Source: Kiritimatiellia bacterium (GTDB lineage: Bacteria > Verrucomicrobiota > Kiritimatiellia > CAIQIC01 > Lenti-01). Taken from it: DNA of 64,000 bases. Of this stretch, positions 1 to 64,000 are shown piece after piece. A model generated the notes under the pieces. It made no database searches. It was not told the origin of the DNA and saw only the letters and a list, made by a program, of their open reading frames with translations. How positions within the stretch are numbered: position 1 is the first letter of the stretch; every line of letters begins with the position of its first letter. Position numbers and translations under genes: made by a program. The stretch covers positions 3,189-67,188 of the forward strand of contig JAQUJC010000006.1 of the NCBI GenBank assembly GCA_028681135.1, written 5' to 3'.

Positions 1-70
1 ATTTTTTTTCGCGCGGAAATAAGAGCGTTACACTGATGACGATACCCGGGGGGAGCGAAGGAGCAGCACG

Positions 71-988
71 ATGAGGCGGATAAGTAACAAGGCGCAGCGG
101 ACTCGGTTTCACTGGCAGAGAAGCCCTGTTTGCACAATAGCGGGCCTATTGATTTTAGCGGCCACCGCGGCCTGGGGGCAGCAATCCCCCCTGGTGGTGG
201 GTAACAGCACTGCAATTCTGGACCCCATTGGACGTCCGTTTAAGGGGGAAGCGGGCCGTCCGGGCCGCTCAGGGCTGGTGGAAATCCGGGCGACCGCCTC
301 CGGGGGGGCGATTGTCCCCGCCACGGAGGAGCAAGGCCTAATCGATTTGCACAATCCCCTGGTGACCAATGCCTACATTGGACAGGGGATGATCGGAGCC
401 GATTCGGGAATGTTTTCCATCACGTTTACCGAGAGTGAACTGAGCAACTTGGTTACGTATTATGCGCGTGTCTTTGATTGGACGACCCCCGCGGGGTCTA
501 TTTATTACGTCGATTCGGCTCCCTTTGCCGGGATGGCCTCTGGCACCATTAATCCCGAGTTCAGCCCGCTGACGTTGACCGGGCCGGATAGCGACGGGGA
601 TGGGCTCCCGGATGCGTGGGAGTTAGAAAACGGGTTAGACGACGGCATCGCCGACACGGATGGCGATGGTTATGACGACTGGTTTGAAGTGTTTCATGGC
701 GACTACCTGCAGATGGTCGAGCCGGACCCGCCGTTGGCCATCCAGATCAACTCGCCGACCGAGGGCGGGGCAGAACCGTATTCTGTCTCCTGGTGGACCA
801 TTCCCGTCCCAAACATGTCGTATCACCTGCAATTCCGCCCGCTGTTGGAGAATGACGCCGCATATTCGAATGTCTGGAGCGGCACGGCAACGGACCATTA
901 TCTAGATGTCGATGTACATGACTGGGCCGGAACAAATAATCCGCCTAAGGGCTTTTTTCGGGTCATTGTTCCGTACAACAAGCCGTAG
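71..988 (+). CDS. secreted hypothetical protein with thrombospondin-type-3-like Ca-binding DxDxDG motifs and a C-terminal FN3-like domain
   Basis: Its N-terminal signal peptide reads LLILAATAAWGQQ. It carries acidic repeats (DSDGDGLPDAWELENG and DTDGDGYDDWFE), and its C-terminal beta-strand pattern ends in GFFRVIV. The DSDGDG(I/L)PDAWEL motif is shared with the CDS at 28633-29499. Confidence 0.6.
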   Translation: MRRISNKAQRTRFHWQRSPVCTIAGLLILAATAAWGQQSPLVVGNSTAILDPIGRPFKGEAGRPGRSGLVEIRATASGGAIVPATEEQGLIDLHNPLVTNAYIGQGMIGADSGMFSITFTESELSNLVTYYARVFDWTTPAGSIYYVDSAPFAGMASGTINPEFSPLTLTGPDSDGDGLPDAWELENGLDDGIADTDGDGYDDWFEVFHGDYLQMVEPDPPLAIQINSPTEGGAEPYSVSWWTIPVPNMSYHLQFRPLLENDAAYSNVWSGTATDHYLDVDVHDWAGTNNPPKGFFRVIVPYNKP

Positions 989-1237
989 CAAAACAGCGAT
1001 GAAACCAAACGAACAGATAGCCCGGCCAACTCCAGTGCGACTGCCGCGGGGTGCGCGACGCTGCGGCCTCACCGGGTGGTCCTCTTTTCACTGGTGGCCG
1101 GGGTTGCACCCCCGGCGCGATCACGCCATCCGCACAGGGCTGGTCGACATCCTCTTTATTGGAAAATTTCACCCCCCCCACCTATTTTCGGAAGATAAAA
1201 CCATGAATGGAACGATCCTGAGCAGGAGAATCGGTCG

Positions 1238-1501
1238 ATGAGCATCCTTAAGTATTTTTCGAGGCACCGGTCGGGCGCTGCCGCCTCCGGCCCAAAACAT
1301 CAAATCATAGGACTGACCCCTTTGCTGTGCGGTGCTAGGGTAGGGCGAACCCTCCGGGTGAGCCGGGCGGTTGCGTTTGGCTGTCCGAAAAATCCCGGCT
1401 CGGCAGGGATGCCTCGCCCTACCCTGCGCCACCCCCCCCACCTATTTTCGGAAGCTAAAACCATGAATGGAACGATCCTGAGCGGGAGAATCGGTCGATG
1501 A
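1238..1501 (+). pseudogene. truncated N-terminal cassette copy 1 of the giant surface protein gene (87 codons, diverges after LTPLL)
   Basis: Its first ~30 codons are near-identical to the start of the 2144 ORF. Its stop codon overlaps the next ATG (ATGA). Confidence 0.5.
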
Positions 1502-1875
1502 ACATCTTTAAGTACTTTTCGAGGCACCGGTCGGGCGCTGCCGCCTCCGGCCCAAAACATCAAATCATAGGACTGACCCCTTTGCTGTGCAGTGCTAGGG
1601 TAGGGCGAACCCTCCGGGTGAGCCGGGCGGTTGGGGCAGGGGAGCTCAATATTCAATATTCAACAATCAATGTCCAAGATTCAAGAGAACAGCCGAAAGC
1701 CAGACGGCTCGGGGTAGGGCGAACCCTCCGGGTGAGCCGGGCGGTTGCGTTTGGCTGTCCGGAAAATCCCGGCTCGGCAGGGACGCCTCGCCCTACCTTT
1801 CGGCCACCCCCCCACCTATTTTCGGAAGATAAAACTATGAATGGAACGATCCTGAGCGGGAGAATCGGTCGATGA
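1498..1875 (+). pseudogene. truncated N-terminal cassette copy 2 (125 codons, contains the AT-rich insertion)
   Basis: It has the same N-terminal 30 codons as the giant gene and is translationally coupled (ATGA) to the next copy. Confidence 0.5.
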
Positions 1876-2147
1876 ACATCTTTAAGTACTTTTCGAGGCA
1901 CCGGTCGGGCGCTGCCGCCTCCGGCCCAAAACATCAAATCATAGGACTGACCCCTTTGCTGACCCCTTTGCTGTGCGGTGCTAGGGTAGGGCGAACCCTC
2001 CGGGTGAGCCGGGCGGTTGCGTTTGGCTGTCCGGAAAATCCCGGCTCGGCAGGGACGCCTCGCCCTACCTTTCGGCCACCCCCCCACCTATTTTCAGAAG
2101 CTAAAACTATGAATGGAACGATCCTGAGCGGGAGAATCGGTCGATGA
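1872..2147 (+). pseudogene. truncated N-terminal cassette copy 3 (91 codons)
   Basis: It has the same N-terminal 30 codons as the giant gene, and its stop overlaps the ATG of the giant gene at 2144. Confidence 0.5.
2109..2147 (+). CDS. putative 12-aa leader peptide (MNGTILSGRIGR) translationally coupled to the giant gene; identical uORFs at 1203-1241, 1463-1501 and 1837-1875
   Basis: There is a GGAAG Shine-Dalgarno-like sequence 9 nt upstream. The TGA stop overlaps the main-gene ATG (atgA). The uORF is conserved in all four cassette copies. Confidence 0.4.
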   Translation: MNGTILSGRIGR

Positions 2148-5100
2148 ACATCCTTAAGTATTTTTCGAGGCACCGGTCGGGCGCTGCCGCCTCCAGCCCA
2201 AAACATCAAATCATAGGACTGACCCCTTTGCTGGTCTGCGGCCTGGCTTTGACGGGCGCATGGACGGAATCGGCCCGGGCCGAAGCTACCGTGTACTGGC
2301 GCAGCGGCGCCGGCGTGTCGAACTGGTGGGATGGCACCAACCCGTGGTATCGGAGCGAAGATACCTGGTGGGTGGATCGTCCGGACAAAGACACCAGCGG
2401 CAACTGGGATTCGGTCGGCCCGAATATTGTCCACTTCGATAACACCAGCGACCTGACCATGTCCGTCAACGGCGCCTATTTCCAGATTCACCAGCTGCTT
2501 TTCGACAACGGGACGGGGGCCCGGACGATGACGGCCCGGGACAGCGGCGGCATCGACATGAAAACCGGCAGTTCGACGACCAAAATCGAAAACAACGACT
2601 CGGATTCGCAGACGTTCAACACGCCGGTGGTTCTGTATACGGGCACGGAGATCAATCCCGTGAGCGGGGACATGACCTTCAACGAGCCCATCTACCTGAA
2701 GTCGAACTGGATCAACGTCTATGGCGCCAATCAGAATACGCTGTACCTGAACGGGGTGCTGAACGCGGACAGCGGCAACGGGGGGCTGGCGGTCAAGCAG
2801 AACAGCATTGTGGTGTTGACGAACAACAACACCTTTTCGGGGGCGATTTGGGTAGAAAAGGGCACAGTACGGCTGGATGGGCACACCAACGCGATCGGCG
2901 CGAGCGGGACCGTGAATGTGGGGACGAATGCGACGCTGGAACTCAACGGCAGTCAGAGCTGGCGTCCGGCGACGCTGAATCTGTACGGGACGGGGACCAA
3001 TGCCGGGAACGGCGCGTTGCGCAAGACGACCTCCGGTTCTACGCGCTGGCGGGGGAACATCAACCTGGGGGCGGATTCGCGCATCGTGGTGACCGGCGGC
3101 GGGTTGCAATTGTATGGGGCGATCACGGCGGCGACTCATACGCTGTACATCACCAACACCGTCACGGTGACGATGCAGAGCGGCTGTACGCTGAGCGGCA
3201 GCAAGACAACCGGGGACGGCGCGCTGCACAAAAGCGGCTCAAGCACGTTGTATCTGCGGGCGGCATCAAATCTGACGGGATCCATTTGGCTGCAAAAAGG
3301 CGAAATCCGGCAATACACCGACAATGATTCCACGATTCCAACCGGCGGCATTTTCCGGATGTCCGACGGGGTGACGTACCGGTCTGACGGGTCGGCGTCG
3401 CGCGAAAACGCCAAGGCGACGCAGATCGACGGGGATGTGGAACTGGGCTACAGCGGCGGCGGGGAACTGACCTTTTCCGGCAACGTGAATCTGACGGGTG
3501 GGCAGCGGGAACTGGATACGGTGAATGATGTCGTGATATCGGGTGCGGTCACAAACGGCGGACTCACGAAGGCGGGTTCGGCGACCCTGACGCTGTCGGG
3601 GGCCAACACGTATGCGACGGGAACGCTAGTGAGCGCGGGGACGCTGGAGGGGACGACGACGAGTTTGCAGGGGAATATCACGAACAATGCGGCGGTGGTG
3701 GTCAACCAGAGCGGCAACGGGACCTATTCCGGGGTGCTGAGCGGTACGGGGACGCTGACGAAGCAAGGGACGGGGACGGTGACGCTGTCGGGCACAAGCG
3801 GAATGAGCGGCAACACGACCGTCAGTGCGGGGGCGCTGCTGGTAAGCGGGTCGCTGAGCAGTTCGGCCGTGACGGTGTCGAGCGGCGCGACGCTGGCGGG
3901 GGCGGGGACGGTGGGGGCGCTGACGATGGCCAGCGGAGCGACGGTCAGCCCCGGGAATTTGTCGGGCGCAGCGGGAACGCTGGACGTGAGCGGAACGGCA
4001 ACGCTGGTGGGGACCTACACCTGCGACATTACGGGAACGGGGGGCACGGCGTGCGACCTGATCGACGCCACCGGCGCGGTGTCGGCCAGCGGAGCGCTGA
4101 CGATCAATTTGGGAACCTCGGCACCGAGCGGATTCAGCCAGTATACTTCCTATACCTGGACGATCATGAGCGGCAGTTCGGCCAATGCGGCGAATATGTC
4201 GATTGGCACAAAATGGACCAGCAGCGGTTCGTTTGGGGTGTCGGCCAGTGGGACAACGATTGTGGTGACCCACACGGCGGCGGCGCCGGGCAAACCGACG
4301 GTGGTGGCATCGGACGGGACGAGCACGGCACACGTAGCGCTGAGCTGGGGCGACGTGGCGGGTGAGACGGGATACGTGATCTCGCGCAACACGGTGGACA
4401 CCTATGCCACCGCGACGGCGCTCTACACCAACGCCGCCGGCGCGACGACCTACAGCGACACGGCGGCCGATCCGGGACAGCTCTACTATTACTGGGTGAC
4501 GGCCACGAATACCGGCGGCAGCACCGTCAGCGACTCGAACAGCGGCTACCGGCGGCTGACGCCCCCAGGCAACGTGGCGGCCACGGACGGGGCCTCGACG
4601 GCGAACGTGACGGTGACGTGGGATGCGGCGACGGGGGCAACCAGCTACCACGTCTGGCGCGACACGGATGCGAACCCGGCGGGTGCGACGGGGCTGGGCG
4701 CGCAGAGCAGCAGCTTTACGGACACGCCGACGCCGGGGCAGCTGTACTATTACTGGGTGGTGGCATCGAACAGCACTAGCAGTAGCACCAGCGATTGGAG
4801 CACGGCGAATGCCGGCTACCGTAAGTTGACCGCACCGGGCAGCGTGGCGGCGACGGAGAACCAGTCCGACAAGGTGACGGTGACGTGGGCCGATGGCTCC
4901 GGTGAGACGGGCTACAGCATTTGGCGGCATACGGCGAATGTGTCCGGTTCCGCAAACATTGTCGGCACGGCGGCGGCGAATGCCACGAGCTACGACGATA
5001 CGACCGGCGATGCGGGCACGACGTACTATTACTGGGTGCGGGCGACGAACAGCACCAGCACGAGTATGAGCGATTTCAGCGCGTCGGACACGGGCCTGAA

Positions 5101-8100
5101 GACCCTGAGCGAGCCGACGACGGCGGCCTCGGCGATCACCTTCAGCAGCCTGGACACGACATCCTACACGGTGAACTGGGCGCGCGGCAACGGGGACTAT
5201 GTGCTGGTGGTGGCGAGGCAGGGCAGTGCGCCAACGGCACCGACCGACAGCACGGTCTATACGGCCAATGCGGCGTTCGGCTCGGGCGACACGACGGCGG
5301 CGGGCAGCTACGTGGTCTACAAGGGCACGGGTACGTCGGTGCCGGTGACGGCGCTGTCGGCGGGCACGGAATACACGTTCGCGGTATACGAATTCAATGG
5401 CGCGGCTACGCCGAATTACCGCACGAGCGACGCGCCCGTGGCCAGCCGCACCACGCTGGTGGCGGAGCCGACGACGCAGGCGTCAGGAATTTCCGTGGGC
5501 ACGGTGAACGAAGCCTCGTTGGCGAACATTACGTGGACCGATGGCAACGGTGCCAGCCGCCTGGTGGTGGTGAAGGCGGGGGGCGCAGTCGACAGCTTCC
5601 CGGTGGACGGGGCGACCTATTCGGCGCACACGACCTTCGGATCCGGCACGGAACTTGGCACGGGCAATTATGTGGTGCATGACGGCAGCGGACCGCTGGC
5701 TTCATTGAGCGGGCTGACGCGCGATGTGATTTATCACTTCCGGGTGTTCGAATACAACGGCACGCTGGGAACGACGGCCAACTTCCTGACCGATGCGGCC
5801 AGCGGTAATCCGATCAGCCAGACGACCCGGGCGGCTAATCCCAGTTCGCAGCCGGCGAATTTGGCGATATCGGCTCTGAGCAGCAACCAGGTGACCCTGA
5901 CCTGGACCAAAGGAACAACGGGGACCAACACCCTGGTAGCGATCCGGGCGACCTATGCCCCACAGGACCCAGTGGATTTGAACAGTTATACGGCGGATAC
6001 CGCTTATGGCAGCGGTTCCGATCTTGGATCGGGAAGTTATGTGGTCTACACCGGCACGGGCGGAAGTGTGACGGTGACCGGATTGGAGCCTGGGAAATAC
6101 TATGTGGTGGAAGCTACCTCTTTCAACGGCAGTAACGGATCTGAAAACTACCGCGGTACGGACAGCCCGGCTTCTGTGAACTTCTACACGTTGATGCCGG
6201 AGCCGACGCAGACGACGGGGATTGAGTTCGGCACATTGGGCTCCACGAGCTATGCGGTATCGTACACGGCCGGCAATGGCTTGAGCCGCCTGGTGGTGGC
6301 CAAGGCCGGGAGCGCGGTGGATTGGACGCCAACGGACGGCACCGACTATCCGGGTGAAAACAACACCATTGGGTCGGCCCAGGAGTATGGGACTGGCAAC
6401 TTCCTCGTGCACCGCGGCACGAGTCCCTTCACGCTTTCGGGGCTGACGGCGGCGACGGACTATCACATCCGCATTTTCGAGTACCAGGGCACGAACGCGA
6501 CCTTGAACTACAACGTGGCCGGCGCGGCGGGGAATCCGAGCAACCGCTACACGCTCTCGACGGAGCCTTCGGCTCATGCGGCGACGTTCACGGCCACGGC
6601 GCTGTCGGATACCCAGATCGATCTGGACTGGGGCGCAGCCACGGGCGAGAGCGGCTTCATTATTGTGCGCAAAGTGGGTTCGGCACCGACGGGTACGCCG
6701 GTTGACGGCACCGCCTATGCCCAGGGGAATACCATTGGCGACGGCACGGTGGTTTATGTGAACACAACCGCCGGAGCGGGCTCCACGACCGACAGCTATA
6801 GCACATCCGCGGACACCGCCTACACCTACCAGATCTTCCCGTACGCCTATGACGGGACGCCGGCGCATGCCACCTACAACTATCGCACTGCCGCAACCGT
6901 GCCTTCCGATGATGCAACGACGGGGGCGTCCGAGCCCAGTACGAGTTCGACGGTGACCTCATTCCTGCCGGCCAGCGGTACCAGCGCAACCCTGATTTGG
7001 AACAATGCCGGTTCGGCCAACGGCACGATCATTTTGGTGAAGTCCGGCGGCGCGGTAAGTTCAAATCCGGCCGATTGGACCGGCTATAGCGCGAGCACGG
7101 TGTTCGGAAGCGGTGATCAGATCGGCTCAGGCAATTATGTGGTGGTGGCGGCGGCCGGCAAGTCCGGCAGCGTGACGATCACCGGGCTGAGTGCGGGGAC
7201 AACGTACCACGCGGCGGTGTATCCCTACAACGGCTCCGGGGCGTTTCTGAATTATCGGACGACGTCGCCGGGCACGGCCAGCGTGACGATTCTGCCGGAT
7301 CCCTCGGCGGCGACGGCGACGACGGACGGCAAAACCCTGATCGACCTGGCCTGGACGAAGCATGCCTCCTATGACGTGATGATCGTCCACAAAACCGGCA
7401 GCGCCTCGACTCTGCCGACGCAGGGTACGGCCTATGCCGTGGGCGACAACTGTGGCGGCGGCAAGGTGATTTACAAGGGCGGCGGGGCCGCACTGGAGCA
7501 TATCGTGGCTTCGGGGACCGCGCATCATTACGCATTCTATTCCTATAGTGGCAACTACTACTCGGCGGGGTTGACGGCCAACGATTCGACGACGTCCTTC
7601 GCGACCGACGAGATCGTGGAGACCTTTTCCTATACCAACAGCACGGTCTTGACGGGACTGAATGGCGAAAAAGGTTGGGGCGGGGGGTGGTACGGTGCCC
7701 AAATCGGGTTGTTTACCAATGTTTCCGGCAGTTTTGCGACGCAAACAAACTATCCGGCAACGTCCGGCAACAAGGCCTGGGTCTATCCGCCCAACAACTC
7801 CAGCGCCAAGGCGTATCGCTATCTGGGGAAGGAATACAAGAGCGGGAAAATCTACTTTGGCTACATGTTGAACTATACGTGGGACGGCACCAACAAGTAT
7901 GCGGGCCTGTCGCTGGCATGGAGCAACACCGAAGAAAAGGTGTTCTTCGGTGAAATCTATAACGACAACAAGATTCTCGGAATCGCCTACTCGAACAGCA
8001 ATACGGGGTCGTCCTACACGCTGGATAACGGATCGGGCAAGGACTACATCATTGTAGGGTATTACGACTGGAAAGAGGGGGAAGCCAAGGTCAAGGCTTA

Positions 8101-11100
8101 TGCAGTGGGGAGCCAGGCGGTATCGGCGTCGGAGCCATCGGCCTGGGATGCCACACTGTCTAAGGCCAGCAACGAGGTTGGGTGGGTGAATACGGTCTGG
8201 CTGTCGGCCGGCGCGGGGGCCACGGACGGCACGCCAGGCAACACCTATTTCGATGAAGTGCGCATCGCGACAAACTGGGCTGGCATCGTCCAGGTCCTGC
8301 CGACGAAGCCGGAGTGGCCGACCAACCAGACCGCGACGGTGGATGGCAACGAAATGGTGCGGTTGGCCTGGACGAAGAATGCGAACAGCGACAACGTCAT
8401 GATTCTGCACAAAACCACGGCGATCACGACCGACCCGACCGATGGCACGGGCTACAGCACCGGGAACACCATTGACGGGGCGACGGTCATTGCCAAGACC
8501 GCCGCCACCGCGCTCGAACATGTGGTGACGCCCGGCACGACCAATTATTACAAGTTCTACTCCTATATTGCCGCCAACTACTACTCGACGGGCATTGTGA
8601 CCAATGTCACCACGACAGCCTATGGCGCCAATGAGAATGTGAATCCCTTCAGTTATACCAATGCCACTTCGCTTGGGACTTCGACCAAGGGCGGGCAGGG
8701 TTTTGGGGCGAACTACTGGGTGATGGACAGCGGCACCTGGACCGCGCAGACGAACACCAGCACGGCGGTGACCGATGACACACCGAAGTTCTTCAATATG
8801 GACGGCTATCCAGACATGGCGGGCAATCTGGTGGTAGCTTCCGATCCGGGCAATGGCGGCAGTGCGCTGGCTCAGCGGTCGCTGGACAGTTCCATCAGCA
8901 CGGGCACGTTCTATGTCGCCTTCATGATGTCCTACCAGTATTACGGCGCCAATAAGTGGGCCGGATTGAGCCTGTTCAACGGCGCGACCGAGAAGGCGTT
9001 CTTCGGCAAGGGTGGCGGCGCCAACTGGAGTACCCTGGGCCTCAGCGATGGAACCACCACCTTCTGGTCCGCCTTCGATATGGGGCAGTTCAACTCCGGT
9101 AACGGCGATACCGGCAACGTCTATATGGTTCTGGGTAAATACGACTTTAGCAGCAAGGAACTGGCGGCCAAAGCCTATCGCATCCTGGATGGCGCCACCT
9201 TCCCTTCCTCCGAGCCGACCTGGGACGTGACCACGACCCTGGGTACTGGCATTGACTCCATCGACCGCATTAAGTTGAATATTGGGTCGAGCGATGGGGG
9301 GGCCAGCATCGGCAAGGTGTTCTATGATGAAATTCGCTATGCGACCAACTGGTCGGACCTGCTGGCGGTGACCTGCCCGAGCTGGGCGGGCAGCAACACG
9401 CTAAATGCGGCGGAGTGGACAGCGCCCGCCAGCACCTGGCTGGGCGACTCGGAAAATTTCACCTTCCAATCTTATCCGATCAGCCTGGGGCAGAGCGGCG
9501 GCATCGAATTTGACTGGGCGCGTGACGGCACATTCGCGACCTATCAGGATCTGCCGTGGCTGCAGAACGCCAACAACAACAGCTATTGGTCGAACCGGAT
9601 TCAGATGGTTACCGCTGGCGTGATCACCAGCCGCTATGTGGCGGCGGGCAGCGGTTGCGCCGAAGTCCTGACGAACAATCCGGCGCTGACGGTGCAGAAT
9701 CTGAATCCGCCATTCAATGCTGTGGCGATTCGGGACGCGGTCAACACCAACAGCCAGATCAACCTGACGTGGACCCGGGGGGTTTCGGGTGTGGCGAAGG
9801 ATACACTCATCATCCGGAGGGGGGGGGCTGCGCCGGCGTCTGGCCCGGTGAACACAACGACCTATAACGCGGGCGATCCCCTGGGCGGCGGCACGGTGAT
9901 CTATCGCGGGTCCGGCACCAGCTTCAACGACACAGGGCTGGCTCCGAGCACGACCTACACCTACCACTTCTATGCCGAAAACTGGACCTACTATTCGACC
10001 TACAACGACCGCGAAGTGGCCAGCGCCTCCACCGTGGCTGGCGCAAAAGACATCGTGATTGACGGGAATCCGGTCGACTGGGTCGGCACACCGTCGGCGG
10101 TACTCAACAGTTCGGCCAGTACGCTTCAGGAATACATCTGGACGGACAAGACGGGCGAGATGCGCACCGACCAGACGTCTTACTCCAATGCCGATATCGC
10201 CGAGTTCCGCGTCTATGCGGATACGGATTGGGTCTACTTCCTGATCGAAATGGGCAACATCACCGATGTGACCAATCTCCATATGGCCATTGGCATGGAT
10301 ACCCGAACCAATACCGCCAGCACGACCATGAACTGGCTGGGCGATGACGGCGCAACCTTTATCGGCGACCAGTATTTTGATGGCGGCGCGGCCCATTTCC
10401 CGGAGAATCAGCTCGGCATTCACTATGTCACCGCCGAAGGCGGCCTGCGGATTGAACAGTATGTGCAGGACGGGACAGCATGGTTTGCCCCACTCACCGG
10501 CGGCAACACGAATGTGGCCGCCAGCACAACTCATAATGCCATCGAACTCCGGGTGGCCCGCGCCGACCTCAATCTCAGCGGAGCCAAGACCGCCCGCTTT
10601 ACCCTGGCATCCTTCCTGAACACCGGCGTCTGGAACAATGATGGCGATGGAACGGTCCATATTGCAGACAACACGGCGAATGCGATGGACTCAGTCTCTA
10701 TTCCACCGTGGGGGAATCCGGATAACAACGCGGACATGTCGGCCTGGTTGGAAGATATCAGCGATGCGGATATCGACTTCTGGGTGGATGTCCAATTTGC
10801 AGCAGGGGGGCTGTCGGACAACGTCAGGCCGACGATGCCGGTGCTGGTGACGCCGACGAACACCGCGGCGGTGACGGCCAGCCCGAACCTGAGTTGGGAA
10901 AAGTCGACGGATTCAGACGGACAGATCACAGGGTATCTGCTGGAGATCAGCACCAATGAGCAGTTCAACGGAGTGGCGGGCACCGAGAACGGGCCGGTCG
11001 CCCTGCGGGTGCACCTGGATGCGTCCACGACAAACTACACGTTCACGACCTCGGCCGACAAATATTGGTGGCGGGTGCGCGCGCGCGATACGGCCGGAGA

Positions 11101-14100
11101 GTTGTCCGCCGCGACCACCCGCTGGTTCCAAGTAGTGGGCAAGCTGGATACCGAGGGGCCGCGGCCGACGCTGCTCTACATCGGCACCAACGTGGCCGGC
11201 TACCTAGCCGGGGACACGAACATCCTGAACCACATTGCAAAATACGGTCCCATCCAGAGCGTGCTGGATAGCGAAATCAGTGATACCAACAACGTGTTTG
11301 GATTTGTGCTGCGCTGGGAAGACCCCAGTGGGGTGTACGCCACGAACCGCAATTGGGACACGGGCGGATTTGCCTACAACATCATCGATACCGACGGACG
11401 TGTGACACCCAACTGGGACCTGGTAGAAATCGATACTGTTCATAACACCACAAACGAGTTGTGGAGTGTGGACAAGCCCTTCTATGCCACCAACACGCTG
11501 GCGACCGGCAATTCGGATGCCGTCATGACCAACTATGTCCAAGCGGCCTTCAGCGTGACCAACTACGATCCGACCATTGAGTACTATCTGACGGTCAGCG
11601 CCGAAGATGCCTACACCGATGGCGGAAGCTGGTGGGCCTACGGGTCATGGCCCAGTTTCACTAATTCAGCTGTCTCGATCCCGTATTACAGTGGGTGGTG
11701 CGCGGATGGACCGAACACGGCACGCAACATCACGACCAATTACCTCATCCGCATTCAGGTGGCCGATGACGACATTGTGCCGCCGTCGCCCAGCCAGGCG
11801 CTGGGGTGGGAGAATGACGGCACGAATGCCATGCTGGTAGTGTCCAATGCGGCGGGCCGACTGGATTACGTGGAAGGCGAAGGCCAGGACGTGCTCTACC
11901 AGATCACCGATGGTGCCTTGATCGGTGAGCCGCTTTCGTTCAGCTTCAACGCCTATGACTCGTATTACATGGGCGTGGCCCTCGGCACGAGCGCGACCTA
12001 CCAAGATCAAGGTCGCACCTTGACCAATACCGCCTTCGTGGCGGCCTATTGGCAGACTAACTGGGCCAACTATGATGTGACGCGGAGCTTGGTGGCCGAC
12101 ACGACCTCCGACGACACGATGCTGACCTGGCATTGGCCCAGTATCACCACCCAGGACGTCACCAAGCTGTGGGGGCCCACCAGCCTGGACGGCGAGTTGG
12201 GTGTCACAAATCTGATTCAGCTCGATCTCTTTGACCTCGATAACGACCGCGATGGCGACCAGGCCAGTGCGCGCCATAACTTTGGCCGCATCGTCCTCGT
12301 GGACGACGATGCCGTCGATCCGGTTGTCGATGAGCAAACGCTTTCGGTGACCGGCACCGGTTTGGCGCGCGAATACGTGCTGTCCAACCTGATCAACTGG
12401 GATTTTCTCGACGGCACAAATTCTCTGACATCCACCAATGTGGCCAGCGACATGACGGCCAGCGCTATTTCTCACGGTGGTGTGGGCGGAACCATCAATC
12501 TGCGGGAGGCCTCGGGGGTGCCGGAGCCCATGGCGCTCTACAGTGGTGCCCCGTACTACGACACGAATAACTATCGTTACTTGCAGTTCACGTTGGAGCC
12601 GACCACGACCACCAAGACCTTCAAGGCCAGCAGCATCAGTTTTGATAGCCGGGTCACCAGCTTGAACGGGCCCGACACCATTGAGCTGTGGGGAACCATG
12701 CCGGGGGGAGCTGAAGAATTGTGGGGGTCAACGACCATTGACCTCTCTGATTCAGAAAATCCGGTGGGAACGAACTGGAATGGCTATTCCATGGGTGTGA
12801 CCATGTCGGTGGCTTCGACGGGAACCGTCACGTTCAAGCTGCTGGCCCGTGTGGCAGACACGAACCATCTGGTTGCCAATGCCAATGCCAACTGGTACAT
12901 CGATAACCTGATCGTGTCGGGGTATGTCCTCGGTGAAGCGGGCGGCGCGCAGATCACGGACTATGACCTGGCGCATGGGACAGTGCAGTTCAATCTGCAG
13001 GCCTCCGACGTCTACAGCGGGATCGACGGCATGGTCGGCGCCACCGGCCGTGCTCCGCGGGTGGACTTCTGGAAAGATACAGCCGGTTATGATGTGCTGC
13101 CGGTCACCAACGCATTCATCACGAACGGGTGGTCAGCCGCAACAAATACCCTGCTGGACCTCTGGGGTACTGCGCCCGCGGCAGACAAAAAGCAAATTGC
13201 GCTGGGGGCGGGCGGGGCGTCGCTGACCTACTATGCACGCTTCACCGCGACGGACGCCGACGTGGACCGCAACGGCGACTGGCGCTCGGTGGCCTATATG
13301 ACGACGAATACGGTTTACGATGACGATAGCAGCCGGCCGACACGCGGCTACCTGTTCGGCGGACCGCTGGGTGTCTTTGTGGACGGTGTTCTCACCAAGG
13401 CGGTGTCCAGCGGCAATAATCGCGAGTATCGCATCAACGATGAGCAACTGCAGACGGCGTCGGCCACCTCCATCGCCGTCAAAGTCAACCTCTACGACTA
13501 TAGCGGCTGGACCGTGCCAACACTGTCTTTCTCCAATGCCACCGCTGGCGTGATGTCCACCAATCCGTGGTTGACGGCGGTGCATACCGACAGCGTGGAT
13601 ACGACCAACCAGCCCGAGGCCGCAATGGAATGGCAATTTGCCCGGGCACAGGCCAATACCCTGTTCGATTCCTACGAAAGCGTGGTGAGCGAATTCAGCA
13701 TTGTCTCGGTCTGGGACAAGGATGATGACCGTCAGGATATCGGAGGGAATAATATCGACAATCTGGAACTCGCCGATGCCCGGATCGGATACCTGACGTT
13801 CATCGACAACGATGTAGGCGCGCCCAATGTGCAGAGCAGCTACAGCACGACACGCACCAACTGGAACATCCCGACGGTTTATCTGGGTTTGCCGGGCGAT
13901 CCGGCGGCCAGCAACACGCTGATCAACGGCGCGGCCGTGCTGGATTCCAACGTGGGCACCGTTGCCTTGGCCGACCTGACCAACCGGGTCTATGACAGTC
14001 AGTTGGCCAAGGTGTCGACCGCCGCACCGCTGAGCGTCGTGCTGCCGATCTTCGACACGGGCGGCGGCGGCGGCGGGCGCACCATCAAGGGCGTGCAGCG

Positions 14101-16990
14101 CGGCACGGCCCTGACGGAGGTCTCGCCCAACGGCGGCTATGACATCACCAACTCGTCGATTTCCATCGGCTCCGTGGCGGCCAACAATGCCACCAACTAC
14201 CGTGCCGACCTGAGTTCGGCACTGCCGCTGACCCGCATCGCCGCGCAGTTCCCGACCAGCACGTGGGCGTTTACCTCGTTCTCCTATGCGCAAGTAGGCA
14301 CGTGGCTGCCGGGCACCAATCCGGTTGACCATGTCATGACTGCGAATATCTATGATGCCGATGACAACCGCCCTGAAGATCAGATGGCGAGTCAAGGCGT
14401 GGCTCTGGGCACGCTGCGCGTATTGGATAACGACACGGTGGCCCCGATCGCGCCGACCAATGTGAAGGTGAATGGGCAGGCGCTGGCCGGGCCGCTGACG
14501 CGTGAGACCGCGGCGTGGACGAACGACCCGGAATTCGTCGTTAGCTTCAAACCCGCCGTGGATGGCGACCCGACCGGAACCGATCTGGAAAAAACCGGAA
14601 TCGGTGAACACCGCATCGCCACGGACAAATCGGACATTGGCCCCGACACCGGCACCCCGCTGGCGGTTCCAGCCGAAAGTTCGCTGGCCAATTACGGATT
14701 CGAAAACGGCGCAACCAATTGGACGCTGACCGGCGCGGAAATCTCGACCGAACAGGCCTATGAGGGGACGCATTCGGTGAAGATGACGGGATCCACCGCG
14801 GTCCAGACCGTGGCATTGGTCAACACCAACGGCTACGTGCCACGGGTGACGGTCGTGGGGGCCCAATACATGGGCGCGACGGATGGCACCCTGACCATCG
14901 ACGGTCTGGACACCAACGACGGGGTGGTGGCGGGGCAGACGTTCGATGTGGTGATCACCGGTGCGGCCGGCCAGTGGACGACAGAGTCTTCCGCGGCGAC
15001 CTCACTGGATAGCTCGGTAGACCAGATTCGGGTGACGCTGACCTCCGGCGCCGCTACCTACTGGGACGACATTCAGGTGCAGATCGAACTGCTGGATGGT
15101 GGATCGCCGGTGGATGACGTGACCAGCCTCTTTACCGCCACCGAGCAGGGGCTCGTCACCAACTATCTCTTTGCGGTGGACCGCGACAATAACCGGCCCG
15201 GCGACCGCATGGCCAGCAGCGCGCCGGCAGACCCGGATATCCCGGCATTCGGCACCGCCTATGACATCACGCCGCCGACGCCGGTTCCCGATATCCTGGC
15301 CTCGACCGATGATGTGGGCGATCCGACCACCCAGTTCGATATTTTGTGGGATCCCAACAAACTGAACTACGAAGTCGGACCGGACAATCCGGCGGATACC
15401 AACCATCCCACGAAGATATCGGCCGATCGTGACCTGCTGTCGCCATGGCGCACCTATAAGATCTATTACGGCACCTTCAATCCCCTCGATGTGCCGGGCG
15501 GCGATGCGGGGCCCGGCAGTGGCGATGCCTATATCTACACGAACTACATTACAACCGGCGATTATCTGAGCTGGTCGAATGTGATCTCCTCATCGACGAT
15601 CGCCGACCCATCGGGGTCGAGCACGAATTATCTGGCCCTGACGAATCTCAACCAGAGTGCCATTCGTCTGTACGATCTGGACTTTGACCAAGACTATGCC
15701 GTGATCGTGGTTGGTGTGGACAAGGCCGGCAACGAAGGGTCGGCTTCGCCCTCCAGTTGGGCGACCAACAATACCATCAAGTTCTCGGTCACCCAGGGCA
15801 CCCTGCGCGCGTTTGCCCAGGCACCGAGTTTCCCAGCCGAGGGCGGCACGACTAATTTTACCCCCTGGACGGCTCCCAACCAAAAGGCGGCGACCTTGCA
15901 TTGGATTGCCGCAGGCCCGACCAATGCCCAGGGCAACTATACCCAGGTAACCAAGGACTACGACCTGATTCATTATACCGCCGGCTCGTTCCAGGAATCC
16001 GCCAACTGGACGTGGACCAAATCTGGCACCGTGCGTACCAATTGGTTTGTCGAAACGAATGCCTTTAACCTGCCTCGCGGAACGCTCCAATTCTATCGGG
16101 CGAGCTACAAGGACCGCTGGCGCCGAACCAATGTGGTCTCGGGCCTGAAGCAGCGCCCGCTGGCGAGCGAGGAAGTCTATGCCTTGCACAATGTGATCCT
16201 CTCGGAAGGCGTTAACTACGTGGGGCTGCACGGGCAGCCGTATACCAATACCTTTGCCGGGGTGTTTGGCGCCGATACCAATATCTGGCCGGCGGGGCCG
16301 AGCGCCGCCGCCGGTGCCACCCGGATCGAATTCTTTGTGGCCGGCACCAATCCCGTGGCGTCGGACACATACTTCTTTGGTTCAGATGCCAATTGGTACA
16401 AAGACAGTCCGCTGACAAAAGTGACAACAAACCTCCAGGCCACAAACTTCTTTACCCGAGGATTCTCGATTACCCTACCAACCAATCTGACGGGGCGGGG
16501 GTATGCCACAACAACCGCGTGGGATTTTGACCAGGAAACCAATGTGGCGGCGCTGGTGTGGCATCCCATCCTGCAAGTGCCGACCAATGGGGTGATGACG
16601 CACACCATCGCCTGCGGTGACTATGACCGGGATGCGGGTATCGATATCCCCGCATACACAGTTGTGGCGCTGAATCTGCCGGTTTCCGCACACCCGAGCC
16701 AGCTCAACTTCCCTACAAATTTTGTCCGCGGTCCACGGAATACTGCGGATAAAATCTATACGTGGGCTACCGAACAGAAAGCGGTCAGATCGGGTTACAT
16801 ATATTGCAATGCCAGCAACGATTGGTACTTCAGCGTTGGCGGGGGAACGACCCCCGTGCCCGCCGGATATTTCAAACCCAACGATGTTATTGTGATCGTG
16901 TCGCGAAATGGCGGTGTGGGCAACACGTGGCAATGGTCCTACCACCCGACCAACTTCTATAATCTCCCCACCCGTTGGATGGGCGAATAA
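2144..16990 (+). CDS. giant secreted multidomain surface/adhesin-like protein (4948 aa)
   Basis: It has a long N-terminal signal peptide (IIGLTPLLVCGLALTGAWTESARA). Residues ~150-700 are Gly/Thr/Ser-rich parallel beta-helix, autotransporter-passenger-like repeats (TLTLSGANTYATGT, GTLTKQGTGTVTLSG). Four FN3 domains each end in YYYWV. About ten ~100-aa FN3-like modules begin EPTT and end F.Y.G. Two lectin-like ConA/LamG-like regions (FGYMLNYTWDGTNKYAGLSLAW, FMMSYQYYGANKWAGLSLF) are present. Several Ca-binding-like Asp-rich segments occur in the C-terminal half. No recognisable C-terminal sorting motif was seen. Confidence 0.9.
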   Translation: MNILKYFSRHRSGAAASSPKHQIIGLTPLLVCGLALTGAWTESARAEATVYWRSGAGVSNWWDGTNPWYRSEDTWWVDRPDKDTSGNWDSVGPNIVHFDNTSDLTMSVNGAYFQIHQLLFDNGTGARTMTARDSGGIDMKTGSSTTKIENNDSDSQTFNTPVVLYTGTEINPVSGDMTFNEPIYLKSNWINVYGANQNTLYLNGVLNADSGNGGLAVKQNSIVVLTNNNTFSGAIWVEKGTVRLDGHTNAIGASGTVNVGTNATLELNGSQSWRPATLNLYGTGTNAGNGALRKTTSGSTRWRGNINLGADSRIVVTGGGLQLYGAITAATHTLYITNTVTVTMQSGCTLSGSKTTGDGALHKSGSSTLYLRAASNLTGSIWLQKGEIRQYTDNDSTIPTGGIFRMSDGVTYRSDGSASRENAKATQIDGDVELGYSGGGELTFSGNVNLTGGQRELDTVNDVVISGAVTNGGLTKAGSATLTLSGANTYATGTLVSAGTLEGTTTSLQGNITNNAAVVVNQSGNGTYSGVLSGTGTLTKQGTGTVTLSGTSGMSGNTTVSAGALLVSGSLSSSAVTVSSGATLAGAGTVGALTMASGATVSPGNLSGAAGTLDVSGTATLVGTYTCDITGTGGTACDLIDATGAVSASGALTINLGTSAPSGFSQYTSYTWTIMSGSSANAANMSIGTKWTSSGSFGVSASGTTIVVTHTAAAPGKPTVVASDGTSTAHVALSWGDVAGETGYVISRNTVDTYATATALYTNAAGATTYSDTAADPGQLYYYWVTATNTGGSTVSDSNSGYRRLTPPGNVAATDGASTANVTVTWDAATGATSYHVWRDTDANPAGATGLGAQSSSFTDTPTPGQLYYYWVVASNSTSSSTSDWSTANAGYRKLTAPGSVAATENQSDKVTVTWADGSGETGYSIWRHTANVSGSANIVGTAAANATSYDDTTGDAGTTYYYWVRATNSTSTSMSDFSASDTGLKTLSEPTTAASAITFSSLDTTSYTVNWARGNGDYVLVVARQGSAPTAPTDSTVYTANAAFGSGDTTAAGSYVVYKGTGTSVPVTALSAGTEYTFAVYEFNGAATPNYRTSDAPVASRTTLVAEPTTQASGISVGTVNEASLANITWTDGNGASRLVVVKAGGAVDSFPVDGATYSAHTTFGSGTELGTGNYVVHDGSGPLASLSGLTRDVIYHFRVFEYNGTLGTTANFLTDAASGNPISQTTRAANPSSQPANLAISALSSNQVTLTWTKGTTGTNTLVAIRATYAPQDPVDLNSYTADTAYGSGSDLGSGSYVVYTGTGGSVTVTGLEPGKYYVVEATSFNGSNGSENYRGTDSPASVNFYTLMPEPTQTTGIEFGTLGSTSYAVSYTAGNGLSRLVVAKAGSAVDWTPTDGTDYPGENNTIGSAQEYGTGNFLVHRGTSPFTLSGLTAATDYHIRIFEYQGTNATLNYNVAGAAGNPSNRYTLSTEPSAHAATFTATALSDTQIDLDWGAATGESGFIIVRKVGSAPTGTPVDGTAYAQGNTIGDGTVVYVNTTAGAGSTTDSYSTSADTAYTYQIFPYAYDGTPAHATYNYRTAATVPSDDATTGASEPSTSSTVTSFLPASGTSATLIWNNAGSANGTIILVKSGGAVSSNPADWTGYSASTVFGSGDQIGSGNYVVVAAAGKSGSVTITGLSAGTTYHAAVYPYNGSGAFLNYRTTSPGTASVTILPDPSAATATTDGKTLIDLAWTKHASYDVMIVHKTGSASTLPTQGTAYAVGDNCGGGKVIYKGGGAALEHIVASGTAHHYAFYSYSGNYYSAGLTANDSTTSFATDEIVETFSYTNSTVLTGLNGEKGWGGGWYGAQIGLFTNVSGSFATQTNYPATSGNKAWVYPPNNSSAKAYRYLGKEYKSGKIYFGYMLNYTWDGTNKYAGLSLAWSNTEEKVFFGEIYNDNKILGIAYSNSNTGSSYTLDNGSGKDYIIVGYYDWKEGEAKVKAYAVGSQAVSASEPSAWDATLSKASNEVGWVNTVWLSAGAGATDGTPGNTYFDEVRIATNWAGIVQVLPTKPEWPTNQTATVDGNEMVRLAWTKNANSDNVMILHKTTAITTDPTDGTGYSTGNTIDGATVIAKTAATALEHVVTPGTTNYYKFYSYIAANYYSTGIVTNVTTTAYGANENVNPFSYTNATSLGTSTKGGQGFGANYWVMDSGTWTAQTNTSTAVTDDTPKFFNMDGYPDMAGNLVVASDPGNGGSALAQRSLDSSISTGTFYVAFMMSYQYYGANKWAGLSLFNGATEKAFFGKGGGANWSTLGLSDGTTTFWSAFDMGQFNSGNGDTGNVYMVLGKYDFSSKELAAKAYRILDGATFPSSEPTWDVTTTLGTGIDSIDRIKLNIGSSDGGASIGKVFYDEIRYATNWSDLLAVTCPSWAGSNTLNAAEWTAPASTWLGDSENFTFQSYPISLGQSGGIEFDWARDGTFATYQDLPWLQNANNNSYWSNRIQMVTAGVITSRYVAAGSGCAEVLTNNPALTVQNLNPPFNAVAIRDAVNTNSQINLTWTRGVSGVAKDTLIIRRGGAAPASGPVNTTTYNAGDPLGGGTVIYRGSGTSFNDTGLAPSTTYTYHFYAENWTYYSTYNDREVASASTVAGAKDIVIDGNPVDWVGTPSAVLNSSASTLQEYIWTDKTGEMRTDQTSYSNADIAEFRVYADTDWVYFLIEMGNITDVTNLHMAIGMDTRTNTASTTMNWLGDDGATFIGDQYFDGGAAHFPENQLGIHYVTAEGGLRIEQYVQDGTAWFAPLTGGNTNVAASTTHNAIELRVARADLNLSGAKTARFTLASFLNTGVWNNDGDGTVHIADNTANAMDSVSIPPWGNPDNNADMSAWLEDISDADIDFWVDVQFAAGGLSDNVRPTMPVLVTPTNTAAVTASPNLSWEKSTDSDGQITGYLLEISTNEQFNGVAGTENGPVALRVHLDASTTNYTFTTSADKYWWRVRARDTAGELSAATTRWFQVVGKLDTEGPRPTLLYIGTNVAGYLAGDTNILNHIAKYGPIQSVLDSEISDTNNVFGFVLRWEDPSGVYATNRNWDTGGFAYNIIDTDGRVTPNWDLVEIDTVHNTTNELWSVDKPFYATNTLATGNSDAVMTNYVQAAFSVTNYDPTIEYYLTVSAEDAYTDGGSWWAYGSWPSFTNSAVSIPYYSGWCADGPNTARNITTNYLIRIQVADDDIVPPSPSQALGWENDGTNAMLVVSNAAGRLDYVEGEGQDVLYQITDGALIGEPLSFSFNAYDSYYMGVALGTSATYQDQGRTLTNTAFVAAYWQTNWANYDVTRSLVADTTSDDTMLTWHWPSITTQDVTKLWGPTSLDGELGVTNLIQLDLFDLDNDRDGDQASARHNFGRIVLVDDDAVDPVVDEQTLSVTGTGLAREYVLSNLINWDFLDGTNSLTSTNVASDMTASAISHGGVGGTINLREASGVPEPMALYSGAPYYDTNNYRYLQFTLEPTTTTKTFKASSISFDSRVTSLNGPDTIELWGTMPGGAEELWGSTTIDLSDSENPVGTNWNGYSMGVTMSVASTGTVTFKLLARVADTNHLVANANANWYIDNLIVSGYVLGEAGGAQITDYDLAHGTVQFNLQASDVYSGIDGMVGATGRAPRVDFWKDTAGYDVLPVTNAFITNGWSAATNTLLDLWGTAPAADKKQIALGAGGASLTYYARFTATDADVDRNGDWRSVAYMTTNTVYDDDSSRPTRGYLFGGPLGVFVDGVLTKAVSSGNNREYRINDEQLQTASATSIAVKVNLYDYSGWTVPTLSFSNATAGVMSTNPWLTAVHTDSVDTTNQPEAAMEWQFARAQANTLFDSYESVVSEFSIVSVWDKDDDRQDIGGNNIDNLELADARIGYLTFIDNDVGAPNVQSSYSTTRTNWNIPTVYLGLPGDPAASNTLINGAAVLDSNVGTVALADLTNRVYDSQLAKVSTAAPLSVVLPIFDTGGGGGGRTIKGVQRGTALTEVSPNGGYDITNSSISIGSVAANNATNYRADLSSALPLTRIAAQFPTSTWAFTSFSYAQVGTWLPGTNPVDHVMTANIYDADDNRPEDQMASQGVALGTLRVLDNDTVAPIAPTNVKVNGQALAGPLTRETAAWTNDPEFVVSFKPAVDGDPTGTDLEKTGIGEHRIATDKSDIGPDTGTPLAVPAESSLANYGFENGATNWTLTGAEISTEQAYEGTHSVKMTGSTAVQTVALVNTNGYVPRVTVVGAQYMGATDGTLTIDGLDTNDGVVAGQTFDVVITGAAGQWTTESSAATSLDSSVDQIRVTLTSGAATYWDDIQVQIELLDGGSPVDDVTSLFTATEQGLVTNYLFAVDRDNNRPGDRMASSAPADPDIPAFGTAYDITPPTPVPDILASTDDVGDPTTQFDILWDPNKLNYEVGPDNPADTNHPTKISADRDLLSPWRTYKIYYGTFNPLDVPGGDAGPGSGDAYIYTNYITTGDYLSWSNVISSSTIADPSGSSTNYLALTNLNQSAIRLYDLDFDQDYAVIVVGVDKAGNEGSASPSSWATNNTIKFSVTQGTLRAFAQAPSFPAEGGTTNFTPWTAPNQKAATLHWIAAGPTNAQGNYTQVTKDYDLIHYTAGSFQESANWTWTKSGTVRTNWFVETNAFNLPRGTLQFYRASYKDRWRRTNVVSGLKQRPLASEEVYALHNVILSEGVNYVGLHGQPYTNTFAGVFGADTNIWPAGPSAAAGATRIEFFVAGTNPVASDTYFFGSDANWYKDSPLTKVTTNLQATNFFTRGFSITLPTNLTGRGYATTTAWDFDQETNVAALVWHPILQVPTNGVMTHTIACGDYDRDAGIDIPAYTVVALNLPVSAHPSQLNFPTNFVRGPRNTADKIYTWATEQKAVRSGYIYCNASNDWYFSVGGGTTPVPAGYFKPNDVIVIVSRNGGVGNTWQWSYHPTNFYNLPTRWMGE

Positions 16991-17163
16991 GCGGTCTGGT
17001 TTGTTAGGCAGGGGGAGGCGCAAAGCGCGTTGGAGGGCGGTGGCTTGACACCGCTTTGGAGCGATTGTAGATGCGCCCGTTGGGCGCGTTGGATCGCAGA
17101 ACTGCGCTCAACGCGCGCAGCTACAGGGAGCGGGGAGATGGGCGGCGGTTAGAATGCGCAAGA

Positions 17164-18000
17164 TCAGCGCCACTTGCGCAACAGGTCGTCGAAGACCCCC
17201 CGGGCAGCGGGGCGGGCATCCGCGGATGCTGCCCCATAGGGCGGCGGGCTGACCCGGACGTCGGAGTCGGGAATGTGCCATTCGCCGCCGGCCTGTGCCC
17301 GGCGTCGCGCCTGGGTGGCTTCCCTGGTGGCCATCCGCGCTTCCGCGCCGGCGGCCTGATGGACAAAAAATGCGATCAGCAGAAGTGAAAAATGGATGCC
17401 CCCCCCATGCAGCAGGGGCCACAGCGCCAGGGCGCCGAAGACCCAAGCGATGCCCCGCCCAACCTTGGCGGCGAGTTGGGTGGCGGCCAGCCGCCCCAGC
17501 CGGGGAACCAGCGCCGCCCGGAAGACACGCCCGCCATCCATGGGAAACGAGGGGATCAGGTTGAAGATGGCCAGAATGATATTGATGCGGCCCAACTGAT
17601 GGATCATGAAGGCCAAGGGGGGGGTGAGCGGCAGCAGCAGAGGGGCGGCCCAGAGCCCGGCCAAGCCGAGAATGAAACTGACCGCCGGGCCGGCCAGCGC
17701 CGTTTGAATTTCATCGACGGGTCGCCGGGGCATCTGACTTAACCGGGCCATGCCGCCGATCGGCAGCAGCAGAATTTCCAGAATATGCGACCCCTTGGTG
17801 CGGGCAACCAGGGAATGACCGACTTCGTGCAAGACCACACTGCCGAAAAGGCCGACCGCACCCAAAATGCCGTAGAACAGGCCAGCCAGACCTGCCACGG
17901 GCGCGAAGGACAACGCAAACAGCGGCAGAAAAATCAACAGGGTGATGTGGACCCGGACGGGGATGCCGAAGATGCGTCCGATGGAATAGGAGTGGTTCAT
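17164..18000 (-). CDS. site-2 protease family (peptidase M50) zinc metalloprotease
   Basis: It has an HEVGHSL (HExxH) motif in a transmembrane helix. The second motif, NLIPSFPMDGGRV, is also present. It has multiple TM segments. Confidence 0.85.
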   Translation of the reverse strand: MNHSYSIGRIFGIPVRVHITLLIFLPLFALSFAPVAGLAGLFYGILGAVGLFGSVVLHEVGHSLVARTKGSHILEILLLPIGGMARLSQMPRRPVDEIQTALAGPAVSFILGLAGLWAAPLLLPLTPPLAFMIHQLGRINIILAIFNLIPSFPMDGGRVFRAALVPRLGRLAATQLAAKVGRGIAWVFGALALWPLLHGGGIHFSLLLIAFFVHQAAGAEARMATREATQARRRAQAGGEWHIPDSDVRVSPPPYGAASADARPAARGVFDDLLRKWR

Positions 18001-18137
18001 GGGGAGCTGGGAGGGGGGGGGCGCTGGGCGCGTTATCTCGAAAGATCGTGCGAATAATCAGATTCAGGCCAGCAGGTCCGTCTGGTGGCTTGTGACGGAA
18101 GGCTGATGGCTGAACCCTGATTTCGGGGCATCGTCAA

Positions 18138-19229
18138 TTATGTCTTTTTAGGTGCGTCGTCGCTTTTACGAGGCACTTCCTTGCCCGAGGGCTTGGCCCC
18201 ATGTTCGTCATGTTTGGCCAGCACGGCATCGCGTATTTTAGCGAGCAGTTCCGGGTCATTGCGCAGATTTTCACGGGCAGCGTCGCGGCCCTGGCCAAGC
18301 TGTTGGCCTTCATAGGAGAGCCACGTGCCGCGCTTGTCCAGCAGGCCAAAGTTGTTGGCCGCGTCAATAATGGCGCCTTCCCGGGAGATGCCCTCCGAAT
18401 AGAGAATGTCAAATTCCGCTTCAGTGAAGGGGGGGGCCACCTTGTTCTTCACCACCTTCACCCGCGTGCGGTTGCCCACGAATTTTCCGTCACCCCCCTT
18501 GATTCCGGCGATGCGGCGAATGTCCAGACGGACAGACGAATAGAACTTGAGCGCCCGGCCGCCCGGGGTGGTCTCGGGATTGCCGAACATCACGCCGATT
18601 TTTTCGCGAATCTGGTTGGTAAAGATGCAGCAGGTCTTGGACTTGTCGATGATGCCGGTCATTTTGCGCATGGCTTGGCTCATCAGACGCGCTTGCAGGC
18701 CCACATGCGAATCGCCGATTTGCCCCTCCAGTTCAGCGCGGGGCGCCAGCGCGGCGACAGAATCGATCACAATGATGTCGAGGGAATTGGAGCGGATGAG
18801 CTGGTCCGCGATATGCAGCGCTTCTTCGCCTGAATCGGGCTGTGAGACCAGCAGGTTATCAATATCAACACCGATTTTGCGGGAATAGCCGGGATCCAGG
18901 GCGTGCTCAGTGTCAATGAAGGCGCACATGCCGCCGGTCTTCTGCGCTTCGGCAATAATATGCAGCACCAGGGTCGTCTTGCCCGACGATTCGGGGCCGA
19001 AGACTTCAACGACGCGCCCCCGGGGGACGCCGCCAATGCCCAGGGCGATATCCAGCGTGAGCGCGCTGGTGGAAATCGACGGAATCTTGGTAATCGCGCC
19101 TTCGTTGCCCAGGCGCATGATCGCGCCGTCGCCAAATTCCTTCTGGATTTGCGCCAGCACAGCGCTCAAGGCGGGGGGCAGGTGGCTGGTGGAATCCTTT
19201 TTCGTTGCGGCGGGTGTTTTGGCGGCCAT
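18138..19229 (-). CDS. recA: recombinase RecA
   Basis: It carries the Walker A motif [10 protein letters not shown]. The [11 protein letters not shown] and [12 protein letters not shown] motifs and the C-terminal acidic tail are present. An AGGAGA RBS lies 6 nt upstream of the Met at 19229; the longer ORF to 19253 would overlap that RBS. Confidence 0.95.
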
Positions 19230-19395
19230 GGCGGTTCTCCTATTCTTGAACAATCGTTCAGCAACCTATCAGCGGGCAGCGAACGTGTCAACCGCAGATT
19301 ATGCACACAACACCCGCGCGGATTCAATGCTGGAGATAAGAACCCATCTCCAGCCCATTTCTAAATCTCCAGAGCCACCGCCATGTGGCCTGCTG

Positions 19396-21231
19396 TCAGC
19401 CAGCGTGAGTCCAGTCGTGGTCGCGACGACGTTTGCGCTCTACTTCGGTCAGGAAGAATTTGCGCAGGCGCACAGCGTCGGGGGTGGCCTCGACGAGTTC
19501 GTCATCGTTGATGTATTCAAGGGCTTCCTCGAGGGACAGGCGCACGGCGGGGGCGACAGCCAATTTGCGGTCGGAGCCGGACGCGCGCATGTTGGTGAGT
19601 TTTTTGCCGCGCTGGACATTGACGACGAGGTCGCTGTCCTTGCTGTGTTCGCCGACAATCTGGCCTTCGTAACAGGTGTCGCCGGGATCGATGAAGAAAA
19701 AACCACGGTTCTGAAGGCCGTCGAGGGCATAGGCGGCGGCCCTTCCGTTGTCCATGCTCAGGAGAACACCGTTGAGGCGTTGGGACAGATTGTTGCGCAT
19801 GGGATCATAGCGCAGAAATCGGTGGTGAAAAATGGCTTCGCCGCTGGTGGCGGTGACGATCTTGGTGCGCAGGCCAATAAGCCCGCGGGTGGGGATGGTG
19901 AATTCCATGGTGGTACGGCCTCCGGCCGTGTGCATCCGGTCCATGACACCCTGGCGACGCCCGACATTCTCGATGACGGGTCCGGTGCATTCGTCGGGTA
20001 CATCAACCAGGAGAGTTTCGACGGGCTCATGACGAACACCGGTGATGATTCTAATAATGACACGCGGACGGGAGATGGTCAGCTCATAGCCTTCGCGGCG
20101 CATGGTTTCCACCAAGACGGCGAGGTGCAATACCCCACGGCCACTGACCTTGAAGGAGCCTTCGCCGACTTCCTCGAAGGTGAGGGCGACATCCTTCTGA
20201 GATTCGCGGTAAAGTCGTTCGCGGATGTGGCGAGAAGTGAGATATTTCCCAGAGGAGCCGAAGCCGGGGGAATCGTTGATGCGAAAGACCATCGAGAGCG
20301 TGGGAGCGTCAAGGGCGATGGGGGCAAGCGGATCGGGAAAATCAATGGCCGTGAGCGTGTCGCCGATATCCACATCTTCAATGCCGTGGACTGCGCAGAG
20401 TTCGCCGCATTCGACTTGGTCGGTCTTTTTCTGGCCAAGTCCCTCAAAAATGTGCAATGCGCGAATCTTGCAGGGCAGGATCGAGCGGTCGCACTTGACA
20501 AGGGCCAGCGGCTGAGAGGCGTCGAGAACGCCGCGGCGCACGCGGCCAATGCCGATGCGGCCAGTATAATCGGAGTAGTCCAGGCTGGTGATCTGCATCT
20601 GCACCGGGCCGGTGTCGAGCTTCGGGGCCGGGATGAAGTCGAGGAGGGTATCCAGGAGGGGGAGGATGGAGTCGCGTGGGTCTTGTTCGAGATCGCGGAC
20701 CGCCCAGCCATCGCGGCCGGCGGCGTAGAGGATCGGGAAGTCGAGCTGATCATGAGAAGCACCAAGTTCGACGAAGAGGTCAAAGATTTCGTTGAGGACC
20801 GAGTCGTGGCGTTCAGCCGGCTTGTCGATTTTGTTGAGGACAACGATTGGCTTGAGGCCGAGTTGAAGGGCTTTATCGAGGACAAAGCGGGTCTGGGGCA
20901 TGGGGCCTTCGGCGGCATCCACCAGCAAGAGGACGCCATCAGCCATGTTGAGGACGCGTTCGACTTGCCCGCCGAAGTCGGCATGGCCGGGGGTATCGAT
21001 AATGTTGATTTTGACGCCCCGGTAAAGGACCGACACATTTTTGGAAAGAATGGTGATGCCGCGTTCGCGCTCAAGGTCATTGCTGTCGAGGAGGCAGTCT
21101 TGGGTGGCTTCGTCGCCCTCCGCGATGTGGAGTTGACGCAGAATGGCATCGACCAGCGTGGTTTTGCCGTGGTCGACGTGGGCGATGATGGCGATATTTC
21201 GAAGATGGGAGACGGTATTCATGAGTGGCAA
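19396..21231 (-). CDS. typA: translational GTPase TypA/BipA
   Basis: The N-terminus reads [18 protein letters not shown], with a trGTPase G domain. Its length of 611 aa is typical of BipA. Confidence 0.9.
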
Positions 21232-21506
21232 TTCGGAGAGATGGTGAAAAACGGGCGAGGGGTGGGGGCCTGAAACAGGGCACTAGAACGTGGGGAGGCG
21301 TCGCTTGGCGCGACAAGGGGCAGGGGCCGCGTTGCGCATCAAGCGCGATAGCGGTCCAGGGCGTCATGAAAGACGTCGCAAGGGAATGTAATAACGGTCT
21401 GCATGTTTCGGTGGCGGAACTCTACGGCAATTGGGGAAAATAGCAATGGAATAGTTTTACCAGAATGCGCCGTGAACGCGCTGGACGCAGGGGAGGGGGG
21501 GGGCGG

Positions 21507-22181
21507 TCAGGGGAGCACTCGATATTGCCGGAACGTACGGATCGGGCCGCTTATGGGTTGAATCTGATAGATGCCCACCTCGAAGATTCGACCGCGCCAC
21601 TCGTCGTTGTCCACCATGTTGAGGGGCAACCCTTCCACAATAATCGGGGTCTCCTCAAAAGTCTTTGTGTCCCGAGCGCGCCTGGGGATAACGCCGCCTT
21701 TTTCATACGTGAAGGGCAGGCATCGCCAATTGCCATCCTCCTCCATTTGCAGCAGCTTGAGGTTTCGTATCCTGGCTGCGCCCTGACTCCTCAAGGCCTC
21801 TTCTTTCAGTTTGATCTCATCGAGATGCTTCTGGTGTTCTTCGGCCTCGAGGCGGACAGCGTCTTGCTGGCGCTGTTCCCATTCCTGTTGGGCCTGCTGG
21901 GTAAAGTACCAATAGGTGACGGCCATGACCGGATCGTAGTTGTACCGTTGGCGAAGAACTTCTGCCAATTCATGGAAGTAGAGCTTGGTGACCCCCCGGT
22001 CGTGCATGTAGGAAAGACCATCCGGCTCTACCCGCATCACAAAAACATTGGTGAGGATGGTGCCGTCGGCCAGGATCAGGTCTTCAAAATACGCGTGGGT
22101 CGTAGTGGCCAGCGCGAGCAACGCCATGCAAATGAATTTTTTCACAGCGCCATCATAGGGGTGTCGGGTTGGCATCGCCAA
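21507..22181 (-). CDS. hypothetical secreted protein with coiled-coil segment
   Basis: It has a signal-peptide-like N-terminus (KKFICMALLALATTTHA). The central part is a Gln/Glu-rich heptad region. No recognisable catalytic motifs were seen. Confidence 0.45.
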   Translation of the reverse strand: MAMPTRHPYDGAVKKFICMALLALATTTHAYFEDLILADGTILTNVFVMRVEPDGLSYMHDRGVTKLYFHELAEVLRQRYNYDPVMAVTYWYFTQQAQQEWEQRQQDAVRLEAEEHQKHLDEIKLKEEALRSQGAARIRNLKLLQMEEDGNWRCLPFTYEKGGVIPRRARDTKTFEETPIIVEGLPLNMVDNDEWRGRIFEVGIYQIQPISGPIRTFRQYRVLP

Positions 22182-22293
22182 GAATAAATGCGAGTGGAAC
22201 TAGGCAACCCGCACATTCGCGACAGCTTAAAATGCGGTCAAAAAATTGGCCGCGCCTTTTAGGGGCGCGGCCATTGTGATGGGCTATTTGCGA

Positions 22294-23850
22294 TCAGCCG
22301 GCGATGGTTTTCAGGTCATCGTCAGCAGTCGTGATGGGGGTCAGGCCGAACTGTTCGACCAGGACATTGAGCACCGTGGGCGAGACAAACGCGGGAAGCG
22401 TGGGCCCGATACGGATGTTCTTGATGCCGAGGGCGAGGAGCGTCAGCAAGATGCACACCGCCTTCTGCTCGTACCAGGAGAGGATCAGCGAGAGGGGCAG
22501 GTCATTGACGCCGCACTCGAAGACCTTGGCCAGGGTGAGGGCAACCTGAATGGCGGAGTAGGCGTCGTTGCACTGGCCCATGTCCAGCAGGCGCGGAATG
22601 CCGCCGATGTCGCCGAGCTGGTCTTGCAGGTGGTTGAAGCGGAATTTGCCGCAGGCCAGCGTCAGCACGAGGGAATCCTTGGGCGTCTTCTCGACGAACT
22701 GGGTGTAGTAGTCGCGACCGAGCTTGGCACCATCACAGCCACCGACCAGGTAGATGTGCTTGATGGCACCGGATTTGACGGCGTCCACCACTTTGTCGGC
22801 GACGGACATCACCGCGTTATGGCCGAAGCCGGTCATCAGCTCATACGCGCCAGCCGTTTCTTCCGTCCAGCCGCCGAGATCGATGGCCTGTTGGATGATG
22901 GTGGAGAAGTCCTTATGACCAGTATCATCCGCAGCGATGTGCTGGACACCGGGCCACCCGACTTCAGCCGTGGTGGCGAGGTGCTGGATATAGGAGGGGC
23001 GCGGCGGCATGATGCAGTTGGTGGTGTAGAGGACCACGCCGGGCAGGTTGGCAAATTCCTTCTGTTGGTTCTGCCAGGCGGTCCCGAAGTGCCCCTTGAG
23101 GTGCGGGTACTTCTTCAGGCCGGGATAGGCGAGCGCGGGCAGCATTTCACCGTGGGTGTAGATGTTTACGCCTTTGCCTTCGGACTGTTCAAGCAGCATC
23201 TTGAGATCGAGCAAATCGTGGCCGGTGATAATGATGAAGGGGCCCTTGTGTTGCGTGAGCGAGACGCGTGTCGGTTCAGGATGGCCATAGGCACCGGTAT
23301 TGGCGGCGTCGAGCAGCTCCATGCAGGCGAGATTGATCAGGCCGAATTCCATGATCAGCTCGAGCCATTCCTCGACGGTATGCTCATCGCCGAGGGCCTT
23401 CATGCCCTTCTGGAACCAGGCGGAGACCTTGGGGTCGGTCTTGCCCAGGACGCGGGCGTGGGCGGCATAGGCCGCCATGCCGCGCATCCCAAAGAGCAGG
23501 GTTGAACGCAGAGAGACGACATCGGTGTCGCCGTGGAAAAGGTCTTCTGGGCGGTATGTGTTGGCCCCGCCGGCGGCCACAGCCGCCTGCAGAATACGGT
23601 CGCGCATCGCGGCATTGTCCTGGGGGTCAAAGTTGACGTTGGTGATCGTCATAAACAGCGCATCCATGAACAGCGCCTCGAACGTGGGGTTGGCGGGCTG
23701 GCCATCAATGGCGCGGGCGAGAGTAATCAGTGCCGCACTGATTTCATCCTGTAAGTTCGAGACTTCGGGGGGCTTGCCACAGACGCCGGTGCGGGTGCAG
23801 CCGGTGCCGCCTGCGGCTTGCTCGCATTGGAAACAAAACATTTCGCTCAT
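22294..23850 (-). CDS. hcp: hybrid cluster protein / hydroxylamine reductase
   Basis: The N-terminus reads MFCFQCEQAAGGTGC. NVNFDP, GKYGHPEPT, GHDLLDLKMLLEQSEGKGVNIYTHGEML and LGGCDGAK are present, and the C-terminal LSWYEQKAVCILLTLLALG is conserved. A GGAGAA RBS lies upstream. Confidence 0.95.
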   Translation of the reverse strand: MSEMFCFQCEQAAGGTGCTRTGVCGKPPEVSNLQDEISAALITLARAIDGQPANPTFEALFMDALFMTITNVNFDPQDNAAMRDRILQAAVAAGGANTYRPEDLFHGDTDVVSLRSTLLFGMRGMAAYAAHARVLGKTDPKVSAWFQKGMKALGDEHTVEEWLELIMEFGLINLACMELLDAANTGAYGHPEPTRVSLTQHKGPFIIITGHDLLDLKMLLEQSEGKGVNIYTHGEMLPALAYPGLKKYPHLKGHFGTAWQNQQKEFANLPGVVLYTTNCIMPPRPSYIQHLATTAEVGWPGVQHIAADDTGHKDFSTIIQQAIDLGGWTEETAGAYELMTGFGHNAVMSVADKVVDAVKSGAIKHIYLVGGCDGAKLGRDYYTQFVEKTPKDSLVLTLACGKFRFNHLQDQLGDIGGIPRLLDMGQCNDAYSAIQVALTLAKVFECGVNDLPLSLILSWYEQKAVCILLTLLALGIKNIRIGPTLPAFVSPTVLNVLVEQFGLTPITTADDDLKTIAG

Positions 23851-24037
23851 GGGGAATTCTCCTTGTGGGGGTTGTTATTTTAAAGAGGTCAGGTGTCAGG
23901 GGTCAGACGGAGTGGTCGCCGGTCCTGGTGGGGCCGGCTGCTGCCTGTATAGTTCCGCGCCTAGCAGGCGCATCTGTAATTGGCCATGATTTCATTTCGT
24001 TCGGACTCCTGAATTCTCAATTCTGTATGCTGTTTGC

Positions 24038-24769
24038 TCATTCCTCAAGCAGAGAACCGTCGGTGCTGACGGTGACGATTTGCCATGGTATCATTTTGCC
24101 GCTGGCTTGCAATGCGCGCTTGGCGGCATCGGCGATGCCGCCGCAGCAGGGGACTTCCATGCGCAGGACGGTGAGGCTCTTGATGTCGTTCGCCTGCAGG
24201 ATGGCGGTGAGTTTTTCCGCGTAGTCGCCTTCGTCGAGTTTGGGGCAGCCGATGAGAGTGACCTTGTTTCGCATGAATGTGTTATGGATGTCGGCATAGG
24301 CGAAGGCGGTGCAGTCGGCGGCCACCAACAGCGCGGCATTCTTCAGATAAGGGGCGCCCGGATTGACCAGTTTGATCTGGACCGGCCAGGTCGTCAGCTC
24401 CGAAACCGGTCGACCGGCCGGTGTGGAGTCAGCCGCTTCCGGGGTCGATTTGCGCTCAATCGTCTTGGCCATCTGGCCGGGGCAGCCGCAGGGCAGGGGC
24501 GGTTTTGGAGAGGCTTCGGCCGCCGTCTTCTGTTCGGCCATGCGTGCCTGGACTGCCGCTTCGTCGTACTCGGCGGCTTCGCGCTCGATCATCTGGATGG
24601 CATCAGTGGGGCAGGCGGGCAGGCAGTCGCCAAGCCCGTCGCAGTAGCTGTCGGACACGAGTTTGGCCTTGCCGTTCACCAGTTGGATGGCGCCTTCGTG
24701 GCAGGCGCTGACGCACAGGCCACAGCCGTTGCAGAGGTCTTCGTCGATGGAAATAATTTTACGTATCAT
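24038..24769 (-). CDS. 4Fe-4S dicluster ferredoxin-domain protein with a C-terminal Cys-containing domain of unknown function (hcp-associated)
   Basis: Two CxxCxxCxxxCP motifs are present (CNGCGLCVSACHEG and CDGLGDCLPACPTD). The C-terminal domain (ADCTAFAY...LIGCPKLD...MEVPCCGG) is paralogous to the CDS at 25303-25779. The likely start is the internal Met MIRKII at 24769, which overlaps the upstream gene by 4 bp. Confidence 0.75.
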   Translation of the reverse strand: MIRKIISIDEDLCNGCGLCVSACHEGAIQLVNGKAKLVSDSYCDGLGDCLPACPTDAIQMIEREAAEYDEAAVQARMAEQKTAAEASPKPPLPCGCPGQMAKTIERKSTPEAADSTPAGRPVSELTTWPVQIKLVNPGAPYLKNAALLVAADCTAFAYADIHNTFMRNKVTLIGCPKLDEGDYAEKLTAILQANDIKSLTVLRMEVPCCGGIADAAKRALQASGKMIPWQIVTVSTDGSLLEE

Positions 24770-25203
24770 GCGGGGACCAGTTGGGTTTTGTCTAACGATC
24801 TCGCCAAACTTGCGAGCGTGGTGTGTTTCATGGTTGTGTGGAGCCGTCCATTTTCCTGTTCGATGAGGCGGCCGATGCTGCAAGCGCGCCCGCCACAAAT
24901 TTTGGGATCGAGCAGGCAACGGTGAGGGTGCAGCGGGGGGCCGCCGGCGGCCTCGTAGATATCGAGCAAGGTGATCTGCTGGGCCGGGCGGGCGAGGCGG
25001 ATGCCGCCATGCCGTCCACGTGCGGTCTCAAGCAGGCCGCCACGCACGAGCCGTTGGACAATCTTGGCCAGATGATGAGCAGAAAATCCTAGCTCTTGAG
25101 CGAGTTGCGGAGATGGGCGATAGACACCGTCATCCTCCGCAATCCACAGACACGTGTGGAGCGCAATGGATAGCGATTCAGGAATTTGAAGTATACCGAT
25201 CAT
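24766..25203 (-). CDS. Rrf2-family transcriptional regulator (NsrR/IscR-like, three-Cys cluster ligands)
   Basis: It has a winged-HTH N-terminus and the C-terminal CLLDPKICGGRAC Cys triad. It sits next to hcp. Confidence 0.85.
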   Translation of the reverse strand: MIGILQIPESLSIALHTCLWIAEDDGVYRPSPQLAQELGFSAHHLAKIVQRLVRGGLLETARGRHGGIRLARPAQQITLLDIYEAAGGPPLHPHRCLLDPKICGGRACSIGRLIEQENGRLHTTMKHTTLASLARSLDKTQLVPA

Positions 25204-25302
25204 GGGTGGTTTCTAAACAGGTATTACAATACCAGATATAGGCTCACCCGCAACTATTTTTAGAAAAATAGGAACGCGGGGGGGGCGCGCTAATAGTGCA
25301 GG

Positions 25303-25779
25303 CTAGAGGGTCAGCCACTCGGACTGGCGGATCTCACCATTAATGCCGACGATGATCTCCTTGACGGGAACCTTGCGGGTGGCGGATTCCATGGCGCGGC
25401 GCGCGAGGGCGGACAGCCCGCGGCAGCAGGGCACTTCCATGATCATGACGGTTAGGGTGTTGATGTTGGCGTCGTCGAACCACGCGCGGATTTTATCGAC
25501 GTAGACCTCCTGGTTGCTGTCGAGCTTCGGGCAGGCGATGGCGATGGCTTTGTCCTGGAGGTGGTCGGTGTGGTAGCCGCCGAGGGCATAGGCTACGCAG
25601 TCGGCCGTTAGCACGACGTCGGCCCCCTTGAAATAGGGCGCCAGGGGCGAAATCAGGTGGAGTTGGACTGGCCACTGGCGCAATTGGGATGGTGCCGAGC
25701 CCGGGGCAACCGGTTCGGCGGCGGCTTGGGGTGTGCGCAAATCCATCATCTTTGATCCGGGGCAACCTTGGAAGTTCAT
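25303..25779 (-). CDS. Cys-containing domain protein of unknown function (paralog of the C-terminal domain of the 24038-24769 ferredoxin)
   Basis: Shared motifs include WPVQ.HL..P.APY.K.A..L.AADC.A.A, ...CPKLD... and MEVPCC.G. A GAGG RBS lies 8 nt upstream of the ATG at 25779. Confidence 0.55.
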   Translation of the reverse strand: MNFQGCPGSKMMDLRTPQAAAEPVAPGSAPSQLRQWPVQLHLISPLAPYFKGADVVLTADCVAYALGGYHTDHLQDKAIAIACPKLDSNQEVYVDKIRAWFDDANINTLTVMIMEVPCCRGLSALARRAMESATRKVPVKEIIVGINGEIRQSEWLTL

Positions 25780-25836
25780 GCGTGTTCCTCTCTTTTCATG
25801 CTCGTTTTTACAGGGATGTTGGCTGGAGTCCGGCGG

Positions 25837-26649
25837 TCAGGACGCGTCCTGCGGCGGGGGGATGCCCCAGCGGGTTTCCAGTTTCGCCACGAATTGCTCC
25901 AGTTGTTGGGGCAAGCCGCCGAAGTGGCGGTCCACCTCGGCAAATTGCGCATACATCTGGCCCACCTGAGCATCCAGCAATAGGCGGTCCATCCAGGGAT
26001 AGAGAATCTCGTCTTCCTTGCGGATGTGGTCCCGGAGCAGGTCGGCATAGGCCAGCAAGTGTTTTCCGGCGGCGGTGGCATCCCGCTGCTCGACCGCGGC
26101 GACGATGGCGCGTACGTGTCCGCGGGCAGTCTCGTGATCGGTCCGCATGGCCTTGAGGATGTCCATGTCCGGCGAGAAATAGCCGAAGAGGATGTCTTCT
26201 TCCTTGGCGTGGTGGAACTGGTCGGCATAGGAACGGATGAACTCCACGCCGTTGAGAACGAGTTGGTGGCCCTCGGCGGTAGCCAGATCGGCGCGCTCGA
26301 CCACGTGCGGGATCAGGGCCGCCCAGCGCAAGATCCAGCGGTGCTCGGTCATCAGCTTGCGAATAGGCGGCGAGGTGCCGGCCTGGCCTGTCGCAAAAGG
26401 ACGCCGTTTCCGCAGGGGAACGGGCGCGGTGCGGCCGGGCTCCACTACCCGTGCGATGCGTTCCATCATGTCCCGCTCAGCTTCCGGTTCGAGGTGGTGA
26501 ATGTCGACGATATCCTTGAGCAGGCAGGTGCCCACGCTGCAATCCACGCAGCCAATCTGGAAATCCCCCAGAATGACACCGATGGGCGGGTGCGCCGCAA
26601 TGACGTCCTTGATGGGGTGGTCCAGCGACATTTCGAAAGATGTGGACAT
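25837..26649 (-). CDS. RIC/ScdA/YtfE-like di-iron protein: N-terminal DUF1858 (hybrid-cluster-associated redox-disulfide-like, CxxC) fused to a hemerythrin HHE cation-binding domain
   Basis: The N-terminus carries DCSVGTC. Hemerythrin-like H...H/E...E spacing is present (HRWILRW, FHHAKEEDILF, EDEILYPWMD). The preferred start is the ATG at 26649 with a GGAG RBS; the track ORF begins at a TTG at 26664. Confidence 0.75.
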   Translation of the reverse strand: MSTSFEMSLDHPIKDVIAAHPPIGVILGDFQIGCVDCSVGTCLLKDIVDIHHLEPEAERDMMERIARVVEPGRTAPVPLRKRRPFATGQAGTSPPIRKLMTEHRWILRWAALIPHVVERADLATAEGHQLVLNGVEFIRSYADQFHHAKEEDILFGYFSPDMDILKAMRTDHETARGHVRAIVAAVEQRDATAAGKHLLAYADLLRDHIRKEDEILYPWMDRLLLDAQVGQMYAQFAEVDRHFGGLPQQLEQFVAKLETRWGIPPPQDAS

Positions 26650-26821
26650 GCTCCGGTTCTCCAATTAAGACAATGATGTCTTATATTAGCCCGCGCGGGG
26701 CCATGTCGCAACTGGAATTCCAAAAAAAACGATGGGCGGCCGCTGGCCGAGGGGGCGCTGCGGGGTCATGATTGACGTGATGGGGGCATCTGCTATTTTG
26801 GGAGCCAGGAGTCTGAATCAC

Positions 26822-27256
26822 ATGGCTATCATATCTAAAAGCAGTGAATACGGGTTACGCGCAGCGCTGTACATCGCCGCACGCCCGGTCGGGGACTATG
26901 TTTCGATCGGGGAGATGTCGCAGAAACTGGGCATTTCGTTCCATTTTTTGACCAAGATTCTACAAAAGCTCACCCAGGGCGGTCTGCTGAAATCGAGGCG
27001 GGGGGCCAAGGGCGGCATTGCGCTGGCCAAGCCGGCGGATACAATCTCGTTGTTGGATATTGTCGAAAACGTGGATGGGGCCGACCTGTTCGGCGGGTGC
27101 ATTCTGGGGCTGGTCGGCTGCGGGGTGAAACGCCCGTGCCCCTTGCACCAGCATTGGAGCCGTGAACGCACACGCATCGAAGCGATGTTCCGCAAGATGA
27201 CGCTGCAACGGTTAGCGTGTGAAACCGCGCGCAATCAGTTGCGGCTGGCGGACTAG
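26822..27256 (+). CDS. Rrf2-family transcriptional regulator (second copy)
   Basis: The N-terminus reads MAIISKSSEYGLRAALYIA, the typical Rrf2 wHTH. Its Cys residues are GGCILGLVGCGVKRPCP. It is divergent from the RIC-like gene. Confidence 0.85.
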   Translation: MAIISKSSEYGLRAALYIAARPVGDYVSIGEMSQKLGISFHFLTKILQKLTQGGLLKSRRGAKGGIALAKPADTISLLDIVENVDGADLFGGCILGLVGCGVKRPCPLHQHWSRERTRIEAMFRKMTLQRLACETARNQLRLAD

Positions 27257-27396
27257 CCTGGATTATTCATGCGACAAGCGGATTCACTCGCGACACAAGG
27301 GCGCGCGCGGGGGGGGGCTAAGTTCTGAATATTTGGCTGTGTCTTAGCGGAGGGGAGGATTTCAAAAGGGGTAAGACCCTGATGTGCAAAAGAAAA

Positions 27397-28518
27397 TCAG
27401 GGCCCTTTCGCGCAACGAAAACCATGGGAATTGCTTTTCGTGATCGGATCGAGGTTGGAACGGCGCGCGACGAACGCAGTGGCCGGGTAGTTGTTCCACG
27501 ATCCGCCCCGCCGTACGCGTTGTGCTCCCGTCGTGGGCCCCTGCGGGTCCGTTGTGTAGCCCGCCGAATAGGGGGCCTCCCAATCCCAGCACCATTCCCA
27601 GACGTTTCCAGCCATGTCGTGCAACCCGTACCCGTTTCCCGGGAAACAACCTGCGGGGCTTGTATACGGTATGCCGTCAGTCTGAAAGTCGGGATGCCAG
27701 CCCGATGCCGGGCTGGTGTCGTAGGAATATAGATTGTCGGCGTAGTAGTTCGCCCGCGCGTGCCGGATGGTGTCTTCGCCCCAAGGAAACAATCGGCGCT
27801 GTCGTCCGCCGCGCGCCGCTTTTTCCCACTCCGCCTCTGTCGGCAGCCGATACCCGTTCGCCGACCAGTTCACCCACGAGTTGCTGATGTCCACATTCCC
27901 GGTCTTGTACACGGTGAAGAAAAAGGGATCGATGTAATAACACGGCGTTAGGCCTTCGTATTGGCTCCGGGCATTGCACCATTTGACGCTATCGTGCCAG
28001 TTCACCATCTGCACTGGATGATTGTTCGTCTTGCCCGACCCTGGATTGTCAAAGGTGTAGCCGTTTGTACCCGCCCAGTTGTACACGTCTTTCCATTTTC
28101 CGTACGTCACTTCCATTTCGTCCATCCAGAATCCGCTGATGAAGTTCGTATGGACCGGTTCCGTGATTCCAATCTGCCCCAGTTCGACCTCGCCACCATC
28201 AATCCAAACCATGCCCAGCGGTGGGGAATGGGTCGCCATCACGACCCGGTAGAACATCGGCACCGAAACCGTGAATTCCGTCGCGCTATGGCCATCCAGC
28301 GAACCGATGTTGTCGAACGTCCGTTGCCACGGCCCGCCCGCCTGCGCGGCCCACTCCACGCGATAGAGCGCATTGCTGTCGATGGCGTTGGTCCATGACA
28401 ACTGCCCGTTGCCAGGAAACGACGTAATGACCGGGTCCTGCCCCAGTACGGCCGACGCCCAAAGCCCCATGATCATTCCGATGATCGCCATCACGCGCAG
28501 CTTGTTCTTCATAGTCAT
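27397..28518 (-). CDS. formylglycine-generating enzyme (SUMF1/FGE) family protein, secreted
   Basis: It has a signal peptide and an N-terminal FN3-like domain. The FGE-family motifs MDEMEVTYGKW, RLPTEAEWEKAARGG, GNVWEW and RGGSW are present. Confidence 0.85.
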   Translation of the reverse strand: MTMKNKLRVMAIIGMIMGLWASAVLGQDPVITSFPGNGQLSWTNAIDSNALYRVEWAAQAGGPWQRTFDNIGSLDGHSATEFTVSVPMFYRVVMATHSPPLGMVWIDGGEVELGQIGITEPVHTNFISGFWMDEMEVTYGKWKDVYNWAGTNGYTFDNPGSGKTNNHPVQMVNWHDSVKWCNARSQYEGLTPCYYIDPFFFTVYKTGNVDISNSWVNWSANGYRLPTEAEWEKAARGGRQRRLFPWGEDTIRHARANYYADNLYSYDTSPASGWHPDFQTDGIPYTSPAGCFPGNGYGLHDMAGNVWEWCWDWEAPYSAGYTTDPQGPTTGAQRVRRGGSWNNYPATAFVARRSNLDPITKSNSHGFRCAKGP

Positions 28519-28632
28519 TCTCCTTCTGTATTCTTCAGCGTGCGAACGGGATATCGATGGTGAACCGGCTTTGCAGGACCGTGTTGAATCCCGTCGCGCA
28601 TGGTCGCTCCATGGGGACGCAGTTTTCCCATG

Positions 28633-29499
28633 TCAAGGTGCTAGGGGCACGACGGCGCGGGCGCGGTAGAAGCGGTTGGTGGGGAAGGGATCGACGACCG
28701 CGCGAGTCAAGGTAGGGGCACTGCCGGGGGCGAGCAGGCCATGGCCGCTGTCAGCCCAGACCGCGCCGTTGGTCATGGCCGGCGAGACCTCCAGCCGATA
28801 GAGGCGTGTGGGTTCGACGGTCCAGGTCACCGTGTTGGTGGCAGTGGCACGGGCATAGTCGGTAATGGTGAGGTAGCTGGCGAGATCGTCCGGGTCGGTA
28901 TCGGCATGATATTCGTCCACGTCGGACGCTCCATCGAGATCGTGATCTGCGCCACCGTCGCCGAGCAGGGCCAGCGTACCGACCGTTTTCAGTTCCCAGG
29001 CGTCGGGGATGCCGTCGCCATCGCTGTCGGGTCCGGCGTCGAGGGTATCGGTCTGCACGAATGCCTGGCTGTTGCTCAAGCTGATCCAGCCGACATTGGC
29101 ACCCCAGGCGGACCCACTCAAATTTCCGGTCAGCAGGTTCACGCGTGGGTGGCCGTTGGTCTCGAAGACAATCCAACCGATGTTGGCCCCGTAGGCATAG
29201 CCACGCAGATTGCCGAGGCCGTCGTGATTGACACCCCAGTCGTCGGCCGAGGCATTGGAATACTGCCAGCCGTTGGTCGGACCGTTGCCGATCCCGATCC
29301 AGCCACAATTTGCGCTCCAGACAAAACCGGTGCAATACAACTGTCCGATCACCGCGCCGTTGGCTCCGTCGCCGCGCGCATTGATCCAGCCAATGTTGGC
29401 TCCATAGGCCTGGTGATTTACGACGTTGATCGTGGTGGCTGCGGCAGCGATGCCGCATGCGCTCCCGAGCGCTGCGCAGAACGTGAGTAACCGGTTCAT
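28633..29499 (-). CDS. secreted repeat protein (4x YGANIGWI-type repeats) with TSP3-like DSDGDGIPDAWEL motif and C-terminal FN3-like domain
   Basis: It has a signal peptide and repeats of the form Y.ANIGWI/AWGANVGWI. The Asp-rich Ca-binding-like segment is PDSDGDGIPDAWELK...DHDLDGASDVDEYHADTDPDD. Confidence 0.6.
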   Translation of the reverse strand: MNRLLTFCAALGSACGIAAAATTINVVNHQAYGANIGWINARGDGANGAVIGQLYCTGFVWSANCGWIGIGNGPTNGWQYSNASADDWGVNHDGLGNLRGYAYGANIGWIVFETNGHPRVNLLTGNLSGSAWGANVGWISLSNSQAFVQTDTLDAGPDSDGDGIPDAWELKTVGTLALLGDGGADHDLDGASDVDEYHADTDPDDLASYLTITDYARATATNTVTWTVEPTRLYRLEVSPAMTNGAVWADSGHGLLAPGSAPTLTRAVVDPFPTNRFYRARAVVPLAP

Positions 29500-29511
29500 G
29501 GCGTTCCTCCT

Positions 29512-31332
29512 CTAGAACGCGTTGTTACCCAGCGGATTCGTGCCGGCATCAATCGCCTGAAGCGGTGCCGTCACATTGCCGCCGGCGTCCAGGAACGGAA
29601 TTTGTGCCGCACCGCTGAGCGTGCTTTCGCGCATGGCGTTGTGAATCCCGACCAACTCGATGCCGACGATATTCTCACTGCATTGGTTGCCGGACAGGTG
29701 GTGACCGTTGCCTTCGATGAGGATGCCCGAGCCTACGTTGCGGAAGACAAGATTATCCGTGATGGACAGGCTCTCACCCGCGGAGACGATCCCGTGCTCG
29801 CCGTTGCCCGTCACCACGACCTTGCTGACAGAACCCGACTGGATGTCATCGTCAGCAATGATGATTCCCCCCGTGGCATTGCCGCTCACAAATCCGCCGG
29901 CCACGACGACTGTGCCGGTGATCGAACCGGCGACGGGTGGTACGCTCAGGCCCGCACCGCTGTTGCCGACCAGATCGTTGGCCTCGAAGATCATCTCACC
30001 CCAGCGATTCACGCCCGAAACGGGCAGTTCGGCGCGGATGCCGTCGCCGCCGTTGTCTGCCGCGCGGCAGCCCGAAAAGCGCCAGATGCCGCCGCGTACG
30101 CTGATTCCTTGGGTGCCGTTGCCGGAGGCGTTGACCCGCCGGACGGAGCCCGGCTTGATGCCGTCATCCCCGAGGACGATCAGCCCGTCCAGGATGTTGG
30201 CGGAAAAGTCAGAACCTTCCAAGTCGATCGAGCCCTTGTCACCCCCCTCGACGTACAGGCCATGCCCGCCGTTGCTGGTAAACTCGCCTTTGACATCCAT
30301 CAGTTTTATGAAGCTGCTCACGGGGCTCAAAACGATGGTCACGCCATTGCCGCCGTTGTCCATCGCTTTGTTGCTCTGGCCTTCGACGCCGGCGAACTTG
30401 ATAAACAAACGTGCGTCCGTTCCAGGCATGTCGATGTTGATCCCATCGCCGCCGTTACGGGAACACTCGCCCTCGACACCATCGATTTTCATGAAGCAGT
30501 CTGCCGCCGCTAAGTCGATATGGATGCCGTCACCACCGTTGTCCTCGAACGAAGTGCCTGAAAAACGGCAAGTGACGCGGACTGTATTCGCGTCGATGAT
30601 CTTCAGTCCATCGCCGGTATTGCCGTTCACCCGGCATGTGTCGAGATCGAGATCCAGCGCCTCGCCGACCGCGGTGGATACCCATGAAATGCCGTCTCCC
30701 GTATTGCCGGAGAGTTCCGACTGGCTGATCTGTATCGCGCCCATGCCGACCAAAACCACGCCGCCGCCGCCGTTGGCGATCGCACGAACGTTTTGGATGA
30801 TGCTCTTCTGCATATCGTGGCTCGTCCTGGCCACGCCGGCCAACCCAGCATCTTTCGCGATAGCATCGATCAGTTCGCCTTTGTTCATCGCCACGCCGTT
30901 GCCGCCGACGCCGTAGATCTGGATATCGCGGATGGAGAGAAAACCCGCATCGGGCGCATGGATGCCGTCGCCGCCCCAGTCGCGCAGCACGCCGTTCCGA
31001 ATCTTCACGTTCTCGACACCGGCCGCCACCTTGATGCCGTGGCCGCTGCCGAGAGGATCGCCGGTCAGGACGAAGCCATTGAGATCGATTGTCACGTCCG
31101 GTGCGGTCACCTCGATACCGTTGCCGGATCCGAGCGACAGATTGCCCGTGACGGCATATGCGCCGGGGTTGGTGATGCTGAACGGCAGCGCGCTGATGAT
31201 CTGGCGCGGCTCGATCTGCTCGAGCGTCCTCATGGTCGCGCTCGGCGCGCCCGGCGGGATCAAGTCCCCCTGCGCCAACGCCCCGCACACCCACACGCTC
31301 CACGCCAGCATTGCTGTCAGGTATTTATTCAT
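29512..31332 (-). CDS. secreted right-handed parallel beta-helix repeat protein (pectin-lyase-fold)
   Basis: It has a signal peptide and multiple NGGDGI/GNTGDG/GNGGNGV repeats spaced ~22-25 aa apart, typical of PbH1 repeats. Confidence 0.7.
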   Translation of the reverse strand: MNKYLTAMLAWSVWVCGALAQGDLIPPGAPSATMRTLEQIEPRQIISALPFSITNPGAYAVTGNLSLGSGNGIEVTAPDVTIDLNGFVLTGDPLGSGHGIKVAAGVENVKIRNGVLRDWGGDGIHAPDAGFLSIRDIQIYGVGGNGVAMNKGELIDAIAKDAGLAGVARTSHDMQKSIIQNVRAIANGGGGVVLVGMGAIQISQSELSGNTGDGISWVSTAVGEALDLDLDTCRVNGNTGDGLKIIDANTVRVTCRFSGTSFEDNGGDGIHIDLAAADCFMKIDGVEGECSRNGGDGINIDMPGTDARLFIKFAGVEGQSNKAMDNGGNGVTIVLSPVSSFIKLMDVKGEFTSNGGHGLYVEGGDKGSIDLEGSDFSANILDGLIVLGDDGIKPGSVRRVNASGNGTQGISVRGGIWRFSGCRAADNGGDGIRAELPVSGVNRWGEMIFEANDLVGNSGAGLSVPPVAGSITGTVVVAGGFVSGNATGGIIIADDDIQSGSVSKVVVTGNGEHGIVSAGESLSITDNLVFRNVGSGILIEGNGHHLSGNQCSENIVGIELVGIHNAMRESTLSGAAQIPFLDAGGNVTAPLQAIDAGTNPLGNNAF

Positions 31333-31494
31333 GGCGAAACCCTCTGTTTTTTATTTGTTTCATCGAGTCCGTCCTCCGCGCTTCTCCACCGGAATTAAGA
31401 CTACAATGTCTTAATATACCACAACACAAACCAGGTCAATAGAAATAGTGGAGAAAATTACGAAAAAAATAACACGGCCGTTATGCCGGCCCCT

Positions 31495-31971
31495 TCATAG
31501 CCAGCGGCGCACACGGGAGCAGTAGCGCCGATAGGTGTCTTTGAATGTTATCTCCAGTTGTTTTTCTTCTTGCCGGATGAAAAAAACCGCGAAGAGCGCA
31601 CCGAGCGCCGGAATCACCAACCACGGTGTCGCCGTTCCCAGCAAACCGGCAACGCCCGACAACATCAGTAGAATTCCGAGGTACATCGGGTTGCGCGAAA
31701 AGCGAAATGGCCCGCTCGTGACCAGCCGGTGCGGTCTGCCAAAGGGGGTGGGGGTTGTGCGATGACGACGGAATATTCGGAGGGCGTAAGCCGCAAGGGC
31801 CGCGCCGACCAGCAGGGGGACAGCACCCCATAGCGTCCACGGAAAAGAGAGAATCTGTCTGATGGGGACCAGAAAATGGGCTGCCAGCATGGCACCGAAA
31901 GCGGTCCACACATAAACCGGGGGCGTTGGACGCTTCATGGGGTCATCCGCCCCGCCGCAAATTTCGGGCAA
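31495..31971 (-). CDS. isoprenylcysteine carboxyl methyltransferase (ICMT)/phospholipid methyltransferase family membrane protein
   Basis: It has 3-4 TM helices. The conserved SGPFRFSRNPMYLG motif and the C-terminal EE..L...F motif are present. The start may be the Met at 31938. Confidence 0.7.
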   Translation of the reverse strand: MPEICGGADDPMKRPTPPVYVWTAFGAMLAAHFLVPIRQILSFPWTLWGAVPLLVGAALAAYALRIFRRHRTTPTPFGRPHRLVTSGPFRFSRNPMYLGILLMLSGVAGLLGTATPWLVIPALGALFAVFFIRQEEKQLEITFKDTYRRYCSRVRRWL

Positions 31972-32030
31972 AGACGCCCTGAGACGATGCGGCGGGGGAA
32001 TGGCGTTTATTTATTGTTGTTGCCCGGGGA

Positions 32031-32192
32031 TCAGGTGATTTTTTCGAAATCACTTTTGGGTACGCCGCATTCTGGGCAGACCCAATCATCGGGTAAATCG
32101 TCGAAGGACGTGCCGGGCGGTTGGCCGTTTTCCGGATCGCCTATCGCGGGATCATAAATGTAGCCACAAACGGTGCAGAGGTACTTATCCAT
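32031..32192 (-). CDS. rub: rubredoxin (53 aa; not in supplied ORF track)
   Basis: I translated the minus strand to [53 protein letters not shown]. It has both rubredoxin CxxCG...CPxCG knuckles and the DLPDDW motif. Confidence 0.85.
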
Positions 32193-32215
32193 GTCGGTCC
32201 TTTCGGTTTGTTATG

Positions 32216-33235
32216 TTAATCAATTCGCTCGGACGATTGGGCCATGAACCCCTCGGGGTCCATCAACAGTTTGATGTATTGGGCCCGAGTATAGACCCAC
32301 GGATCACGGGTGTTGCGGTGGCTGAGTTTGCCGCGGAAGGCCGACAGCGAGTCGTAGCCGTGAGACGCCATCCATTCCGTGAGCTGTTGGAGCATCACCG
32401 GAATGTGCTCCAGACCGTGACGCATCAGGGAACTGACGGTTTGGACCGTTGTGGCACCGGCCAGAATCATCCGGATGATATCGGTGCCGGAAAAAATGCC
32501 GGTACTGGAGCAAATATCCGCCTGGAGGCCCCCCGCCAGCAGCCCCGCGTAGCGCAAGGGCAGCCGATGGTCGGCTTCATGACTGAGAGTGAACGCCAGG
32601 GCGCTGTGTTCCTGCTCGATGTCGATTTCGGGATCGAACAGCCGGTTAAATAAAACAAAGGCCGCTGCCCCTGCCTCGTCCATGCGGTGGACAACATTCA
32701 GCGGATTGGTATAGAAATAACTCAGTTTGACGCTCAGCGGGATGCGAACGGCTTGCGTCAGATCGTGGATCAACTCCAGTTGTTCGCTCTCCACGGATTC
32801 TGCGGGTTGCTGTCCGTTGTGTGGGGAGGCAAACAGGTTGCACTCCAACCCGTCCACGCCCGTATCTTCCAGGCGTTTGGCATACTCCAACCATGTGGCC
32901 TTGGTCATGGCATTTAGACTGGCAATCACCGGAATGCCGATAGCCTCTTTGGCCTTTTTGACCCAAAAGAGGTGTTCTTTGGGGCCGCCGTGCTGCACCT
33001 GGGGTGCCACCGTGATCATTTCAGCGGAACGGGCCTCTTCGCGATGCAGGGTTTCGTCGAATTCAAAGCGTTCGAGCTGAATTTGCTCTTCGAAAAGCGA
33101 GGGGGTCACGATGGCACCGGCCCCCATGGCCTCGATCTGCTGGATGGTCTCCACATTGGCGGTCAAGGGCGATGCCCCGACCAGAAGGGGATTGCGCAAG
33201 GGAAGGCCCATATAGGTGGTGGTGAGGTCTGCCAT
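32216..33235 (-). CDS. dihydroorotate-dehydrogenase-like FMN TIM-barrel oxidoreductase (DHOD/DPD family)
   Basis: The N-terminus reads GLPLRNPLLVGASPLT. It has a TIM-barrel Gly-rich phosphate-binding end (GGLQADICSSTGIFSGTD). It lies in an operon with the FNR-like and flavodiiron genes. Confidence 0.6.
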   Translation of the reverse strand: MADLTTTYMGLPLRNPLLVGASPLTANVETIQQIEAMGAGAIVTPSLFEEQIQLERFEFDETLHREEARSAEMITVAPQVQHGGPKEHLFWVKKAKEAIGIPVIASLNAMTKATWLEYAKRLEDTGVDGLECNLFASPHNGQQPAESVESEQLELIHDLTQAVRIPLSVKLSYFYTNPLNVVHRMDEAGAAAFVLFNRLFDPEIDIEQEHSALAFTLSHEADHRLPLRYAGLLAGGLQADICSSTGIFSGTDIIRMILAGATTVQTVSSLMRHGLEHIPVMLQQLTEWMASHGYDSLSAFRGKLSHRNTRDPWVYTRAQYIKLLMDPEGFMAQSSERID

Positions 33236-33295
33236 GGTCTTTTTCCTTTCTATGAGATGGGCGGCGGCGGATGGCGGTCGCTGAGGATTTTCATA

Positions 33296-34045
33296 TCAGG
33301 TGGCCGGCGGATTTACGGGTGGCGCTTTGGGGGGCGGCGACGAGCTCATCACCTCGGTATGAATCCGGGCGGGATCGCTCCCGAGTGCCTGAATATTATT
33401 CAGCAGGAGGTTGTGCATTTGCGGTGGACCACAGAGATAGACCTCGGCGTTGGCCACGTCGGCATATTCCGCGATGGTGGCCGCATCCAGCAGTCCGGAG
33501 CGGCAGGTTTCGGCGCGGCCCGGAGTACAGGCGGTCACGGCCGCGTCGTCTTTCCACAACACATGGACGATCTGTAAGTCGATCTTCTCCGCGATGGCTT
33601 GCAGTTCCGCGCGATGAATGATGTCTTCAACGGTATTGTTGGCCCACAACAGGACCATCCGGTTCTGGGTTCCGACCCGTGCCCAATGGCGCAACACGCT
33701 GAGAAACGGCGTGACGCCAATTCCGCCGGCAATGAAGGTGAGGCGGGGCTGTTGTTCCACATTTTTACAGAATGCGCCATAGGGGCCGCGAACACGAACG
33801 TCCGTTTCCGGTGTGGCGTGTTGCAGCGCGGTCGTGAAGGGGCCAACTGCTTTCACTGTAATGCGGAGTTCATCCTCTTCCGGCGCGCTGCTGATCGTAA
33901 AGGTGTACTCGGACGACCAGGTCTCCCCCTGGCGGATGCTGAAACGGAGGAACTGTCCCGGCGTCCAGGTAGCAAACGGCGGATCCCCGATCGTCAGGGT
34001 GACAATCCGAGGATTCTCATTTACCACTCTCGTCAGGGTTGCCAT
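33296..34045 (-). CDS. ferredoxin-NADP reductase-like FAD/NAD(P)-binding oxidoreductase
   Basis: The FAD-binding R.YS/T-like motif (SSEYTFTISS) and the NAD-binding GGIGVTPF motif are present. It carries the C-terminal LCGPPQM. Confidence 0.7.
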   Translation of the reverse strand: MATLTRVVNENPRIVTLTIGDPPFATWTPGQFLRFSIRQGETWSSEYTFTISSAPEEDELRITVKAVGPFTTALQHATPETDVRVRGPYGAFCKNVEQQPRLTFIAGGIGVTPFLSVLRHWARVGTQNRMVLLWANNTVEDIIHRAELQAIAEKIDLQIVHVLWKDDAAVTACTPGRAETCRSGLLDAATIAEYADVANAEVYLCGPPQMHNLLLNNIQALGSDPARIHTEVMSSSPPPKAPPVNPPAT

Positions 34046-34080
34046 GGGGATGCCTACAGAATCCGGCTGATCAGAGGTGA

Positions 34081-35250
34081 TCAGAGCTCGGCGTGTTTGT
34101 CCTTGATTTGGTCCGCCAGTGCGTCCAGGGCCGTGAAATCATCTGCGCACGGAATGCCTTTGCACATCACCGTGCCGAGGAGGTCCACCTTGAGATTGGG
34201 GATCGCGCCGGCGATGTGTTCGACGGCCTTGGTGGCCCAGCCGTACGAGCCGATGACAGCGGCATATTTGACTTTAGGGCGCAGGGCATTGGCCAGATGG
34301 GCCGCATACACGACCGCGGGATGCGGGCCGACCTGCACGGTGGGGGTCCCGATCACGATCGTGGCGGCATCCACCATCGCCATGGCCAGCTTGCCGATAT
34401 CGGTGACGGTCAGATCAAAAACATGGACTTTGACGCCGCGCGCCGCCAGGGCCCCGACCAGGTGGTCGACCATTTGCTGGGTGCTGCCGTGCATGGAAAT
34501 ATAGGGCAGCACGACTTCATTTTTGACCGTATCGGACACCCAGTCGCGGTAGGCATCGAGAATGAACGCCGGGTCGTCATACATCGGCCCGTGGCTGGGG
34601 GCGATGATCTGGATGTCGCGCGTTTCGACTTTGGCGATGTTGGAGCGAATGATCGTCTTAAACGGCATCATGATTTCCGCATAATAGCGCTTGGCGGCTT
34701 CATAGACCGTGGGTGGGTCTGCCACGTAGAGGTCAGTGGTCGCCAAGTGCGACCCAAAGAAGTCGCAGGAAAAGAGGATGCGGTCTTCCGTGAGATAGGT
34801 GCACATGGTTTCCGGCCAATGGACCCAGGGGGTCAAGATGAACTCCAGTGTTTTGCCACCCAGATCGAGGGTGTCGCCATCCTGAACGATCATAAAGCAG
34901 TCCTCGGGCAGGTCGAGCAGGTCCATCAACATGCCCTTGGCCTTGGTATTGGTGACGACCTTGGCGGCGGGATACTTGGCCAACACATGCGGAATGCAGC
35001 CGGAGTGATCCTGCTCCGCGTGCTGCGCAACAATGTAATCGACCGTGTCCACTTCTTCGAGCTGGCGTTGGAGCACATCCCACGTCTCGGGATCGACCGT
35101 ATCCACCAGCGCCACCTTGTCGGTGCCGCGCACCAGATAGGCATTGTAGCTGGTCCCGTCCGGCAGTGGGATCAACGAATCGAAGAGCCGCCGGTTCCAG
35201 TCCACTACCCCCAGCCAACTCACGCCATCTGTGATTTTACGCAATTGCAT
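34081..35250 (-). CDS. flavodiiron protein (FprA/ROO-type O2/NO reductase)
   Basis: It has a metallo-beta-lactamase-like di-iron domain (SYNAYLV, HAEQDHSG) followed by a flavodoxin-like domain. The start was chosen at MQLRKITDGVSW, which aligns to FDP N-termini. Confidence 0.85.
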   Translation of the reverse strand: MQLRKITDGVSWLGVVDWNRRLFDSLIPLPDGTSYNAYLVRGTDKVALVDTVDPETWDVLQRQLEEVDTVDYIVAQHAEQDHSGCIPHVLAKYPAAKVVTNTKAKGMLMDLLDLPEDCFMIVQDGDTLDLGGKTLEFILTPWVHWPETMCTYLTEDRILFSCDFFGSHLATTDLYVADPPTVYEAAKRYYAEIMMPFKTIIRSNIAKVETRDIQIIAPSHGPMYDDPAFILDAYRDWVSDTVKNEVVLPYISMHGSTQQMVDHLVGALAARGVKVHVFDLTVTDIGKLAMAMVDAATIVIGTPTVQVGPHPAVVYAAHLANALRPKVKYAAVIGSYGWATKAVEHIAGAIPNLKVDLLGTVMCKGIPCADDFTALDALADQIKDKHAEL

Positions 35251-35405
35251 CTGCCAATCTCCGTTTAACTGTTCTGTGGACTCATTGGGTTTGAGTCCTC
35301 TGTGTTGTGTTGCGCCTACTTTACACAACGTCGACGAGAAGCGCAAACGGACAGATGAATTCGCTGCGAATACGGGCGGAAGCAACGACAACTCAACAGG
35401 GGGGG

Positions 35406-36674
35406 TTACTGATAAGGGCTGCGCTGGCCGAATTGTGGGCCGCGGTGAACGGCGGCATAGCTGAAATCCTTATCGAGCAGCTTGTGGCGGAAGCGGGATA
35501 CATCGACTTGATCGCGGATCAAGGCACCGTAAAAACCGGATTTCTGAATGTCGCCCACGAATACCATGCCCACGATACGCCCATCTTTTAGCACGAGCTT
35601 CTTGTAGATGGCATCCCCCTCGGACAGGCTGACCACTTCGACATTCTCCCGGCTATCGCTGTCCACCAGCACCTGACCAAGGGAAATCGCCGGAATCTGA
35701 TGAAATTGAACGGCATTCTGGATGCCGACAGCACCGGTATAGGGCCGAGTCCGGCCAGCCATGTTATAGGCGGCGTACTTGCCTTGCAACACGGCATTGA
35801 ACCAGGTGGCCGAGGGCATTCGCTTGCCGGTACTGACGTCATCGATTTCGATGGCGTCGCCGGCGGCAAAAATGTGGGGGGCCGAGGTTTGCAGCCGATT
35901 GCTCACCCGAATACCCCGTGCCGTTTCGAGACCGGCTTGAGCCGCCAAGCCCTTGTTGGGCTCGGTGCCGGTCGCCACGATGACGAAATCGGCCTGCACC
36001 TGGGGCTTTTCGGCGAGCATGACGCCGGTGGCGCGGTCAGACCCGTTAATCGCGGCTACGCTTTGGTTGAGAATGATCTGGACGCCCATCCGTTCCAGAT
36101 CCCGGTGGATAATGGTGGCGCCTTGGGCGTCGAGTTGGTTGGGCAGGATTTGGCCGCAGCGTTCGACTACGGTCACCTTGAGCCTCTTGCGTGCCAACGC
36201 ATAGGCGGCCTCCAGCCCGGCAAATCCTGCGCCGATGATCGCGACGGTTTGCGTCGGTGATGTTTGGGCGGTGATCGCCTGGGCATCTTTTAGGGAATGG
36301 AAGGTGCAGACGCCCTCGAGGTCGCAGCCCGGGATGGCGGGCAACCAGGGGCGGGACCCCGTGGCCAGCAGCAATTTATCGTAGACGACGGTTTCTCCGT
36401 TGTCACAGATCACCGTGTTGGAGCCGGGTCGAATGCTGGTGACCCGCACGCCGGAGGAATAGTGAATCCGGTGATCGGCCGCAAAATGATCGGTCTTGAA
36501 ATACAGGTCACGTTCCTGCAGGCGCCCGTCTGCGTAGCGTGAAATCAGGCAACGCGAATAGGGCGGTCCGGCCTCTTCGGTGAGGATGCGGATGTCTCCG
36601 TCCGGGTCGAGTTTCCGGAGGTCTTCGGCGGCTTGTGCGCCCGCCGCGCTGGCACCGATAATGACATAGGTCAT
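35406..36674 (-). CDS. FAD-dependent pyridine nucleotide-disulfide oxidoreductase, NAD(P)H:rubredoxin oxidoreductase (NorW/NROR-like)
   Basis: The start MTYVIIGASAAG carries the GxGxxG motif, and a second dinucleotide site VAIIGAGFAGLE is present. The true start at 36674 overlaps the cooF-like stop (ATGA). Confidence 0.8.
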   Translation of the reverse strand: MTYVIIGASAAGAQAAEDLRKLDPDGDIRILTEEAGPPYSRCLISRYADGRLQERDLYFKTDHFAADHRIHYSSGVRVTSIRPGSNTVICDNGETVVYDKLLLATGSRPWLPAIPGCDLEGVCTFHSLKDAQAITAQTSPTQTVAIIGAGFAGLEAAYALARKRLKVTVVERCGQILPNQLDAQGATIIHRDLERMGVQIILNQSVAAINGSDRATGVMLAEKPQVQADFVIVATGTEPNKGLAAQAGLETARGIRVSNRLQTSAPHIFAAGDAIEIDDVSTGKRMPSATWFNAVLQGKYAAYNMAGRTRPYTGAVGIQNAVQFHQIPAISLGQVLVDSDSRENVEVVSLSEGDAIYKKLVLKDGRIVGMVFVGDIQKSGFYGALIRDQVDVSRFRHKLLDKDFSYAAVHRGPQFGQRSPYQ

Positions 36675-37168
36675 GGTACATTTCCTTTGGCGTTGAAAAC
36701 TGGTTCGGGTACGTCGCTCACCGCCAGCACGTTCATGGGACAGGCGGCGACGCACGCCGGGGTGTCTAGGTTCGGGCACAGGTCACACTTCAAGGCCACA
36801 GCAAAGGAAGATTGATCTTCGCCGCCCGCGTCGTAGGACGGTGAAATAACACCATAGGGACAGGCCATGATGCACATCCAGCAACCTACGCACTGCTGCT
36901 CGTGGCCGACGTTGTTGACGATTCCTGTCTCGGGGTCTTTCTGCATGCAGCCAGCCATGCAGGCGCTGACGCACAGCGGCTCGACGCAATGGCGGCACAC
37001 CAGCGGCACGGGTCCGCGGTCGTATTCGATCAGAATGCGGCTCTTGGGCTCCGGCTTTTCCAGCGTGGCGAGGGCGGCGTTGCCCGCGCGAGAATGCGCG
37101 GCGATGCACGCTTGTTCGCATCGGCGGCAACCTGTGCAGTCTTCAGCTGTTACAGTCAGTTTTTTCAT
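36671..37168 (-). CDS. cooF: CooF-like 4Fe-4S ferredoxin (iron-sulfur electron-transfer subunit)
   Basis: Four Cys clusters are present (CTGCRRCEQAC, CRHCVEPLCVSAC, CVGCWMCIMACP, CDLCPNLDTPACVAACP). It lies immediately downstream of cooS. Confidence 0.8.
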   Translation of the reverse strand: MKKLTVTAEDCTGCRRCEQACIAAHSRAGNAALATLEKPEPKSRILIEYDRGPVPLVCRHCVEPLCVSACMAGCMQKDPETGIVNNVGHEQQCVGCWMCIMACPYGVISPSYDAGGEDQSSFAVALKCDLCPNLDTPACVAACPMNVLAVSDVPEPVFNAKGNVP

Positions 37169-37190
37169 TGCATGTCTCCTGGGGCTGGAT

Positions 37191-39080
37191 TCAGGACTTC
37201 TTGAGGCCGAGCGCTCCGCGCTTGGCGGCGATATGCGCTTCGATGGCGTCTGCGGCCTTCACGGGGTCCTGTTCAACAAAAACTCGGCCACCGGTCAGGC
37301 TTTCGACGTCCTGGGTCAGAATGCGGGTGACCAGCGGACTACCCATGATCGGTGGGGCCGGCGAGAGGTGCAGCGCCATCCCGAAGGCCACCGCTGTGAA
37401 CGCGTCCGCCACCGCCTTCTGTTCCATGTATTCGGGTGCCGATGCCACCACGGGCAGGTCCGGCACGTCCACGCCCAGCGCGTCTGCGACGGCCACGACG
37501 GTGGCGATGATCTTGCCGATGTCGGTGCAACTGCCGTAGGACAGGCAGGGCGGCACGCCCAGCGCGCCACACACTGAGGCGAGGCCGGGGCCCGCATGTT
37601 TGACCGAGTCGGTGCCCATGAGTCCCGCGTTTTGCATCGCGCTTGAGCAGCAGCCCGCGCCGATGACCAGGATATTGCGCTTGATCAGTTCACTCGCCAG
37701 CGTGGCGATATGCGCGCCCGACTCGCCTTCGCGGACCGTCGTGCACCCCACCAGGGCGGCAATGCCCTGCACCGAGCCGTTGGCAATCACGTCGATCAAC
37801 GGCTGGACGGTTCCGCCGAGCGCGCCGATTACGCTTTCCGTGGTGAAACCGGCAATGGCGGTTTGCTGGGTCGTGGGCACGTTGACGGCCCCGCGCTTTC
37901 CGAAGGCCGTGACAGCACGGTCGAGAATCGCCTCCGAAATGTCCACGGCCGTGTGCGGTTCGAATTCCAACCGTTCCACGCCGCCTTGCCGGATGACCTT
38001 GTCCGTGGAAATTAGGTGGGTGTGATATTTCGGAGCAAACTGTTCCGCGATGCTGGGCATGACGCAGTTATAGTCGAAGGCCAGCACGTCCACGGCTCCC
38101 GTGGCCAGCATCAATTCCTGCTGAATCCAGTTGCCGATCTGGCCGTAAAAGACGTCCTTGTATTCGGAGGCAATATTGAAGATTTGCTGGCCCTCGCACA
38201 GCGAGCCGTAGATTTTCAAGCCATTTTTGGCCCCGGCCTGCCGGGCCTTCTCCTGCCAGTTCTGCTTGCGCGCCGCCTCCAGAACCTTGATGGCCAGCAG
38301 GGGCTGGTGCCCGTGCATAATCACGTTGACGGCGTCCGGGTCGAGAACTCCGATATTGACCGAACCTTCGTTGGGCTTGGCCGTTCCGGTCAAGATTTCC
38401 TGCATGACGGTGATGCAGAATAGGCCGGCATATTCGTTGGCGATGCCCATGCGCAGGCAATGCGACAGCAGGTCTAGCACATCGTTGTTCACGTTGGTCA
38501 TCGTCTTCGACAGGCCGGTCGCTACTTCCGAGTTGGGACCGCCCGGAACGATGCCCAGCTTGCGCCAGACCGCAAGACGTTTCGGCGGTGCCAGGACGTC
38601 GACGAGCCGCATGGGGTCGTAGTCATTGCTGTTGATCTGCTGGATAAAGAGCGCACCGAGGTCACGCGCCATCTCCAGATCGGAGCCGCCGATGTCAAAC
38701 TGGGCCGCGAGTGCGCGCAATTTCTCCGGTTCCTTGATGGCATAGTCGGCCTGGCCTTCGCCGACAGCCTGCAGGGTGCGGGCCACATTGCGGGCATGGT
38801 AGACGTTGGCGGCGGTGCCCTGAGCACACTTGGCCAGCAGGTTGCGTGTCACGATCAGGTCGGCGGATGCGCCGCACACGCCGCGGTCGGCCTTGCGGGT
38901 GATCTGGCACGGACCGTCCGTGCACAGCGTGCAGCAGATGCCGAGTGTTCCAAAGGCGCATTGCGGCTGCTGGGCCGCGAACCGCTCATAGATCGTGGTC
39001 ATCCCATCCTTGCGGGCGACTTCATACATGTAATCGGACAGGCCGTCCGCCGGCTGGTTGCGATACTCAATGGTTTTCAT
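37191..39080 (-). CDS. cooS: anaerobic Ni,Fe carbon-monoxide dehydrogenase catalytic subunit
   Basis: The N-terminal cluster motifs are CAFGTLGICCTLCTDGPCQI and GVCGASAD. Its ~630 aa length, HGHQP, and the GCTTVREGESGAH and GAGCCS C-cluster regions are typical of CooS/CODH. Confidence 0.9.
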   Translation of the reverse strand: MKTIEYRNQPADGLSDYMYEVARKDGMTTIYERFAAQQPQCAFGTLGICCTLCTDGPCQITRKADRGVCGASADLIVTRNLLAKCAQGTAANVYHARNVARTLQAVGEGQADYAIKEPEKLRALAAQFDIGGSDLEMARDLGALFIQQINSNDYDPMRLVDVLAPPKRLAVWRKLGIVPGGPNSEVATGLSKTMTNVNNDVLDLLSHCLRMGIANEYAGLFCITVMQEILTGTAKPNEGSVNIGVLDPDAVNVIMHGHQPLLAIKVLEAARKQNWQEKARQAGAKNGLKIYGSLCEGQQIFNIASEYKDVFYGQIGNWIQQELMLATGAVDVLAFDYNCVMPSIAEQFAPKYHTHLISTDKVIRQGGVERLEFEPHTAVDISEAILDRAVTAFGKRGAVNVPTTQQTAIAGFTTESVIGALGGTVQPLIDVIANGSVQGIAALVGCTTVREGESGAHIATLASELIKRNILVIGAGCCSSAMQNAGLMGTDSVKHAGPGLASVCGALGVPPCLSYGSCTDIGKIIATVVAVADALGVDVPDLPVVASAPEYMEQKAVADAFTAVAFGMALHLSPAPPIMGSPLVTRILTQDVESLTGGRVFVEQDPVKAADAIEAHIAAKRGALGLKKS

Positions 39081-39466
39081 GGCTGCGCGTTCCTTTTCTG
39101 AGTTTGCGGCAATCTGTATGGGGATTCACATCGGGTTGGCTCGGGATTGCGAGGGAGGGGGGGGCCCGTCCCATTCTGCCGCTTCCGCGGCCCGAACCAG
39201 ATCGTCCGGGACAAATAAGACATTTTAGTCCGATATGTCAAGCGGGAACAGGATGACGACGGGGCGGTGGGGCGGGGACGGGGCAGGAGGCAAGTGCGGC
39301 GACTCGCAGATGTGTCCGGTGCGCTCCACCCTGACCGGAACGGATGATCCGGATTTGTTCTACGTTTTATAGCGGATATGGCCAGTTCCTTCTGTAAGGT
39401 GCGTCTGGTTGAGTGATCGGGCAAAATGGCCTGACCGGGTCCGCGAACTAGCCTGGATTATTCAGG

Positions 39467-39967
39467 CTAAGGTGTCGCCGCATCGTCCGTCTCCCTATCG
39501 CTTGGTCCATGGTACGCTTTCATATCCACGATCTTGCCGTGGGCGTCAAAAGTCATCACGTCGATGACTCGAATCAAAAGGGGGTGGCCGTCGGCCTGCA
39601 TATGGATGTCAAAGGCCATGGCGGCGGCGGCCCCGTACGACGTGCGGATTGGGGCGACCAGCTCGAGACGATCGACCTTGGTGACGGCCCTGCGATAGAA
39701 TTCATTGATCGCGGTGCGTCCCTCGACAATCGTCGCGCCTCCTACCGGGTCCTCGATCCGGGCATGGTCTGCGAACAGCGCCGCGAGCCCGCGGCCATCG
39801 TGACGGTTAAAAAGGTCGATATACGCCTGAAGCGCGATTCGCATCTGGTGTTCGCTGGCCATGGGTTCTCCTGGTGCTGCGGCCGTCGCGGCTTGCATCG
39901 TTATACCGATGGCGAGGCCCACTGCCGCAAAAAGGGCAATCACTCGTCTCGGCTTTATGCGGCTCAT
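39467..39967 (-). CDS. SnoaL/NTF2-like secreted protein
   Basis: It has a signal peptide (MSRIKPRRVIALFAAVGLAIGITMQAATAAA) and a ~130-aa NTF2-like fold pattern. The upstream part of the track ORF is likely non-coding. Confidence 0.55.
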   Translation of the reverse strand: MSRIKPRRVIALFAAVGLAIGITMQAATAAAPGEPMASEHQMRIALQAYIDLFNRHDGRGLAALFADHARIEDPVGGATIVEGRTAINEFYRRAVTKVDRLELVAPIRTSYGAAAAMAFDIHMQADGHPLLIRVIDVMTFDAHGKIVDMKAYHGPSDRETDDAATP

Positions 39968-40107
39968 ACTCGGAGTCTGCGGTTGGCATAGGTTCCTTGC
40001 TGTGGCATCCCGCACGTCGCCGGTTACGTCCGTCGTGTCCAGGTGGGTTTCGGGGGCGCTCATAGTCCGCCACATTGCGCTGTCAGGCATGCCGCTTTCC
40101 CGGGCCT

Positions 40108-40893
40108 TCATGGTTGGGCCCTGTACGTCTGCACAATGGCTGAAACCAAACGCACGAGAGCCGCGTTGCCATCCGATTCGCCCTTCTCGAAATCGTTTTC
40201 GACAACTCCCATCTGATTGGTTACGTGGGCAAAACAAATGATCGGATACCCTTTGGCCTCTGCCAGCGCATAGAGCGCCGCCGCTTCCATTTCGACGGCC
40301 AGCAGGGTTTCGGAACGCGCAAACGCAATGGCCTCGGCCGTCTCTCGAAACGGCGCGTCGGTCGTCCAGACCCCGCCTTGCACAACCGTAGCGGAGTCGC
40401 GCAATGCGCATTGTGCCAAGGCCAACGCCTCCGCCCCGATTCGCGCATAGGACGCACGAGGCCGATAGTGATAACTGGTCCCTTCATCGCGCAAGGCGCG
40501 GTCAACAAGCACGAAATACGGCGGTGGGCCAGCCGGAAGGATTTGCCCCGCCGAGGTCACGCTGATTAATAAACGGCACCCGGATGCGAATAACTCCTCC
40601 GCAACGAGCACCGCGAATGAGGCGCCAACGGCGCAGCCGAGCACCCCGACAATCGTTCCATCCACATCAAGCTCGTACAGTTCCGTGTGATAGCAGGCCC
40701 AATACGGATTGCGCTGCGCACCGGATTGCTGGAGGTGCCGGGACAGGTCGCCATCCGGATCCAGAACGCAAATATCCGGAACGCTGCCCGTCGGAATCGA
40801 CTTCTGCCTCCGCGCCTCGCGCAAAAGGCTCGTCGGTTCGAACACCGATGGCCGATCATGGTGTTTATGGTCGAGAATGGGGGGGGTGTTCAT
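40108..40893 (-). CDS. purine/uridine nucleoside phosphorylase family (PNP_UDP_1) protein
   Basis: The VEMEAAALYALA motif and the SVTSAG segment are present. The start MNTPPILD at 40893 lies 10 bp downstream of metY. Confidence 0.75.
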   Translation of the reverse strand: MNTPPILDHKHHDRPSVFEPTSLLREARRQKSIPTGSVPDICVLDPDGDLSRHLQQSGAQRNPYWACYHTELYELDVDGTIVGVLGCAVGASFAVLVAEELFASGCRLLISVTSAGQILPAGPPPYFVLVDRALRDEGTSYHYRPRASYARIGAEALALAQCALRDSATVVQGGVWTTDAPFRETAEAIAFARSETLLAVEMEAAALYALAEAKGYPIICFAHVTNQMGVVENDFEKGESDGNAALVRLVSAIVQTYRAQP

Positions 40894-40903
40894 TTCCGGT
40901 TGC

Positions 40904-42154
40904 TCAATCTTGGCGGTCCAGCGCCTGGCGGAAATCCTCCACGATATCCCGGGCATTTTCGATGCCGACCGATACGCGGATGGTGTCGTCCGTGGCCCCG
41001 AGCCGCGCTTTCTCCTCGTCGGAGTAATCGGCGCAGATGGTGCTGGCCGGATGGATGACCAGCGTCTTGGCATCGCCGATGCTGGTGAGGTTCTTCGCCA
41101 GTTTCAGCCGGTTGATGATCCGGAAAGCGGCGGCCTTGTCGGCGACGCTGAATGTCAGCAATCCGCTGGCGCGCCCGCCATAGAGTCGGGTGATCATTGC
41201 CCGGTGAGGAGAGTCCTCCAGCCCCGGATAGTTCACCCGGGCCACGCGGGGATGGTCCTGCAGGAATCGGGCCAGTGCCAGGGCGTTCGAGCAATGCCGG
41301 TCCATGCGCAGCGCCAAGGTCTGGAGTCCTTCGGTCAGCAGAAAGGAATTGAACGGCGCGGCGCATCCGCCCAGGTCCCGGTGCACACGCTTGCGGGCCT
41401 GCGCCGTGAATGCAAAATTCCGAAATGTCTGGTGGAATGGCGCGAAGTGCGGAAACGCGGGACTGTTCCAGTCGAAGACACCGCGGTCGATGATGGCCCC
41501 GCCGATGGTCGTGCCGGTGCCGTTGATGTATTTGCTGGTGGAGTACGCCAGCAGGTCGGCCCCGAGGCTGACGCCGGTGGCCAGAACCGGCGAAGTGACC
41601 GTCGTGTCGATCATCAAGGGCAGGCCCGCATCGTGCGCGAGTTGCGCCAGCGCGGGCACATCGGGCACGTCGAGCTTCGGGTTGCCGATCGTTTCCACGA
41701 ACAGCAGCCGCGTGCGGTCGGTGATCGCCTTACGGAACCCATCCAGATCCAGCGGATCCACGAATCGCGCGCTGATGCCGTATTGGGGCAGTGTGTCCCG
41801 GAACAGCGAATAGGTGCCGCCGAAGAGCGAGGACGACGAAAGAATCTCGTCGCCCGCGCGCAGGATCGTCAGCGCCGCCGTGGAAATGGCCGCCATGCCG
41901 GAGGCCGTGGCGATGGCCGAGCCACCGCCTTCCAGAAGGGCCAGCCGTTTTTCCAAGGCCCCCGTGGTCGGATTGCCCATCCGGGTATAGACCGGTCCCG
42001 CGGCACGACCGCGAAACAGGTTCTCCAGTTCCTCCGCCGTGGGCTTGGCAAAGGAAGACGATTGCACGATGGGCACGGCGGTGGCACCCCCAGGGCCCGA
42101 TTCCAATCCGCCGTGGACTAGTTGGGTTTCGATCTGATATGGATTTTTACTCAT
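40904..42154 (-). CDS. metY: O-acetylhomoserine sulfhydrylase (PLP-dependent Cys/Met metabolism family)
   Basis: It has the PLP-lysine motif YSTSKYINGTG. ETIGNP..DV and the N-terminal QLVHGG are present. Its 416 aa length is typical. Confidence 0.85.
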   Translation of the reverse strand: MSKNPYQIETQLVHGGLESGPGGATAVPIVQSSSFAKPTAEELENLFRGRAAGPVYTRMGNPTTGALEKRLALLEGGGSAIATASGMAAISTAALTILRAGDEILSSSSLFGGTYSLFRDTLPQYGISARFVDPLDLDGFRKAITDRTRLLFVETIGNPKLDVPDVPALAQLAHDAGLPLMIDTTVTSPVLATGVSLGADLLAYSTSKYINGTGTTIGGAIIDRGVFDWNSPAFPHFAPFHQTFRNFAFTAQARKRVHRDLGGCAAPFNSFLLTEGLQTLALRMDRHCSNALALARFLQDHPRVARVNYPGLEDSPHRAMITRLYGGRASGLLTFSVADKAAAFRIINRLKLAKNLTSIGDAKTLVIHPASTICADYSDEEKARLGATDDTIRVSVGIENARDIVEDFRQALDRQD

Positions 42155-42374
42155 GACCGCGGAACCTCAAACAGCGATGTAGATAAAAAGCGCTTTGCCC
42201 AATCGGGGCGTATCACGACGGTCGTCTCGTGGTGGGCCGAATTGGCCGGATTGCCGCGGGTCAGTTCGATGATCTCCATTCCCAGGCGAAGCGCGCCACG
42301 GACGTCGGCCTCCCACACCGTGGAAATATTTGTTTCACGCTGCGGAAAACAAAGAGAGGCGGGATGCACCGAAT

Positions 42375-42785
42375 TCATTCCCCCGCCCCCGGCACGTCGA
42401 TGGGCTCGGGTGTGGAAACACCGTCGAAGATGCGGAACGATTTCAAATCGGGAGCCGGCCCGGCCAGCGACAGGATGACGGTCGAGACGCCCGGGGCCTT
42501 GGCCAGGCGAATATCCTCTGCCGACGGCCGTGCGGGCGTGTCGGGATGGGTGTGATAGACCGCCAGCATTTCCTTTCCCTTCACGCGCAATTCTTTCGCA
42601 ACCGCGAACTGCTCCCGGGGCTCCATCAAGAAGTGAACGCGGCTTTGGTCCACGTTGGTCATGGGATGGAACTCGCTGACGACGCCACCGTTTCCGCTCA
42701 GGATTCCGCAGGTTTCCAGCGGGAATCCTGCCCGTCCGTGGGCAATCAATGCGTCTAGGATGTTTTTGGGGATGACCAGCATCAC
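42375..42785 (-). CDS. JAMM/MPN+ metalloprotease (Mec+/HcyD-like, sulfur-carrier C-terminal processing)
   Basis: The catalytic E (PLETCGIL) and the HTHPDTPARPSAED motif (HxHx7Sx2D) are present. It is adjacent to the E1-like and ThiS-like genes. Confidence 0.8.
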   Translation of the reverse strand: MMLVIPKNILDALIAHGRAGFPLETCGILSGNGGVVSEFHPMTNVDQSRVHFLMEPREQFAVAKELRVKGKEMLAVYHTHPDTPARPSAEDIRLAKAPGVSTVILSLAGPAPDLKSFRIFDGVSTPEPIDVPGAGE

Positions 42786-43597
42786 GTTGTCTCCAACTCG
42801 CAGACGTTCAGGGCGTCAGAGTTGTCTTTCAATTCCGTGAGGGTCGGCTGGCTGCCGCAAACCGGGCACTTGGGATTGCGCTGGATGCGGATTTCGCGGA
42901 AGGTCAGGGAGGTCGCGTTATAGGTCAGCAGGCGCCCGGTTAGGAGGTCGCCAATGCCAAGCAGATATTTGATGGCCTCGGTGGCCTGAATCGTGCCGAT
43001 CACGCCGGGCAGCACGCCGATCACCCCGGCCTCAGAACAGGTGGGAATGGCGTCCTTGGGGGGAGGGGCCGAAAAAATGCAGCGGTAGCAGGCGGATTCG
43101 TGCGGCTTGACGGTCAGTGTCTGGCCGTCGAAGCGCAGAATGCCACCATGCGAATACGGCTTGTTGCCCAGGACGCAGGCGTCGTTGATCAAAAACTTGG
43201 TGGCGAAGTTATCGGTGCCGTCGATGATGAAGTCATAGTCGGCGATAAACCCGGCGATGTTCTCGGCGCTGATCCATTCCTGGTGAGGATGCACCGTCAC
43301 ATCCGGATTGATGGCGCGGACTTTTTCGGCGGCCGAGACCACCTTGGGCTTGCCGATGTCCGGAGTGAAGTGGATGACCTGCCGCTGCAGGTTGGTCACA
43401 TCGACCATGTCCGCGTCGGCGATGCCGAGGGTGCCGACGCCCGCCGCGCCGAGATAGAGTGCGATGGGCGCGCCGAGGCCGCCGGCACCGATAATCAGTA
43501 CACGCCCCGCCAGCAACTTCTCCTGGCCCTTGCCGCCGATGTCCTGCAGCAGAATGTGCCGGGAATAGCGCTCGATCTGGTCCGCACGCAAACTCAT
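42782..43597 (-). CDS. MoeB/ThiF/MoeZ-type E1-like adenylyltransferase (HcyF-like)
   Basis: The N-terminus reads RYSRHILL. The ATP-binding motif GAGGLGAP, the catalytic Cys region, and the C-terminal CxxC zinc motif (CPVCG) are present. There is no rhodanese domain. Confidence 0.9.
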   Translation of the reverse strand: MSLRADQIERYSRHILLQDIGGKGQEKLLAGRVLIIGAGGLGAPIALYLGAAGVGTLGIADADMVDVTNLQRQVIHFTPDIGKPKVVSAAEKVRAINPDVTVHPHQEWISAENIAGFIADYDFIIDGTDNFATKFLINDACVLGNKPYSHGGILRFDGQTLTVKPHESACYRCIFSAPPPKDAIPTCSEAGVIGVLPGVIGTIQATEAIKYLLGIGDLLTGRLLTYNATSLTFREIRIQRNPKCPVCGSQPTLTELKDNSDALNVCELETT

Positions 43598-43809
43598 TGG
43601 CCTCCACCCCCCATGAAGTACAGGAATTCCAGCACGTCGCCGTCCTTCACTTGCGTGGTGCCAAAGGCTTCGCGCTCGAGAATGGTGCCGTTGAGTTCCA
43701 CGGTCACGTAGAGCGGATCGGCCACCTTCAGCGTGACGAGGGTCTCGTCGATATTCAGCGATTCCGTTCCCGCAATTTCCCTGGTTTCTCCGTTGACGGT
43801 CAGTTTCAT
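43594..43809 (-). CDS. ThiS/MoaD-family sulfur carrier protein with C-terminal GG-GGQ extension (HcyS/CysO-like)
   Basis: It is 71 aa with a beta-grasp pattern. It ends ...EFLYFMGGGGQ, so a Gly-Gly is followed by extra residues as in JAMM-processed carriers. It overlaps its neighbours by 4 bp. Confidence 0.75.
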   Translation of the reverse strand: MKLTVNGETREIAGTESLNIDETLVTLKVADPLYVTVELNGTILEREAFGTTQVKDGDVLEFLYFMGGGGQ

Positions 43810-44048
43810 GCGGGGCTCCCTTCCCGTTTTTGGATGACCAGCTTGTGGACGTTGTCTTTCACATGGACGTTCTCCACCACCGTGAATCCTTGCTCAATGG
43901 CGGTCTTGGGCACATTGCTCAGCGGCTCGCCCTCGCAGAGCAGCACTTCCAGCGTGTCGCCAGCGATCAGTTTTTCCAATTCCAGTTTGGTCTTCACAAA
44001 CGTCATCGGGCAGCGATCCTGGGTGATGTCCAGATGGATTGTACTCAT
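43806..44048 (-). CDS. tusA: TusA-family sulfurtransferase
   Basis: It is 80 aa with the CPMT (CPxP) active-site motif near the N-terminus (DITQDRCPMTFVKTK). Confidence 0.8.
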   Translation of the reverse strand: MSTIHLDITQDRCPMTFVKTKLELEKLIAGDTLEVLLCEGEPLSNVPKTAIEQGFTVVENVHVKDNVHKLVIQKREGSPA

Positions 44049-44524
44049 ATGAATAACGTTTCCCCTCCGTGGGACAGCTCGAGGAATGTCGCGACGCCCA
44101 GCACGTCCCGGATTTCGGGAATGAAATCGCCTTTTTTCAGGCCGAGCACGTGCATCGCCATTTCGCAGGCGTAGAGGTTCACGCCCAGCGCGAGGGAGGC
44201 ATCGAACAGCTCGTTCAGCGTCGCCACCTTGCGGCTTTTCATCAGGCCGGTCATCAGCTTTGGACTCAGCCCGCCGAAGTTCAGTCGACTCAGCGGCAGG
44301 GTCTTCCGTCCGCCCATCATGAAATTGAACGCACGGTCCAGGAAGCCCTTGCCCAGAAAGCGCCGCCCAGTCTTTTGCTTGATGATGTTCAATCCCCAGA
44401 AGGTGAAGAAGATATTCACCTCATAGTTCACCGCCGCCGCCCCCGATGCCAGGGTGAAGGCCGCGATCGCTTTGTCGAACTCTCCGCTCATGCAAATCAA
44501 AGACATTTTTTTCGTATCCGCCAT
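44045..44524 (-). CDS. DsrE/DsrF-like family protein
   Basis: It is ~159 aa and paralogous to the C-terminal domain of the 44872-47304 fusion protein (VNIFFTFWGLNIIK vs VSIFFTFWGLSVLR; ACEMAMHVLG vs ACDMAMGVMG). An AAGGAG RBS is present. Confidence 0.75.
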   Translation of the reverse strand: MADTKKMSLICMSGEFDKAIAAFTLASGAAAVNYEVNIFFTFWGLNIIKQKTGRRFLGKGFLDRAFNFMMGGRKTLPLSRLNFGGLSPKLMTGLMKSRKVATLNELFDASLALGVNLYACEMAMHVLGLKKGDFIPEIRDVLGVATFLELSHGGETLFI

Positions 44525-44871
44525 TACGTGCTCCTTCTCAAATGATACCTTCCACAGATAAACTAGATAATAGGAGTTATCAAATTCATTTCGGAAATTG
44601 TTCTGCCATGACTACCGGATTGAATCCTGGGAAATGGGACGAAAAATAGCTTAACTGGTTGTTTGTCTGTTAAGATATATAGGCAACCCACTTTTGGCGC
44701 TCTTCGCCGAGGGTTGCGCAATATCGAGTTTTTTGTCCGTTCAGACCTTCGGATCGGGGTGGTCGGGATGCCTCACCGAGACGTCCGTCTGGCGGGTCCG
44801 GAGCGAGGGTTTGGCGTCCATTCCCAGCCGTGATATATTTCAACCCGCTTTTACAAAGGAAGAGGCCTCGA

Positions 44872-47304
44872 ATGAAAACAATCATAATTGGCGGTGTGGC
44901 GGGCGGAGCAAGTACGGCGGCGCGCCTGCGACGGCTGGACGAGCAGGCCGAAATTATCATGATCGAGCGCGGGCCGCACATTTCCTATGCCAACTGCGGG
45001 CTGCCCTATCATTTAGGGGGCATCATTCCGGAGCGCGATTGGCTGCTGGTGATGACGCCGGAGGATTTTCGCGGACGGTTCAATGTGGATGTGCGCGTGA
45101 ATCACGAAGTCGTGTCGATTGACCGCGCAAACAAGACGGTCGTTGTTCTAAATCGGCAGGATGGTACAGAGCGCACCGACCGCTACGATAAACTGGTCAT
45201 CGCCACCGGTTCCTCGCCCATGACGTTAAACCTGCCGGGGCTGGACCTGCCGGAGGTGCTGCCGCTGTGGACGCTGCAAGACATGGACCGCATTGCCCGC
45301 AAATTGGATGCGGGCGTGAAGAGCGTCATTGTGGTGGGTGGCGGGTTTGTGGGGATGGAATTGGCGGAGAGCCTGCGGCATCGCGGGCTTGCTGTGACCC
45401 TGCTGGAAATGGGCCACCAACTGCTCCCGACCATGGATAAGGAAATGAGTTCGCTGCTGGCCGAAGAATTGCGGCTGGCGGGCATTGTGGTGGAACTGGG
45501 CGCGGCCGTGTCCGCATTCGCGCCCGCGCAAGACCATTCGGTGCAAGCCACGGTCAAGGATGGCCGGTCCTGGACCGCAGACCTAGTTGTCATGTGCGTG
45601 GGCGTGACGCCCACGTCGGGGCTGGCCCAGGCCGCGGGACTCGAGACGGGACCCAAGGGGCATATTCTGACCAATGCCCAAATGTGCACATCCGATCCAG
45701 ATATCTATGCGCTGGGCGATGTGGTGGCGGTGACGGACCCAGTGTTTGGCGGCACCACGGCCGTCCCGCTGGCCGGGCCCGCCAATCGCCAGGGGCGTAT
45801 TGTGGCCGACAACATTATGGGCCGCGAACGCAGCTATGACGGGACCTTCGGGGCCTCGGTCGTCAAGGTGGGCCGCTTGACGGCTGCCAGTTGCGGACAT
45901 ACCGAGGCACGCCTCCTGGAATTGGAAAAACCCTATCGCAAGGTCTATCTGCACCCCGGGTCCCATGCCGGGTATTATCCGGGCGCTCGCGAGCTGCATA
46001 TCAAGTTGTTATATGGCGATGACGGCAAAATCTATGGCGGACAGGTGATCGGGGCCGAGGGGGCTGACAAGCGCGCCGACGTATTGGCCACCGCCATGCG
46101 CGCCGGGATGGATGTGCGCCAGATCGCCGAACTGGAGCTGTGTTATGCCCCCCCGTTTAGCTCGGCCAAGGACCCCATCAGCGTGGCGGGCATGATTGCC
46201 ACAAATGTGCTGGATGGGACAAGCCGGGTGGTCCAGGCCGATGATCTGCCCCCTGATGCACTCTTCCTGGATGTGCGTGAACCCGCCGAAGTCGACCTGG
46301 GCGCGCTGCCGGGGGCAGTGAATATTCCCCTGCACCAGTTGCGCGCGCGCGCCTTCGAATTGCCCAAAGATCAGATGATCGTGATCTATTGCCACCAGGG
46401 CTTGCGTGGCTATGTAGCTGAACGGATTCTGCGGCAACTGGGATATGACGTGGTCAACCTGACCGGCGGCTACCAGACCTGGAAGCAGTTCCAGCCCGAG
46501 CGCTGGATGCCCACCGACGACGAGATCGCCGTATCCCTCACCGGCAGCGAAGGGGGGCCGCGCCTGGAGTCCGACGAGACCGAACCGGCGCTCGTGGTCG
46601 ATGTGAGGGGATTGCAATGTCCGGGCCCCGTGGTCCGGATCAAAAAGGAAATCGATGCCCTGGCCGCGGGCGGGATGATCAAGGTGGTGGCGGCGCCGGG
46701 CTTCACCCCGGACTTGACCAACTGGGCCAAGAGCTGCGGCCACAAGGTCATCCGGCTGACGCAGAAGGACGACCGCTTGGAAGCCGTCCTGCGCAAAGGC
46801 ACCGCCGTGGCACCGGGGGCGGCGGCCGGCACGGCGACCGCGGGCGCGCTCGTGCTGTTCAGCAACGATCTCGACAAGGCCCTGGCGGCACTAATCATCG
46901 CCACGGGTATGGCCGCGGCGGGGATGCAGGTGAGTATCTTCTTTACCTTCTGGGGGCTCAGCGTGCTACGCAAGCATCCGGGGCCGCAGGTCCGGAAATC
47001 GCTCATCAACCGCATGTTCGGCTGGATGCTGCCGCAGGGCGCCCCAAAACTCGCGCTCTCCAAAATGCACATGGCCGGCATGGGCACCGCAATGATGAAA
47101 CATGTCATGAAGCAGCAGCATGTGGCCTCGCTGCCCGACATGATTCAGAGCGCCCGACAACTGGGCGTCAAATTCATTGCCTGCGACATGGCTATGGGCG
47201 TCATGGGCATTACAGAAGAAGAACTGATCGAGGTCGACGAAGTCGCCGGTGTCGCCACCTTTATCGCCCGCGCCAAGGAAAGCGGCCCGACGCTGTTTAT
47301 CTAA
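44872..47304 (+). CDS. four-domain fusion: CoA-disulfide/persulfide reductase (FAD pyridine nucleotide-disulfide oxidoreductase) - rhodanese - TusA-like - DsrE-like
   Basis: The N-terminus MKTIIIGGVAGGASTAARL has the CoADR active Cys (SYANCGLPY). The rhodanese domain has CHQGLRG. The TusA-like domain has LQCPGP (CPxP). The C-terminal ~170 aa is DsrE-like. The start at 44872 is preferred because an AAGGAAGAGG RBS precedes it. Confidence 0.85.
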   Translation: MKTIIIGGVAGGASTAARLRRLDEQAEIIMIERGPHISYANCGLPYHLGGIIPERDWLLVMTPEDFRGRFNVDVRVNHEVVSIDRANKTVVVLNRQDGTERTDRYDKLVIATGSSPMTLNLPGLDLPEVLPLWTLQDMDRIARKLDAGVKSVIVVGGGFVGMELAESLRHRGLAVTLLEMGHQLLPTMDKEMSSLLAEELRLAGIVVELGAAVSAFAPAQDHSVQATVKDGRSWTADLVVMCVGVTPTSGLAQAAGLETGPKGHILTNAQMCTSDPDIYALGDVVAVTDPVFGGTTAVPLAGPANRQGRIVADNIMGRERSYDGTFGASVVKVGRLTAASCGHTEARLLELEKPYRKVYLHPGSHAGYYPGARELHIKLLYGDDGKIYGGQVIGAEGADKRADVLATAMRAGMDVRQIAELELCYAPPFSSAKDPISVAGMIATNVLDGTSRVVQADDLPPDALFLDVREPAEVDLGALPGAVNIPLHQLRARAFELPKDQMIVIYCHQGLRGYVAERILRQLGYDVVNLTGGYQTWKQFQPERWMPTDDEIAVSLTGSEGGPRLESDETEPALVVDVRGLQCPGPVVRIKKEIDALAAGGMIKVVAAPGFTPDLTNWAKSCGHKVIRLTQKDDRLEAVLRKGTAVAPGAAAGTATAGALVLFSNDLDKALAALIIATGMAAAGMQVSIFFTFWGLSVLRKHPGPQVRKSLINRMFGWMLPQGAPKLALSKMHMAGMGTAMMKHVMKQQHVASLPDMIQSARQLGVKFIACDMAMGVMGITEEELIEVDEVAGVATFIARAKESGPTLFI

Positions 47305-47463
47305 CGGACGATTCAACCACGGATGGATGCCGATCAGTTGAGCAGGTAGGGCGACTTGGCCCAAGTCGCCGGGATCGGAAAGTGCGGCGTGAATCCGCTG
47401 AGAGTGGGGTTGAAAAGATTTTATTAAAAAGATAGGCTCACCAGACAGAAACCGGAGGTACAC

Positions 47464-48153
47464 ATGAAGATCATTGGAAGATGGACAATCGGGATATTGG
47501 TTCTGGGGCTGACATCGCTGGCGTGGGCTCAGGTGCCTGTCCCCGCGCTGCAATTCGAGCCGTTGCCCTACGCGTTTGACGCGCTGGAGCCCTTCATTGA
47601 TGCCTGGACCCTCGAGGTCCATTATGGCAAGCACCACCAAGGCTATTTCAATAAGCTGGTCGCGGCCGTGGCGGGCACAGACCTCGAAGGCCAGTCGCCA
47701 GAGGCCTATTTCGGGCGCATCAGTCAGTATCCCGACGCGGTACTTAACAATGCCGGCGGGCATTGGAATCATACCTTGTTCTGGAGGGTGATGTCGCCGG
47801 ATGGCGGGGGCATCCCTGAGGGCGACCTGGCGGCGGCGATCGATGCGGCCTTCGGATCCTTTGACGCATTCAAAAAGGAATTCAACCAGGCGGCGGCCAC
47901 ACGTTTTGCCAGTGGCTGGGCTTGGCTGTCCGTGGCGGAAGATGGCTCGCTGTTTGTGTCGTCCACTCCCAACCAGATCAACCCGCTGATGGATGTGGCC
48001 GCGCAGCGCGGGACGCCGATCCTGACCCTGGATGTCTGGGAACACGCCTATTACCTGAAGTATCAGAACTTGCGCGGCAGCTTTATCGAGGCCTTTTGGA
48101 ATATCATCAACTGGCCCGAGGTGGCCGCGCGCTACGCGGCGGCCAAGCCGTAG
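47464..48153 (+). CDS. sodB: Fe/Mn superoxide dismutase with N-terminal signal peptide (periplasmic/exported)
   Basis: The metal ligands and the DVWEHAYYL motif are present. HHQGYFNKL and AGGHWNH match the SOD family. The N-terminus MKIIGRWTIGILVLGLTSLAWAQ looks like a signal peptide. Confidence 0.9.
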   Translation: MKIIGRWTIGILVLGLTSLAWAQVPVPALQFEPLPYAFDALEPFIDAWTLEVHYGKHHQGYFNKLVAAVAGTDLEGQSPEAYFGRISQYPDAVLNNAGGHWNHTLFWRVMSPDGGGIPEGDLAAAIDAAFGSFDAFKKEFNQAAATRFASGWAWLSVAEDGSLFVSSTPNQINPLMDVAAQRGTPILTLDVWEHAYYLKYQNLRGSFIEAFWNIINWPEVAARYAAAKP

Positions 48154-48288
48154 CTGGCGGTGACCTGATTCACCCGTGGGGCAAGCCCACGGGGGTCTGG
48201 ACCCCTGCGGGCTTTTAGCGGTGGGGGGGGGCTCGCTTAGCGCTGACCCCTGCGGGCTTGTCCCGCAGGTGAAAAAGATCTGTGTTGG

Positions 48289-49011
48289 TTAACGGTGGGG
48301 GGGGAAGTCGAGATAGAGGACGTCGGGGGTTGCGCACCAACCGCGGATGACTTGTAGATTGGCAAAGACGCGGATACAAAACGAGCGGATGGCGGCGGCG
48401 TCGAGAGGGGCATAGCGCGAGCGGGGGCGGGCCTTTTTTCGGCGGCGGGGGGAGGGGGCGAAGCCCACCGCGTAGAGACCGCGAAGCCCAAGCAGGCCGC
48501 GCCCGGCGGTGTCGTCCCACGCGGGCGCCAGTTGTTCGAGCAGCGCACGCAGGCCGGGCAGCAGCGTGATTTCCAACCAGCCGGCTTGCTCCTGGCGGAT
48601 GCGACGGAAGTCGAGGGTCCACAGAATTTTTCCTTCGGCGGTGATGGTGCGTGCGGGGCGCACGAGGCGGGAGGCGAAGAGCTGCCATACGAGCAGCGGG
48701 ACCGGCCCGGGCCAGACGTCGGGATCGAAGACCGGGAGCGGTTCCTGACCGGGCAGATGTTCCTCTACCCAGCGCGCAGCGGCCTGGTCCTGATGCAGGG
48801 TGCGCAGCGCGCGGTAGATCAGTAGGTGGAGGTAGTCGTCGGGCAGGGGGGGGGCCAGGTGCTGGTCGGCGAGATAGGTGATGACGGCGGACGATACGGC
48901 TTCGGCGGCGGCGGGGTCCAGTGGCGACGTTTTTTCCGTGGCGTGCAGCAGGGCTTCAAGGTGCTCGCGCAGGATGGCGCGAGTGGTGGCGCTGGTGGGC
49001 AGGGGAATCAT
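48289..49011 (-). CDS. hypothetical protein (Ala/Leu-rich, no recognised motif)
   Basis: This is a 240-aa ORF that begins MIPLPTSATTRAIL. I rejected the track extension to 49116 because it would translate the palindromic array. Confidence 0.45.
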   Translation of the reverse strand: MIPLPTSATTRAILREHLEALLHATEKTSPLDPAAAEAVSSAVITYLADQHLAPPLPDDYLHLLIYRALRTLHQDQAAARWVEEHLPGQEPLPVFDPDVWPGPVPLLVWQLFASRLVRPARTITAEGKILWTLDFRRIRQEQAGWLEITLLPGLRALLEQLAPAWDDTAGRGLLGLRGLYAVGFAPSPRRRKKARPRSRYAPLDAAAIRSFCIRVFANLQVIRGWCATPDVLYLDFPPHR

Positions 49012-49035
49012 GGGGACGCCTGAAGGGTGAAGGTT

Positions 49036-49155
49036 TTCCACAGTGTGGAAGAAAAGTTTCCACAGTGTGGAAAAACGGGGCGGATTTTTCCACGGTATGG
49101 AAAAGTGGTGGGCCAATCTTCCACGCTATGGAAAATAGTTTTCCACAGTGTGGAA
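49036..49155. promoter_or_regulatory. array of five 15-bp palindromic sites TTCCAC-N3-GTGGAA (3 perfect TTCCACAGTGTGGAA, 2 variants) at alternating 22/30-31 bp spacing
   Basis: The copies lie at 49036-49050, 49058-49072, 49088-49102, 49119-49133 and 49141-49155. All five therefore fall on one DNA face at ~2 and ~3 helical-turn steps. The array sits between the nrdR stop and the start of the 48289-49011 gene. Confidence 0.55.
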
Positions 49156-49203
49156 AACAGCGGTGGGACAACAGGCTGCGGCAGGCCGCGGGAGGGGGGG
49201 GGG

Positions 49204-49659
49204 TCATTGACGGCCGATGAGATTTTCGATCTCGGAGAGAAATTGCGAGGCATTGCGAAAGCGACGGTAGACGGAGGCAAAGCGCAGAAAGGCGACTTCA
49301 TCGAGCTTTTCAAGCTTGTCGAGGGCCTTGCGGCCAATGACGGTCGAGGGCACTTCCCGAGCATATTCGGCGTCCAGTTCATGCGCGACTTCATCCGCGA
49401 TCTGGTCGAGCTGAGGATCGGAAATAGGGCGTTTGATAACCGCTAATACGAGGGAGTGGCGGAGCTTGGCGCGGTCGAAGTCCTCGCGGCGGCCGTCGCG
49501 TTTCAAGACAATCAGGCTGGACTTGATGACTTCTTCATAGGTGCTGAAACGGTGGCCGCAGTGGGTGCAGACCCGGCGGCGGCGAATGACGGCCCCGTTG
49601 CGAATCGCACGGGAATCCACCACTTTGTCATCGGAATGAGCACACTTGGGACAACGCAT
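49204..49659 (-). CDS. nrdR: transcriptional repressor NrdR
   Basis: The N-terminus MRCPKC....DSR has a zinc ribbon (CPKC...CTHCGHRF) followed by an ATP-cone domain. Its 151 aa length is typical. Confidence 0.9.
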   Translation of the reverse strand: MRCPKCAHSDDKVVDSRAIRNGAVIRRRRVCTHCGHRFSTYEEVIKSSLIVLKRDGRREDFDRAKLRHSLVLAVIKRPISDPQLDQIADEVAHELDAEYAREVPSTVIGRKALDKLEKLDEVAFLRFASVYRRFRNASQFLSEIENLIGRQ

Positions 49660-49779
49660 GAAACCTAGTCTGTGCGGGGGGGGTGGGGGTTGTCAAGTGC
49701 GGAGGGGGGGCGGGGGGCGGCGGAACACACATCGGCGGTGTACATTCCGCTGCGCTTGCATTTTTTTGATGAGCTTGAA

Positions 49780-50607
49780 ATGATGGCGACCATGAATGAA
49801 CGCGATGACCATGGCATGCAAATTTACCTGCGCGAAATTGGCCAGGTGGATTTGTTGACCCCGGAGGAGGAGGTCAAGCTGGCCCGACGGATTAAGCGGG
49901 GCGACGAGGCCGCGCGTCAAAAAATGATCAGTGCCAATTTGCGCCTGGTGGTGAAGATTGCCGGGGATTATGCCCGGTTGGGTCTGCCATTGCTGGACCT
50001 GATCTCGGAGGGCAACTTGGGGCTGATGAAGGCCGTGGACCGCTTTGACCCGAAAAAGGGCGGCAAGCTGAGCACGTATGCGGCGTGGTGGATCAAGCAA
50101 GGGATCCGGCGGGCACTGGCCAACCAGAGTAAGACGATCCGGCTGCCGTCGCATATGGTCGATAAACTCTTTCGGATGCGCCGAGTACAGGAGGCCTTGA
50201 TCCACGAACTGGGACGGGCGCCCACCACAAGCGAATTGGCAAAGCAGCTCGAGGTGCCGGTGAAAACGGTCAAGTATTGGCAGGAGGTCTCGCAGCGGCC
50301 AACCTCGCTGGATATCCCGCTGGGCGAGGACGGACGCGAAAGCCTGGGCGATACCATCGGCGACACCAAAGCGCGGTCGCCATTTGATGAACTCAATGAC
50401 CAGCAACTGACCGAAGAGGTGGCGCAGCATATTCATAAACTGGGTGAGCGTGAACAGTTGATCTTGAAACGGCGCTTTGGCCTCGATGGGGTCGAACCGG
50501 AGTCGCTCGAAGAAGTCGGGGTGCGATTGGGCGTGACCCGTGAACGAATTCGCCAACTGCAAAATCAGGCGTTGGCCACCCTCCGGCAGAAAATGCTCGA
50601 TGAGTAG
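49780..50607 (+). CDS. RNA polymerase sigma-70 family factor, compact RpoD/SigA-like (regions 1.2, 2, 3, 4)
   Basis: Region 2 reads DLISEGNLGLMKAVDRFDPKKGGKLSTYAAWWIKQGIRRA. Region 3 begins TIRLPSHMVDKL. Region 4 reads LEEVGVRLGVTRERIRQLQNQAL. No RpoH box is present. Confidence 0.9.
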   Translation: MMATMNERDDHGMQIYLREIGQVDLLTPEEEVKLARRIKRGDEAARQKMISANLRLVVKIAGDYARLGLPLLDLISEGNLGLMKAVDRFDPKKGGKLSTYAAWWIKQGIRRALANQSKTIRLPSHMVDKLFRMRRVQEALIHELGRAPTTSELAKQLEVPVKTVKYWQEVSQRPTSLDIPLGEDGRESLGDTIGDTKARSPFDELNDQQLTEEVAQHIHKLGEREQLILKRRFGLDGVEPESLEEVGVRLGVTRERIRQLQNQALATLRQKMLDE

Positions 50608-50665
50608 CGCACGGGCCCCGACGGGCGTGCGCACGATAGCAACATAACCCTCCAAGGAGACGACG

Positions 50666-51037
50666 ATGGCAGATGAGGCAGGCAAGGATATCCAGATGGA
50701 TGCGACACATGTGTATCGCGAGGAAACGTATACCGATCTCAAGACCGGTTCGTTGCGCAAAATGGTGCCGGTGACGGCGGAGGGAGAACTGGACCCGACG
50801 CGCGACCCCATTTATACAGCGGTGGCGCAAGTGATGACGCCTGGCGGTGTGTTGCCCCTGAGCAGCGAAATCCCCGGTGCCAAAACCATGGCCGAAGCGA
50901 TGGCGGGGTTCCCGGCGGCCATCAAAAAGGCGTTGGCCGATTTGCGTACGGAAATGGAAACGATGCAGCGCGAACGAGCCTCGCAAATCGTGGTGCCGGG
51001 ACGTAACGAAACGCCCCCGGATTTGTTGGCGCGCTGA
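50666..51037 (+). CDS. hypothetical acidic protein immediately downstream of the sigma factor gene
   Basis: It is a 123-aa ORF with a GGAG RBS and no recognisable domain. Confidence 0.4.
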   Translation: MADEAGKDIQMDATHVYREETYTDLKTGSLRKMVPVTAEGELDPTRDPIYTAVAQVMTPGGVLPLSSEIPGAKTMAEAMAGFPAAIKKALADLRTEMETMQRERASQIVVPGRNETPPDLLAR

Positions 51038-51124
51038 GGCGGGGGACGCCGACACAAGGGGGGGGGCAGCGTCAAGTCAAGGGCAACCGAAAGAAATGAC
51101 GTGGGGTGATCGGCATGATGGTTA

Positions 51125-51268
51125 ATTAATCATCATGTGATGTTTGCCGGGGGGTGTTTTTTGGCGCCTATTTCGTATTCACTCTGATATCAATGATTTA
51201 AGGAGTGGTTGTGATAATATTTCCTTCTAAACTGCATGATGATTAATTAACTATCATGCGATTTTTGT
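51125..51268. repeat. AT-rich direct repeat pair, each copy a ~24-bp palindrome CATGATG-(G/A)TTAATTAA-(T/CT)-ATCATG followed by G-TTTG-CGGG
   Basis: Copy A is at 51125-51164 and copy B at 51245-51285. Both sit in a local AT-rich island upstream of fmt in an otherwise GC-rich region. Confidence 0.6.
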
Positions 51269-51385
51269 CGGGCAGATGAGAGGAACGGAGTTGCGGTGGC
51301 CGAGCCGGAGGATTGTAGATGGGGGGGGGGGGCGGATCCGACCGGAACAGCCCCCGGCCACCCCCGGCCATCTAGCATCTTGACG

Positions 51386-52360
51386 ATGGGAGCAGGGGAG
51401 CCTAGCGTGGGAGCTGTGAAAAAATTGAACCTTATTCTAATGGGATCGGGGGCGCTGGCGTGTCCGCTGCTGGAGGCTGTTTTGGCGGCGGGACACGACG
51501 ATCTGATGGCGGTGGTGACGCAGCCGGATCGGGCGGCAGGGCGAGGGTTGCAGTGTAGGGCGTGCGCGTTGAAAGCGCTGGCGGAGTCGCACGGCTTGCC
51601 GGTGCTGACGCCGGAGCGGGCGAGTGATCCGACGGTTGTGGCCGGGCTGGCCGCGCTGGCTCCGGATGTGGTGGTGGTGGCCAGCTATGGGCAGTTTTTG
51701 AAGCCGAACCTGCTGGCAGTGCCGACGCTGGGGACGGTGAATGTGCATCCGTCGCTGCTGCCCATCTATCGGGGGGCGAGCCCGATCCAGTGGGCCTTGG
51801 CCAATGGCGACACCGAAACGGGGGTGAGTGTGCTCTACGTGACGCCTCGAATGGATGCCGGGGATATCCTGGCGCAGGAGCGGATGGCCATCGGGCCGGA
51901 GGAGACCTTCTGCACCTTGGAGCCCAAACTGGCGGACTTGGGCGCGACGTTGCTGCTGCGGGTGCTGGATGAGTTTCGGGCCGGGCGGACGCAGGGGGTG
52001 CCGCAGGAGGAGGATCAGGCAACGCTTGCACGCAAATTGGTGAAGGTGGATGGGCGGGTCGATTGGCGGTTGCCGGCACGGGCGATCCTGAATCGCTGGC
52101 GAGGGTTTGCGCCGTGGCCGGGTGCCTATACGTTTTTGCCCGGTGGCGTATTGTTGAAGATTCATGGCTTACAGGTTGAGGCGGGTGTGGACGGTGCTGT
52201 GCCTGGCACCGTGCTGGAGGCGCAGGGGGAGGGGCCACTGATGGCGGCGGGGGCGGGGGCGGTGCGGCTGGTCGAAGTACAACCGGCGGGGAAAAAGGCC
52301 ATGTCGGGCGCGGCGTTTTTACGCGGGCATCGCTTGGCGGTGGGGATGAAGCTGGGCTGA
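51386..52360 (+). CDS. fmt: methionyl-tRNA formyltransferase
   Basis: The formyltransferase N-domain has HPSLLPIYRG (SLLP motif), and ASYGQFL is present. The C-terminal domain is also present. The start is uncertain: the alternatives are the Met at 51386, or a GTG near 51419 giving VKKLNLILMGSGA. Confidence 0.8.
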   Translation: MGAGEPSVGAVKKLNLILMGSGALACPLLEAVLAAGHDDLMAVVTQPDRAAGRGLQCRACALKALAESHGLPVLTPERASDPTVVAGLAALAPDVVVVASYGQFLKPNLLAVPTLGTVNVHPSLLPIYRGASPIQWALANGDTETGVSVLYVTPRMDAGDILAQERMAIGPEETFCTLEPKLADLGATLLLRVLDEFRAGRTQGVPQEEDQATLARKLVKVDGRVDWRLPARAILNRWRGFAPWPGAYTFLPGGVLLKIHGLQVEAGVDGAVPGTVLEAQGEGPLMAAGAGAVRLVEVQPAGKKAMSGAAFLRGHRLAVGMKLG

Positions 52361-52477
52361 CGGGGCGGAGGGCGCTGGCCGCAGGACACAAGGGGGGGTA
52401 TAGGCTTTGACGGCGGGAGGGGCGGCAGGTTATAGTCCTTCTTTATCCGGTGGATGCCGGGGTAGAAGGGATTGTGT

Positions 52478-53107
52478 ATGAGTTGGAATTGGCTATTGGA
52501 AGCAATGGGGTATACGGCGTCGGTGATCATCTTGGTCTCGATGCTGATGACCAATGTCTATCGCCTGCGTCAAATCAACTTGGTCGGGGCGCTGTTGTTT
52601 GCGCTCTATGGCTATATCATTCAGGCGTGGCCGGTGGTGGCCATGAACCTGATGATTGCAATGGTGGATATCTGGATTCTGCTGCAGATGATGCGCTATT
52701 ATGCCTATTTCGACCTGGCACCGGCCTCGAGCATCGGTACCGATTATCTCCGGCGTTTTTTTCTGTTTCACGAGCGTGAATTGATGAAGTATTCGCCCGG
52801 TCTGACATTTGACGAGCTGGTAGAGGCGCAGACGAATATCCTGTTTCGTAATATGCAGCCGGTGGGCCTCTTTTCGTATCGGCAAAATGGTGAAGACGCA
52901 GAAATCCTGATTGATTTCTTGATTGCGCAATATCGCGACAACAAAGCGGGGCGCTATCTGTACAAGACCAAGCGGATGTATTTCAAGGAGCTGGGGATTA
53001 AACAGTTCCGCGCGACGGCTCAGCATCCGACACAATCAAAGTATTTTCTTCGCAACGGATTTGTGCGCGACGGAGAGCGGCCGGATGGGTTCGTGAACGA
53101 GTTGTGA
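52478..53107 (+). CDS. hypothetical membrane protein (3 N-terminal TM helices + soluble domain); locally lower GC
   Basis: The N-terminal ~75 aa is hydrophobic (LLEAMGYTASVIILVSMLMT..., LVGALLFALYGYIIQAWPVVAMNLMIAMVDIWILL). The gene is visibly AT-richer (~50% GC) than its surroundings. Confidence 0.5.
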   Translation: MSWNWLLEAMGYTASVIILVSMLMTNVYRLRQINLVGALLFALYGYIIQAWPVVAMNLMIAMVDIWILLQMMRYYAYFDLAPASSIGTDYLRRFFLFHERELMKYSPGLTFDELVEAQTNILFRNMQPVGLFSYRQNGEDAEILIDFLIAQYRDNKAGRYLYKTKRMYFKELGIKQFRATAQHPTQSKYFLRNGFVRDGERPDGFVNEL

Positions 53108-53197
53108 GTCCAGACTGCCGAATGCGGTCGGCTGCCGAAGCGTGCGCGGATCATTTACGCCGTTTTCTTTCGGCCTGAGATGGGATAACCTGGTGGC

Positions 53198-54187
53198 GTG
53201 ACATCGAATCCAGCAAGTACCTGGCTCGAATTGGATCAGGTGGCGGTGCGCTTCCCGATCCGGCAGGGCCTACTGGCCCGGGTGCGGGGGCATGTCCACG
53301 CGGTGGACGGGGTCTCGCTGGAAATCCGGCGGGGGGAAACGCTGGGGCTGGCAGGCGAATCGGGCTGCGGTAAGACCACGCTGGGGCGTGTGGTGGCGGG
53401 GCTGGAACGACCTACGGCAGGCGAGATGCGCCTCGACGGCCAGACGGTGTTTTCTCCCTCGGGCCGCAATCGCTTGGCCCAAGATCAGCGGCGGCGTATT
53501 CAAATGGTGTTTCAAGATCCGCTGGCCTCGTTGAATCCGCGGATGACAATCGGTGAGCTGCTGGCGGAGGGGCTGGTGGTACACGGGTTGTTGCAAGGGG
53601 AGACGCGCGAAGAAGCGGCTACGCGTTTGCTGAGCGAGGTGGGCATGGAGGCGGGGGCCTTGTGGAAATATCCGTTCGAGTTTTCAGGCGGGCAGCGGCA
53701 GCGGATTTGTATTGCGCGGGCGGTGGCGCTGGAACCGGACTTGGTGGTGTGCGACGAGGTGGTGAGCGCGTTGGATGTGAGCGTGCAGGCGCAGGTGATT
53801 AACTTGCTGATAAACTTGCGGCGGAAGCGGGGGCTGGCCTACTTGATGATTGGACACGATTTGAGCGTGCTGCGGCATGTCTCGCATCGGATCGCCGTGA
53901 TGTATCTGGGGCGGCTGGCGGAGGTCGGACCCGCAGATTCCATGGTCGAGGCGCCCCGGCATCCGTATTCCCGCGCACTCGTGGCGGCGGTGCCGGTGCC
54001 GGGGACGAGCCGCCAACGGAAGGCGCTTGTCGGCGAACCGCCCTCGGCGGCGAATCCACCGCCGGGGTGCCCGTTCCATCCGCGCTGCCCCCAGGCGATG
54101 CCGATCTGCCGCCGTGAAGCGCCAGCGGTGCGCGAGGTCGATGGCCACCGCGTGTGGTGCCATTTGTATCCAGAGACGTCCGCATGA
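53198..54187 (+). CDS. oligopeptide/dipeptide ABC transporter ATP-binding protein (OppF/DppF-like); no permease or substrate-binding partner in window
   Basis: Walker A (GESGCGKTT), the signature FSGGQRQR, and Walker B ([12 protein letters not shown]) are present. The Opp/Dpp C-terminal extension [12 protein letters not shown]...GCPFHPRCP is also present. It has a GTG start. Confidence 0.85.
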
Positions 54188-54302
54188 AATTCAAGATTCA
54201 AGGGCTGGTACCAATGAGAATATTGATAGTAAAGTTGTTTGTGAAGGGCTGACCCCAATGGCGTATATCCTGCTTGAATGTTGTCGTGCACCTGTTTGGG
54301 GG

Positions 54303-55499
54303 TCAGAGGTCGGTGTCGTCGATGACGTCGGGGTGGTAGCGGGCGGGGGGGAGGGGGGGGTCGGGGAAGAGGATGCGGTCGGCGGTAGGGCCGGTGGTGT
54401 CCAGTTCGAGATAGAGGGTTTTGTGCGGGCCAGGGGGGAGATAGAACGTTTGGACGTCGCCAGAAAATATCTGCTGAATGGCATCTTGTTGCAGCCGGTT
54501 GCGAAGGATATCGGGATGGCGGCGATGCTGAGCGAGCAGGAGCTGGAAGCGGGCGGCGGCGGAGTGGGCTTGCTCTGTTGTCCGGGTGCGATAGGTCCGG
54601 GCGGCATTGATGATTTCGGCAAACACGCCGGAGGGCTCGGGGCCGTCCGGGGTGCCGACGATGGTCGGGCGGGGTGCAGCAGGATCGAGGGGGGTGTCGG
54701 GGCCAAGGGTGTCGAGGGTGGCCAGGAGATCGGCATATCCGGGGCCGGCGGTCTCGCTTAAGGTGGCCTCGCGGTAGCGGCGGGCTTCCTCGATATCACT
54801 GGCTTTTTCACTTTGGGCCTGGTTGACAAGGGCGAAATAGGAGAGGAGGCGGGGATGGACATTATAGGTTTTGGGGGTGACGTGAACCAGCCGCAGGCCG
54901 CAGGCCAGCGCATCGAGTGTGTCCTGGGCGGCGGTTTGAATGGCCTCGCTGTCGATACGACCCTGAATATAATCATCCACGGTCATGCCGCCGACGGTTT
55001 TGACAATGGCTTGTTCCATGGCGCGGTGGATGAGTAGTGCGGCCTGATCCAGATGGCCCACCGCAAGGAGATACTGATGGACCTGGGTGATATCGATCTG
55101 GAAATCAGCGGTCCACTGGCCCTGGACAAGATTTTTGTCGCCGGTGAGGAGTGAGCCATCGATGCCGGGGACGAGGGCATGGCGCTGGGTGGCATAGAAC
55201 GCGTCATCGATGGCGACGTTTTGCAGGGTGGTGGGGATGCGAATGACGCGGTCGATGGGCGCGGGCAGGGCAAAATAGGGCCCGCCGGGCGGCAGAAAAT
55301 GTCCGCCGCTGTCCTGGAGGCGTCCCCAGCGGGAGCGAATGGCGATGGTGCCTTCCTCAACCCAGAAGATATTGCTGAAGCAGAAGCTGATGGCCAGCAC
55401 CGCCAGCACCACCCGCAGGAGGATGGACCCTTTGTGCAGGGCGACATCCAGGGCCGGGCTGGAATCGACGTCGGGAGTTGGAACGGGCGCGGGGGTCAT
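54303..55499 (-). CDS. SPFH/band-7 family protein (HflK-like)
   Basis: It has a single N-terminal TM and then a band-7 domain (EGTIAIRSRWGRL...). Its C-terminus is Pro-rich. Confidence 0.7.
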   Translation of the reverse strand: MTPAPVPTPDVDSSPALDVALHKGSILLRVVLAVLAISFCFSNIFWVEEGTIAIRSRWGRLQDSGGHFLPPGGPYFALPAPIDRVIRIPTTLQNVAIDDAFYATQRHALVPGIDGSLLTGDKNLVQGQWTADFQIDITQVHQYLLAVGHLDQAALLIHRAMEQAIVKTVGGMTVDDYIQGRIDSEAIQTAAQDTLDALACGLRLVHVTPKTYNVHPRLLSYFALVNQAQSEKASDIEEARRYREATLSETAGPGYADLLATLDTLGPDTPLDPAAPRPTIVGTPDGPEPSGVFAEIINAARTYRTRTTEQAHSAAARFQLLLAQHRRHPDILRNRLQQDAIQQIFSGDVQTFYLPPGPHKTLYLELDTTGPTADRILFPDPPLPPARYHPDVIDDTDL

Positions 55500-56530
55500 G
55501 GCTGCGCGGCGGGGGTGGGAATGGCGTCCGGAGCCGGTTGTGCGGCGGGGACGGGAACGAGTGCGGGATGGGGCATCGCGGCGGCGTCGGGTGCTGCGGG
55601 GGCGGGGGCGGACATGGCGGCGGGGGCGGAGCTGGCGGAGTGCAGAGATTGCAGGAGGTCAAAGGGGGCCAGGCGGGTATCGAGCAGGAACGTGGCATTG
55701 TTGGCGAGGGAGATATGCAGGGCATCGAGATTGCGCAGGAAGATGGCGAGGTCTTCATCTTCTGCAAACACGGCATAGGATTCAGCGGCGGCGGCATCGC
55801 CCTCGGCGCGGATGCGCTGGGCTTCGCGTTCGGCGAAGGCCAGGATGCGGTCGCGGTCGCGGTCGGTTTTGGCACGAATGCCGCGCGCCATCGCCTCGCC
55901 TTCCGAGCGCGCCTGCTGGGCGAGGCGCTGGCGGGTTTGGCTCATGCGGGCAAAGACGGAGCGGGTGATTTGTTCGGGCAAAATAATGCGGGAAATACCG
56001 ACGGTGAGGACGTCGATGCCGGTGTGTTGGCCATCAAGTTCGCCGCGCATGCGTTCGAGGAGGGCGCGTTCGGCGTCTGCGATGCGCAGGTGTTCGGGAT
56101 CGGTATTGGTCAAGTCATCGAAGGTGAAGCGGCCGATTTCGGAGCGAGCCGAGCGCAGGCGTTCGGCCAGAAAGCGTTCGCCATAGGCCGGGGTTCTGAA
56201 GGAGCGGTAAAAATCGAGGGGAGCGGCGATGCGCCAGGCCAGATAGGTGCGCAGGATGACCACCTGCTTGTCCTGGGTTTCCTGCTGTTCGAGGGTATCG
56301 GTGAAGAGGTGGGTGCGGCGTTCAAAGAGCAGCACATCCTGAATGGGCCAGGGCCATTTGAGATGCAGCCCGGCACCTTGGCCGTCGGCGTTGATGACAT
56401 CGGTCTCGGTGGCGCGGCCAAAAGTGGTGCGGATGGCGGTTTGGTCGAAGTCCACTTGATAGGTGCAGAGCACGAGCATAAACACAGCCACGAGGGCGAT
56501 GGCGAAGGCAATGAGTAGGATTCGTTTCAT
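55496..56530 (-). CDS. SPFH/band-7 family protein (HflC-like)
   Basis: It has an N-terminal TM (ILLIAFAIALVAVFMLVL) and a band-7 domain with a coiled-coil region. It overlaps its neighbour by 4 bp. Confidence 0.7.
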   Translation of the reverse strand: MKRILLIAFAIALVAVFMLVLCTYQVDFDQTAIRTTFGRATETDVINADGQGAGLHLKWPWPIQDVLLFERRTHLFTDTLEQQETQDKQVVILRTYLAWRIAAPLDFYRSFRTPAYGERFLAERLRSARSEIGRFTFDDLTNTDPEHLRIADAERALLERMRGELDGQHTGIDVLTVGISRIILPEQITRSVFARMSQTRQRLAQQARSEGEAMARGIRAKTDRDRDRILAFAEREAQRIRAEGDAAAAESYAVFAEDEDLAIFLRNLDALHISLANNATFLLDTRLAPFDLLQSLHSASSAPAAMSAPAPAAPDAAAMPHPALVPVPAAQPAPDAIPTPAAQP

Positions 56531-56554
56531 GGCAATAGGGTCCCGGGTGTGGTC

Positions 56555-58501
56555 TTAAGGGTCAGTGGGGTTGGTGGTCAGGCGGATGATGAGCTGGTCG
56601 CGGTTGCCGACCAGCATGTATTTGCGGGCGTCGGCCAGAGCGGATTCGATGGTGGTCATGACGCGGTGATTGAGGTAGGCGCGCGGGGCGGCGCGGTACA
56701 GCAGGCGCTCGGCGATAAAGCGGCCGGCTTGGCCGCGTTCGGTGCTGGGGCGCTGCCAGCGGTAGGCCTGGGCCGCGGACAGAATCTGAGCGACCGTGCC
56801 TTCGCATGGGTCCAGGTGGGCGGTCAGTTGCGCGGTGTCCGCGGATGCCGTCATGGCGGCGAGTAAATCGGCGGACTGTTCCATGGAACCTGAGACGCCG
56901 ACAAGGTCGCGAATGGCAAATTGCTGGGCGGTCTCAATGGCGGTTTCCCGGCCTTGCTGGGCGGAGACGAAGGCCTCGAAGTCCGTGGCGACGACCTGCG
57001 GGGGATGGACGCCGCCGATGCCGACATGCAAGACCGCGAGACCGAGTCCGAACGCGTCGCTGGCGGATTGGATTTCAGAGCGGAGAATGTCGGGCAGGTC
57101 AATGCGGCCCTGGCAAAAAAGGGTGTCGATGTCGTGGCGGAGGAGGGCCCGGGAGGCGGTCGCCATGGCGATGGCGGTAAAACAGGCGTCGGGATCGGTT
57201 GCCGAAAGCAGATAGCGCTGCGGATCGCGTACGCGATAATCCACGGTGACATCAACCCCCGCCAGGGAAATGGAGGGGGTTTTGGCGGTGCGCCCAGGGG
57301 GGGGGGCTTCGCCGGGGAGTGAGTCGGCCAGCATATCAGCCGGCGGAGCCACAATCAGCAGTTCGTCGTGTTCGACACCATGGGCATTGGACCAGAGAAT
57401 GGGCTCGCCCTCGCGATAAATGGCGCCGCTGGTGTCGGTTTGGCGGTGGGAGCCGACGCGGGTTTGGCGTACCTGCCCGACATCGACCGTTCGAATGCGG
57501 TCAATGGGCCAGGGGGCTTTCCAGTGGAGCCCGGCATCGAGGAGGATGCCGGTGGGGCGTCCGAAACGAAGGACCAGCGCGCGTTCGCCGGGGGTTAACA
57601 GCACAGCGGATGAAAGGCTCCACAGCAGTAGGACGGAGGCCAGCAGAGCGGGGACTAGCCCACGGGCAAAGGTTTTGAAAAACTGACTTTGGCTGGCCTC
57701 GAACCCCAGTTGGCGATGGAGCAGATCACGGAAAACTCGGGTCGCGTTCGAGGGGTGCGCGAGCATTTCGAGGACAAAGAAATCGAGTCGTTCGCGTTGA
57801 TAGTGGCCGGGGCGGCGGGGGCGGAAGAAATGGGCCCCGGCCCGCAGGAGAAGTTCGGCCACCAGTACCAGGTTCAGGCTGGTCAGTAGAATCAGACCGA
57901 TGCGGCCCGCATGGGGGATGGTGAGGTGAAGGGCGATGGCGGAGAGGGTGGCCAGGATCAGCGCGCCCACCAGTATCCGCAGAATACGATTGGCGAGGGC
58001 GAGATGCGGATTCGGGCAGCGGGCGACGACTTCGTTGAAATAAAAGCAGGTGACCAGGCCGACCGACGCCAGGACGGCCAGCAGGATGATGACTTGTAGC
58101 GGGATGGCCAGGAGCGCGTCGCTGGGCAAGGGGCGCAGGCCGAGGGCATCTTGTCCCAGCACCAGGACGATCCAGGCAGCGGCGGCGGTGGCATAGGTGC
58201 TGTGCCAGCGGCGCTTGCGAGCCTGAAGCTGGCGGCGCATCTCCGGGGACATCTCGTCGGCTTCCTGGCGGTCGAGGGTGATCCAGTTACCGCATAGCCA
58301 GACCACGGGCAACAGTGCATAGGCCAGGTGGGCCAGAACCCGGAGAAGCGGAGCGGACGTGGCAATATCGAACGCCAGCAGGCCGACCGTCAGCAAGGCG
58401 ATGGTGATGTGTAACTGGCGGGCAATGCCGGGGGTGATCGGCGGGGGTATGGCGGCCGCGGGAGCAGTGGGAGCAGCAGCAACAGGAGCAGGAGTGGTCA
58501 T
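56555..58501 (-). CDS. polytopic membrane protein with C-terminal SPFH/band-7-like domain
   Basis: Its N-terminal half has ~9 hydrophobic segments. The C-terminal half has an HflK/C-like segment (ALVLRFGRPTGILLDAGLHWKAPWPIDRIRTVDVGQ). Confidence 0.6.
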   Translation of the reverse strand: MTTPAPVAAAPTAPAAAIPPPITPGIARQLHITIALLTVGLLAFDIATSAPLLRVLAHLAYALLPVVWLCGNWITLDRQEADEMSPEMRRQLQARKRRWHSTYATAAAAWIVLVLGQDALGLRPLPSDALLAIPLQVIILLAVLASVGLVTCFYFNEVVARCPNPHLALANRILRILVGALILATLSAIALHLTIPHAGRIGLILLTSLNLVLVAELLLRAGAHFFRPRRPGHYQRERLDFFVLEMLAHPSNATRVFRDLLHRQLGFEASQSQFFKTFARGLVPALLASVLLLWSLSSAVLLTPGERALVLRFGRPTGILLDAGLHWKAPWPIDRIRTVDVGQVRQTRVGSHRQTDTSGAIYREGEPILWSNAHGVEHDELLIVAPPADMLADSLPGEAPPPGRTAKTPSISLAGVDVTVDYRVRDPQRYLLSATDPDACFTAIAMATASRALLRHDIDTLFCQGRIDLPDILRSEIQSASDAFGLGLAVLHVGIGGVHPPQVVATDFEAFVSAQQGRETAIETAQQFAIRDLVGVSGSMEQSADLLAAMTASADTAQLTAHLDPCEGTVAQILSAAQAYRWQRPSTERGQAGRFIAERLLYRAAPRAYLNHRVMTTIESALADARKYMLVGNRDQLIIRLTTNPTDP

Positions 58502-60372
58502 GGCAGGGCCTCGCCTTCCCGGAAGAGCCGCGACGCATTGAGGACAACGGCCAGGGCACTGCCAGTATGGAATAGAACAGCCAGCAGGGGGGGGATGACG
58601 CCTGCGGCGGAAAGGAGAATCAGTGCCGCAATCGAGGAAAGGGCAAAGAGCAGATTCTGATGGATGACGGCGACCGCACGGCGGGCGAGGCCGATGACAA
58701 ACGGAATTCGGTTGAGCTTGTTGTTCAACAGGACAATGGAGGCCGAATGGATGGCGACGTCGCTGCCGGCAGCCCCCATGGCGATGGAGACATCGCCCGC
58801 AGCGAGAGCGGGCGCATCGTTGACGCCATCGCCCACGACCGCGACGACATGGCCCTGTCGGCGTAGCTCCTGGACATGGTCCATTTTATCGGCGGGGAGT
58901 ACCTCGGCGTGTACATCGCACTGGAGCGTGTCGGCCACCTGCTGGGCGACAGCCTGGCGGTCGCCGGTCAGAATGACCAGCCGTTGAATGCCGCGGGTCC
59001 GCAGGTTGGCCAGCGTGGCGGGAGCATCGTGGCGCAGGGCATCTGCCAGGTAAATGGCCCCGATCCAGGTTCCGTTGCGCCCGACATGCAGCACACTGGT
59101 CCCCGTGTTGGATTGTGCTTCCGGGACGGGGCAGCCGTTGTCTTGTAGCCAGTCGGCTCGTCCGCAATAGATCGTGTCGTCGAGAATGCGGGCGCGAACG
59201 CCGCGGCCGGACGTTTCCTCGAAGTCGGTGGCGGCGGGCAGCGGGATATTGCGTGCGCGGGCTTCCTGGACCACCGCTTGGGCAATCGGGTGGCGGGAGG
59301 CGTGTTCCGCGCCGGCGGCAAGCCGGAGCACCTCCTCGGGGGCGGCGCCGGGGGCGGTCACGATCTCTACCGGAACAAACGCGCCGGTCGTCAGCGTGCC
59401 GGTTTTATCGAATACGACGGTATTGACATGGCCGGCGCGTTCGAGAATGGAGACATTCTTGATGATGACACCGAGCCCGGCGGCCGCGCCCAGGGCGGCG
59501 ACCTTAGCGCTGGGCACCGATAGCAGGATGGTGCAGGGGCAGGCAATGACCAGTATGGAAATGGCGCGGTTGAGTTCCCCGGTGAAGAACAGCGTGATGG
59601 CGGCGAGGGCGAGGATGAACGGGGTGTAATAGTGCAGATAGCGCTGGATCAACTGCATGGTCGGGGTCTGGCTGCTTTCGGCATCCAAAATCAGTTGCTG
59701 GATTTTGGCCAGTGTGCTGTCGGCGCCGGCCTTGGCGACTTCCAGTTCCAGAACGCCGGCGAGGTTGAGGGCGCCGCCAAAAACGGAGTCGCCAGGTTGT
59801 TTGTCCACGGGCATGGATTCGCCGGTGATGCTGGCTTCATTGACGGCGCTGGACCCGGTGGTGACGGTGCCGTCGGCGGGAATGCGGTCGCCGGGACGTA
59901 CGCGGACCCGGTCGCCAGGCTGTAACTGGGTATCGGCAACGATTTCTTCGCGGCCGTCCGGGGTGAAGCGGCAGGCGGTCCGTGGGGCCAGGCGCAGCAG
60001 GGCTTCGATGGCTTTGCGCGCGCCGAGCTGGGAGCGGTATTCGAGCAATTGGGACAGCAGCATGAAGAAGGCAATGGCCGCGGCGGTCTTGTACTGCGTG
60101 GAACTGAAGGCGGCGAGAAAGCCCAGCGCGGCCAGTTCATTCATCTCGGAGGCCCCGCGCCATAGGTCGATGGCGGCCTGATAGAGCAGCGGGCCGCCTA
60201 GCAGCAGGGCGGACAGGGCGGCGAGTAGATCGGAAATTGGCTCCTGGGGAAACAGGATGCGGGCAGCAAAGGCATTGCCCAGCAGAACGACGCCCAGTAA
60301 ACAGATCAGAATACGGCCCTGGAAGGTATGGGTGTCCGCTCGTAACATTTTTTGTAGAAACCGGTGAGCCAT
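58498..60372 (-). CDS. P1B-type heavy-metal translocating ATPase (CPC motif; no N-terminal CxxC metal-binding domain)
   Basis: The TM CPC motif (VIACPCTIL), the phosphorylation site (DKTGTLT), the TGES-like loop (ITGES), and GDGVNDAPALA are present. The start was chosen at MAHRFLQK. Confidence 0.85.
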   Translation of the reverse strand: MAHRFLQKMLRADTHTFQGRILICLLGVVLLGNAFAARILFPQEPISDLLAALSALLLGGPLLYQAAIDLWRGASEMNELAALGFLAAFSSTQYKTAAAIAFFMLLSQLLEYRSQLGARKAIEALLRLAPRTACRFTPDGREEIVADTQLQPGDRVRVRPGDRIPADGTVTTGSSAVNEASITGESMPVDKQPGDSVFGGALNLAGVLELEVAKAGADSTLAKIQQLILDAESSQTPTMQLIQRYLHYYTPFILALAAITLFFTGELNRAISILVIACPCTILLSVPSAKVAALGAAAGLGVIIKNVSILERAGHVNTVVFDKTGTLTTGAFVPVEIVTAPGAAPEEVLRLAAGAEHASRHPIAQAVVQEARARNIPLPAATDFEETSGRGVRARILDDTIYCGRADWLQDNGCPVPEAQSNTGTSVLHVGRNGTWIGAIYLADALRHDAPATLANLRTRGIQRLVILTGDRQAVAQQVADTLQCDVHAEVLPADKMDHVQELRRQGHVVAVVGDGVNDAPALAAGDVSIAMGAAGSDVAIHSASIVLLNNKLNRIPFVIGLARRAVAVIHQNLLFALSSIAALILLSAAGVIPPLLAVLFHTGSALAVVLNASRLFREGEALP

Positions 60373-60450
60373 GTACGTGCCACTAAATGGGGTGGGCTGT
60401 CTCCGGGGACAGGGCGGCGGGCCCATGCCCAAAGTATCCAGAAACAAGGA

Positions 60451-60479
60451 TTGACAAAATAGGGCTTTCTAAGTATGTT
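60451..60479 (+). promoter_or_regulatory. sigma-70-like promoter TTGACA-17 bp-TATGTT for the DtxR-family gene, with a candidate operator (TAGGGCTTT ... ATGTTAGGC) in the spacer and overlapping the -10
   Basis: TTGACA is at 60451-60456 and TATGTT at 60474-60479. The same ATGTTAGGC and TAGGGCTTT 9-mers recur in the feoB promoter (61546-61585), where TTGACC-18 bp-TATAAT is present. Confidence 0.4.
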
Positions 60480-60514
60480 AGGCAAGTCTAATAAATACTG
60501 CCAAGGACAATGCG

Positions 60515-61288
60515 TTGACCCGAACCGAGACATTAAGTGAGAGCCTGGAAGATTATTTGGAGACGATCTTCCTGCTGATCCGCGAGAAAGCAGTGGCGCG
60601 TTCGCGGGACATCGCCGAGCGGCTGAAGGTCAGCCGGCCATCGGTGACGGGGGCCTTGCAGGCGCTGGCAGAACGCGCACTGGTCAACTATGAGCCCTAT
60701 GGGCATGTGACGCTGACGCCAGCGGGAGAAGTGGAAGCAAAGCGGGTGGTGCGGCGGCACGGGGTGCTGAAGGATTTTATGGTCAAGGTCCTGTCGATCG
60801 GCGAGGCGGAGGCCGATGCCACCGCTTGCCGTATGGAACACGCGGTCTCCAAGAACGTGGTGGATCGACTGGTGGAGTTTGCAGAATTTGTAGAGACATG
60901 TCCGCGGGCGGGGGCGAAGTGGGTGCATGGGTTTGGCTATCGCTGCCAGGAGGCGGCCGCCGATCCGAGCCAGCAGTCATGCGAACGTTGCATTGAGCAG
61001 TGTTTGACGGACGTGAAGAAACGGAAACAAAAAGGGAACAAGACGATCGCGAGTGCAACATTGAAGGATCTGAAGCCCGGCGAGCGCGGGCAGATCGAAC
61101 GCTTGTTGGGGGGCGGCCCCGTCAAGCGCCGGATTGCAGACATGGGGGTGATCAAGGGCAGTCTGGTGGAAGTGGTGCGCGTGGCGCCGCTGGGCGATCC
61201 GATCGACATAAAAATCAAGGGCTACCACCTGTCGCTGCGCAAGGAAGAGGCCGCGGGCATCGCGGTCTCGCGGTTGCCGGAGAAATGA
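60515..61288 (+). CDS. DtxR/MntR-family metal-dependent transcriptional repressor with C-terminal FeoA-like (SH3-like) domain
   Basis: It has an N-terminal wHTH (LEDYLETIFLL...RSRDIAERLKVSRPSVT), a metal-binding/dimerisation domain, and a C-terminal FeoA-like domain (LKDLKPGERGQIERLL...GSLVEVVR). It has a TTG start. Confidence 0.85.
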   Translation: MTRTETLSESLEDYLETIFLLIREKAVARSRDIAERLKVSRPSVTGALQALAERALVNYEPYGHVTLTPAGEVEAKRVVRRHGVLKDFMVKVLSIGEAEADATACRMEHAVSKNVVDRLVEFAEFVETCPRAGAKWVHGFGYRCQEAAADPSQQSCERCIEQCLTDVKKRKQKGNKTIASATLKDLKPGERGQIERLLGGGPVKRRIADMGVIKGSLVEVVRVAPLGDPIDIKIKGYHLSLRKEEAAGIAVSRLPEK

Positions 61289-61292
61289 GGCG

Positions 61293-61529
61293 ATGATGCA
61301 CGATGTGGTGCGGCGCCCTCTGAGCTGCGTTTTGCCTGGCTCTACCGTCAGGCTGCGCGGAATTCGGGCGGGACGCGAGCTGGCAACACGGCTGTCGGCA
61401 ATGGGGTTTGTGCCGGGCGAAATGCTGCATGTGCAGTGTAACGCACGGTCTGGGCCGCTGGTGGTCGCGGTCAAGGGGTGCCGGATGATACTGGGCCGGG
61501 GGATGGCCGACAAAATAGCGGTGGAATAA
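61293..61529 (+). CDS. feoA: ferrous iron transport protein A
   Basis: It is a 78-aa SH3-like FeoA (LPGSTVRLRGIRAGRELATRLSAMGFVPGEMLHV). Confidence 0.8.
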   Translation: MMHDVVRRPLSCVLPGSTVRLRGIRAGRELATRLSAMGFVPGEMLHVQCNARSGPLVVAVKGCRMILGRGMADKIAVE

Positions 61530-61605
61530 AGGGGGGGCTTTTTTTGACCCCAATGTTAGGCCCTTAAAATATAATTAGGGCTTTGCAACAAATAACGAGG
61601 ACCGA

Positions 61606-63666
61606 ATGGGCAGACGATTTGTGATGGCATTGGCCGGGAACCCGAATTCGGGCAAAACAACAATTTTTAACCAGTTGACAGGCGCGCGCCAGCAGGTGGG
61701 GAATTATCCGGGCGTGACGTTGGAAAAGAAGGAAGGGATCTCTTCCCGGGGTGGCGATGAAATTCAAGTGGTGGACTTGCCCGGTACCTACAGCCTGACG
61801 GCGTACTCGCAGGAAGAACGGGTGGCGCGTCAGTTCATCATCGAAGAAAAGCCGGATGTAGTGGTGGATGTGGTGGACACCTCTAATCTCGAACGCAATC
61901 TCTATTTGGCCGTGCAGTTGATGGAACTGGGAGTGCCTGTGGTGCTGGCCTTCAATATGAGTGATATGGCCGAGTCGCGGGGGCTGGAGTTTGATGTCGA
62001 TGCGATGTCACGGCTGATGGGGGTGCCAATTGTCCCGACGGAGGGGCACCGGGGCAAAGGAATTGACGAGATGGTGGCGGCAGCACGTAAGGCGGCCGCG
62101 ACCGCTTGCCGCCCGGCGGAAATTCGCTACGGGGCCGATCTCGAGCAGTCCATCAAACGTATCGTGGCGCAACTGAATGGGCAGATGCCTCAGATGCCAA
62201 CTCCACAGCAGCGATGGACAGCAATCAAACTGCTGGAGAACGATGCGGAGGTGCTGGCGACCGTAAAGACCGCGACGGTACAGGCGCTGGTGCGCAAAGA
62301 ACAGACGCGCCTCGAAGCGGTGCTGGGGGATTCGCCGGAGATGTTGGTGGCCGATGGGCGCTATGGATTTATCTCGGGGGTGTGCCAGGAAACGGTGCGG
62401 TCTACCGTGGAGGCGCGCCACACGGCATCCGACCGGATCGATGAAATCGTCATCCACCGCTTCTGGGGATTACCAATCTTCCTGGGACTGATGTATGGCG
62501 TTTTTTGGCTGACCTTCACTGTGGGAATGCCGCCCATGGAGTGGATCGAAGGGGCATTCGGCTGGCTGAGCGAAACAGTGTCGAGGCTGTGGCCGGCAGG
62601 ATCGGAGAGTCTGCTGTTGTCGCTGCTGGTGGATGGCGTGATTGCCGGCGTGGGAGGGGTGCTGGTCTTTTTACCCAATATCTTGCTGCTGTTTTTGGCG
62701 ATCGCCATCCTGGAGGACTCGGGCTATCTGGCGCGGGCCGCTTTCATTATGGATCGGCTGATGCACAAAATCGGACTGCATGGTAAGAGCTTCATCCCGA
62801 TGCTGACCGGGTTGGGCTGTTCCATTCCGGCGATCATGGCGACCCGGACGCTGGAGAGTCGCCGCGACCGCCTGACAACCATGCTCGTGGTGCCCCTGGT
62901 GAGTTGCGGGGCGCGCTTGCCCATCTATGCGCTGATCATTCCAGCCTTTTTCCCGCAGGCATGGCGGGCACCCATGCTGTGGATCATCTATGTGATCGGT
63001 ATCGCGTTGGCGATTCTGTGTGCCAAATTGCTCCGGGTGACGCTGTTTCGGGGCGAAACTGTGCCATTCGTGATGGAATTGCCGCCGTATCGGCTGCCGA
63101 CACTGAAGGGGATTTGGATCCATATGTGGGACCGGGGTGGGGCGTACCTGAAGAAGGCGGGTACCGTGATCTTGGCCATTTCGATCGTGCTGTGGGCGCT
63201 GACGACTTTCCCGCAACTCAAGGACGTGGAGGAGAGCCTCTCCGCAGAGGCGCAGCAGGCGGAGGTGCTGGCGCATACAACGGCAGGGCGGATTGGCCAT
63301 GCGCTCGAGCCGGTGATCCGTCCGTTGGGCTTCGACTGGCGCATTGGTACCGCGATGATCGGCGCGTTTGCAGCCAAAGAGGTCTTCGTGGCGCAGTTGG
63401 GCATCGTCTATTCCGTGGGCGAGGCGGATGAAGAATCCGAGCCGCTGCGGGAGAAGCTGCGGAACAATTATACCCCGCTCGTGGGCTTGTGCATCATGCT
63501 GTTTATGCTGATATCGGCACCGTGCATGGCGACGATTGCGGTGACGCGGCGAGAAAGCAACTCGTGGGGCTGGGCCCTGTTCCAACTCGCGGGGCTCACC
63601 CTGCTGGCCTATGTCGTGACCTTGGTCGTGTATCAGGCCGGGAGCTGGCTGGGCTGGGGAATCTAA
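61606..63666 (+). CDS. feoB: ferrous iron transport protein B
   Basis: The N-terminal G domain reads ALAGNPNSGKTTIFNQLTG and has a DLPGTYSL motif. The large polytopic permease domain is present. Its 686 aa length is typical. Confidence 0.95.
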   Translation: MGRRFVMALAGNPNSGKTTIFNQLTGARQQVGNYPGVTLEKKEGISSRGGDEIQVVDLPGTYSLTAYSQEERVARQFIIEEKPDVVVDVVDTSNLERNLYLAVQLMELGVPVVLAFNMSDMAESRGLEFDVDAMSRLMGVPIVPTEGHRGKGIDEMVAAARKAAATACRPAEIRYGADLEQSIKRIVAQLNGQMPQMPTPQQRWTAIKLLENDAEVLATVKTATVQALVRKEQTRLEAVLGDSPEMLVADGRYGFISGVCQETVRSTVEARHTASDRIDEIVIHRFWGLPIFLGLMYGVFWLTFTVGMPPMEWIEGAFGWLSETVSRLWPAGSESLLLSLLVDGVIAGVGGVLVFLPNILLLFLAIAILEDSGYLARAAFIMDRLMHKIGLHGKSFIPMLTGLGCSIPAIMATRTLESRRDRLTTMLVVPLVSCGARLPIYALIIPAFFPQAWRAPMLWIIYVIGIALAILCAKLLRVTLFRGETVPFVMELPPYRLPTLKGIWIHMWDRGGAYLKKAGTVILAISIVLWALTTFPQLKDVEESLSAEAQQAEVLAHTTAGRIGHALEPVIRPLGFDWRIGTAMIGAFAAKEVFVAQLGIVYSVGEADEESEPLREKLRNNYTPLVGLCIMLFMLISAPCMATIAVTRRESNSWGWALFQLAGLTLLAYVVTLVVYQAGSWLGWGI

Positions 63667-64000
63667 CGCGATGAAATCCATCACAAACAGGACCACGTCC
63701 AACAAGAACAACTCGATGGGCAGGGGGGGGGGGGGGCAGGAGGGTGGTGGCGGCCTTAGCGGCCGCCGAAGAGACGACGGACTGAGAGGGCATCGGGCTG
63801 GCCTCGGGCGTGAGCCTGGGCGTGCGGGCCGAGGTCGCGGCCTCACTCGAAAAGCAGGGCGGCGGCGAAGCGCAACGAAGGGTCGAAAGAGTTCAAGTCC
63901 GATTAGGTGTGTTCTTTCGTCCGCAGGTGGACTAGGATAACTGGGTTCAATGGTGGAAACTTCTAAATGAAATCTAACCGGGATCATTCAGGCGAAGTTT

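Follow-up and report, generated by a model that had tools for sequence, protein, structure and literature searches.

The locus is dominated by a giant gene on the forward strand at positions 2144-16990 of the window (the whole 64-kb stretch of DNA from a Kiritimatiellia bacterium that was analysed), which encodes a secreted protein of 4948 aa with PATR and fn3 repeats. This intact open reading frame agrees with the 14.8-kb gene proposed in the first-pass annotation of the sequence. Across 1171-2233, a module of ~157 bp (P) occurs four times with 94-98% identity between copies, each containing a poly-C tract, a 12-codon upstream ORF (uORF), an ATGA overlap and the first 30 codons of the PATR gene, and an 83-nt palindrome (E) lies between the copies. 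With X as a lineage-specific spacer, the architecture reads X-P-(E-P)x3-gene and consists of the following features.

71-988, + strand: gene for a TSP3-repeat protein of 305 aa (Pfam TSP3_bac), the conserved left neighbour of the giant gene, with the same gene order in all related loci
989-1170, + strand: X, lineage-specific spacer from the TSP3 gene to the first module; the X-to-P junction is also present in the independent assembly L130
1171-1327, + strand: P1, module copy 1, with C8 at 1172-1179, uORF at 1203-1241 and pseudo-start ATG at 1238 followed by 30 codons
1340-1422, + strand: E1, 83-nt REPIN, a head-to-head dimer of GTAG REPs with CTGTGCGGTGCTAGG on the left and CCTGCGCCA on the right
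1431-1587, + strand: P2, module copy 2, with C8 at 1432-1439, uORF at 1463-1501 and pseudo-start ATG at 1498
1600-1711, + strand: E2a, left REP arm (1600-1633) and AT-rich spacer of ~78 nt (1634-1711), a long-form variant of the element
1714-1796, + strand: E2b, complete 83-nt REPIN, identical to E3 at 83/83 positions
1806-1973, + strand: P3, module copy 3, with C7 at 1807-1813, uORF at 1837-1875, pseudo-start ATG at 1872 and a 12-bp duplication CTGACCCCTTTG (1947-1973)
1986-2068, + strand: E3, complete 83-nt REPIN, identical to the sister-species element at 82/83 positions
2078-2233, + strand: P4, the functional copy, with C7 at 2079-2085, uORF at 2109-2147 and the real start ATG at 2144, whose frame extends through a complete signal peptide to the mature protein
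2144-16990, + strand: giant secreted PATR/fn3 repeat protein, 4948 aa

The tandem series of three truncated copies and an intact start, which had first been noticed from the sequence alone, was reproduced by three probes of 23-30 nt, each matching exactly four times and only inside 1169-2233, where shuffled sequences are expected to give no match. The start-to-start spacings are 260, 374 and 272 bp, and the head-to-tail units of these lengths are 93-98% identical; the window lineage carries four module copies, three complete REPINs and one partial one. As had also been claimed, every copy has a C7-C8 tract (C8 at 1172 and 1432, C7 at 1807 and 2079) ~60 nt upstream of its ATG, together with a shared uORF encoding MNGTILS(G/R)RIGR (1203-1241, 1463-1501, 1837-1875 and 2109-2147) whose TGA overlaps the ATGs at 1238, 1498, 1872 and 2144. 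The upstream ORFs at 1238-1501 (87 aa), 1498-1875 (125 aa) and 1872-2147 (91 aa) each stop at the uORF stop of the next unit, which bears out the chain of 87-125-codon frames. Divided by three, the length of every unit leaves a remainder of two (2 mod 3), and the two indels, of 12 and 114 bp, preserve the frame. Taken by itself, this combination is mildly above neutral order, at ~1 in 27 before the open frames are counted. The mature giant protein is homologous to its orthologues from TVYW on, and the peptides of the truncated copies are cut inside the hydrophobic core (IIGLTPLL, then CGARVGR...). Their lack of a complete h-region or cleavage site argues against the idea that they serve as decoy signal peptides. 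Spacer X is 94.5% identical to that of L130, inside a 1276-bp match at 96.4%; no REP remnant was found in it (989-1170), and it did not significantly resemble E, the old start O described below or outgroup spacers.

Two GTAG-tagged REP sequences arranged head to head make up the 83-nt palindrome, which is therefore a REPIN as defined by Bertels & Rainey 2011 (PMC3116915) and Di Nocera 2013 (PMC3733652); in the latter, a conserved, unpaired GTAG tetranucleotide at one REP end belongs to the definition. Its GTAG heads point outward, the 9-nt outer arms pair, and the 8-nt inner arms GAGCCGGG/CCCGGCTC pair as well. The 9-bp arms noticed in the first-pass annotation are therefore real, while its estimate of ~100 bp has to be reduced to 83 nt and the inner arms added. 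Folded as RNA, the E copies have free energies of -58 to -65 kcal/mol (E1, -65.2 kcal/mol, z = -4.35). The arm pattern GTAGGGCGA-N4-TCC-N4-GAGCCGGG matched more than 119 loci, nearly all of them from Opitutae, Kiritimatiellia, Lentisphaerae, Victivallales or Chthoniobacterales, all PVC bacteria. In the stem GCGA-N4-TCC-N4'-GAGC, N4 and N4' are fully complementary in 114/128 instances (shuffles, mean 22, maximum 34), and more than 20 stem variants among these instances demonstrate the compensatory changes expected of a REP. GTAG(GGCGA) opens every arm, with GTGG variants in L049 and L113; both GTAG-outside and GTAG-inside dimers were seen, and a long form similar to E2a was also present in L043. 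Several MAGs of relatives yielded 5-9 separate contigs each with the motif (e.g. DAOLDD01, CAZCDO01, CAZHSS01 and Ereboglobus NZ_JAQFIP01). Moreover, ORFs in L018 (91.2 bits), L116 (86.3 bits) and L050 (80.9 bits) matched the REP-associated tyrosine transposase (RAYT) family NCBIfam NF047646 above its cut-off of 80 bits. They are flanked by GTAG REP heads, of the array's own family in L116 and L050 and of a sister variant in L018, and their Pfam Y1_Tnp scores were slightly below the cut-off. Within the 64-kb window, no further copy of the array's REPIN was found outside the cluster, one REP singlet of another subtype lies at 47346-47372, and no transposase gene was detected among the ORFs scanned; we infer the status of the REPIN family in the source genome from its relatives.

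We consider, with a probability of about 0.7, that the region is an ordered REPIN cluster, in which the 83-nt REPIN was reiterated in tandem with its flanking DNA, here the stretch where translation of the giant gene initiates, together with its first 30 codons. The array looks like a known by-product of REPINs, and a purpose-built expression switch is not favoured. Such tandem arrays have been described from Pseudomonas as well as from other bacteria. In Pseudomonas fluorescens SBW25, 16 tandem repeats of REPINs with flanking sequences have been reported, the largest comprising 4 REPINs over >700 bp (PMC3116915), and REP dimers 'reiterated in tandem with flanking DNA' appear in Di Nocera et al. 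2013 (PMC3733652). The window array shares with the SBW25 clusters a GTAG head, an inverted REP doublet with a spacer that folds into a long hairpin, head-to-tail flank-REPIN-flank units of high identity, and a comparable scale (3-4 REPINs over ~0.9 kb). It differs in that it is found in Kiritimatiellia and not in a proteobacterium, that the reiterated flank is a leader, a start codon and 30 codons rather than anonymous intergenic DNA, so that the cluster makes a series of pseudo-starts, and that it occupies a site at which a coding region was once broken up by a block containing a REPIN. Analogous arrays were found in other fetched PVC loci, namely L046 (224-bp unit of REPIN and gene 3' end), L063 (146 bp, three copies) and L104 (225 bp). 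The GTAG REP families of Opitutus terrae and Rhodopirellula baltica (PMC3733652) likewise have a GTAG/GTGG head, a 6-9-bp stem and a short loop, form head-to-head and tail-to-tail dimers, are frequent at the N-terminal ends of ORFs and are associated with RAYTs; this comparison is by description rather than consensus sequence and assigns the window REP to no numbered family (e.g. GTAG-20). Intragenic, frame-preserving REP dimers are included among these families (PMC3733652); unlike such tolerated in-frame inserts, the window element separates a dead start from a replacement start.

Comparison with related loci shows how this arrangement came about. In 15 contigs of more distant relatives, the TSP3 and giant genes are separated by a constant spacer of 68-70 bp free of REPINs, and the giant protein starts with MSTKRMNPGRV... 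or MNTNGMKTKRV.... The sister-species contigs L132-L137 are organized as O-E-P-gene, i.e., an old cut-off start followed by one REPIN and one module, with the same E flanks as in the window. The first-pass annotation had suggested looking for the array upstream of orthologous giant genes; its elements are indeed there in the sister species, but not in the distant relatives. Orthology links O to the outgroup start, with a local score of 41 that 0/300 shuffles reached. According to these sequences, the ancestral spacer was 68-70 bp long, and in the common ancestor of the window and sister species a block of REPIN and module P came to lie inside the signal-peptide coding region. The original start was thereby cut off, with O surviving as a dead stub in the sister species, and the gene has since been read from the start codon of P. 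In the window lineage, the [E-P] unit appears to have been amplified. Only the last copy (ATG 2144) would yield protein, and the three upstream copies would be pseudo-starts. The locus represents a rare reconstructed case in which a REPIN-containing block broke a signal-peptide coding region and the gene survived via a replacement start just downstream. E is identical at 82/83 positions between the two species, compared with 82-84% for the flanking P and 74% for the TSP3 gene, which points to constraint or homogenization acting on E.

Both the ATGA coupling and the frames left open through the REPIN follow largely automatically from this arrangement, because every copy carries the uORF, the ATGA overlap and the start, the stop codons of E are confined to one frame, and every unit happens to have a length of 2 mod 3. 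The chain may incidentally keep ribosomes on a ~1-kb leader with three very stable hairpins. The earlier suggestion that the array multiplies promoter copies was not supported: a promoter scan reported no promoter-like site on the + strand of 1100-2300, with no sigma-70-like promoter predicted within any unit. A weak TTGGAA-18-TATTTT, below the scanner threshold and read by eye, surrounds the poly-C of unit 1 only, and since the left edge of the repeated module is the poly-C tract, units 2-4 exclude this sole -35-like hexamer (~1159-1164). The 'promoter' named in the first-pass annotation was assumed rather than observed. Poly-C length differs between the copies (C8/C7) and between window unit 1 (C8) and L130 (C7), a 96%-identical relative, indicating that slippage does happen. 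However, the sister species has CCACCACCCACCC at this position, where the homopolymer is interrupted, and the 64-kb window holds 22 C/G runs of at least 8, including C8 on the recA coding strand (G8 at 18429, + strand), so the proposed poly-C phase switch is not supported. Phase-variable promoters with poly-C/G tracts control surface-protein genes in Bordetella (fim) and Neisseria (opc/porA). The window resembles them in having a C7-C8 tract of varying length, between copies and relatives, upstream of a surface-protein gene; in contrast to theirs, its tract is not bracketed by any promoter, whether mapped or predicted, loses its homopolymer character in the sister species and is of a length common across the window, even in housekeeping coding sequence.

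A device selected to tune expression is an unlikely explanation in our view. Here RecA-dependent unequal crossing-over would vary the copy number of [REPIN + start], poly-C slippage and hairpins would set how much transcription and translation reaches ATG 2144, and the ATGA chain would carry ribosomes through the hairpins. Besides the 2 mod 3 units, the frame-preserving indels and the variable poly-C, it could draw on the upstream ORF, which is open across the REPIN and ends on ATGA in every variant seen (three window junctions, L132 and L134). The locus is also polymorphic among sister-species strains with an identical TSP3 protein, which have either a short or a long REPIN and are 99.8% identical upstream of E but 85-90% downstream; the long form in L133, L134, L136 and L137 lies at the position orthologous to E2a, with 87% spacer identity. 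Furthermore, L132 and L134 agree at 96.7% over the first ~91 nt of P (leader, uORF and start) but diverge in the coding n-region. Against this, in addition to the promoter and poly-C results, the uORF begins with TTG in L134 and is absent from L120, open frames across E come cheaply because stops occur in only one of its three frames, and tandem clusters of REPIN and flank arise elsewhere without known function (PMC3116915). Quite unlikely, too, is a REPIN cluster secondarily co-opted as a copy-number-variable leader, in which every unit adds a strong hairpin that dampens read-through out of the operon upstream, the small ORFs of the frame-preserving ATGA chain carry ribosomes past the hairpins to the real start, and unequal crossing-over, possibly with poly-C slippage, gives heritable and reversible tuning of an adhesin.

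For the amplification of the ordered REPIN cluster, the likeliest route would be either unequal homologous recombination or slippage during replication, in both cases between P copies of ~157 bp, probably followed by gene conversion among them; P copies have 8 variable sites in 148 nt, and 5 pairs of these are four-gamete-incompatible. The first-pass annotation had named the palindrome as the probable mediator of the duplications. Tying the two together was reasonable because REPINs are known to become repeated in tandem along with the DNA beside them. REP/BIME sequences of E. coli and Salmonella are recombination join-points of tandem duplications and act as mRNA stabilizers or attenuators, and REPs were reportedly seen at duplication join-points by Shyamala and colleagues in 1990. 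The window elements are likewise palindromic extragenic repeats between cistrons, may form stable mRNA hairpins and are associated with local duplications, but in those enterobacterial duplications REPs recombine at both ends, whereas the outer ends of the window array are P copies. One counterpoint to the REPIN-cluster reading concerns the module itself, as P was not detectable as a duplicate of the old start and had no match at any other locus searched.

It is very unlikely that a transposase made the amplification by reinserting a single-strand excision product [E + flank] beside its own end, [E-P] being a present or former mobilizable unit with its own start codon. Relative to the empty site, [E-P] behaves as one inserted block with a short TGCGG repeat at its borders, related genomes do contain RAYT genes, the identity of E across species stays at 82/83, and tandem REP-plus-flank units of similar size (146-225 bp) occur in other PVC loci. 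Nevertheless, P was found nowhere else in the window, in 150 fetched loci, in a metagenome DNA scan or in a protein database, the 157-bp P copies with 94-98% identity are ample RecA substrate, and their mosaic SNP pattern indicates homologous exchange; IS200/IS605-type enzymes are also not known to make target duplications. Least probable is an assembly artefact, in which strain variants (short and long REPINs, differing P alleles) were chained at a true locus of 1-2 units: the exact copy number rests on one assembly because no independent assembly spans the four-copy array, short and long alleles co-exist in the sister species, its scaffolds break or have N-gaps exactly at the element (L133, L135) and the L130 contig ends inside P, but each copy has its own SNP/indel combination with consistent junctions, assemblers normally collapse rather than expand such repeats, the X-P junction is confirmed in L130 and the E-P-gene junction in L132 and L134, and a contiguous 64-kb window with a repetitive 14.8-kb gene would suggest long-read data.

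The ordered REPIN cluster is a cautionary example that a very regular 'switch' upstream of a giant gene can be an ordinary REPIN footprint, here with a replacement start multiplied together with the REPIN after the block interrupted a signal-peptide coding region. The conservation of E bears on how REPIN populations stay homogeneous. The range of a GTAG REP/REPIN family that has cognate RAYT genes is widened to several PVC phyla, namely Verrucomicrobiota, Kiritimatiellota and Lentisphaerota. Should the array modulate expression after all, it would exemplify the recruitment of a selfish or commensal repeat to regulate a surface protein, and as a co-opted leader the domesticated REPIN array would be a contingency locus in a PVC bacterium.

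The four-copy array described in the first-pass annotation upstream of the giant gene is present in the window. Three independent probes, namely the leader CACCTATTTTCGGAAGATAAAAC, the coding part TTTTCGAGGCACC... and the palindrome arm, each gave four exact matches in the 64-kb window, all of them inside 1169-2233 (0 expected from shuffles), and repeat finders returned four copies at spacings of 260, 374 and 272 bp with 93-98% identity. Each copy of the repeated module (P1-P4, ~157 bp) contains a poly-C tract (C8/C8/C7/C7 by copy), a 12-codon upstream ORF (uORF) and the first 30 codons of the giant gene. Both the alignment and the ORF list confirmed the chain of ATGA-coupled ORFs, in which the uORF TGA overlaps the ATG at 1238, 1498, 1872 and 2144, and the truncated ORFs (87, 125 and 91 aa) each enter the uORF frame of the next unit. 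The palindromic element between the copies (E) is likewise present, but it measures 83 nt instead of ~100 bp and has a partial extra copy in unit 2.

Features of the array and the giant gene in the window
1340-1422, 1714-1796 and 1986-2068: complete palindrome E, 83 nt
1600-1711: partial palindrome copy and AT-rich spacer, extra to unit 2
2144-16990: intact giant ORF, 4948 aa, secreted protein with PATR and fn3 repeats

On the gene side, the duplication breakpoint cuts the signal peptide's hydrophobic core between MNILKYFSRHRSGAAASSPKHQIIGLTPLL and VCGLALTGAWTESARA, and the upstream-side breakpoint is the poly-C tract, so that units 2-4 lack the only -35-like hexamer. The P copies differ at 8 variable sites in 148 nt, among which 5 pairs are four-gamete-incompatible, indicating that the copies have exchanged sequence. 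A 12-bp duplication occurs within unit 3. All unit lengths are 2 mod 3, the lengths of both indels (12 and 114 bp) are divisible by three, and the stop codons of E, as read from the sequence, are confined to one frame. Because each unit repeats the same uORF, ATGA and start, the unit lengths and the single stop frame of E make the ATGA chain mostly an automatic consequence.

To identify E, the pattern GTAGGGCGA-N4-TCC-N4-GAGCCGGG was scanned against one genome per species and matched more than 119 loci; among the matches listed, almost all are from Opitutae, other Verrucomicrobiota, Kiritimatiellia, Lentisphaerae or Victivallales. The only non-PVC records among those listed, from a Bacilli MAG (L089) and an Acidimicrobiales MAG (L119), are probably binning contamination or chance. 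In 114 of 128 instances the two free N4 blocks pair without a mismatch (shuffles: mean 22, maximum 34), and more than 20 different stem sequences occur. PMC3733652 defines the GTAG-tagged REP (short palindromic repeat) as an unpaired GTAG head plus a hairpin. Complementarity so far above shuffles indicates just such an unpaired head with a selected hairpin, and thus a GTAG-tagged REP. REP dimers were found in both forms, with GTAG outside, as in the window, or inside, and the window element folds as a single long hairpin (-58 to -65 kcal/mol). By the definition of Bertels & Rainey, E is a REPIN, i.e. a REP dimer. An Rfam E-value search of 1-4000 found no known RNA family, just one 21.5-bit chance match to a viral frameshift element. 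An integron attC/cassette array, considered for the imperfect palindromes between short ORF-bearing units, was rejected, since E is a GTAG REP dimer and scanning of window ORFs revealed no integrase.

Six of the fetched loci contain a small HUH/Y1 ORF, and three of these ORFs reach NCBIfam NF047646 (REP-associated tyrosine transposase, RAYT) at 91.2, 86.3 and 80.9 bits, the equivalog cut-off being 80 bits. The tblastn query, an E. coli YafM-like sequence, served as a probe only, the evidence being the NCBIfam scores of the ORFs found. REP heads of the same family as E bracket the HUH/Y1 ORFs of L116, L050, L113 and L049, and that of L018 is bracketed by a sister REP variant. Clustering of ORFs in the 119 REP loci listed did not by itself reveal a shared transposase, and no REP-associated transposase gene was found among the ORFs scanned in the 64-kb window.

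Other repeats were observed in the window and the fetched loci. Between a CoA-disulfide-reductase-like gene and sodB lies one isolated REP (47346-47372) of another subtype, GTAG-GGCGACTTGG-CC-CAAGTCGCC, which shows that further GTAG REPs are present in the source genome. In an Opitutus MAG (JBDSSD010000169; L062 1-600), REPs of a second GTAG family (GTAGCCCGCTCC-GGRA-GGAGCGGG) and their flanking DNA make up tandem units of ~300 bp, a further ordered REP cluster. Long-form REPINs and other spacers share an AT-rich motif family, CAATATYCAATATYCAA...TGTCCAA...TTCAAG (window 1634-1711; L043 ~2470-2520; L132 600-760; L020; L108); its hosts are Kiritimatiellia and a 'Spartobacteria' MAG, a cross-phylum conservation unusual for non-coding DNA. 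L040 81-804 contains two copies, 100% identical and 473 bp apart, of a 251-bp segment whose beginning looks like the 3' part of a tRNA-like sequence; such a pair is typical of an integration site or of a recent duplication. At L081 2153-3014, a Verrucomicrobia MAG contains a tandem array of about ten ~80-bp units with ~96% identity.

The gene order of a 242-aa protein, a TSP3-repeat protein and the giant PATR protein is kept in all groups compared. This conserved three-gene cluster (window 71-16990; L120, L123 and L130-L150), whose ~242-aa protein has a weak PEP-CTERM-type match, suggests that the three genes work as a unit to export or anchor the giant protein. The groups differ in what separates the TSP3 gene from the giant gene.

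Arrangements between the TSP3 gene and the giant gene
Distant relatives (15 contigs; L120, L123, L138-L150): constant 68-70-bp spacer, no REP
Sister species (six contigs; L132-L137): ~45 bp, old start O, REPIN E, module P, rest of gene
Close relative of the window (L130): junction of spacer X (989-1170) to P1 as in the window; contig ends inside P
Window: X-P-(E-P)x3-gene

Upstream of orthologous giant genes, where the first-pass annotation proposed to look for the same arrangement, the sister species has one E-P unit and the distant relatives have no REP. The giant gene of the latter starts MSTKRMNPGRV... (MNTNGMKTKRV... in L123), and the old start O of the sister species, which has a good Shine-Dalgarno sequence and encodes MNRNVMRMGRADGSVDIDASLPMSGLCGAR, is orthologous to this outgroup start (score 41, reached by 0/300 shuffles). 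Module P of the sister species likewise has the uORF, ATGA and a start, MNILKHF.../MNIFKHF.... In L132 and L134 the old-start ORF also crosses the REPIN and stops on an ATGA, which, together with indels in multiples of three, would allow translation a part in getting through the hairpins. L130 is 96.4% identical to the window over 1276 bp. Based on SodB, the window's species occurs in four public assemblies (JGI 3300044572, GCA_028704045.1, ERZ27250894 and JGI 3300028602) at 99.6-100% nucleotide identity, and no retrieved contig covers the array. As regards copy-number heterogeneity, neither the array nor the source assembly occurs in any of the collections searched.

The TSP3 protein is identical across L132-L137 and 67% identical to that of the window. 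The element varies among these strains: it is the short 83-nt form in L132 and, in L134, L136 and L137, the long form that contains the AT-rich spacer of window unit 2, and scaffold gaps fall exactly on it in L133 and L135. Identity between L132 and L134 is 99.8% over the 2.2 kb ending at E, which include the TSP3 gene, but only 85-90% beyond E (module P and the giant-gene start). This drop suggests that the surface-protein gene underwent allelic replacement or diversifying recombination bounded by E, the breakpoint being at the REPIN. Between species, E is identical at 82/83 positions, the adjacent P at 82-84% and the TSP3 gene at 74%; the probability of at most one mismatch in E at 16% divergence is ~9e-6.

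The sister species and the window share the same E flanks (CTGTGCGGTGCTAGG left, CTTTCGGCCA right) as well as P, so the [E-P] block predates the split of the two species. The comparison of contigs shows the block to be lineage-specific, with a single-unit state in the sister species, relative to which the window lineage, as assembled, has three extra P copies. Unequal homologous recombination or slippage involving the P copies would account for the extra units, the route by which ordered REPIN clusters presumably grow. The suggestion that the element mediated the duplications is plausible and fits both published behaviour and REP-plus-flank tandem units in L046, L063 and L104, but the recombining sequences here were more likely the P copies. 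The protein would be made from the ATG at 2144 only, the three upstream copies being pseudo-starts.

Exact-protein look-ups gave no record of the TSP3 protein, the 125-aa pseudo-ORF or the giant protein, and a protein search with the pseudo-ORF gave no match. A metagenome DNA scan with a 21-mer from P returned just two unrelated low-GC chance matches, and viral-contig scans with P and the E spacer returned none. Neither a remnant of E within X nor homology of X to O or the outgroup spacers was significant. P as a diverged duplicate of O was not significant either (a 10-mer match only, score reached by 10/300 shuffles), and the resemblance of the uORF peptide (..GRIGR) to ancestral N-termini (MSRIGRADFG.., MNRNVMRMGRADG..) is therefore an impression only.

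It is unlikely that the array is an expression-tuning device, as the first-pass annotation had envisaged. Promoter multiplication is unsupported: a promoter and terminator scan of the + strand inside the array found nothing. Transcription probably enters from the TSP3 gene, considering the 68-70-bp spacer in relatives and the lack of predicted + strand terminators and promoter-like sites. For poly-C phase variation, one-base length differences do exist, but the case is weak: in the sister species other bases break up the tract, and the window has 22 C/G runs of at least 8, one of them in recA. Decoy signal peptides are unsupported because the fragments lack a full h-region.

The motif CTATTTTC was rejected as a general promoter motif near poly-C, occurring elsewhere only in a DnaA-box cluster and one other spacer. 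This cluster (49030-49160), directly downstream of an nrdR-like gene on the minus strand, has four perfect DnaA boxes (TTTTCCACA; 0.48 expected) in two palindromic pairs (TTTTCCACACTGTGGAAAA), adjoined by near-boxes TTTTCCATA and CTTCCACA. It could be oriC or a DnaA-regulated promoter, although cumulative GC skew has no turn within the window. The window is also strongly enriched in long runs of G on the + strand, which are C runs for minus-strand genes, with 11 runs of at least 9 against ~2 expected from base composition (e.g. 9819, 18013, 21495, 27309, 48223, 48846, 49194, 51058, 51321 (G12), 57297 (G10) and 63723 (G14)). Several lie inside or just upstream of genes, and a run of 8 is in recA (18429). 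Possible causes are the use of CCC codons for proline, a regulatory motif or hypermutable tracts throughout the genome.

The array is a real feature, best explained as a REPIN cluster of an already known type and not as a novel kind of switch. It most resembles the ordered REPIN cluster, of which P. fluorescens SBW25 has 16, the largest comprising four REPINs over >700 bp (PMC3116915). PMC3733652 (Di Nocera et al.) describes REP dimers reiterated in tandem with flanking DNA, as well as GTAG REPs in PVC bacteria and numerous REPs at ORF N-termini in O. terrae. In contrast to known ordered REPIN clusters, the reiterated flank in the window is the replacement start of a gene, and the cluster is also particular in its descent from interruption of a signal-peptide coding region. 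The case is well reconstructed and extends one REP/RAYT family across PVC phyla.

Follow-up and report, generated by a model that had tools for sequence, protein, structure and literature searches.

A palindrome at three operon promoters of a Kiritimatiellia bacterium as the probable operator of an NsrR-like Rrf2 repressor

In Proteobacteria, Bacillus and Streptomyces, NO is sensed by the Rrf2 repressor NsrR, and to our knowledge the operators and regulons of NO-sensing Fe-S Rrf2 repressors have been worked out almost only in these groups. In IscR, the cluster is held by Cys3His ligation, and type-1 IscR operators carry GAC...GTC-like half-sites in a palindrome of ~25 bp. HcpR and DNR are members of the CRP/FNR family, which are usually activators that act from about -41.5. 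The NsrR-type regulon includes nirK, norB, nnrS, hcp and dnrN, and the classical NsrR box reads gATGyAT-N5-ATrCATc, while HcpR and DNR control hcp, hemerythrin-like, ferredoxin-like and denitrification genes via promoter palindromes (PMC1274295). Moreover, an enrichment of Rrf2 genes next to clade II nosZ has been noted (PMC6264515). No published description of the operator reported here, or of an NO regulon in Kiritimatiellia, was found in the literature (RegPrecise lay outside the scope of this search).

The window, i.e., the whole 64-kb stretch of Kiritimatiellia DNA that was analyzed, has a GC content of ~60%, lower than the ~65% assumed in an earlier note made from the sequence alone. That note had proposed that one palindrome is shared by the upstream regions of a hemerythrin-domain gene and of a gene for a secreted beta-helix protein, and both copies are indeed present. 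The first starts at 26663 and had been placed one base off, at 26664; the second starts at 31393, as claimed, and its 24-mer ends at 31416. A third copy, which was absent from the earlier list, is more degenerate (ATAAGAC-ATTTTA-GTCCGAT, 39211-39238) and was found by the weight-matrix scan only. All three copies in the window are located in promoter regions:

26663-26686, no strand: operator copy 1, AATTAAGAC-AATGAT-GTCTTATAT (24-mer AATTAAGACAATGATGTCTTATAT), core 26666-26683, matrix score 37.0 bits, hemerythrin/AF_0155 operon downstream
31393-31416, no strand: operator copy 2, AATTAAGAC-TACAAT-GTCTTAATA (24-mer AATTAAGACTACAATGTCTTAATA), core 31396-31413, matrix score 32.3 bits, beta-helix operon downstream; a perfect palindrome and the second strongest site of the window
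39213-39236, no strand: operator copy 3, AAATAAGAC-ATTTTA-GTCCGATAT, core 39216-39233, matrix score 26.9 bits, cooS operon downstream

After these three sites, the best weight-matrix score in the window was 8.3 bits. With up to 2 mismatches, TTAAGAC-N6-GTCTTA was found at 2 loci in 64 kb versus 0.16 expected, a count that was reached in none of 100 shuffles, and the 24-mer with up to 3 mismatches gave 2 matches in the window versus 0.00 expected; the earlier statement that such matches are unlikely by chance therefore stands. The distances to the gene starts also agree with those given before, the core being 16 nt away from the hemerythrin ATG at 26649 and, for the second copy, 63 nt away from the beta-helix ATG at 31332.

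All three copies appear to overlap sigma-70-like core promoters, a placement that is typical of a repressor. The three operon promoters are consensus matches read by hand, two of which fall under the scan threshold; together with the predicted promoter of the divergent regulator gene, the sites are:

26683-26711, minus strand: promoter-like site of the hemerythrin operon, -35 TTGCGA (26711..26706), 17-nt spacer, -10 TAATAT (26688..26683), palindrome abutting
31413-31439, minus strand: promoter-like site of the beta-helix operon, -35 TTGACC (31439..31434), -10 TATATT (31418..31413, 15-nt spacer) or TATTAA (31416..31411, 17-nt spacer), palindrome overlapping
39213-39241, minus strand: promoter-like site of the cooS operon, -35 TTGACA (39241..39236), 17-nt spacer filled by the palindrome, -10 TTATTT (39218..39213)
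26772-26799, plus strand: promoter-like site of the Rrf2-A gene, TTGACG-16-TATTTT, conserved in the related loci L081 and L082

On the strand of the regulated gene, copy 1 lies between TTGCGA-17-TAATAT and the ribosome-binding site of the hemerythrin gene. This promoter shows 8 of 12 consensus matches, slightly below the scan threshold, and its -35 and -10 hexamers are kept in L081, L082 and L086, the -10 being TATAAT in the latter two. The palindrome covers the -10/start-site region at the hemerythrin and beta-helix promoters and fills the spacer between -35 and -10 at cooS, a layout that is also found in L082 (TTGACA-17-TTATAT). Phylogenetic footprinting showed at all three promoters that the -35, the -10 and the palindrome have been kept amid diverging flanks. 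At the beta-helix promoter, a footprint alignment with L082/L086 showed that TTGACC, the -10 and the palindrome are kept while the remaining intergenic DNA has diverged, which argues for selection. Copy 1 is ~85 bp from the predicted Rrf2-A promoter, and autoregulation is therefore not evident in the window genome.

Two Rrf2 genes flank the hemerythrin operon, one of which is divergent from the hemerythrin and AF_0155-family genes:

26822-27256, plus strand: Rrf2-A, the proposed cognate repressor, 144 aa, with C93, C100 and C106 invariant and H109 nearly invariant
24766-25203: Rrf2-B, the second Rrf2 of the locus, 39% identical to Rrf2-A, with a different recognition helix

Rrf2-A passes the cut-offs of Pfam Rrf2 (PF02082; 105.9 bits, cut-off 30) and TIGR00738 (104.6 bits, cut-off 73.3) and fails those of the NsrR equivalog NF008240 (63.2 bits, cut-off 182) and of the IscR equivalogs TIGR02010 (65.4 bits, cut-off 207.55) and NF008110 (44.9 bits, cut-off 275). 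All solved Rrf2 proteins are similarly distant from it, the best match being the redox sensor RsrR and the weakest being ScNsrR (5n07, E = 3.9e-4). Among 10 aligned Rrf2-A sequences C93, C100 and C106 are invariant, giving a ligand pattern of C-x6-C-x5-C-x2-H, and both these cysteines and the recognition-helix segment ISFHFLTKILQKL are kept in orthologs down to 48% identity. The promoter of Rrf2-B has its own conserved palindrome, GGTAT-N4-ATACC, which occurs only once in the window. Taking into consideration that Rrf2-B differs in overall sequence, in its recognition helix and in its own palindrome, the TAAGAC operator is assigned to Rrf2-A.

Like NsrR, Rrf2-A is a winged-helix protein of the Rrf2 family with three conserved cysteines, its putative operator is a palindrome of ~23 bp or more that overlaps core promoters, and its predicted targets include NO and denitrification genes (nirK, norB, nnrS, di-iron and hcp-type genes) as well as, in several lineages, its own gene. 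By comparison with NsrR, however, the operator is TTAAGAC-N6-GTCTTAA and not gATGyAT-N5-ATrCATc, the score of the protein is 63 against a cut-off of 182, its hosts belong to the FCB and PVC phyla, and a CODH operon, clade II-type nosZ clusters and the operon of a secreted beta-helix protein are among its candidate targets, with no hmp seen. Rrf2-A resembles IscR in its similar bit score (65) and its similar Cys...Cys...Cys-x2-His pattern but falls below the cut-off of 207.55, has no isc or suf targets and has a GAC-GTC spacing of 6 nt. Gene sets overlapping with those of HcpR and DNR are found as well, and TTGAY-N4-RTCAA boxes occur at hemerythrin orthologs elsewhere, whereas the sites described here are TAAGAC-N6-GTCTTA at repressor positions, linked to a gene of another protein family, Rrf2. 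Since the NsrR and IscR cut-offs were failed and the operator is unlike the classical NsrR box, Rrf2-A would seem to be NsrR-like in its working and to represent a separate Rrf2 subfamily; it is not a demonstrable NsrR ortholog.

In nine loci, which belong to Kiritimatiellia, Bacteroidota and Balneolota, the palindrome accompanies orthologs of Rrf2-A with 48-80% identity, and it was present in every contig fetched for the graded orthologs. The loci include:

L081: Rrf2-A ortholog of 80% identity, site at the hemerythrin gene
L082/L086: orthologs of 72% and 69%, sites at the hemerythrin gene and cooS, degenerate copy at the beta-helix gene
L097 (held out of the matrix): ortholog of 68%, sites upstream of the hemerythrin gene (36.7 bits) and cooS (37.2 bits)
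L088: ortholog of 62%, sites before nirK-FGE-SCO1-nnrS and upstream of the regulator gene
L090: ortholog of 60%, sites before P450-nnrS, the regulator gene and nirK
L095 (Cecembia lonarensis): ortholog of 48%, sites before the regulator gene and norB
L096 (Aliifodinibius): ortholog of 54%, sites before the regulator gene and cyt c-nosZ-nosL-nosD

Across the ortholog loci, the sites thus precede the hemerythrin gene, cooS, nirK, P450-nnrS, norB, cyt c-nosZ and the regulator gene. The regulator gene, or a short ORF preceding it, has a site 9-66 nt upstream in four lineages, and in L090, L095 and L096 the site lies 9-15 nt upstream of the Rrf2-A gene itself. The operator consensus is wTTAAGAC-N6-GTCTTAAw (wTAAGAC-N6-GTCTTAw for 17 sites, with an almost invariant AGA/TCT core). 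The site orthologous to copy 1 is kept in L081, L082, L086 and L097, and that of copy 3 in L082, L086 and L097; copy 3 was also recovered by matrices built without the window sites. The counterpart of copy 2 in L082/L086 is degenerate (TAAGAC-N6-ATCCTA, 2 of 12 core positions mismatched) and its -35 is conserved. A matrix trained on L088 and L090 only still ranked the window sites at the top, with scores of 28.6, 27.7 and 20.0, the next being 11.2. The full matrix gave no match of at least 25 bits in 1.05 Mb of unrelated loci, and it is clean only at this threshold, lower ones giving many false matches in AT-rich control genomes.

The earlier suggestion of a common regulator, plausibly the Rrf2 encoded at 26822, is thus strengthened by the co-occurrence of the palindrome with orthologs of this protein in nine loci of three phyla. 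Its assignment to a nitrosative-stress or N-oxide regulon is likewise favored by the other apparent targets of the motif, i.e., nirK, nnrS, P450, norB, nosZ, hemerythrin and the cooS operon. No isc or suf genes were found beside any site in the ortholog loci examined, and hmp was not seen among the targets. The window itself contains no nirK, nnrS or P450, and the link to NO therefore rests on the neighborhoods of the orthologs and on the hemerythrin and flavodiiron-type genes.

The operon downstream of copy 1 consists of two genes, which are predicted to be co-transcribed:

25837-26649, minus strand: hemerythrin-domain protein ("RIC-like"), 270 aa, Hemerythrin domain at residues 95-219, weak DUF1858/TIGR03980-like N-terminus
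25303-25779, minus strand: AF_0155-family protein, 158 aa, PF27217 on its orthologs

The label "RIC-like" used before proved loose; the hemerythrin domain is there, but a profile search found no ScdA_N domain in the window protein, which excludes it from RIC/YtfE/ScdA. A true gene with ScdA_N and Hemerythrin domains is present, separately, in L081 and had no tblastn match in the window. The hemerythrin/AF_0155 gene pair is kept in L001 and L040. A terminator-like site follows the AF_0155 gene (25291..25273), and beyond it lie Rrf2-B, a ferredoxin/AF_0155 fusion and an hcp-like gene (22294-23850). Upstream of 80 hemerythrin orthologs from many phyla (1.05 Mb), the motif was absent save for one match, in L040, that is probably due to chance. 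In several other PVC genomes (Lentisphaerota, Kiritimatiellia), CRP/FNR-type TTGAY-N4-RTCAA boxes were found upstream of the hemerythrin orthologs instead, which suggests that the regulator may have been replaced at the same target gene.

The genes found downstream of copy 3 are:

37191-39080, minus strand: CooS-type Ni,Fe-CO dehydrogenase catalytic subunit, 629 aa, TIGR01702 692.8 bits (cut-off 478)
36671-37168, minus strand: CooF-like 4Fe-4S ferredoxin, 165 aa, Pfam Fer4_11
35406-36677, minus strand: FAD/NAD(P) oxidoreductase with Pyr_redox_2 and Rubredoxin_C, third gene of the cooS operon
34081-35253, minus strand: flavodiiron protein, after the cooS operon

The cooS-cooF-oxidoreductase operon is also found in L082, L086 and L097, and, taken together with the flavodiiron gene, it presumably resembles the stress-linked CODH-IV type of gene cluster. 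On the minus strand after the flavodiiron gene follow genes for an FNR-like reductase, a DHOD-like protein and a PEMT/ICMT methyltransferase, and then a terminator-like hairpin. An assignment of the 629-aa Prismane-family gene as hcp was rejected in favor of CooS (TIGR01702 693 bits versus 41 bits for the hcp model). The best PDB match of the protein was CooS-V (7b7q, 504 bits). The hybrid-cluster subclade of CooS-V is characterized by exchanges of Cys295 to Glu and of Gly41 to Cys (PMC9311411). The aligned positions of the window protein carry Cys (YGSLCEGQ) and Gly, so that it was not taken as a CooS-V; the retention of both residues points to a CODH of the canonical type and not to the hybrid-cluster variant.

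The third operon, downstream of copy 2, encodes three secreted proteins:

29512-31332, minus strand: right-handed beta-helix protein, 606 aa, signal peptide, Pfam Beta_helix
28633-29499, minus strand: partner protein, 288 aa, GANIGWI repeats and TSP3-like Ca-binding motifs
27397-28518, minus strand: FGE-sulfatase-domain protein, 373 aa, Pfam 164.8 bits, last gene of the operon

The AF2 model of the beta-helix protein (pLDDT 87) gave generic fold matches, i.e., polysaccharide lyase, alginate epimerase and phage tailspike, with TM-scores of at most 0.47. NosD was absent among its top 50 fold matches, and a reading of the protein as NosD was rejected, there being no adjacent nos genes and only generic Beta_helix in hmmscan. 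The 288-aa partner is a member of a PVC protein family that is very large and conserved but without annotation, and its AF2 model (pLDDT 49) was unusable. The beta-helix/288-aa gene pair is conserved. The FGE-sulfatase gene is part of the operon in the window genome only and is missing from the operon of L082/L086. Its product was not accepted as NirV, as it shares 27-28% identity over ~160 aa with the FGE proteins of the nirK operons in L088 and L090 and as the window has no nirK.

A terminator-like hairpin (31491..31476) is found just upstream of the beta-helix operon, which would therefore need its own promoter. An origin of this promoter from that of cooS by deletion was rejected, because cooS still has a site of its own in the window and the beta-helix gene of the relatives is likewise preceded by its own site. 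The beta-helix pair is missing from the otherwise equivalent locus of L081 and L097. Beta-helix orthologs of 47-51% identity (L092-L094), whose beta-helix/290-aa pairs are placed in unrelated neighborhoods, have no site of at least 12 bits and no Rrf2 neighbor, and a search of metagenome contigs with the beta-helix protein gave no matches. The DNA of L082 and L086 is near-identical in the beta-helix region, so that the two effectively amount to one independent confirmation. The earlier idea that the exported beta-helix protein is tied to the regulon is thus borne out in that promoter and operator are kept in the sister lineage L082/L086, but the site is lineage-restricted, and the operon appears to have joined the regulon specifically in the window lineage and L082/L086. 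A role of this operon in surface or matrix remodeling is speculation.

Taken together, it is probable that the palindrome is the operator of the NsrR-like Rrf2-A, that this repressor is of the nitric-oxide type and that the regulon comprises three operons, including the recruited beta-helix operon. In the proposed mechanism, a dimer of Rrf2-A would carry an Fe-S cluster, held by the three invariant cysteines and possibly by His109, and would bind the palindrome and block RNA polymerase. Damage to the cluster by nitric oxide, or by a related nitrosative or redox signal, would then release the repressor. This would de-repress the hemerythrin/AF_0155 operon, the cooS-cooF-oxidoreductase operon, possibly with read-through to the flavodiiron gene, and the beta-helix/288-aa/FGE-sulfatase operon. 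As the target set is the published set of NsrR, NO sensing by Rrf2-A through an Fe-S cluster appears to be the most likely mechanism.

The sites are AT-rich in a genome of 60% GC, promoters are AT-rich anyway, and palindromes can fold (-7 kcal/mol), so that the copies might be put down to chance similarity, to remnants of a repeat element or to a hairpin in the 5' leader RNA. This is extremely improbable in view of the shuffle statistics, the positions kept in orthologous promoters of three phyla and the occurrence of only three copies in 64 kb, all at promoters. Moreover, the 17 sites show 20 half-site deviations that break the symmetry and no compensatory one, which indicates a protein operator and not an RNA hairpin; combined with the weak hairpin energies of the sites (-3.5 to -7 kcal/mol) and the lack of any Rfam family match to them, this rules out an RNA hairpin or a known RNA family. 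With the matrix trained on L088/L090 and the held-out L097 added to the shuffles and the uncompensated half-sites, the reading as chance, repeat or hairpin is effectively refuted. A genuine operator could also be bound by another factor. One candidate is Rrf2-B, as the hemerythrin operon has an Rrf2 gene on either side. The other is a regulator of the CRP/FNR type from another part of the genome, as AAGAC-N6-GTCTT has the 5-6-5 geometry of CRP-type boxes and CRP/FNR-type boxes are found at the hemerythrin orthologs of other PVC genomes, where that family thus controls this gene. This is very unlikely, however, because sites adjoin Rrf2-A orthologs without an Rrf2-B or CRP/FNR gene nearby (L088-L091, L095-L097) and lie directly before the Rrf2-A gene in L090, L095 and L096, and because Rrf2-B has another recognition helix, a palindrome of its own and only 39% identity to Rrf2-A.

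Binding by Rrf2-A would also be compatible with a sensor of Fe-S status, O2 or general redox state in the manner of IscR or RsrR, the regulon then being an anaerobic or redox module. The absence of isc and suf genes near any site and the recurrence of nirK, norB, nnrS, P450 and di-iron hemerythrin, which correspond to the NsrR set (PMC1274295), make such a signal unlikely, even though the C-x6-C-x5-C-x2-H pattern is similar to the Cys3His ligand set of IscR, Rrf2-A scores equally well with the IscR and NsrR models, the best PDB match of Rrf2-A is RsrR, and the targets cooS and nosZ do not encode NO-detoxifying enzymes. Somewhat less unlikely, on balance, is that the beta-helix copy only reflects how the locus arose: the pair would have entered between Rrf2-A and the cooS operon, and its site would have been picked up or reached by drift, with no adaptive co-regulation. 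The loci without the pair (L097, L081), the distant beta-helix orthologs without a site, the degenerate site in L082/L086 (2 of 12 core mismatches) and a fold that gives no hint of N-oxide chemistry would all fit this view. Nevertheless, copy 2 is a perfect palindrome and second in strength in the window, the -35, the -10 and the operator are kept in comparison with L082/L086 where the rest of the intergenic region has diverged, and the upstream terminator-like hairpin calls for a promoter of the operon's own.

With Rrf2-A taken as the NO-responsive repressor, these results provide a concrete operator prediction for an Rrf2 subfamily beside nirK, qNor and nosZ clusters in Bacteroidota, Balneolota and Kiritimatiellia, groups in which little is understood of how N2O and NO turnover is controlled. 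The pair of regulator and operator is also present in assemblies that are not MAGs (Cecembia lonarensis and Aliifodinibius sp.), so that direct testing would be possible if these strains are cultured. Two unexpected NO-regulated functions, the cooS-cooF-oxidoreductase operon and the secreted beta-helix operon, are predicted in an uncultured Kiritimatiellia lineage. A wider reading, which is possible but on the doubtful side, is that an NO-responsive Rrf2 subfamily, separate from NsrR and not described before, with the operator TTAAGAC-N6-GTCTTAA may be the local master switch for denitrification modules of FCB and PVC bacteria (nirK, qNor and clade II-type nosZ), and that in Kiritimatiellia it may have been re-wired to a CODH operon for electron supply and to a secreted, polysaccharide-active beta-helix module. 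If this is true, NO sensing would be coupled to remodeling of the cell surface or matrix.

The hemerythrin-domain gene is paired with a gene for a protein of about 158 aa from the AF_0155 family, as in the following loci:

Window 25303-26649 (minus strand): hemerythrin/AF_0155 pair.
L001 633-1903: hemerythrin/AF_0155 pair in a Lentisphaerae MAG, the locus of the closest hemerythrin-gene ortholog.
L040 10004-11264: hemerythrin/AF_0155 pair in Nitrospirae.

The pair was also found at loci that carry orthologs of Rrf2-A, the proposed repressor for the TAAGAC-N6-GTCTTA operator. Many bacterial phyla, and archaeal MAGs as well, contain orthologs of the hemerythrin gene with about 45-63% identity; no sequence match for the protein was found in the PDB. 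Directly after the pair, L001 encodes a 2,459-aa secreted RHS/YD-repeat-like protein (1940-9319), a further example of a large exported protein downstream of the hemerythrin/AF_0155 operon.

CRP/FNR-type boxes (e.g., TTCTTGACCTCCGTCAAGAA), which resemble HcpR/DNR-type boxes, were identified approximately 60-130 bp upstream of hemerythrin-gene orthologs from other genomes of Lentisphaerota, Kiritimatiellia and Victivallales (L004, L075, L076, L078 and L079). The presence of these boxes elsewhere suggests that the regulator has been replaced at one and the same target gene, hemerythrin. L001, with its 63% identical ortholog, carries GATAGTA-TAT-TACTATC in place of a CRP/FNR-type box.

The second Rrf2 gene of the window, Rrf2-B, is associated with a palindrome that differs from the Rrf2-A type:

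Window 25220-25233: GGTATTACAATACC (GGTAT-N4-ATACC), overlapping the promoter-like region of Rrf2-B.

This palindrome occurs only once in the window and is kept in the relatives L082 and L085 (alignment A5). It probably serves as the operator for autoregulation in a second Rrf2 system; besides Rrf2-B, this system would include the hcp-like gene (22294-23850) and a ferredoxin/AF_0155 fusion. A perfect, AT-rich inverted repeat, CTATTTTT-CT-AAAAATAG, is located at 25254-25271, with the Rrf2-B promoter on one side and the terminator-like hairpin 3' of the AF_0155 gene on the other.

For Rrf2-A itself, a weak half-palindrome (TTTAAGRC-N6-GTCCGAA, 15 bits by weight matrix) overlaps the ribosome-binding site and start in two relatives:

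L097 2432-2459: weak half-palindrome.
L082 4137-4164: weak half-palindrome.

The window counterpart scores below 8 bits. The half-palindrome could represent an autoregulatory site of low affinity, or else no more than a 5' leader that has been conserved.

The CooS-type CODH encoded under the operator (37191-39080) is closest to CooS-V (7b7q, 504 bits) and CODH-IV (6elq); despite its greatest similarity being to CooS-V, it retains the canonical Cys295 and Gly41. The trio of cooS, cooF and a FAD/NAD oxidoreductase gene is kept beside Rrf2-A in L082, L086 and L097, and in the window it is followed downstream by a flavodiiron protein gene. Since no TAAGAC-type site was found in the 152-bp gap upstream of this gene, it may be under separate control or be transcribed by read-through from the cooS operon. 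The same gap contains an inverted repeat, TTGTGT-N12-ACACAA (35305-35328).

Another secreted protein is encoded in the window:

Window 28633-29499: 288-aa secreted protein with GANIGWI repeats and TSP3-like Asp-rich motifs.

Its family is very large (>4,300 matches at E < 1e-5, typically with ~60% identity) and has no Pfam model; the AF2 model of the 288-aa protein has a pLDDT of 49. Some genomes carry several copies, and the genes repeatedly adjoin those for large secreted beta-helix or He_PIG proteins.

Rrf2-A orthologs on two Kiritimatiellia contigs adjoin a further set of genes:

L088 10529-14488: N-oxide module.
L090 8698-17845: N-oxide module.

The set consists of nirK (as a cytochrome c fusion), a NirV-like FGE-sulfatase gene, SCO1, nnrS, nrfHA and a P450 gene. 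Together these genes make up a compact N-oxide module; denitrification is not a topic usually discussed for this phylum.

Follow-up and report, generated by a model that had tools for sequence, protein, structure and literature searches.

A clade-D cooS-cooF-FNOR gene set beside a flavodiiron island in an uncultured anaerobe: two putative redox-stress modules

Gene order and putative transcription signals

The window analysed here, a 64-kb stretch of DNA from an uncultured anaerobe, contains a cooS-cooF-FNOR set (module A) that adjoins the genes of a flavodiiron protein (FDP) island (module B). All seven minus-strand genes named in an earlier sequence-only reading are present and correctly placed, with strong family matches. 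That count was incomplete, since an eighth co-directional gene, starting 92 bp past the rubredoxin (Rd) gene, precedes the terminator-like site.

37191..39080, minus strand: cooS, clade-D CooS-type CODH-family protein, 629 aa (TIGR01702)
36671..37168, minus strand: cooF-like polyferredoxin, 165 aa, four [4Fe-4S] motifs (Fer4_11 and related Pfam families)
35406..36674, minus strand: FNOR, FAD/NAD(P) oxidoreductase, 422 aa (Pyr_redox_2 and Rubredoxin_C)
34081..35250, minus strand: FDP, class A flavodiiron protein, 389 aa (ODP/Lactamase_B and flavodoxin domains)
33296..34045, minus strand: FNR-like FAD/NAD(P)H reductase, 249 aa, two domains (NAD_binding_1, FAD_binding_8/6)
32216..33235, minus strand: DHOD-fold FMN protein ('dihydroorotate dehydrogenase-like protein'), 339 aa (NF005741)
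32031..32192, minus strand: rubredoxin, 53 aa, two CxxC (NF045768)
31495..31938, minus strand: PEMT/ICMT-like membrane protein, 147 aa (PF04191)

From cooS to rubredoxin the intergenic distances are, in order, 22, −4, 155, 35, 60 and 23 bp, cooF beginning 22 bp past cooS and the FNOR start overlapping the cooF stop by 4 bp. Five of these junctions agree with the 0–60-bp gaps or overlaps originally described, but the FNOR–FDP junction, at 155 bp, does not. As had been noted, the 64-kb window contains no hydrogenase, acetyl-CoA synthase (ACS) or CooA/RcoM-type regulator; a CooC-type P-loop protein is likewise absent from it. Inspection of the sequence and of RNA folding gave the following candidate signals.

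39213..39241, minus strand: putative cooS promoter, −35 TTGACA (39241-39236), 17-nt spacer, −10 TTATTT (39218-39213)
35304..35346, minus strand: putative FDP-island promoter, −35 TTGCGC (35346-35341), 17-nt spacer, −10 TAAAGT (35323-35318)
31944..32002, minus strand: stable RNA hairpin between the rubredoxin and PEMT genes, without a U-tract (−41.2 kcal/mol)
31462..31491, minus strand: weak terminator-like hairpin followed by U7, after the PEMT gene (z = −1.4, not significant alone)

The putative cooS promoter is conserved with the related locus L003. The putative FDP-island promoter sits within the 155-bp FNOR–FDP gap and, together with its 5′UTR, can be aligned to the sequence preceding FDP in L101, L102 and L103, islands that lack a CODH. 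A perfect inverted repeat, GTTGTGT-N12-ACACAAC (35304-35329), overlaps this promoter and has no conserved counterpart in the other islands. We found no terminator-like fold between FNOR and the FDP-island promoter, so that read-through from module A into module B is possible, and a single transcript running from the cooS promoter through all eight genes is plausible. The hairpin at 31944-32002 has a z score of −4.25, with 0 of 200 shuffles folding equally well, and the hairpin with U7 after PEMT (31476-31491 within the span listed) is the only terminator-like site found for the eight-gene stretch.

A palindrome shared by cooS and a hemerythrin–HCP operon

A palindrome, ATAAGACA-N4-TGTCTTAT, lies across three promoters, those of cooS, a hemerythrin–HCP operon and a beta-helix operon. 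The window carries 3 copies against 0.02 expected, and the background was 2 matches in 1.3 Mb of unrelated loci.

39215-39234: cooS copy of the palindrome, 13/16 positions matching
26665..26684, no strand assigned: best copy, TTAAGACAATGATGTCTTAT, 15/16, between the divergent Rrf2 gene and hemerythrin–HCP operon
31395..31414, no strand assigned: third copy, 13/16, just past a TTGACC...TATATT promoter-like site
27397-31332, minus strand: beta-helix/FGE-sulfatase operon, downstream of the third copy
26732..27256, plus strand: Rrf2-family regulator (TIGR00738, 104 bits; similarity to IscR, NsrR and RirA)
22294..26664, minus strand: hemerythrin–HCP operon (Pfam and HCP profiles), with the four genes below
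25837-26664, minus strand: hemerythrin-domain protein (Pfam)
25303-25779, minus strand: 158-aa ORF
24038-24919, minus strand: Fer4 protein (Pfam)
22294-23850, minus strand: hybrid-cluster protein HCP (NF003658, 727 bits; TIGR01703, 670 bits)

The copy at 26665-26684 overlaps the −10 element of a TTGCGA-N17-TAATAT promoter. In L003 the palindrome occurs at the same three targets, with a perfect copy at cooS and a 12/16 copy upstream of the beta-helix gene, and in L093 it is found at cooS. The Rrf2 regulator probably starts at Met31, about position 26822. Its Cys-X6-Cys-X5-Cys motif is invariant in all Rrf2 proteins aligned, and it is 69% identical to the L003 Rrf2 that is encoded beside cooS-cooF-FNOR.

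From their proximity we infer a pairing between Rrf2 and the palindrome, which would make the latter a putative operator. This nearby regulator, of the Fe-S type, might repress the cooS, hemerythrin–HCP and beta-helix operons and release all three under what is presumably nitrosative or oxidative (or Fe-S) stress. The hemerythrin–HCP operon is likely to be a nitrosative-stress operon. The palindrome common to it and to the cooS promoter gives independent support to a stress-linked role for the cooS module, and the stress-related role proposed earlier is in this respect plausible; the direct CooF–Rd–FDP wire attached to that proposal is not supported.

CooS and the conserved trio

CooS scores 693 bits against TIGR01702 (cut-off 478), and its nearest solved structure is 7B7Q CooS-V (504 bits). 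In a tree with three references only (clades D-1, E and F), the window protein joins CooS-V in clade D as its sister. This placement, which had been suggested as a check, sets it apart from Thermococcus CODH and CODH-II, which stood for clades E and F; by score, the CooS of R. rubrum and enzymes associated with ACS are the furthest from it. In the ligand columns of the alignment the D-, B- and C-cluster set is complete, with all six C-cluster ligands retained, including Cys295 and Cys526, and Lys563 is present. Asn replaces the catalytic His93, and the His relay is absent, both His99 and His102 being lost. Glu561 is invariant and aligns with the CooS-V hybrid-cluster ligand Glu556; together with Asp567 it is common to the window CooS and the Ni-free CooS-V. 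Given the Asn at His93 and the clade D grouping, the original label 'Ni-CODH' is not secure. Judged by its sequence, this CooS belongs to a poorly understood clade and may not oxidise CO.

The CooF-like protein has four complete Cys motifs, at residues 11, 58, 93 and 128, and resembles PadI, HydN and the N-terminal part of AegA. FNOR scores 253 bits against PadH, 246 against the NirB N-terminal region and 178 against NorW, all under their cut-offs (392 bits for NorW), and its best solved relative, matched over the full length, is 8C0Z chain E (196 bits). 'NROR/NorW-like' was therefore a weak label for this protein. The cooS-cooF-FNOR trio is kept in every relative examined, over CooS identities of 94-73% (L093 94%, L003/L004 87%, L096 82%, L005 78%, L007 73%), and past FNOR the genes are unrelated in all four relatives whose contigs reach that far. 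In these relatives FNOR is always syntenic with cooS-cooF and not with rubredoxin or FDP, which argues that it is the NAD(P)-linked subunit of the CODH module and not the NorW of FDP. An association of CooF/FNOR with CODH clades C-G and an NsrR/IscR-like regulator has been described (PMC6344411; PMC8776680). Module A follows the same logic of catalytic subunit, polyferredoxin and FAD subunit as phenylglyoxylate dehydrogenase (PadI/PadH) and tungsten aldehyde oxidoreductase (AorABC), in agreement with the PadI, PadH and 8C0Z chain E matches.

Module A could thus be a three-subunit enzyme, in which CooF, with its four [4Fe-4S] clusters, and the FAD of FNOR link the CooS active site to NAD(P)(H). 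By analogy with other CODH/CooF/FNOR clusters, for which the same has been proposed, our tentative preference is for slow or high-affinity CO oxidation making NAD(P)H. Because CooS falls in clade D and lacks His93, we give almost the same weight to operation in reverse, as a reductase driven by NAD(P)H.

A more specific form of the reverse direction holds that the CooS-like protein is not a CODH at all and that NAD(P)H, via FNOR and CooF, drives CooS-D to reduce some small molecule linked to stress, such as hydroxylamine, NO or peroxide; module A would then act in the manner of HCP and its NADH oxidoreductase, under regulation common to it and HCP. CooS-V shows no CO oxidation and no CO2 reduction and reduces hydroxylamine slowly (PMC9311411), and its likeness to the window protein, described above, fits this alternative, as do the Asn at His93, the loss of His99 and His102, the putative operator common to cooS and the hemerythrin–HCP operon and the lack of a CooC-type protein in the 64 kb. 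Clade D also has the strongest published genomic co-occurrence with HCP, so far unexplained (PMC13056359). Against this, the C-cluster ligands are intact, and replacement of Cys295 by Glu is regarded as a prerequisite for the hybrid cluster (PMC9311411). Moreover the TIGR01702 score is far over the cut-off, certain CODHs mature without an adjoining cooC (PMC13056359), and the sequence names no substrate. We consider this alternative less likely than not, but worth keeping in view.

The flavodiiron island and its relation to the trio

The FDP assignment stands, and the protein is of class A. Its nearest solved structures are FprA (2OHH) and the Moorella FprA/NO reductase (1YCF), and the diiron ligand motifs are conserved, the HxExDH motif reading HAEQDH. 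The rubredoxin assignment also stands (NF045768, 99.5 bits, cut-off 90; Cys6/9/39/42). Of the two flavoproteins that had been left as not explained, domain searches confirmed the FNR-like protein as a two-domain reductase in which no Fe-S motif or domain was found; it belongs to a small family of about 30 sequences, after which come the dehydrogenase domains found in proteins of the ferric-reductase/NOX type. Its gene lies directly 3′ of FDP in every FDP-bearing island version (the window, L089, L092, L101 and L102/L103) and is to that extent explained. The DHOD-like protein matches NF005741 at 360 bits (cut-off 303), and its AlphaFold model (pLDDT 77) has the DPD/DHOD barrel fold (TM about 0.6). 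The FMN and barrel residues are invariant; conservation does not extend to the catalytic base or Asn132, and we therefore rejected identification as a true DHOD. Its gene is an optional part of the island.

In the window, L089, L090, L092 and L102/L103, the gene that follows DHODl is rubredoxin, and the PEMT-like gene forms the conserved island end, following Rd or DUF488 in L089, L090, L101, L102 and L103. The overall pattern is FDP-FNRl-[RIC]-[Fd-Rbr]-[DHODl]-Rd-[DUF488]-PEMT-[Rrf2] (L092, L089, L101, L102/L103 and L091), and the window has the shortest version of this modular stress island. L102/L103 is the closest island (FDP 90%, Rd 100%); a divergent CoADR-like gene lies upstream of FDP there, and in other versions the gene upstream of FDP, where visible, is not a CODH.

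Gene content, conservation patterns, ligand and motif states and the enrichment of the palindrome were observed directly, whereas we infer every electron-transfer step in modules A and B. Module B may represent this lineage's modular O2/NO-detoxification island, with a chain running from NAD(P)H through the FNR-like reductase and rubredoxin to FDP and O2/NO; a biochemical precedent for the FNR-like–Rd–FDP chain was not found in the literature. The DHOD-fold FMN protein might be an accessory electron-transfer flavoprotein talking to small Fe-S proteins. Coupling between the modules would be at most indirect, with the NAD(P)H pool and transcriptional read-through as possible routes. We lean towards two side-by-side redox-stress modules served by separate promoters, in place of the one dedicated operon originally claimed, since only cooS-cooF-FNOR is conserved and the FDP promoter lies in the 155-bp gap. 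The juxtaposition recurs outside the window, in a minimum of two independent assemblies (L001, L002); it is specific to this lineage and, given the recurrence, could be adaptive instead of accidental.

A dedicated wire encoded by one seven-gene operon, from CO oxidation by a Ni-CODH through CooF, FNOR acting as NROR, and rubredoxin to FDP and O2/NO, would account for the common gene direction, the missing terminator past FNOR, the Rubredoxin_C domain and NorW similarity of FNOR, and the same arrangement in L001 and L002. Precedents are the CODH-IV and rubrerythrin proposal (PMC1287953), which the sequence-only reading invoked correctly, and the O2-induced CODH/CooF/FNOR of C. ljungdahlii, as cited in PMC6344411. 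We nevertheless judge such a wire improbable. The adjacency is missing in every CooS relative whose contig passes FNOR and in the other islands with a visible gene upstream of FDP. The island has a conserved promoter and an FNR-like reductase of its own, and FNOR stays with cooF, lies nearest to Fe-S-to-NAD+ subunits (PadH, 8C0Z chain E) and falls under the NorW cut-off. The term 'CO-driven' is unsupported because it assumes an active Ni-CODH, whereas this CooS groups with the CO-inactive CooS-V, shares its Glu561 and Asp567, lacks His93 and the His relay and has no cooC nearby.

Very improbable, finally, is a two-subunit NADH:rubredoxin oxidoreductase made up of the FNR-like (27 kDa, FAD) and DHOD-fold (37 kDa, FMN) proteins and feeding Rd and FDP: the stretch from FDP to Rd includes both genes in the window, L089, L092 and L102/L103, and predicted cofactors and sizes roughly fit the Desulfovibrio gigas enzyme that Chen et al. 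(1993) reportedly described (two subunits of 27 and 32 kDa, FAD and FMN), but the 37- and 32-kDa subunits do not match, L101 has FDP-FNRl-RIC-Rd without a DHOD-like gene, and Fd and Rbr genes part the pair in most islands. DHOD/DPD-fold proteins (DHOD-B, DPD) are normally reduced by a flavoprotein partner or an Fe-S module, which is in keeping with such a pair. The literature searched assigns no genes to the D. gigas enzyme, and the D. gigas genome paper cites it without gene names (PMC4287179). In L091 and the 80 reference-genome loci none of the neighbours of the DHOD-like gene is an FNR-like, FDP or Rd gene (FDP or Rd linkage in 0 of the 80), and in Bacteroidales this gene adjoins PFOR.

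Gene layout of the cooS and FDP regions

All seven minus-strand ORFs from cooS to the rubredoxin gene, which the sequence-only reading had taken for one operon wiring CO oxidation via CooF and rubredoxin to the flavodiiron protein (FDP), were recovered at their assigned positions, and domain and family-model searches upheld the family labels of their products. The intergenic distances, read from cooS to the rubredoxin gene, are 22, −4, 155, 35, 60 and 23 bp, the first two being the cooS–cooF and cooF–FNOR junctions. Gaps of 0–60 bp had been claimed throughout; this describes five of the junctions and not the 155 bp that separate the gene for the FAD/NAD(P) oxidoreductase FNOR from that for FDP. 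The set of seven was moreover one gene short, since an eighth co-directional gene had been missed:

31495–31938, minus strand: PEMT/ICMT-like membrane protein gene, 3′ of the rubredoxin gene

The sole terminator-like site of the cluster is located downstream of this gene. The gap between the rubredoxin and PEMT-like genes can itself form an unusually stable RNA hairpin (31944–32002, minus strand; −41 kcal/mol, z = −4.3) that lacks a U-tract; it could serve in processing or stabilising the transcript, or terminate it in part. An Rfam scan of the window returned no known RNAs, and scans of the window for sigma-70 and terminator consensus sequences revealed no enrichment compared with shuffled sequence. 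A matching gene arrangement is also present in loci L001 and L002 (MAG GCA_028704045.1 and a JGI metagenome contig), and the closest homologs are annotated as Kiritimatiellae, Verrucomicrobiota and Omnitrophota, which points tentatively to an anaerobe of the PVC group.

The cooS–cooF–FNOR trio is kept in all CooS relatives examined (94, 87, 82, 78 and 73% identity; five other lineages), and its adjacency to the FDP genes is seen in none of those whose contigs run on past FNOR. The trio is followed by an opposite-strand Rrf2 gene in the loci of the 87% relatives (L003/L004), by an Ldh_2-family gene in L005/L006 and by ABC transporter genes in L007/L008. In L096, the locus of the 82% relative, a glyoxalase gene comes next, with three hemerythrin genes further on. 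The contig of the 94% relative, L093, stops 79 bp past FNOR and hence is uninformative on the downstream genes and on the age of the juxtaposition.

The FDP genes were traced through homologs of the DHOD-like and FNR-like proteins encoded next to FDP, and they belong to an island of the general form FDP – FNR-like – [RIC/ScdA] – [small ferredoxin – rubrerythrin] – [DHOD-like] – rubredoxin – [DUF488] – PEMT – [Rrf2], in which brackets mark genes that are not always present. Versions of it occur in L092, L089/L090, L101 and L102/L103, with a reduced form in L091, and that of the window is the shortest among those compared. Where the gene 5′ of FDP is visible in the other versions, it is never a CODH gene. 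In the closest islands, L102/L103 (FDP 90%, DHOD-like protein 86–87% and rubredoxin 100% identical to those of the window), a divergent CoA-disulfide-reductase-like gene precedes the island. Rubredoxin ORFs were missed by the public gene calls in four of the island loci (L102, 5275–5433; L103, 6711–6869; L090, 1117–1275; L091, 10909–11064), those in L102 and L103 being partly overlapped by an over-extended DUF488 call.

The 155-bp FNOR–FDP spacer can be aligned with the sequences 5′ of FDP in CODH-less islands and keeps a predicted promoter (−35 TTGCGN, 17-nt spacing, −10 TAnnGT) together with a conserved 5′UTR. Since both features are conserved with islands that lack a CODH, the FDP genes appear to have brought their own promoter with them. 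No terminator-like structure was found between FNOR and this promoter (fold z = −0.19), so that read-through from the cooS promoter would be possible. An inverted repeat 5′ of FDP (GTTGTGT-N12-ACACAAC) was considered as a conserved island operator and rejected because it is found elsewhere only in same-species copies; the Rrf2-type palindrome described below is absent upstream of FDP.

The promoter in the spacer and the unconserved adjacency argue against a single seven-gene operon, and the lack of a terminator after FNOR argues for read-through; the specific model of a dedicated wire from CO oxidation through CooF and rubredoxin to FDP is unsupported. What does find support is the general idea of the earlier proposal, that a CODH-family module stands in a redox-stress context. 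We favour a reading in which two units lie side by side in this lineage: a CODH/CooF/FNOR module of known kind, probably under Rrf2 control together with hcp, and a modular FDP/rubredoxin island with a promoter and an FNR-like candidate reductase of its own. The two would be coupled at most via NAD(P)H and possible read-through.

CooS and its redox partners

The window CooS matches the CooS-type CODH family model TIGR01702 with 693 bits (cut-off 478). Its best solved relative is 7B7Q (504 bits, ~40% identity), followed by the Thermococcus CODH 6T7J (486 bits), CODH-IV (6ELQ) and the D. vulgaris CODH (437 bits), while the R. rubrum enzyme, CODH-II and the ACS-associated enzymes score 320–379 bits. 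The 7B7Q structure is that of CooS-V, a ‘deviant CODH’ that contains no Ni, bears a morphing Fe/S/O hybrid cluster and carries out neither CO oxidation nor CO2 reduction (Jeoung et al. 2022, PMC9311411).

Residues were numbered on a CODH-II sequence, the length of which (636 aa) equals that of the 1SU6 chain and on which 14 of 14 published ligand numbers fit. On this ruler the window CooS keeps the C-cluster residues His261, Cys295, Cys333, Cys446, Cys476 and Cys526, as do 62 of 62 close relatives, along with the B-cluster cysteines 48, 51, 56 and 70 and the D-cluster cysteines 39 and 47, the D-cluster being of the CODH-II [4Fe-4S] type. Asn takes the place of the catalytic acid–base residue His93 in the window CooS, as it does in 112 of 117 homologs. 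Within the proton relay His96 is kept and positions 99 and 102 are Asn and Arg, respectively; Lys563 is also kept. Position 561, a His in CODH-II, is an invariant Glu in the group of the window protein and in the D-2-like and D-1-like groups and corresponds to the CooS-V hybrid-cluster ligand Glu556, and position 567 is Asp rather than Ile.

The window protein thus has Glu561, Asp567, a YMEQK motif and the loss of His93 in common with CooS-V, to which it is a sister group. The changes that define the CooS-V type (clade D-1) are Cys295 to Glu, with Gly to Cys and Cys47 to Ser in the D-cluster (PMC9311411), and the canonical Cys295, Gly42 and Cys47 of the window protein rule it out as a hybrid-cluster protein of this type. 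In place of the Glu295 and the D-cluster motif of [2Fe-2S] type (Cys42, Ser47) that CooS-V has, the window CooS has Cys295 and the [4Fe-4S]-type Cys39/Cys47 pair, and at position 93 CooS-V carries Tyr and the window protein Asn. CooS-V is presumably encoded by a solitary gene, whereas the window CooS is accompanied by CooF and FNOR.

The sequence-only reading had left the placement of this CooS among the CODH clades to be settled. In a bootstrapped neighbour-joining tree with CooS-V, the Thermococcus CODH (Tc-CODH) and CODH-II as its only references (clades D-1, E and F), Tc-CODH and CODH-II were split from the rest in 100 of 100 bootstraps. The window protein belongs to a subclade with Asn93, recovered in 98 of 100 bootstraps, whose sister is the CooS-V group. 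Because it groups with CooS-V and apart from the clade E/F references, we assign the window CooS to clade D. In the Inoue scheme the pattern H-C-C-C-C-C / N / K denotes group D-2, with a [2Fe-2S]-type D-cluster (PMC6344411). The subgroup of the window protein (~60 sequences at ≥55% identity) joins Asn93 to a CODH-II-type D-cluster, a combination that is not in Table 2 of that work.

No CooC-type P-loop protein or maturase is encoded within the 64-kb window, and the absence of a nearby CooC is not decisive for Ni/CO activity (PMC13056359). Ni binding and CO oxidation by the window CooS would be favoured by Cys295 and Cys526, and disfavoured by the loss of His93 and of the relay, by a second sphere like that of CooS-V and by membership of clade D.

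The CooF-like polyferredoxin (165 aa) has four complete [4Fe-4S] motifs and matches PadI. FNOR is a Pyr_redox_2/Rubredoxin_C flavoprotein of 422 aa that matches PadH with 253 bits, and its best full-length solved relative is 8C0Z chain E, described as the potential FAD subunit of an aldehyde oxidoreductase. It had been read as an NROR/NorW-like reductase; this does not hold, as it reaches 178 bits with the model NF003437 (cut-off 392) and the gene in relatives is linked to cooF and never to rubredoxin or FDP genes. Given the overlap and co-travel with cooF, the resemblance to PadH and 8C0Z and the failure of the NorW model, we regard FNOR as a subunit of the CODH module and not as the NorW of FDP. 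An 824-aa CoA-disulfide-reductase/rhodanese fusion encoded elsewhere in the window was considered as an FNOR paralog belonging to the module and dismissed (31% identity, unrelated to the module).

The module resembles the CODH/CooF/FNOR cluster, which has been proposed to link CO with NAD(P)H (Whitham 2015; Geelhoed 2016; reviewed in Inoue et al. 2019, PMC6344411; PMC8776680) and is described as O2-induced in C. ljungdahlii (PMC6344411). Common to both are three genes in identical order, the polyferredoxin nature of CooF, a COG1251/NirB-N-like FNOR, a link to Rrf2 and the lack of hydrogenase and ACS. The window locus differs in that its CooS is a clade-D Asn93 protein with a CODH-II-type D-cluster, and in that an FDP island follows immediately downstream of the module, which has a predicted operator in common with an operon for the hybrid-cluster protein (HCP). 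Our literature search found no biochemical work specific to CODH/CooF/FNOR or to the Asn93 clade-D subgroup, and nothing specific on a CODH–flavodiiron cluster.

A CODH-IV-type cluster had also been invoked. CODH-IV is an active, O2-tolerant Ni-CODH; 6ELQ ranks third among the structural relatives of the window CooS (450 bits), which in contrast belongs to clade D and lacks His93. The CODH-IV operon of C. hydrogenoformans comprises cooS-IV, a cooF-like gene and genes for an NAD/FAD oxidoreductase and rubrerythrin (Wu et al. 2005, PMC1287953). The likeness extends to cooS, cooF and flavoprotein genes beside a terminal stress reductase, with CO as the supposed source of reductant for detoxification. 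It fails in that the window encodes no rubrerythrin, which is present in sister islands, and in that FDP is not linked to cooS in the relatives examined. The terminal enzyme in CODH-IV is a rubrerythrin within the operon; in its place the window has an FDP, accompanied by rubredoxin and by an FNR-like reductase and a promoter that belong to the island.

A predicted operator at cooS and hcp

The predicted cooS promoter (TTGACA-17-TTATTT) is conserved with the 87% relative L003, where it contains a perfect 20-bp palindrome, ATAAGACA-TTGT-TGTCTTAT. Searching with ATAAGACA-N4-TGTCTTAT and at most three mismatches, we found three copies in the window against 0.02 expected by chance, the background being two matches in 1.3 Mb of unrelated loci. 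The copies and the genes around them are as follows:

22294–26664, minus strand: hcp operon, encoding a hemerythrin-domain protein, a 158-aa ORF without hits, a Fer4 protein and HCP
26665–26684: palindrome copy (15 of 16 positions) in the divergent region between Rrf2 and hemerythrin–HCP, overlapping the −10 of a TTGCGA-17-TAATAT promoter
26732–27256, plus strand: Rrf2-family regulator gene, divergent from the hcp operon
27397–31332, minus strand: operon for a beta-helix protein, a 288-aa protein and an FGE-sulfatase-domain protein; its promoter carries the palindrome both here and in L003
31395–31414: palindrome copy (13 of 16 positions) upstream of the beta-helix/FGE-sulfatase operon
39215–39234: palindrome copy that matches at 13 of 16 positions and overlaps the cooS promoter in its spacer and −10

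L003 carries the site at the same three targets (cooS, 16 of 16; hemerythrin gene, 13 of 16; beta-helix gene, 12 of 16), and cooS of the 94% relative L093 has the palindrome as well. The HCP of the window operon matches NF003658 with 727 bits. A layout like that of the window hcp region (Rrf2 / hemerythrin / AF_0155 / Rrf2 / Fer4 / Prismane) occurs in the FDP-island locus L101.

The window Rrf2 protein is 69% identical to the Rrf2 encoded beside cooS–cooF–FNOR in L003 and matches TIGR00738 with 104 bits, the equivalog cut-offs of IscR and NsrR not being reached. Three cysteines in a Cys-X6-Cys-X5-Cys arrangement (Cys123, Cys130 and Cys136) are invariant in four Rrf2 proteins, with a spacing much like that of the cluster ligands of IscR and NsrR, and together with the winged-helix domain they place the window protein among the Fe–S cluster-type Rrf2 regulators. 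Regulons of NsrR/IscR-type Rrf2 proteins can include hcp, and the likeness to them lies in a three-Cys Rrf2 divergent from an hcp operon and in a palindrome over −10 regions; here the predicted regulon adds cooS–cooF–FNOR and the beta-helix/FGE-sulfatase operon. To our knowledge, ATAAGACA-N4-TGTCTTAT is neither the NsrR nor the IscR consensus. An NsrR/IscR-like regulator associated with CODH/CooF/FNOR has been noted already (PMC6344411).

From the placement of these sites we infer that an Fe–S Rrf2 sensor would co-regulate the CooS module with the hcp operon. Such co-regulation would lend independent support to a stress-linked role, and it bears on the co-occurrence of clade D with HCP (PMC13056359). 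The cooS modules of the more distant relatives seem, by their upstream sequences, to be wired differently from that of the window. In L005 and L007, with CooS proteins of 78 and 73% identity, CRP/FNR-type palindromes (TGTGATATTTATCACA and TGTAACCCAGGTCACA) replace the Rrf2-type palindrome at ~9900–9920, upstream of cooS, and could reflect CooA- or HcpR-type control. In L096 an Rrf2 paralog only 25% identical to that of the window lies directly upstream of cooS, and the regions upstream of Rrf2 and cooS (2880–2990 and 3400–3570) have a common element, GGAATGAGA...CTATC(A/G)TTC.

What we find most interesting is the chemistry of the clade-D enzyme, CO oxidation or an HCP-like reduction from NAD(P)H, and not the FDP link. 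Clade D is the least understood group of the CODH family, and its single characterised member does not oxidise CO. A 2026 genomic survey found no clear gene context for it, and left unexplained that clade D co-occurs most strongly with HCP (PMC13056359). We put forward, as a conjecture that may well prove wrong, that the Asn93 clade-D subclade with CooF and FNOR is not a CODH but a reductase that draws on NAD(P)H to act on a substrate of nitrosative or oxidative stress, working alongside HCP under a shared Fe–S Rrf2 sensor and docked in this lineage onto an FDP island with a previously undescribed small FNR-family protein as dedicated reductase. If true, this would provide the first function and regulatory logic for clade D and explain its co-occurrence with HCP. 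If CO is oxidised instead, the lineage-specific docking onto the FDP island would add to the CODH-IV/rubrerythrin proposal a second and independent case of CO serving as reductant in oxidative-stress defence. The locus offers three handles on the question, namely an enzyme with all cluster ligands and no catalytic His, the CooF/FNOR wiring to NAD(P)H and an operator in common with the hcp operon, and the function of a clade-D CODH is testable here through a defined three-protein system and three operator sites.

Flavoproteins of the FDP island and flanking genes

The FDP is of class A, with metallo-beta-lactamase-like and flavodoxin domains and intact diiron ligands (HxExDH, His, Asp, His). 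The rubredoxin is canonical (53 aa; two CxxC pairs, Cys6/9/39/42; NF045768, 99.5 bits, cut-off 90). The two further flavoproteins had been left unexplained; domain searches gave them FNR-family and FMN-barrel identities, and rejected the functions that their resemblances might imply, PyrK and dihydroorotate dehydrogenase (DHOD).

The FNR-like protein (249 aa) has two domains and four scattered Cys residues, and a cluster motif is absent. It belongs to a small family of ~30 sequences, the next relatives being the dehydrogenase domains of ferric-reductase/NOX-type membrane proteins. The lack of a C-terminal [2Fe-2S] motif and scores of ≤56 bits with PyrK models (cut-offs ≥219) exclude it as PyrK, the electron-transfer subunit of DHOD-B. 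Its gene lies directly 3′ of FDP in all island versions with FDP, overlapping it by 4 bp in L092, and the protein is the best candidate for the NAD(P)H-dependent reductase of the island.

The DHOD-like protein (339 aa) matches NF005741, ‘dihydroorotate dehydrogenase-like protein’, with 360 bits (cut-off 303), a family of more than 7000 matches for which our literature search found no published function. Its AlphaFold model (pLDDT 77) has the FMN barrel of dihydropyrimidine dehydrogenase (DPD) and DHOD, with TM ~0.6 and 16–20% identity to solved structures. Across 195 family members there is no variation at the FMN and barrel residues that correspond to Lys164, Asn127, Asn193 and Asn67. The position of the catalytic base, which is Cys130 in L. 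lactis DHODA and a Ser in class 2 enzymes, is S, V, T, I or A in the same members, and that of the orotate-binding Asn132 is K, R or G. The protein is thus like class 1 DHOD and the FMN domain of dihydropyrimidine dehydrogenase in its FMN TIM-barrel fold and FMN-contact residues, and differs in having lost the base and Asn132 and in a conserved family-specific insertion (SLFEEQ..., residues 46–81). A class 1 DHOD is therefore rejected, all DHOD equivalog models also being far below their cut-offs. Proteins of the DHOD/DPD fold receive electrons from Fe–S or flavin partners, and for this reason electron transfer from the DHOD-like protein towards rubredoxin or ferredoxin would be a reasonable supposition.

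Among 80 reference-genome loci of the DHOD-like gene (L009–L088), none has an FDP, FNR-like or CooS neighbour within the flanks, and one has a rubredoxin gene, 9 kb away. The commonest neighbour is a pyruvate:ferredoxin oxidoreductase (PFOR; ~1177 aa), immediately adjoining in 21 of the 80 loci, mostly in Bacteroidales, which hints at a ferredoxin-linked housekeeping role for the family. Only in the window's own lineage is the gene embedded in a stress island, usually directly upstream of rubredoxin. A scan of metagenome contigs with the DHOD-like protein yielded three distant loci (47–51%) with no island genes. The DHOD-like and FNR-like pair is thus unsupported as a generally conserved module by the 80 loci and by the L101 island, which has no DHOD-like gene; the FNR-like gene is present without it in L101 and in L104.

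Rubredoxin-dependent FDP systems include NRO–Rd–ROO of D. gigas (PMC4287179), rubredoxin with NROR and FprA in clostridia and Thermotoga, and NorV–NorW of E. coli. An NADH:rubredoxin oxidoreductase with two subunits and FAD plus FMN has reportedly been purified from D. gigas, and the FNR-like and DHOD-like proteins might together form an enzyme of this type. We consider this improbable, as each gene also occurs apart from the other (the FNR-like gene in L101, the DHOD-like gene in L091 and the 80 genomes); a literature search found no gene assignment for the D. gigas enzyme. Taking the FNR-like protein as the reductase, the island resembles the rubredoxin-dependent systems in co-encoding a class A FDP, rubredoxin and an NAD(P)H-dependent reductase as an O2/NO defence of anaerobes. 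It differs from them in that the candidate reductase is a small FNR-family protein and not a Pyr_redox_2 NROR/NorW, and in the addition of a DHOD-fold FMN protein and a PEMT-like membrane protein. Both the FDP-associated FNR-like reductase and the widespread DHOD-fold FMN family, often beside PFOR, merit biochemistry.

Just upstream of the cooS region lies a DsrE–TusA–ThiS–ThiF–JAB sulfur-carrier cluster (~42150–44520), and on the plus strand upstream of the same region are the gene for the 824-aa CoA-disulfide-reductase/rhodanese/TusA/DsrE2 fusion (44830–47304) and a gene for an Fe/Mn superoxide dismutase (47464–48153). In L003 and L103 these genes recur, reshuffled, around the cooS module and the FDP island. 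A cluster for the uptake and regulation of metal, here iron (58498–63666), encodes a P-type ATPase, a DtxR-like repressor fused to FeoA, and FeoB. At the other end of the window a giant plus-strand ORF (2144–16990; 4948 aa) presumably encodes a very large surface or adhesin-like protein; it has no Pfam matches beyond fibronectin type III and PATR (autotransporter passenger repeat).
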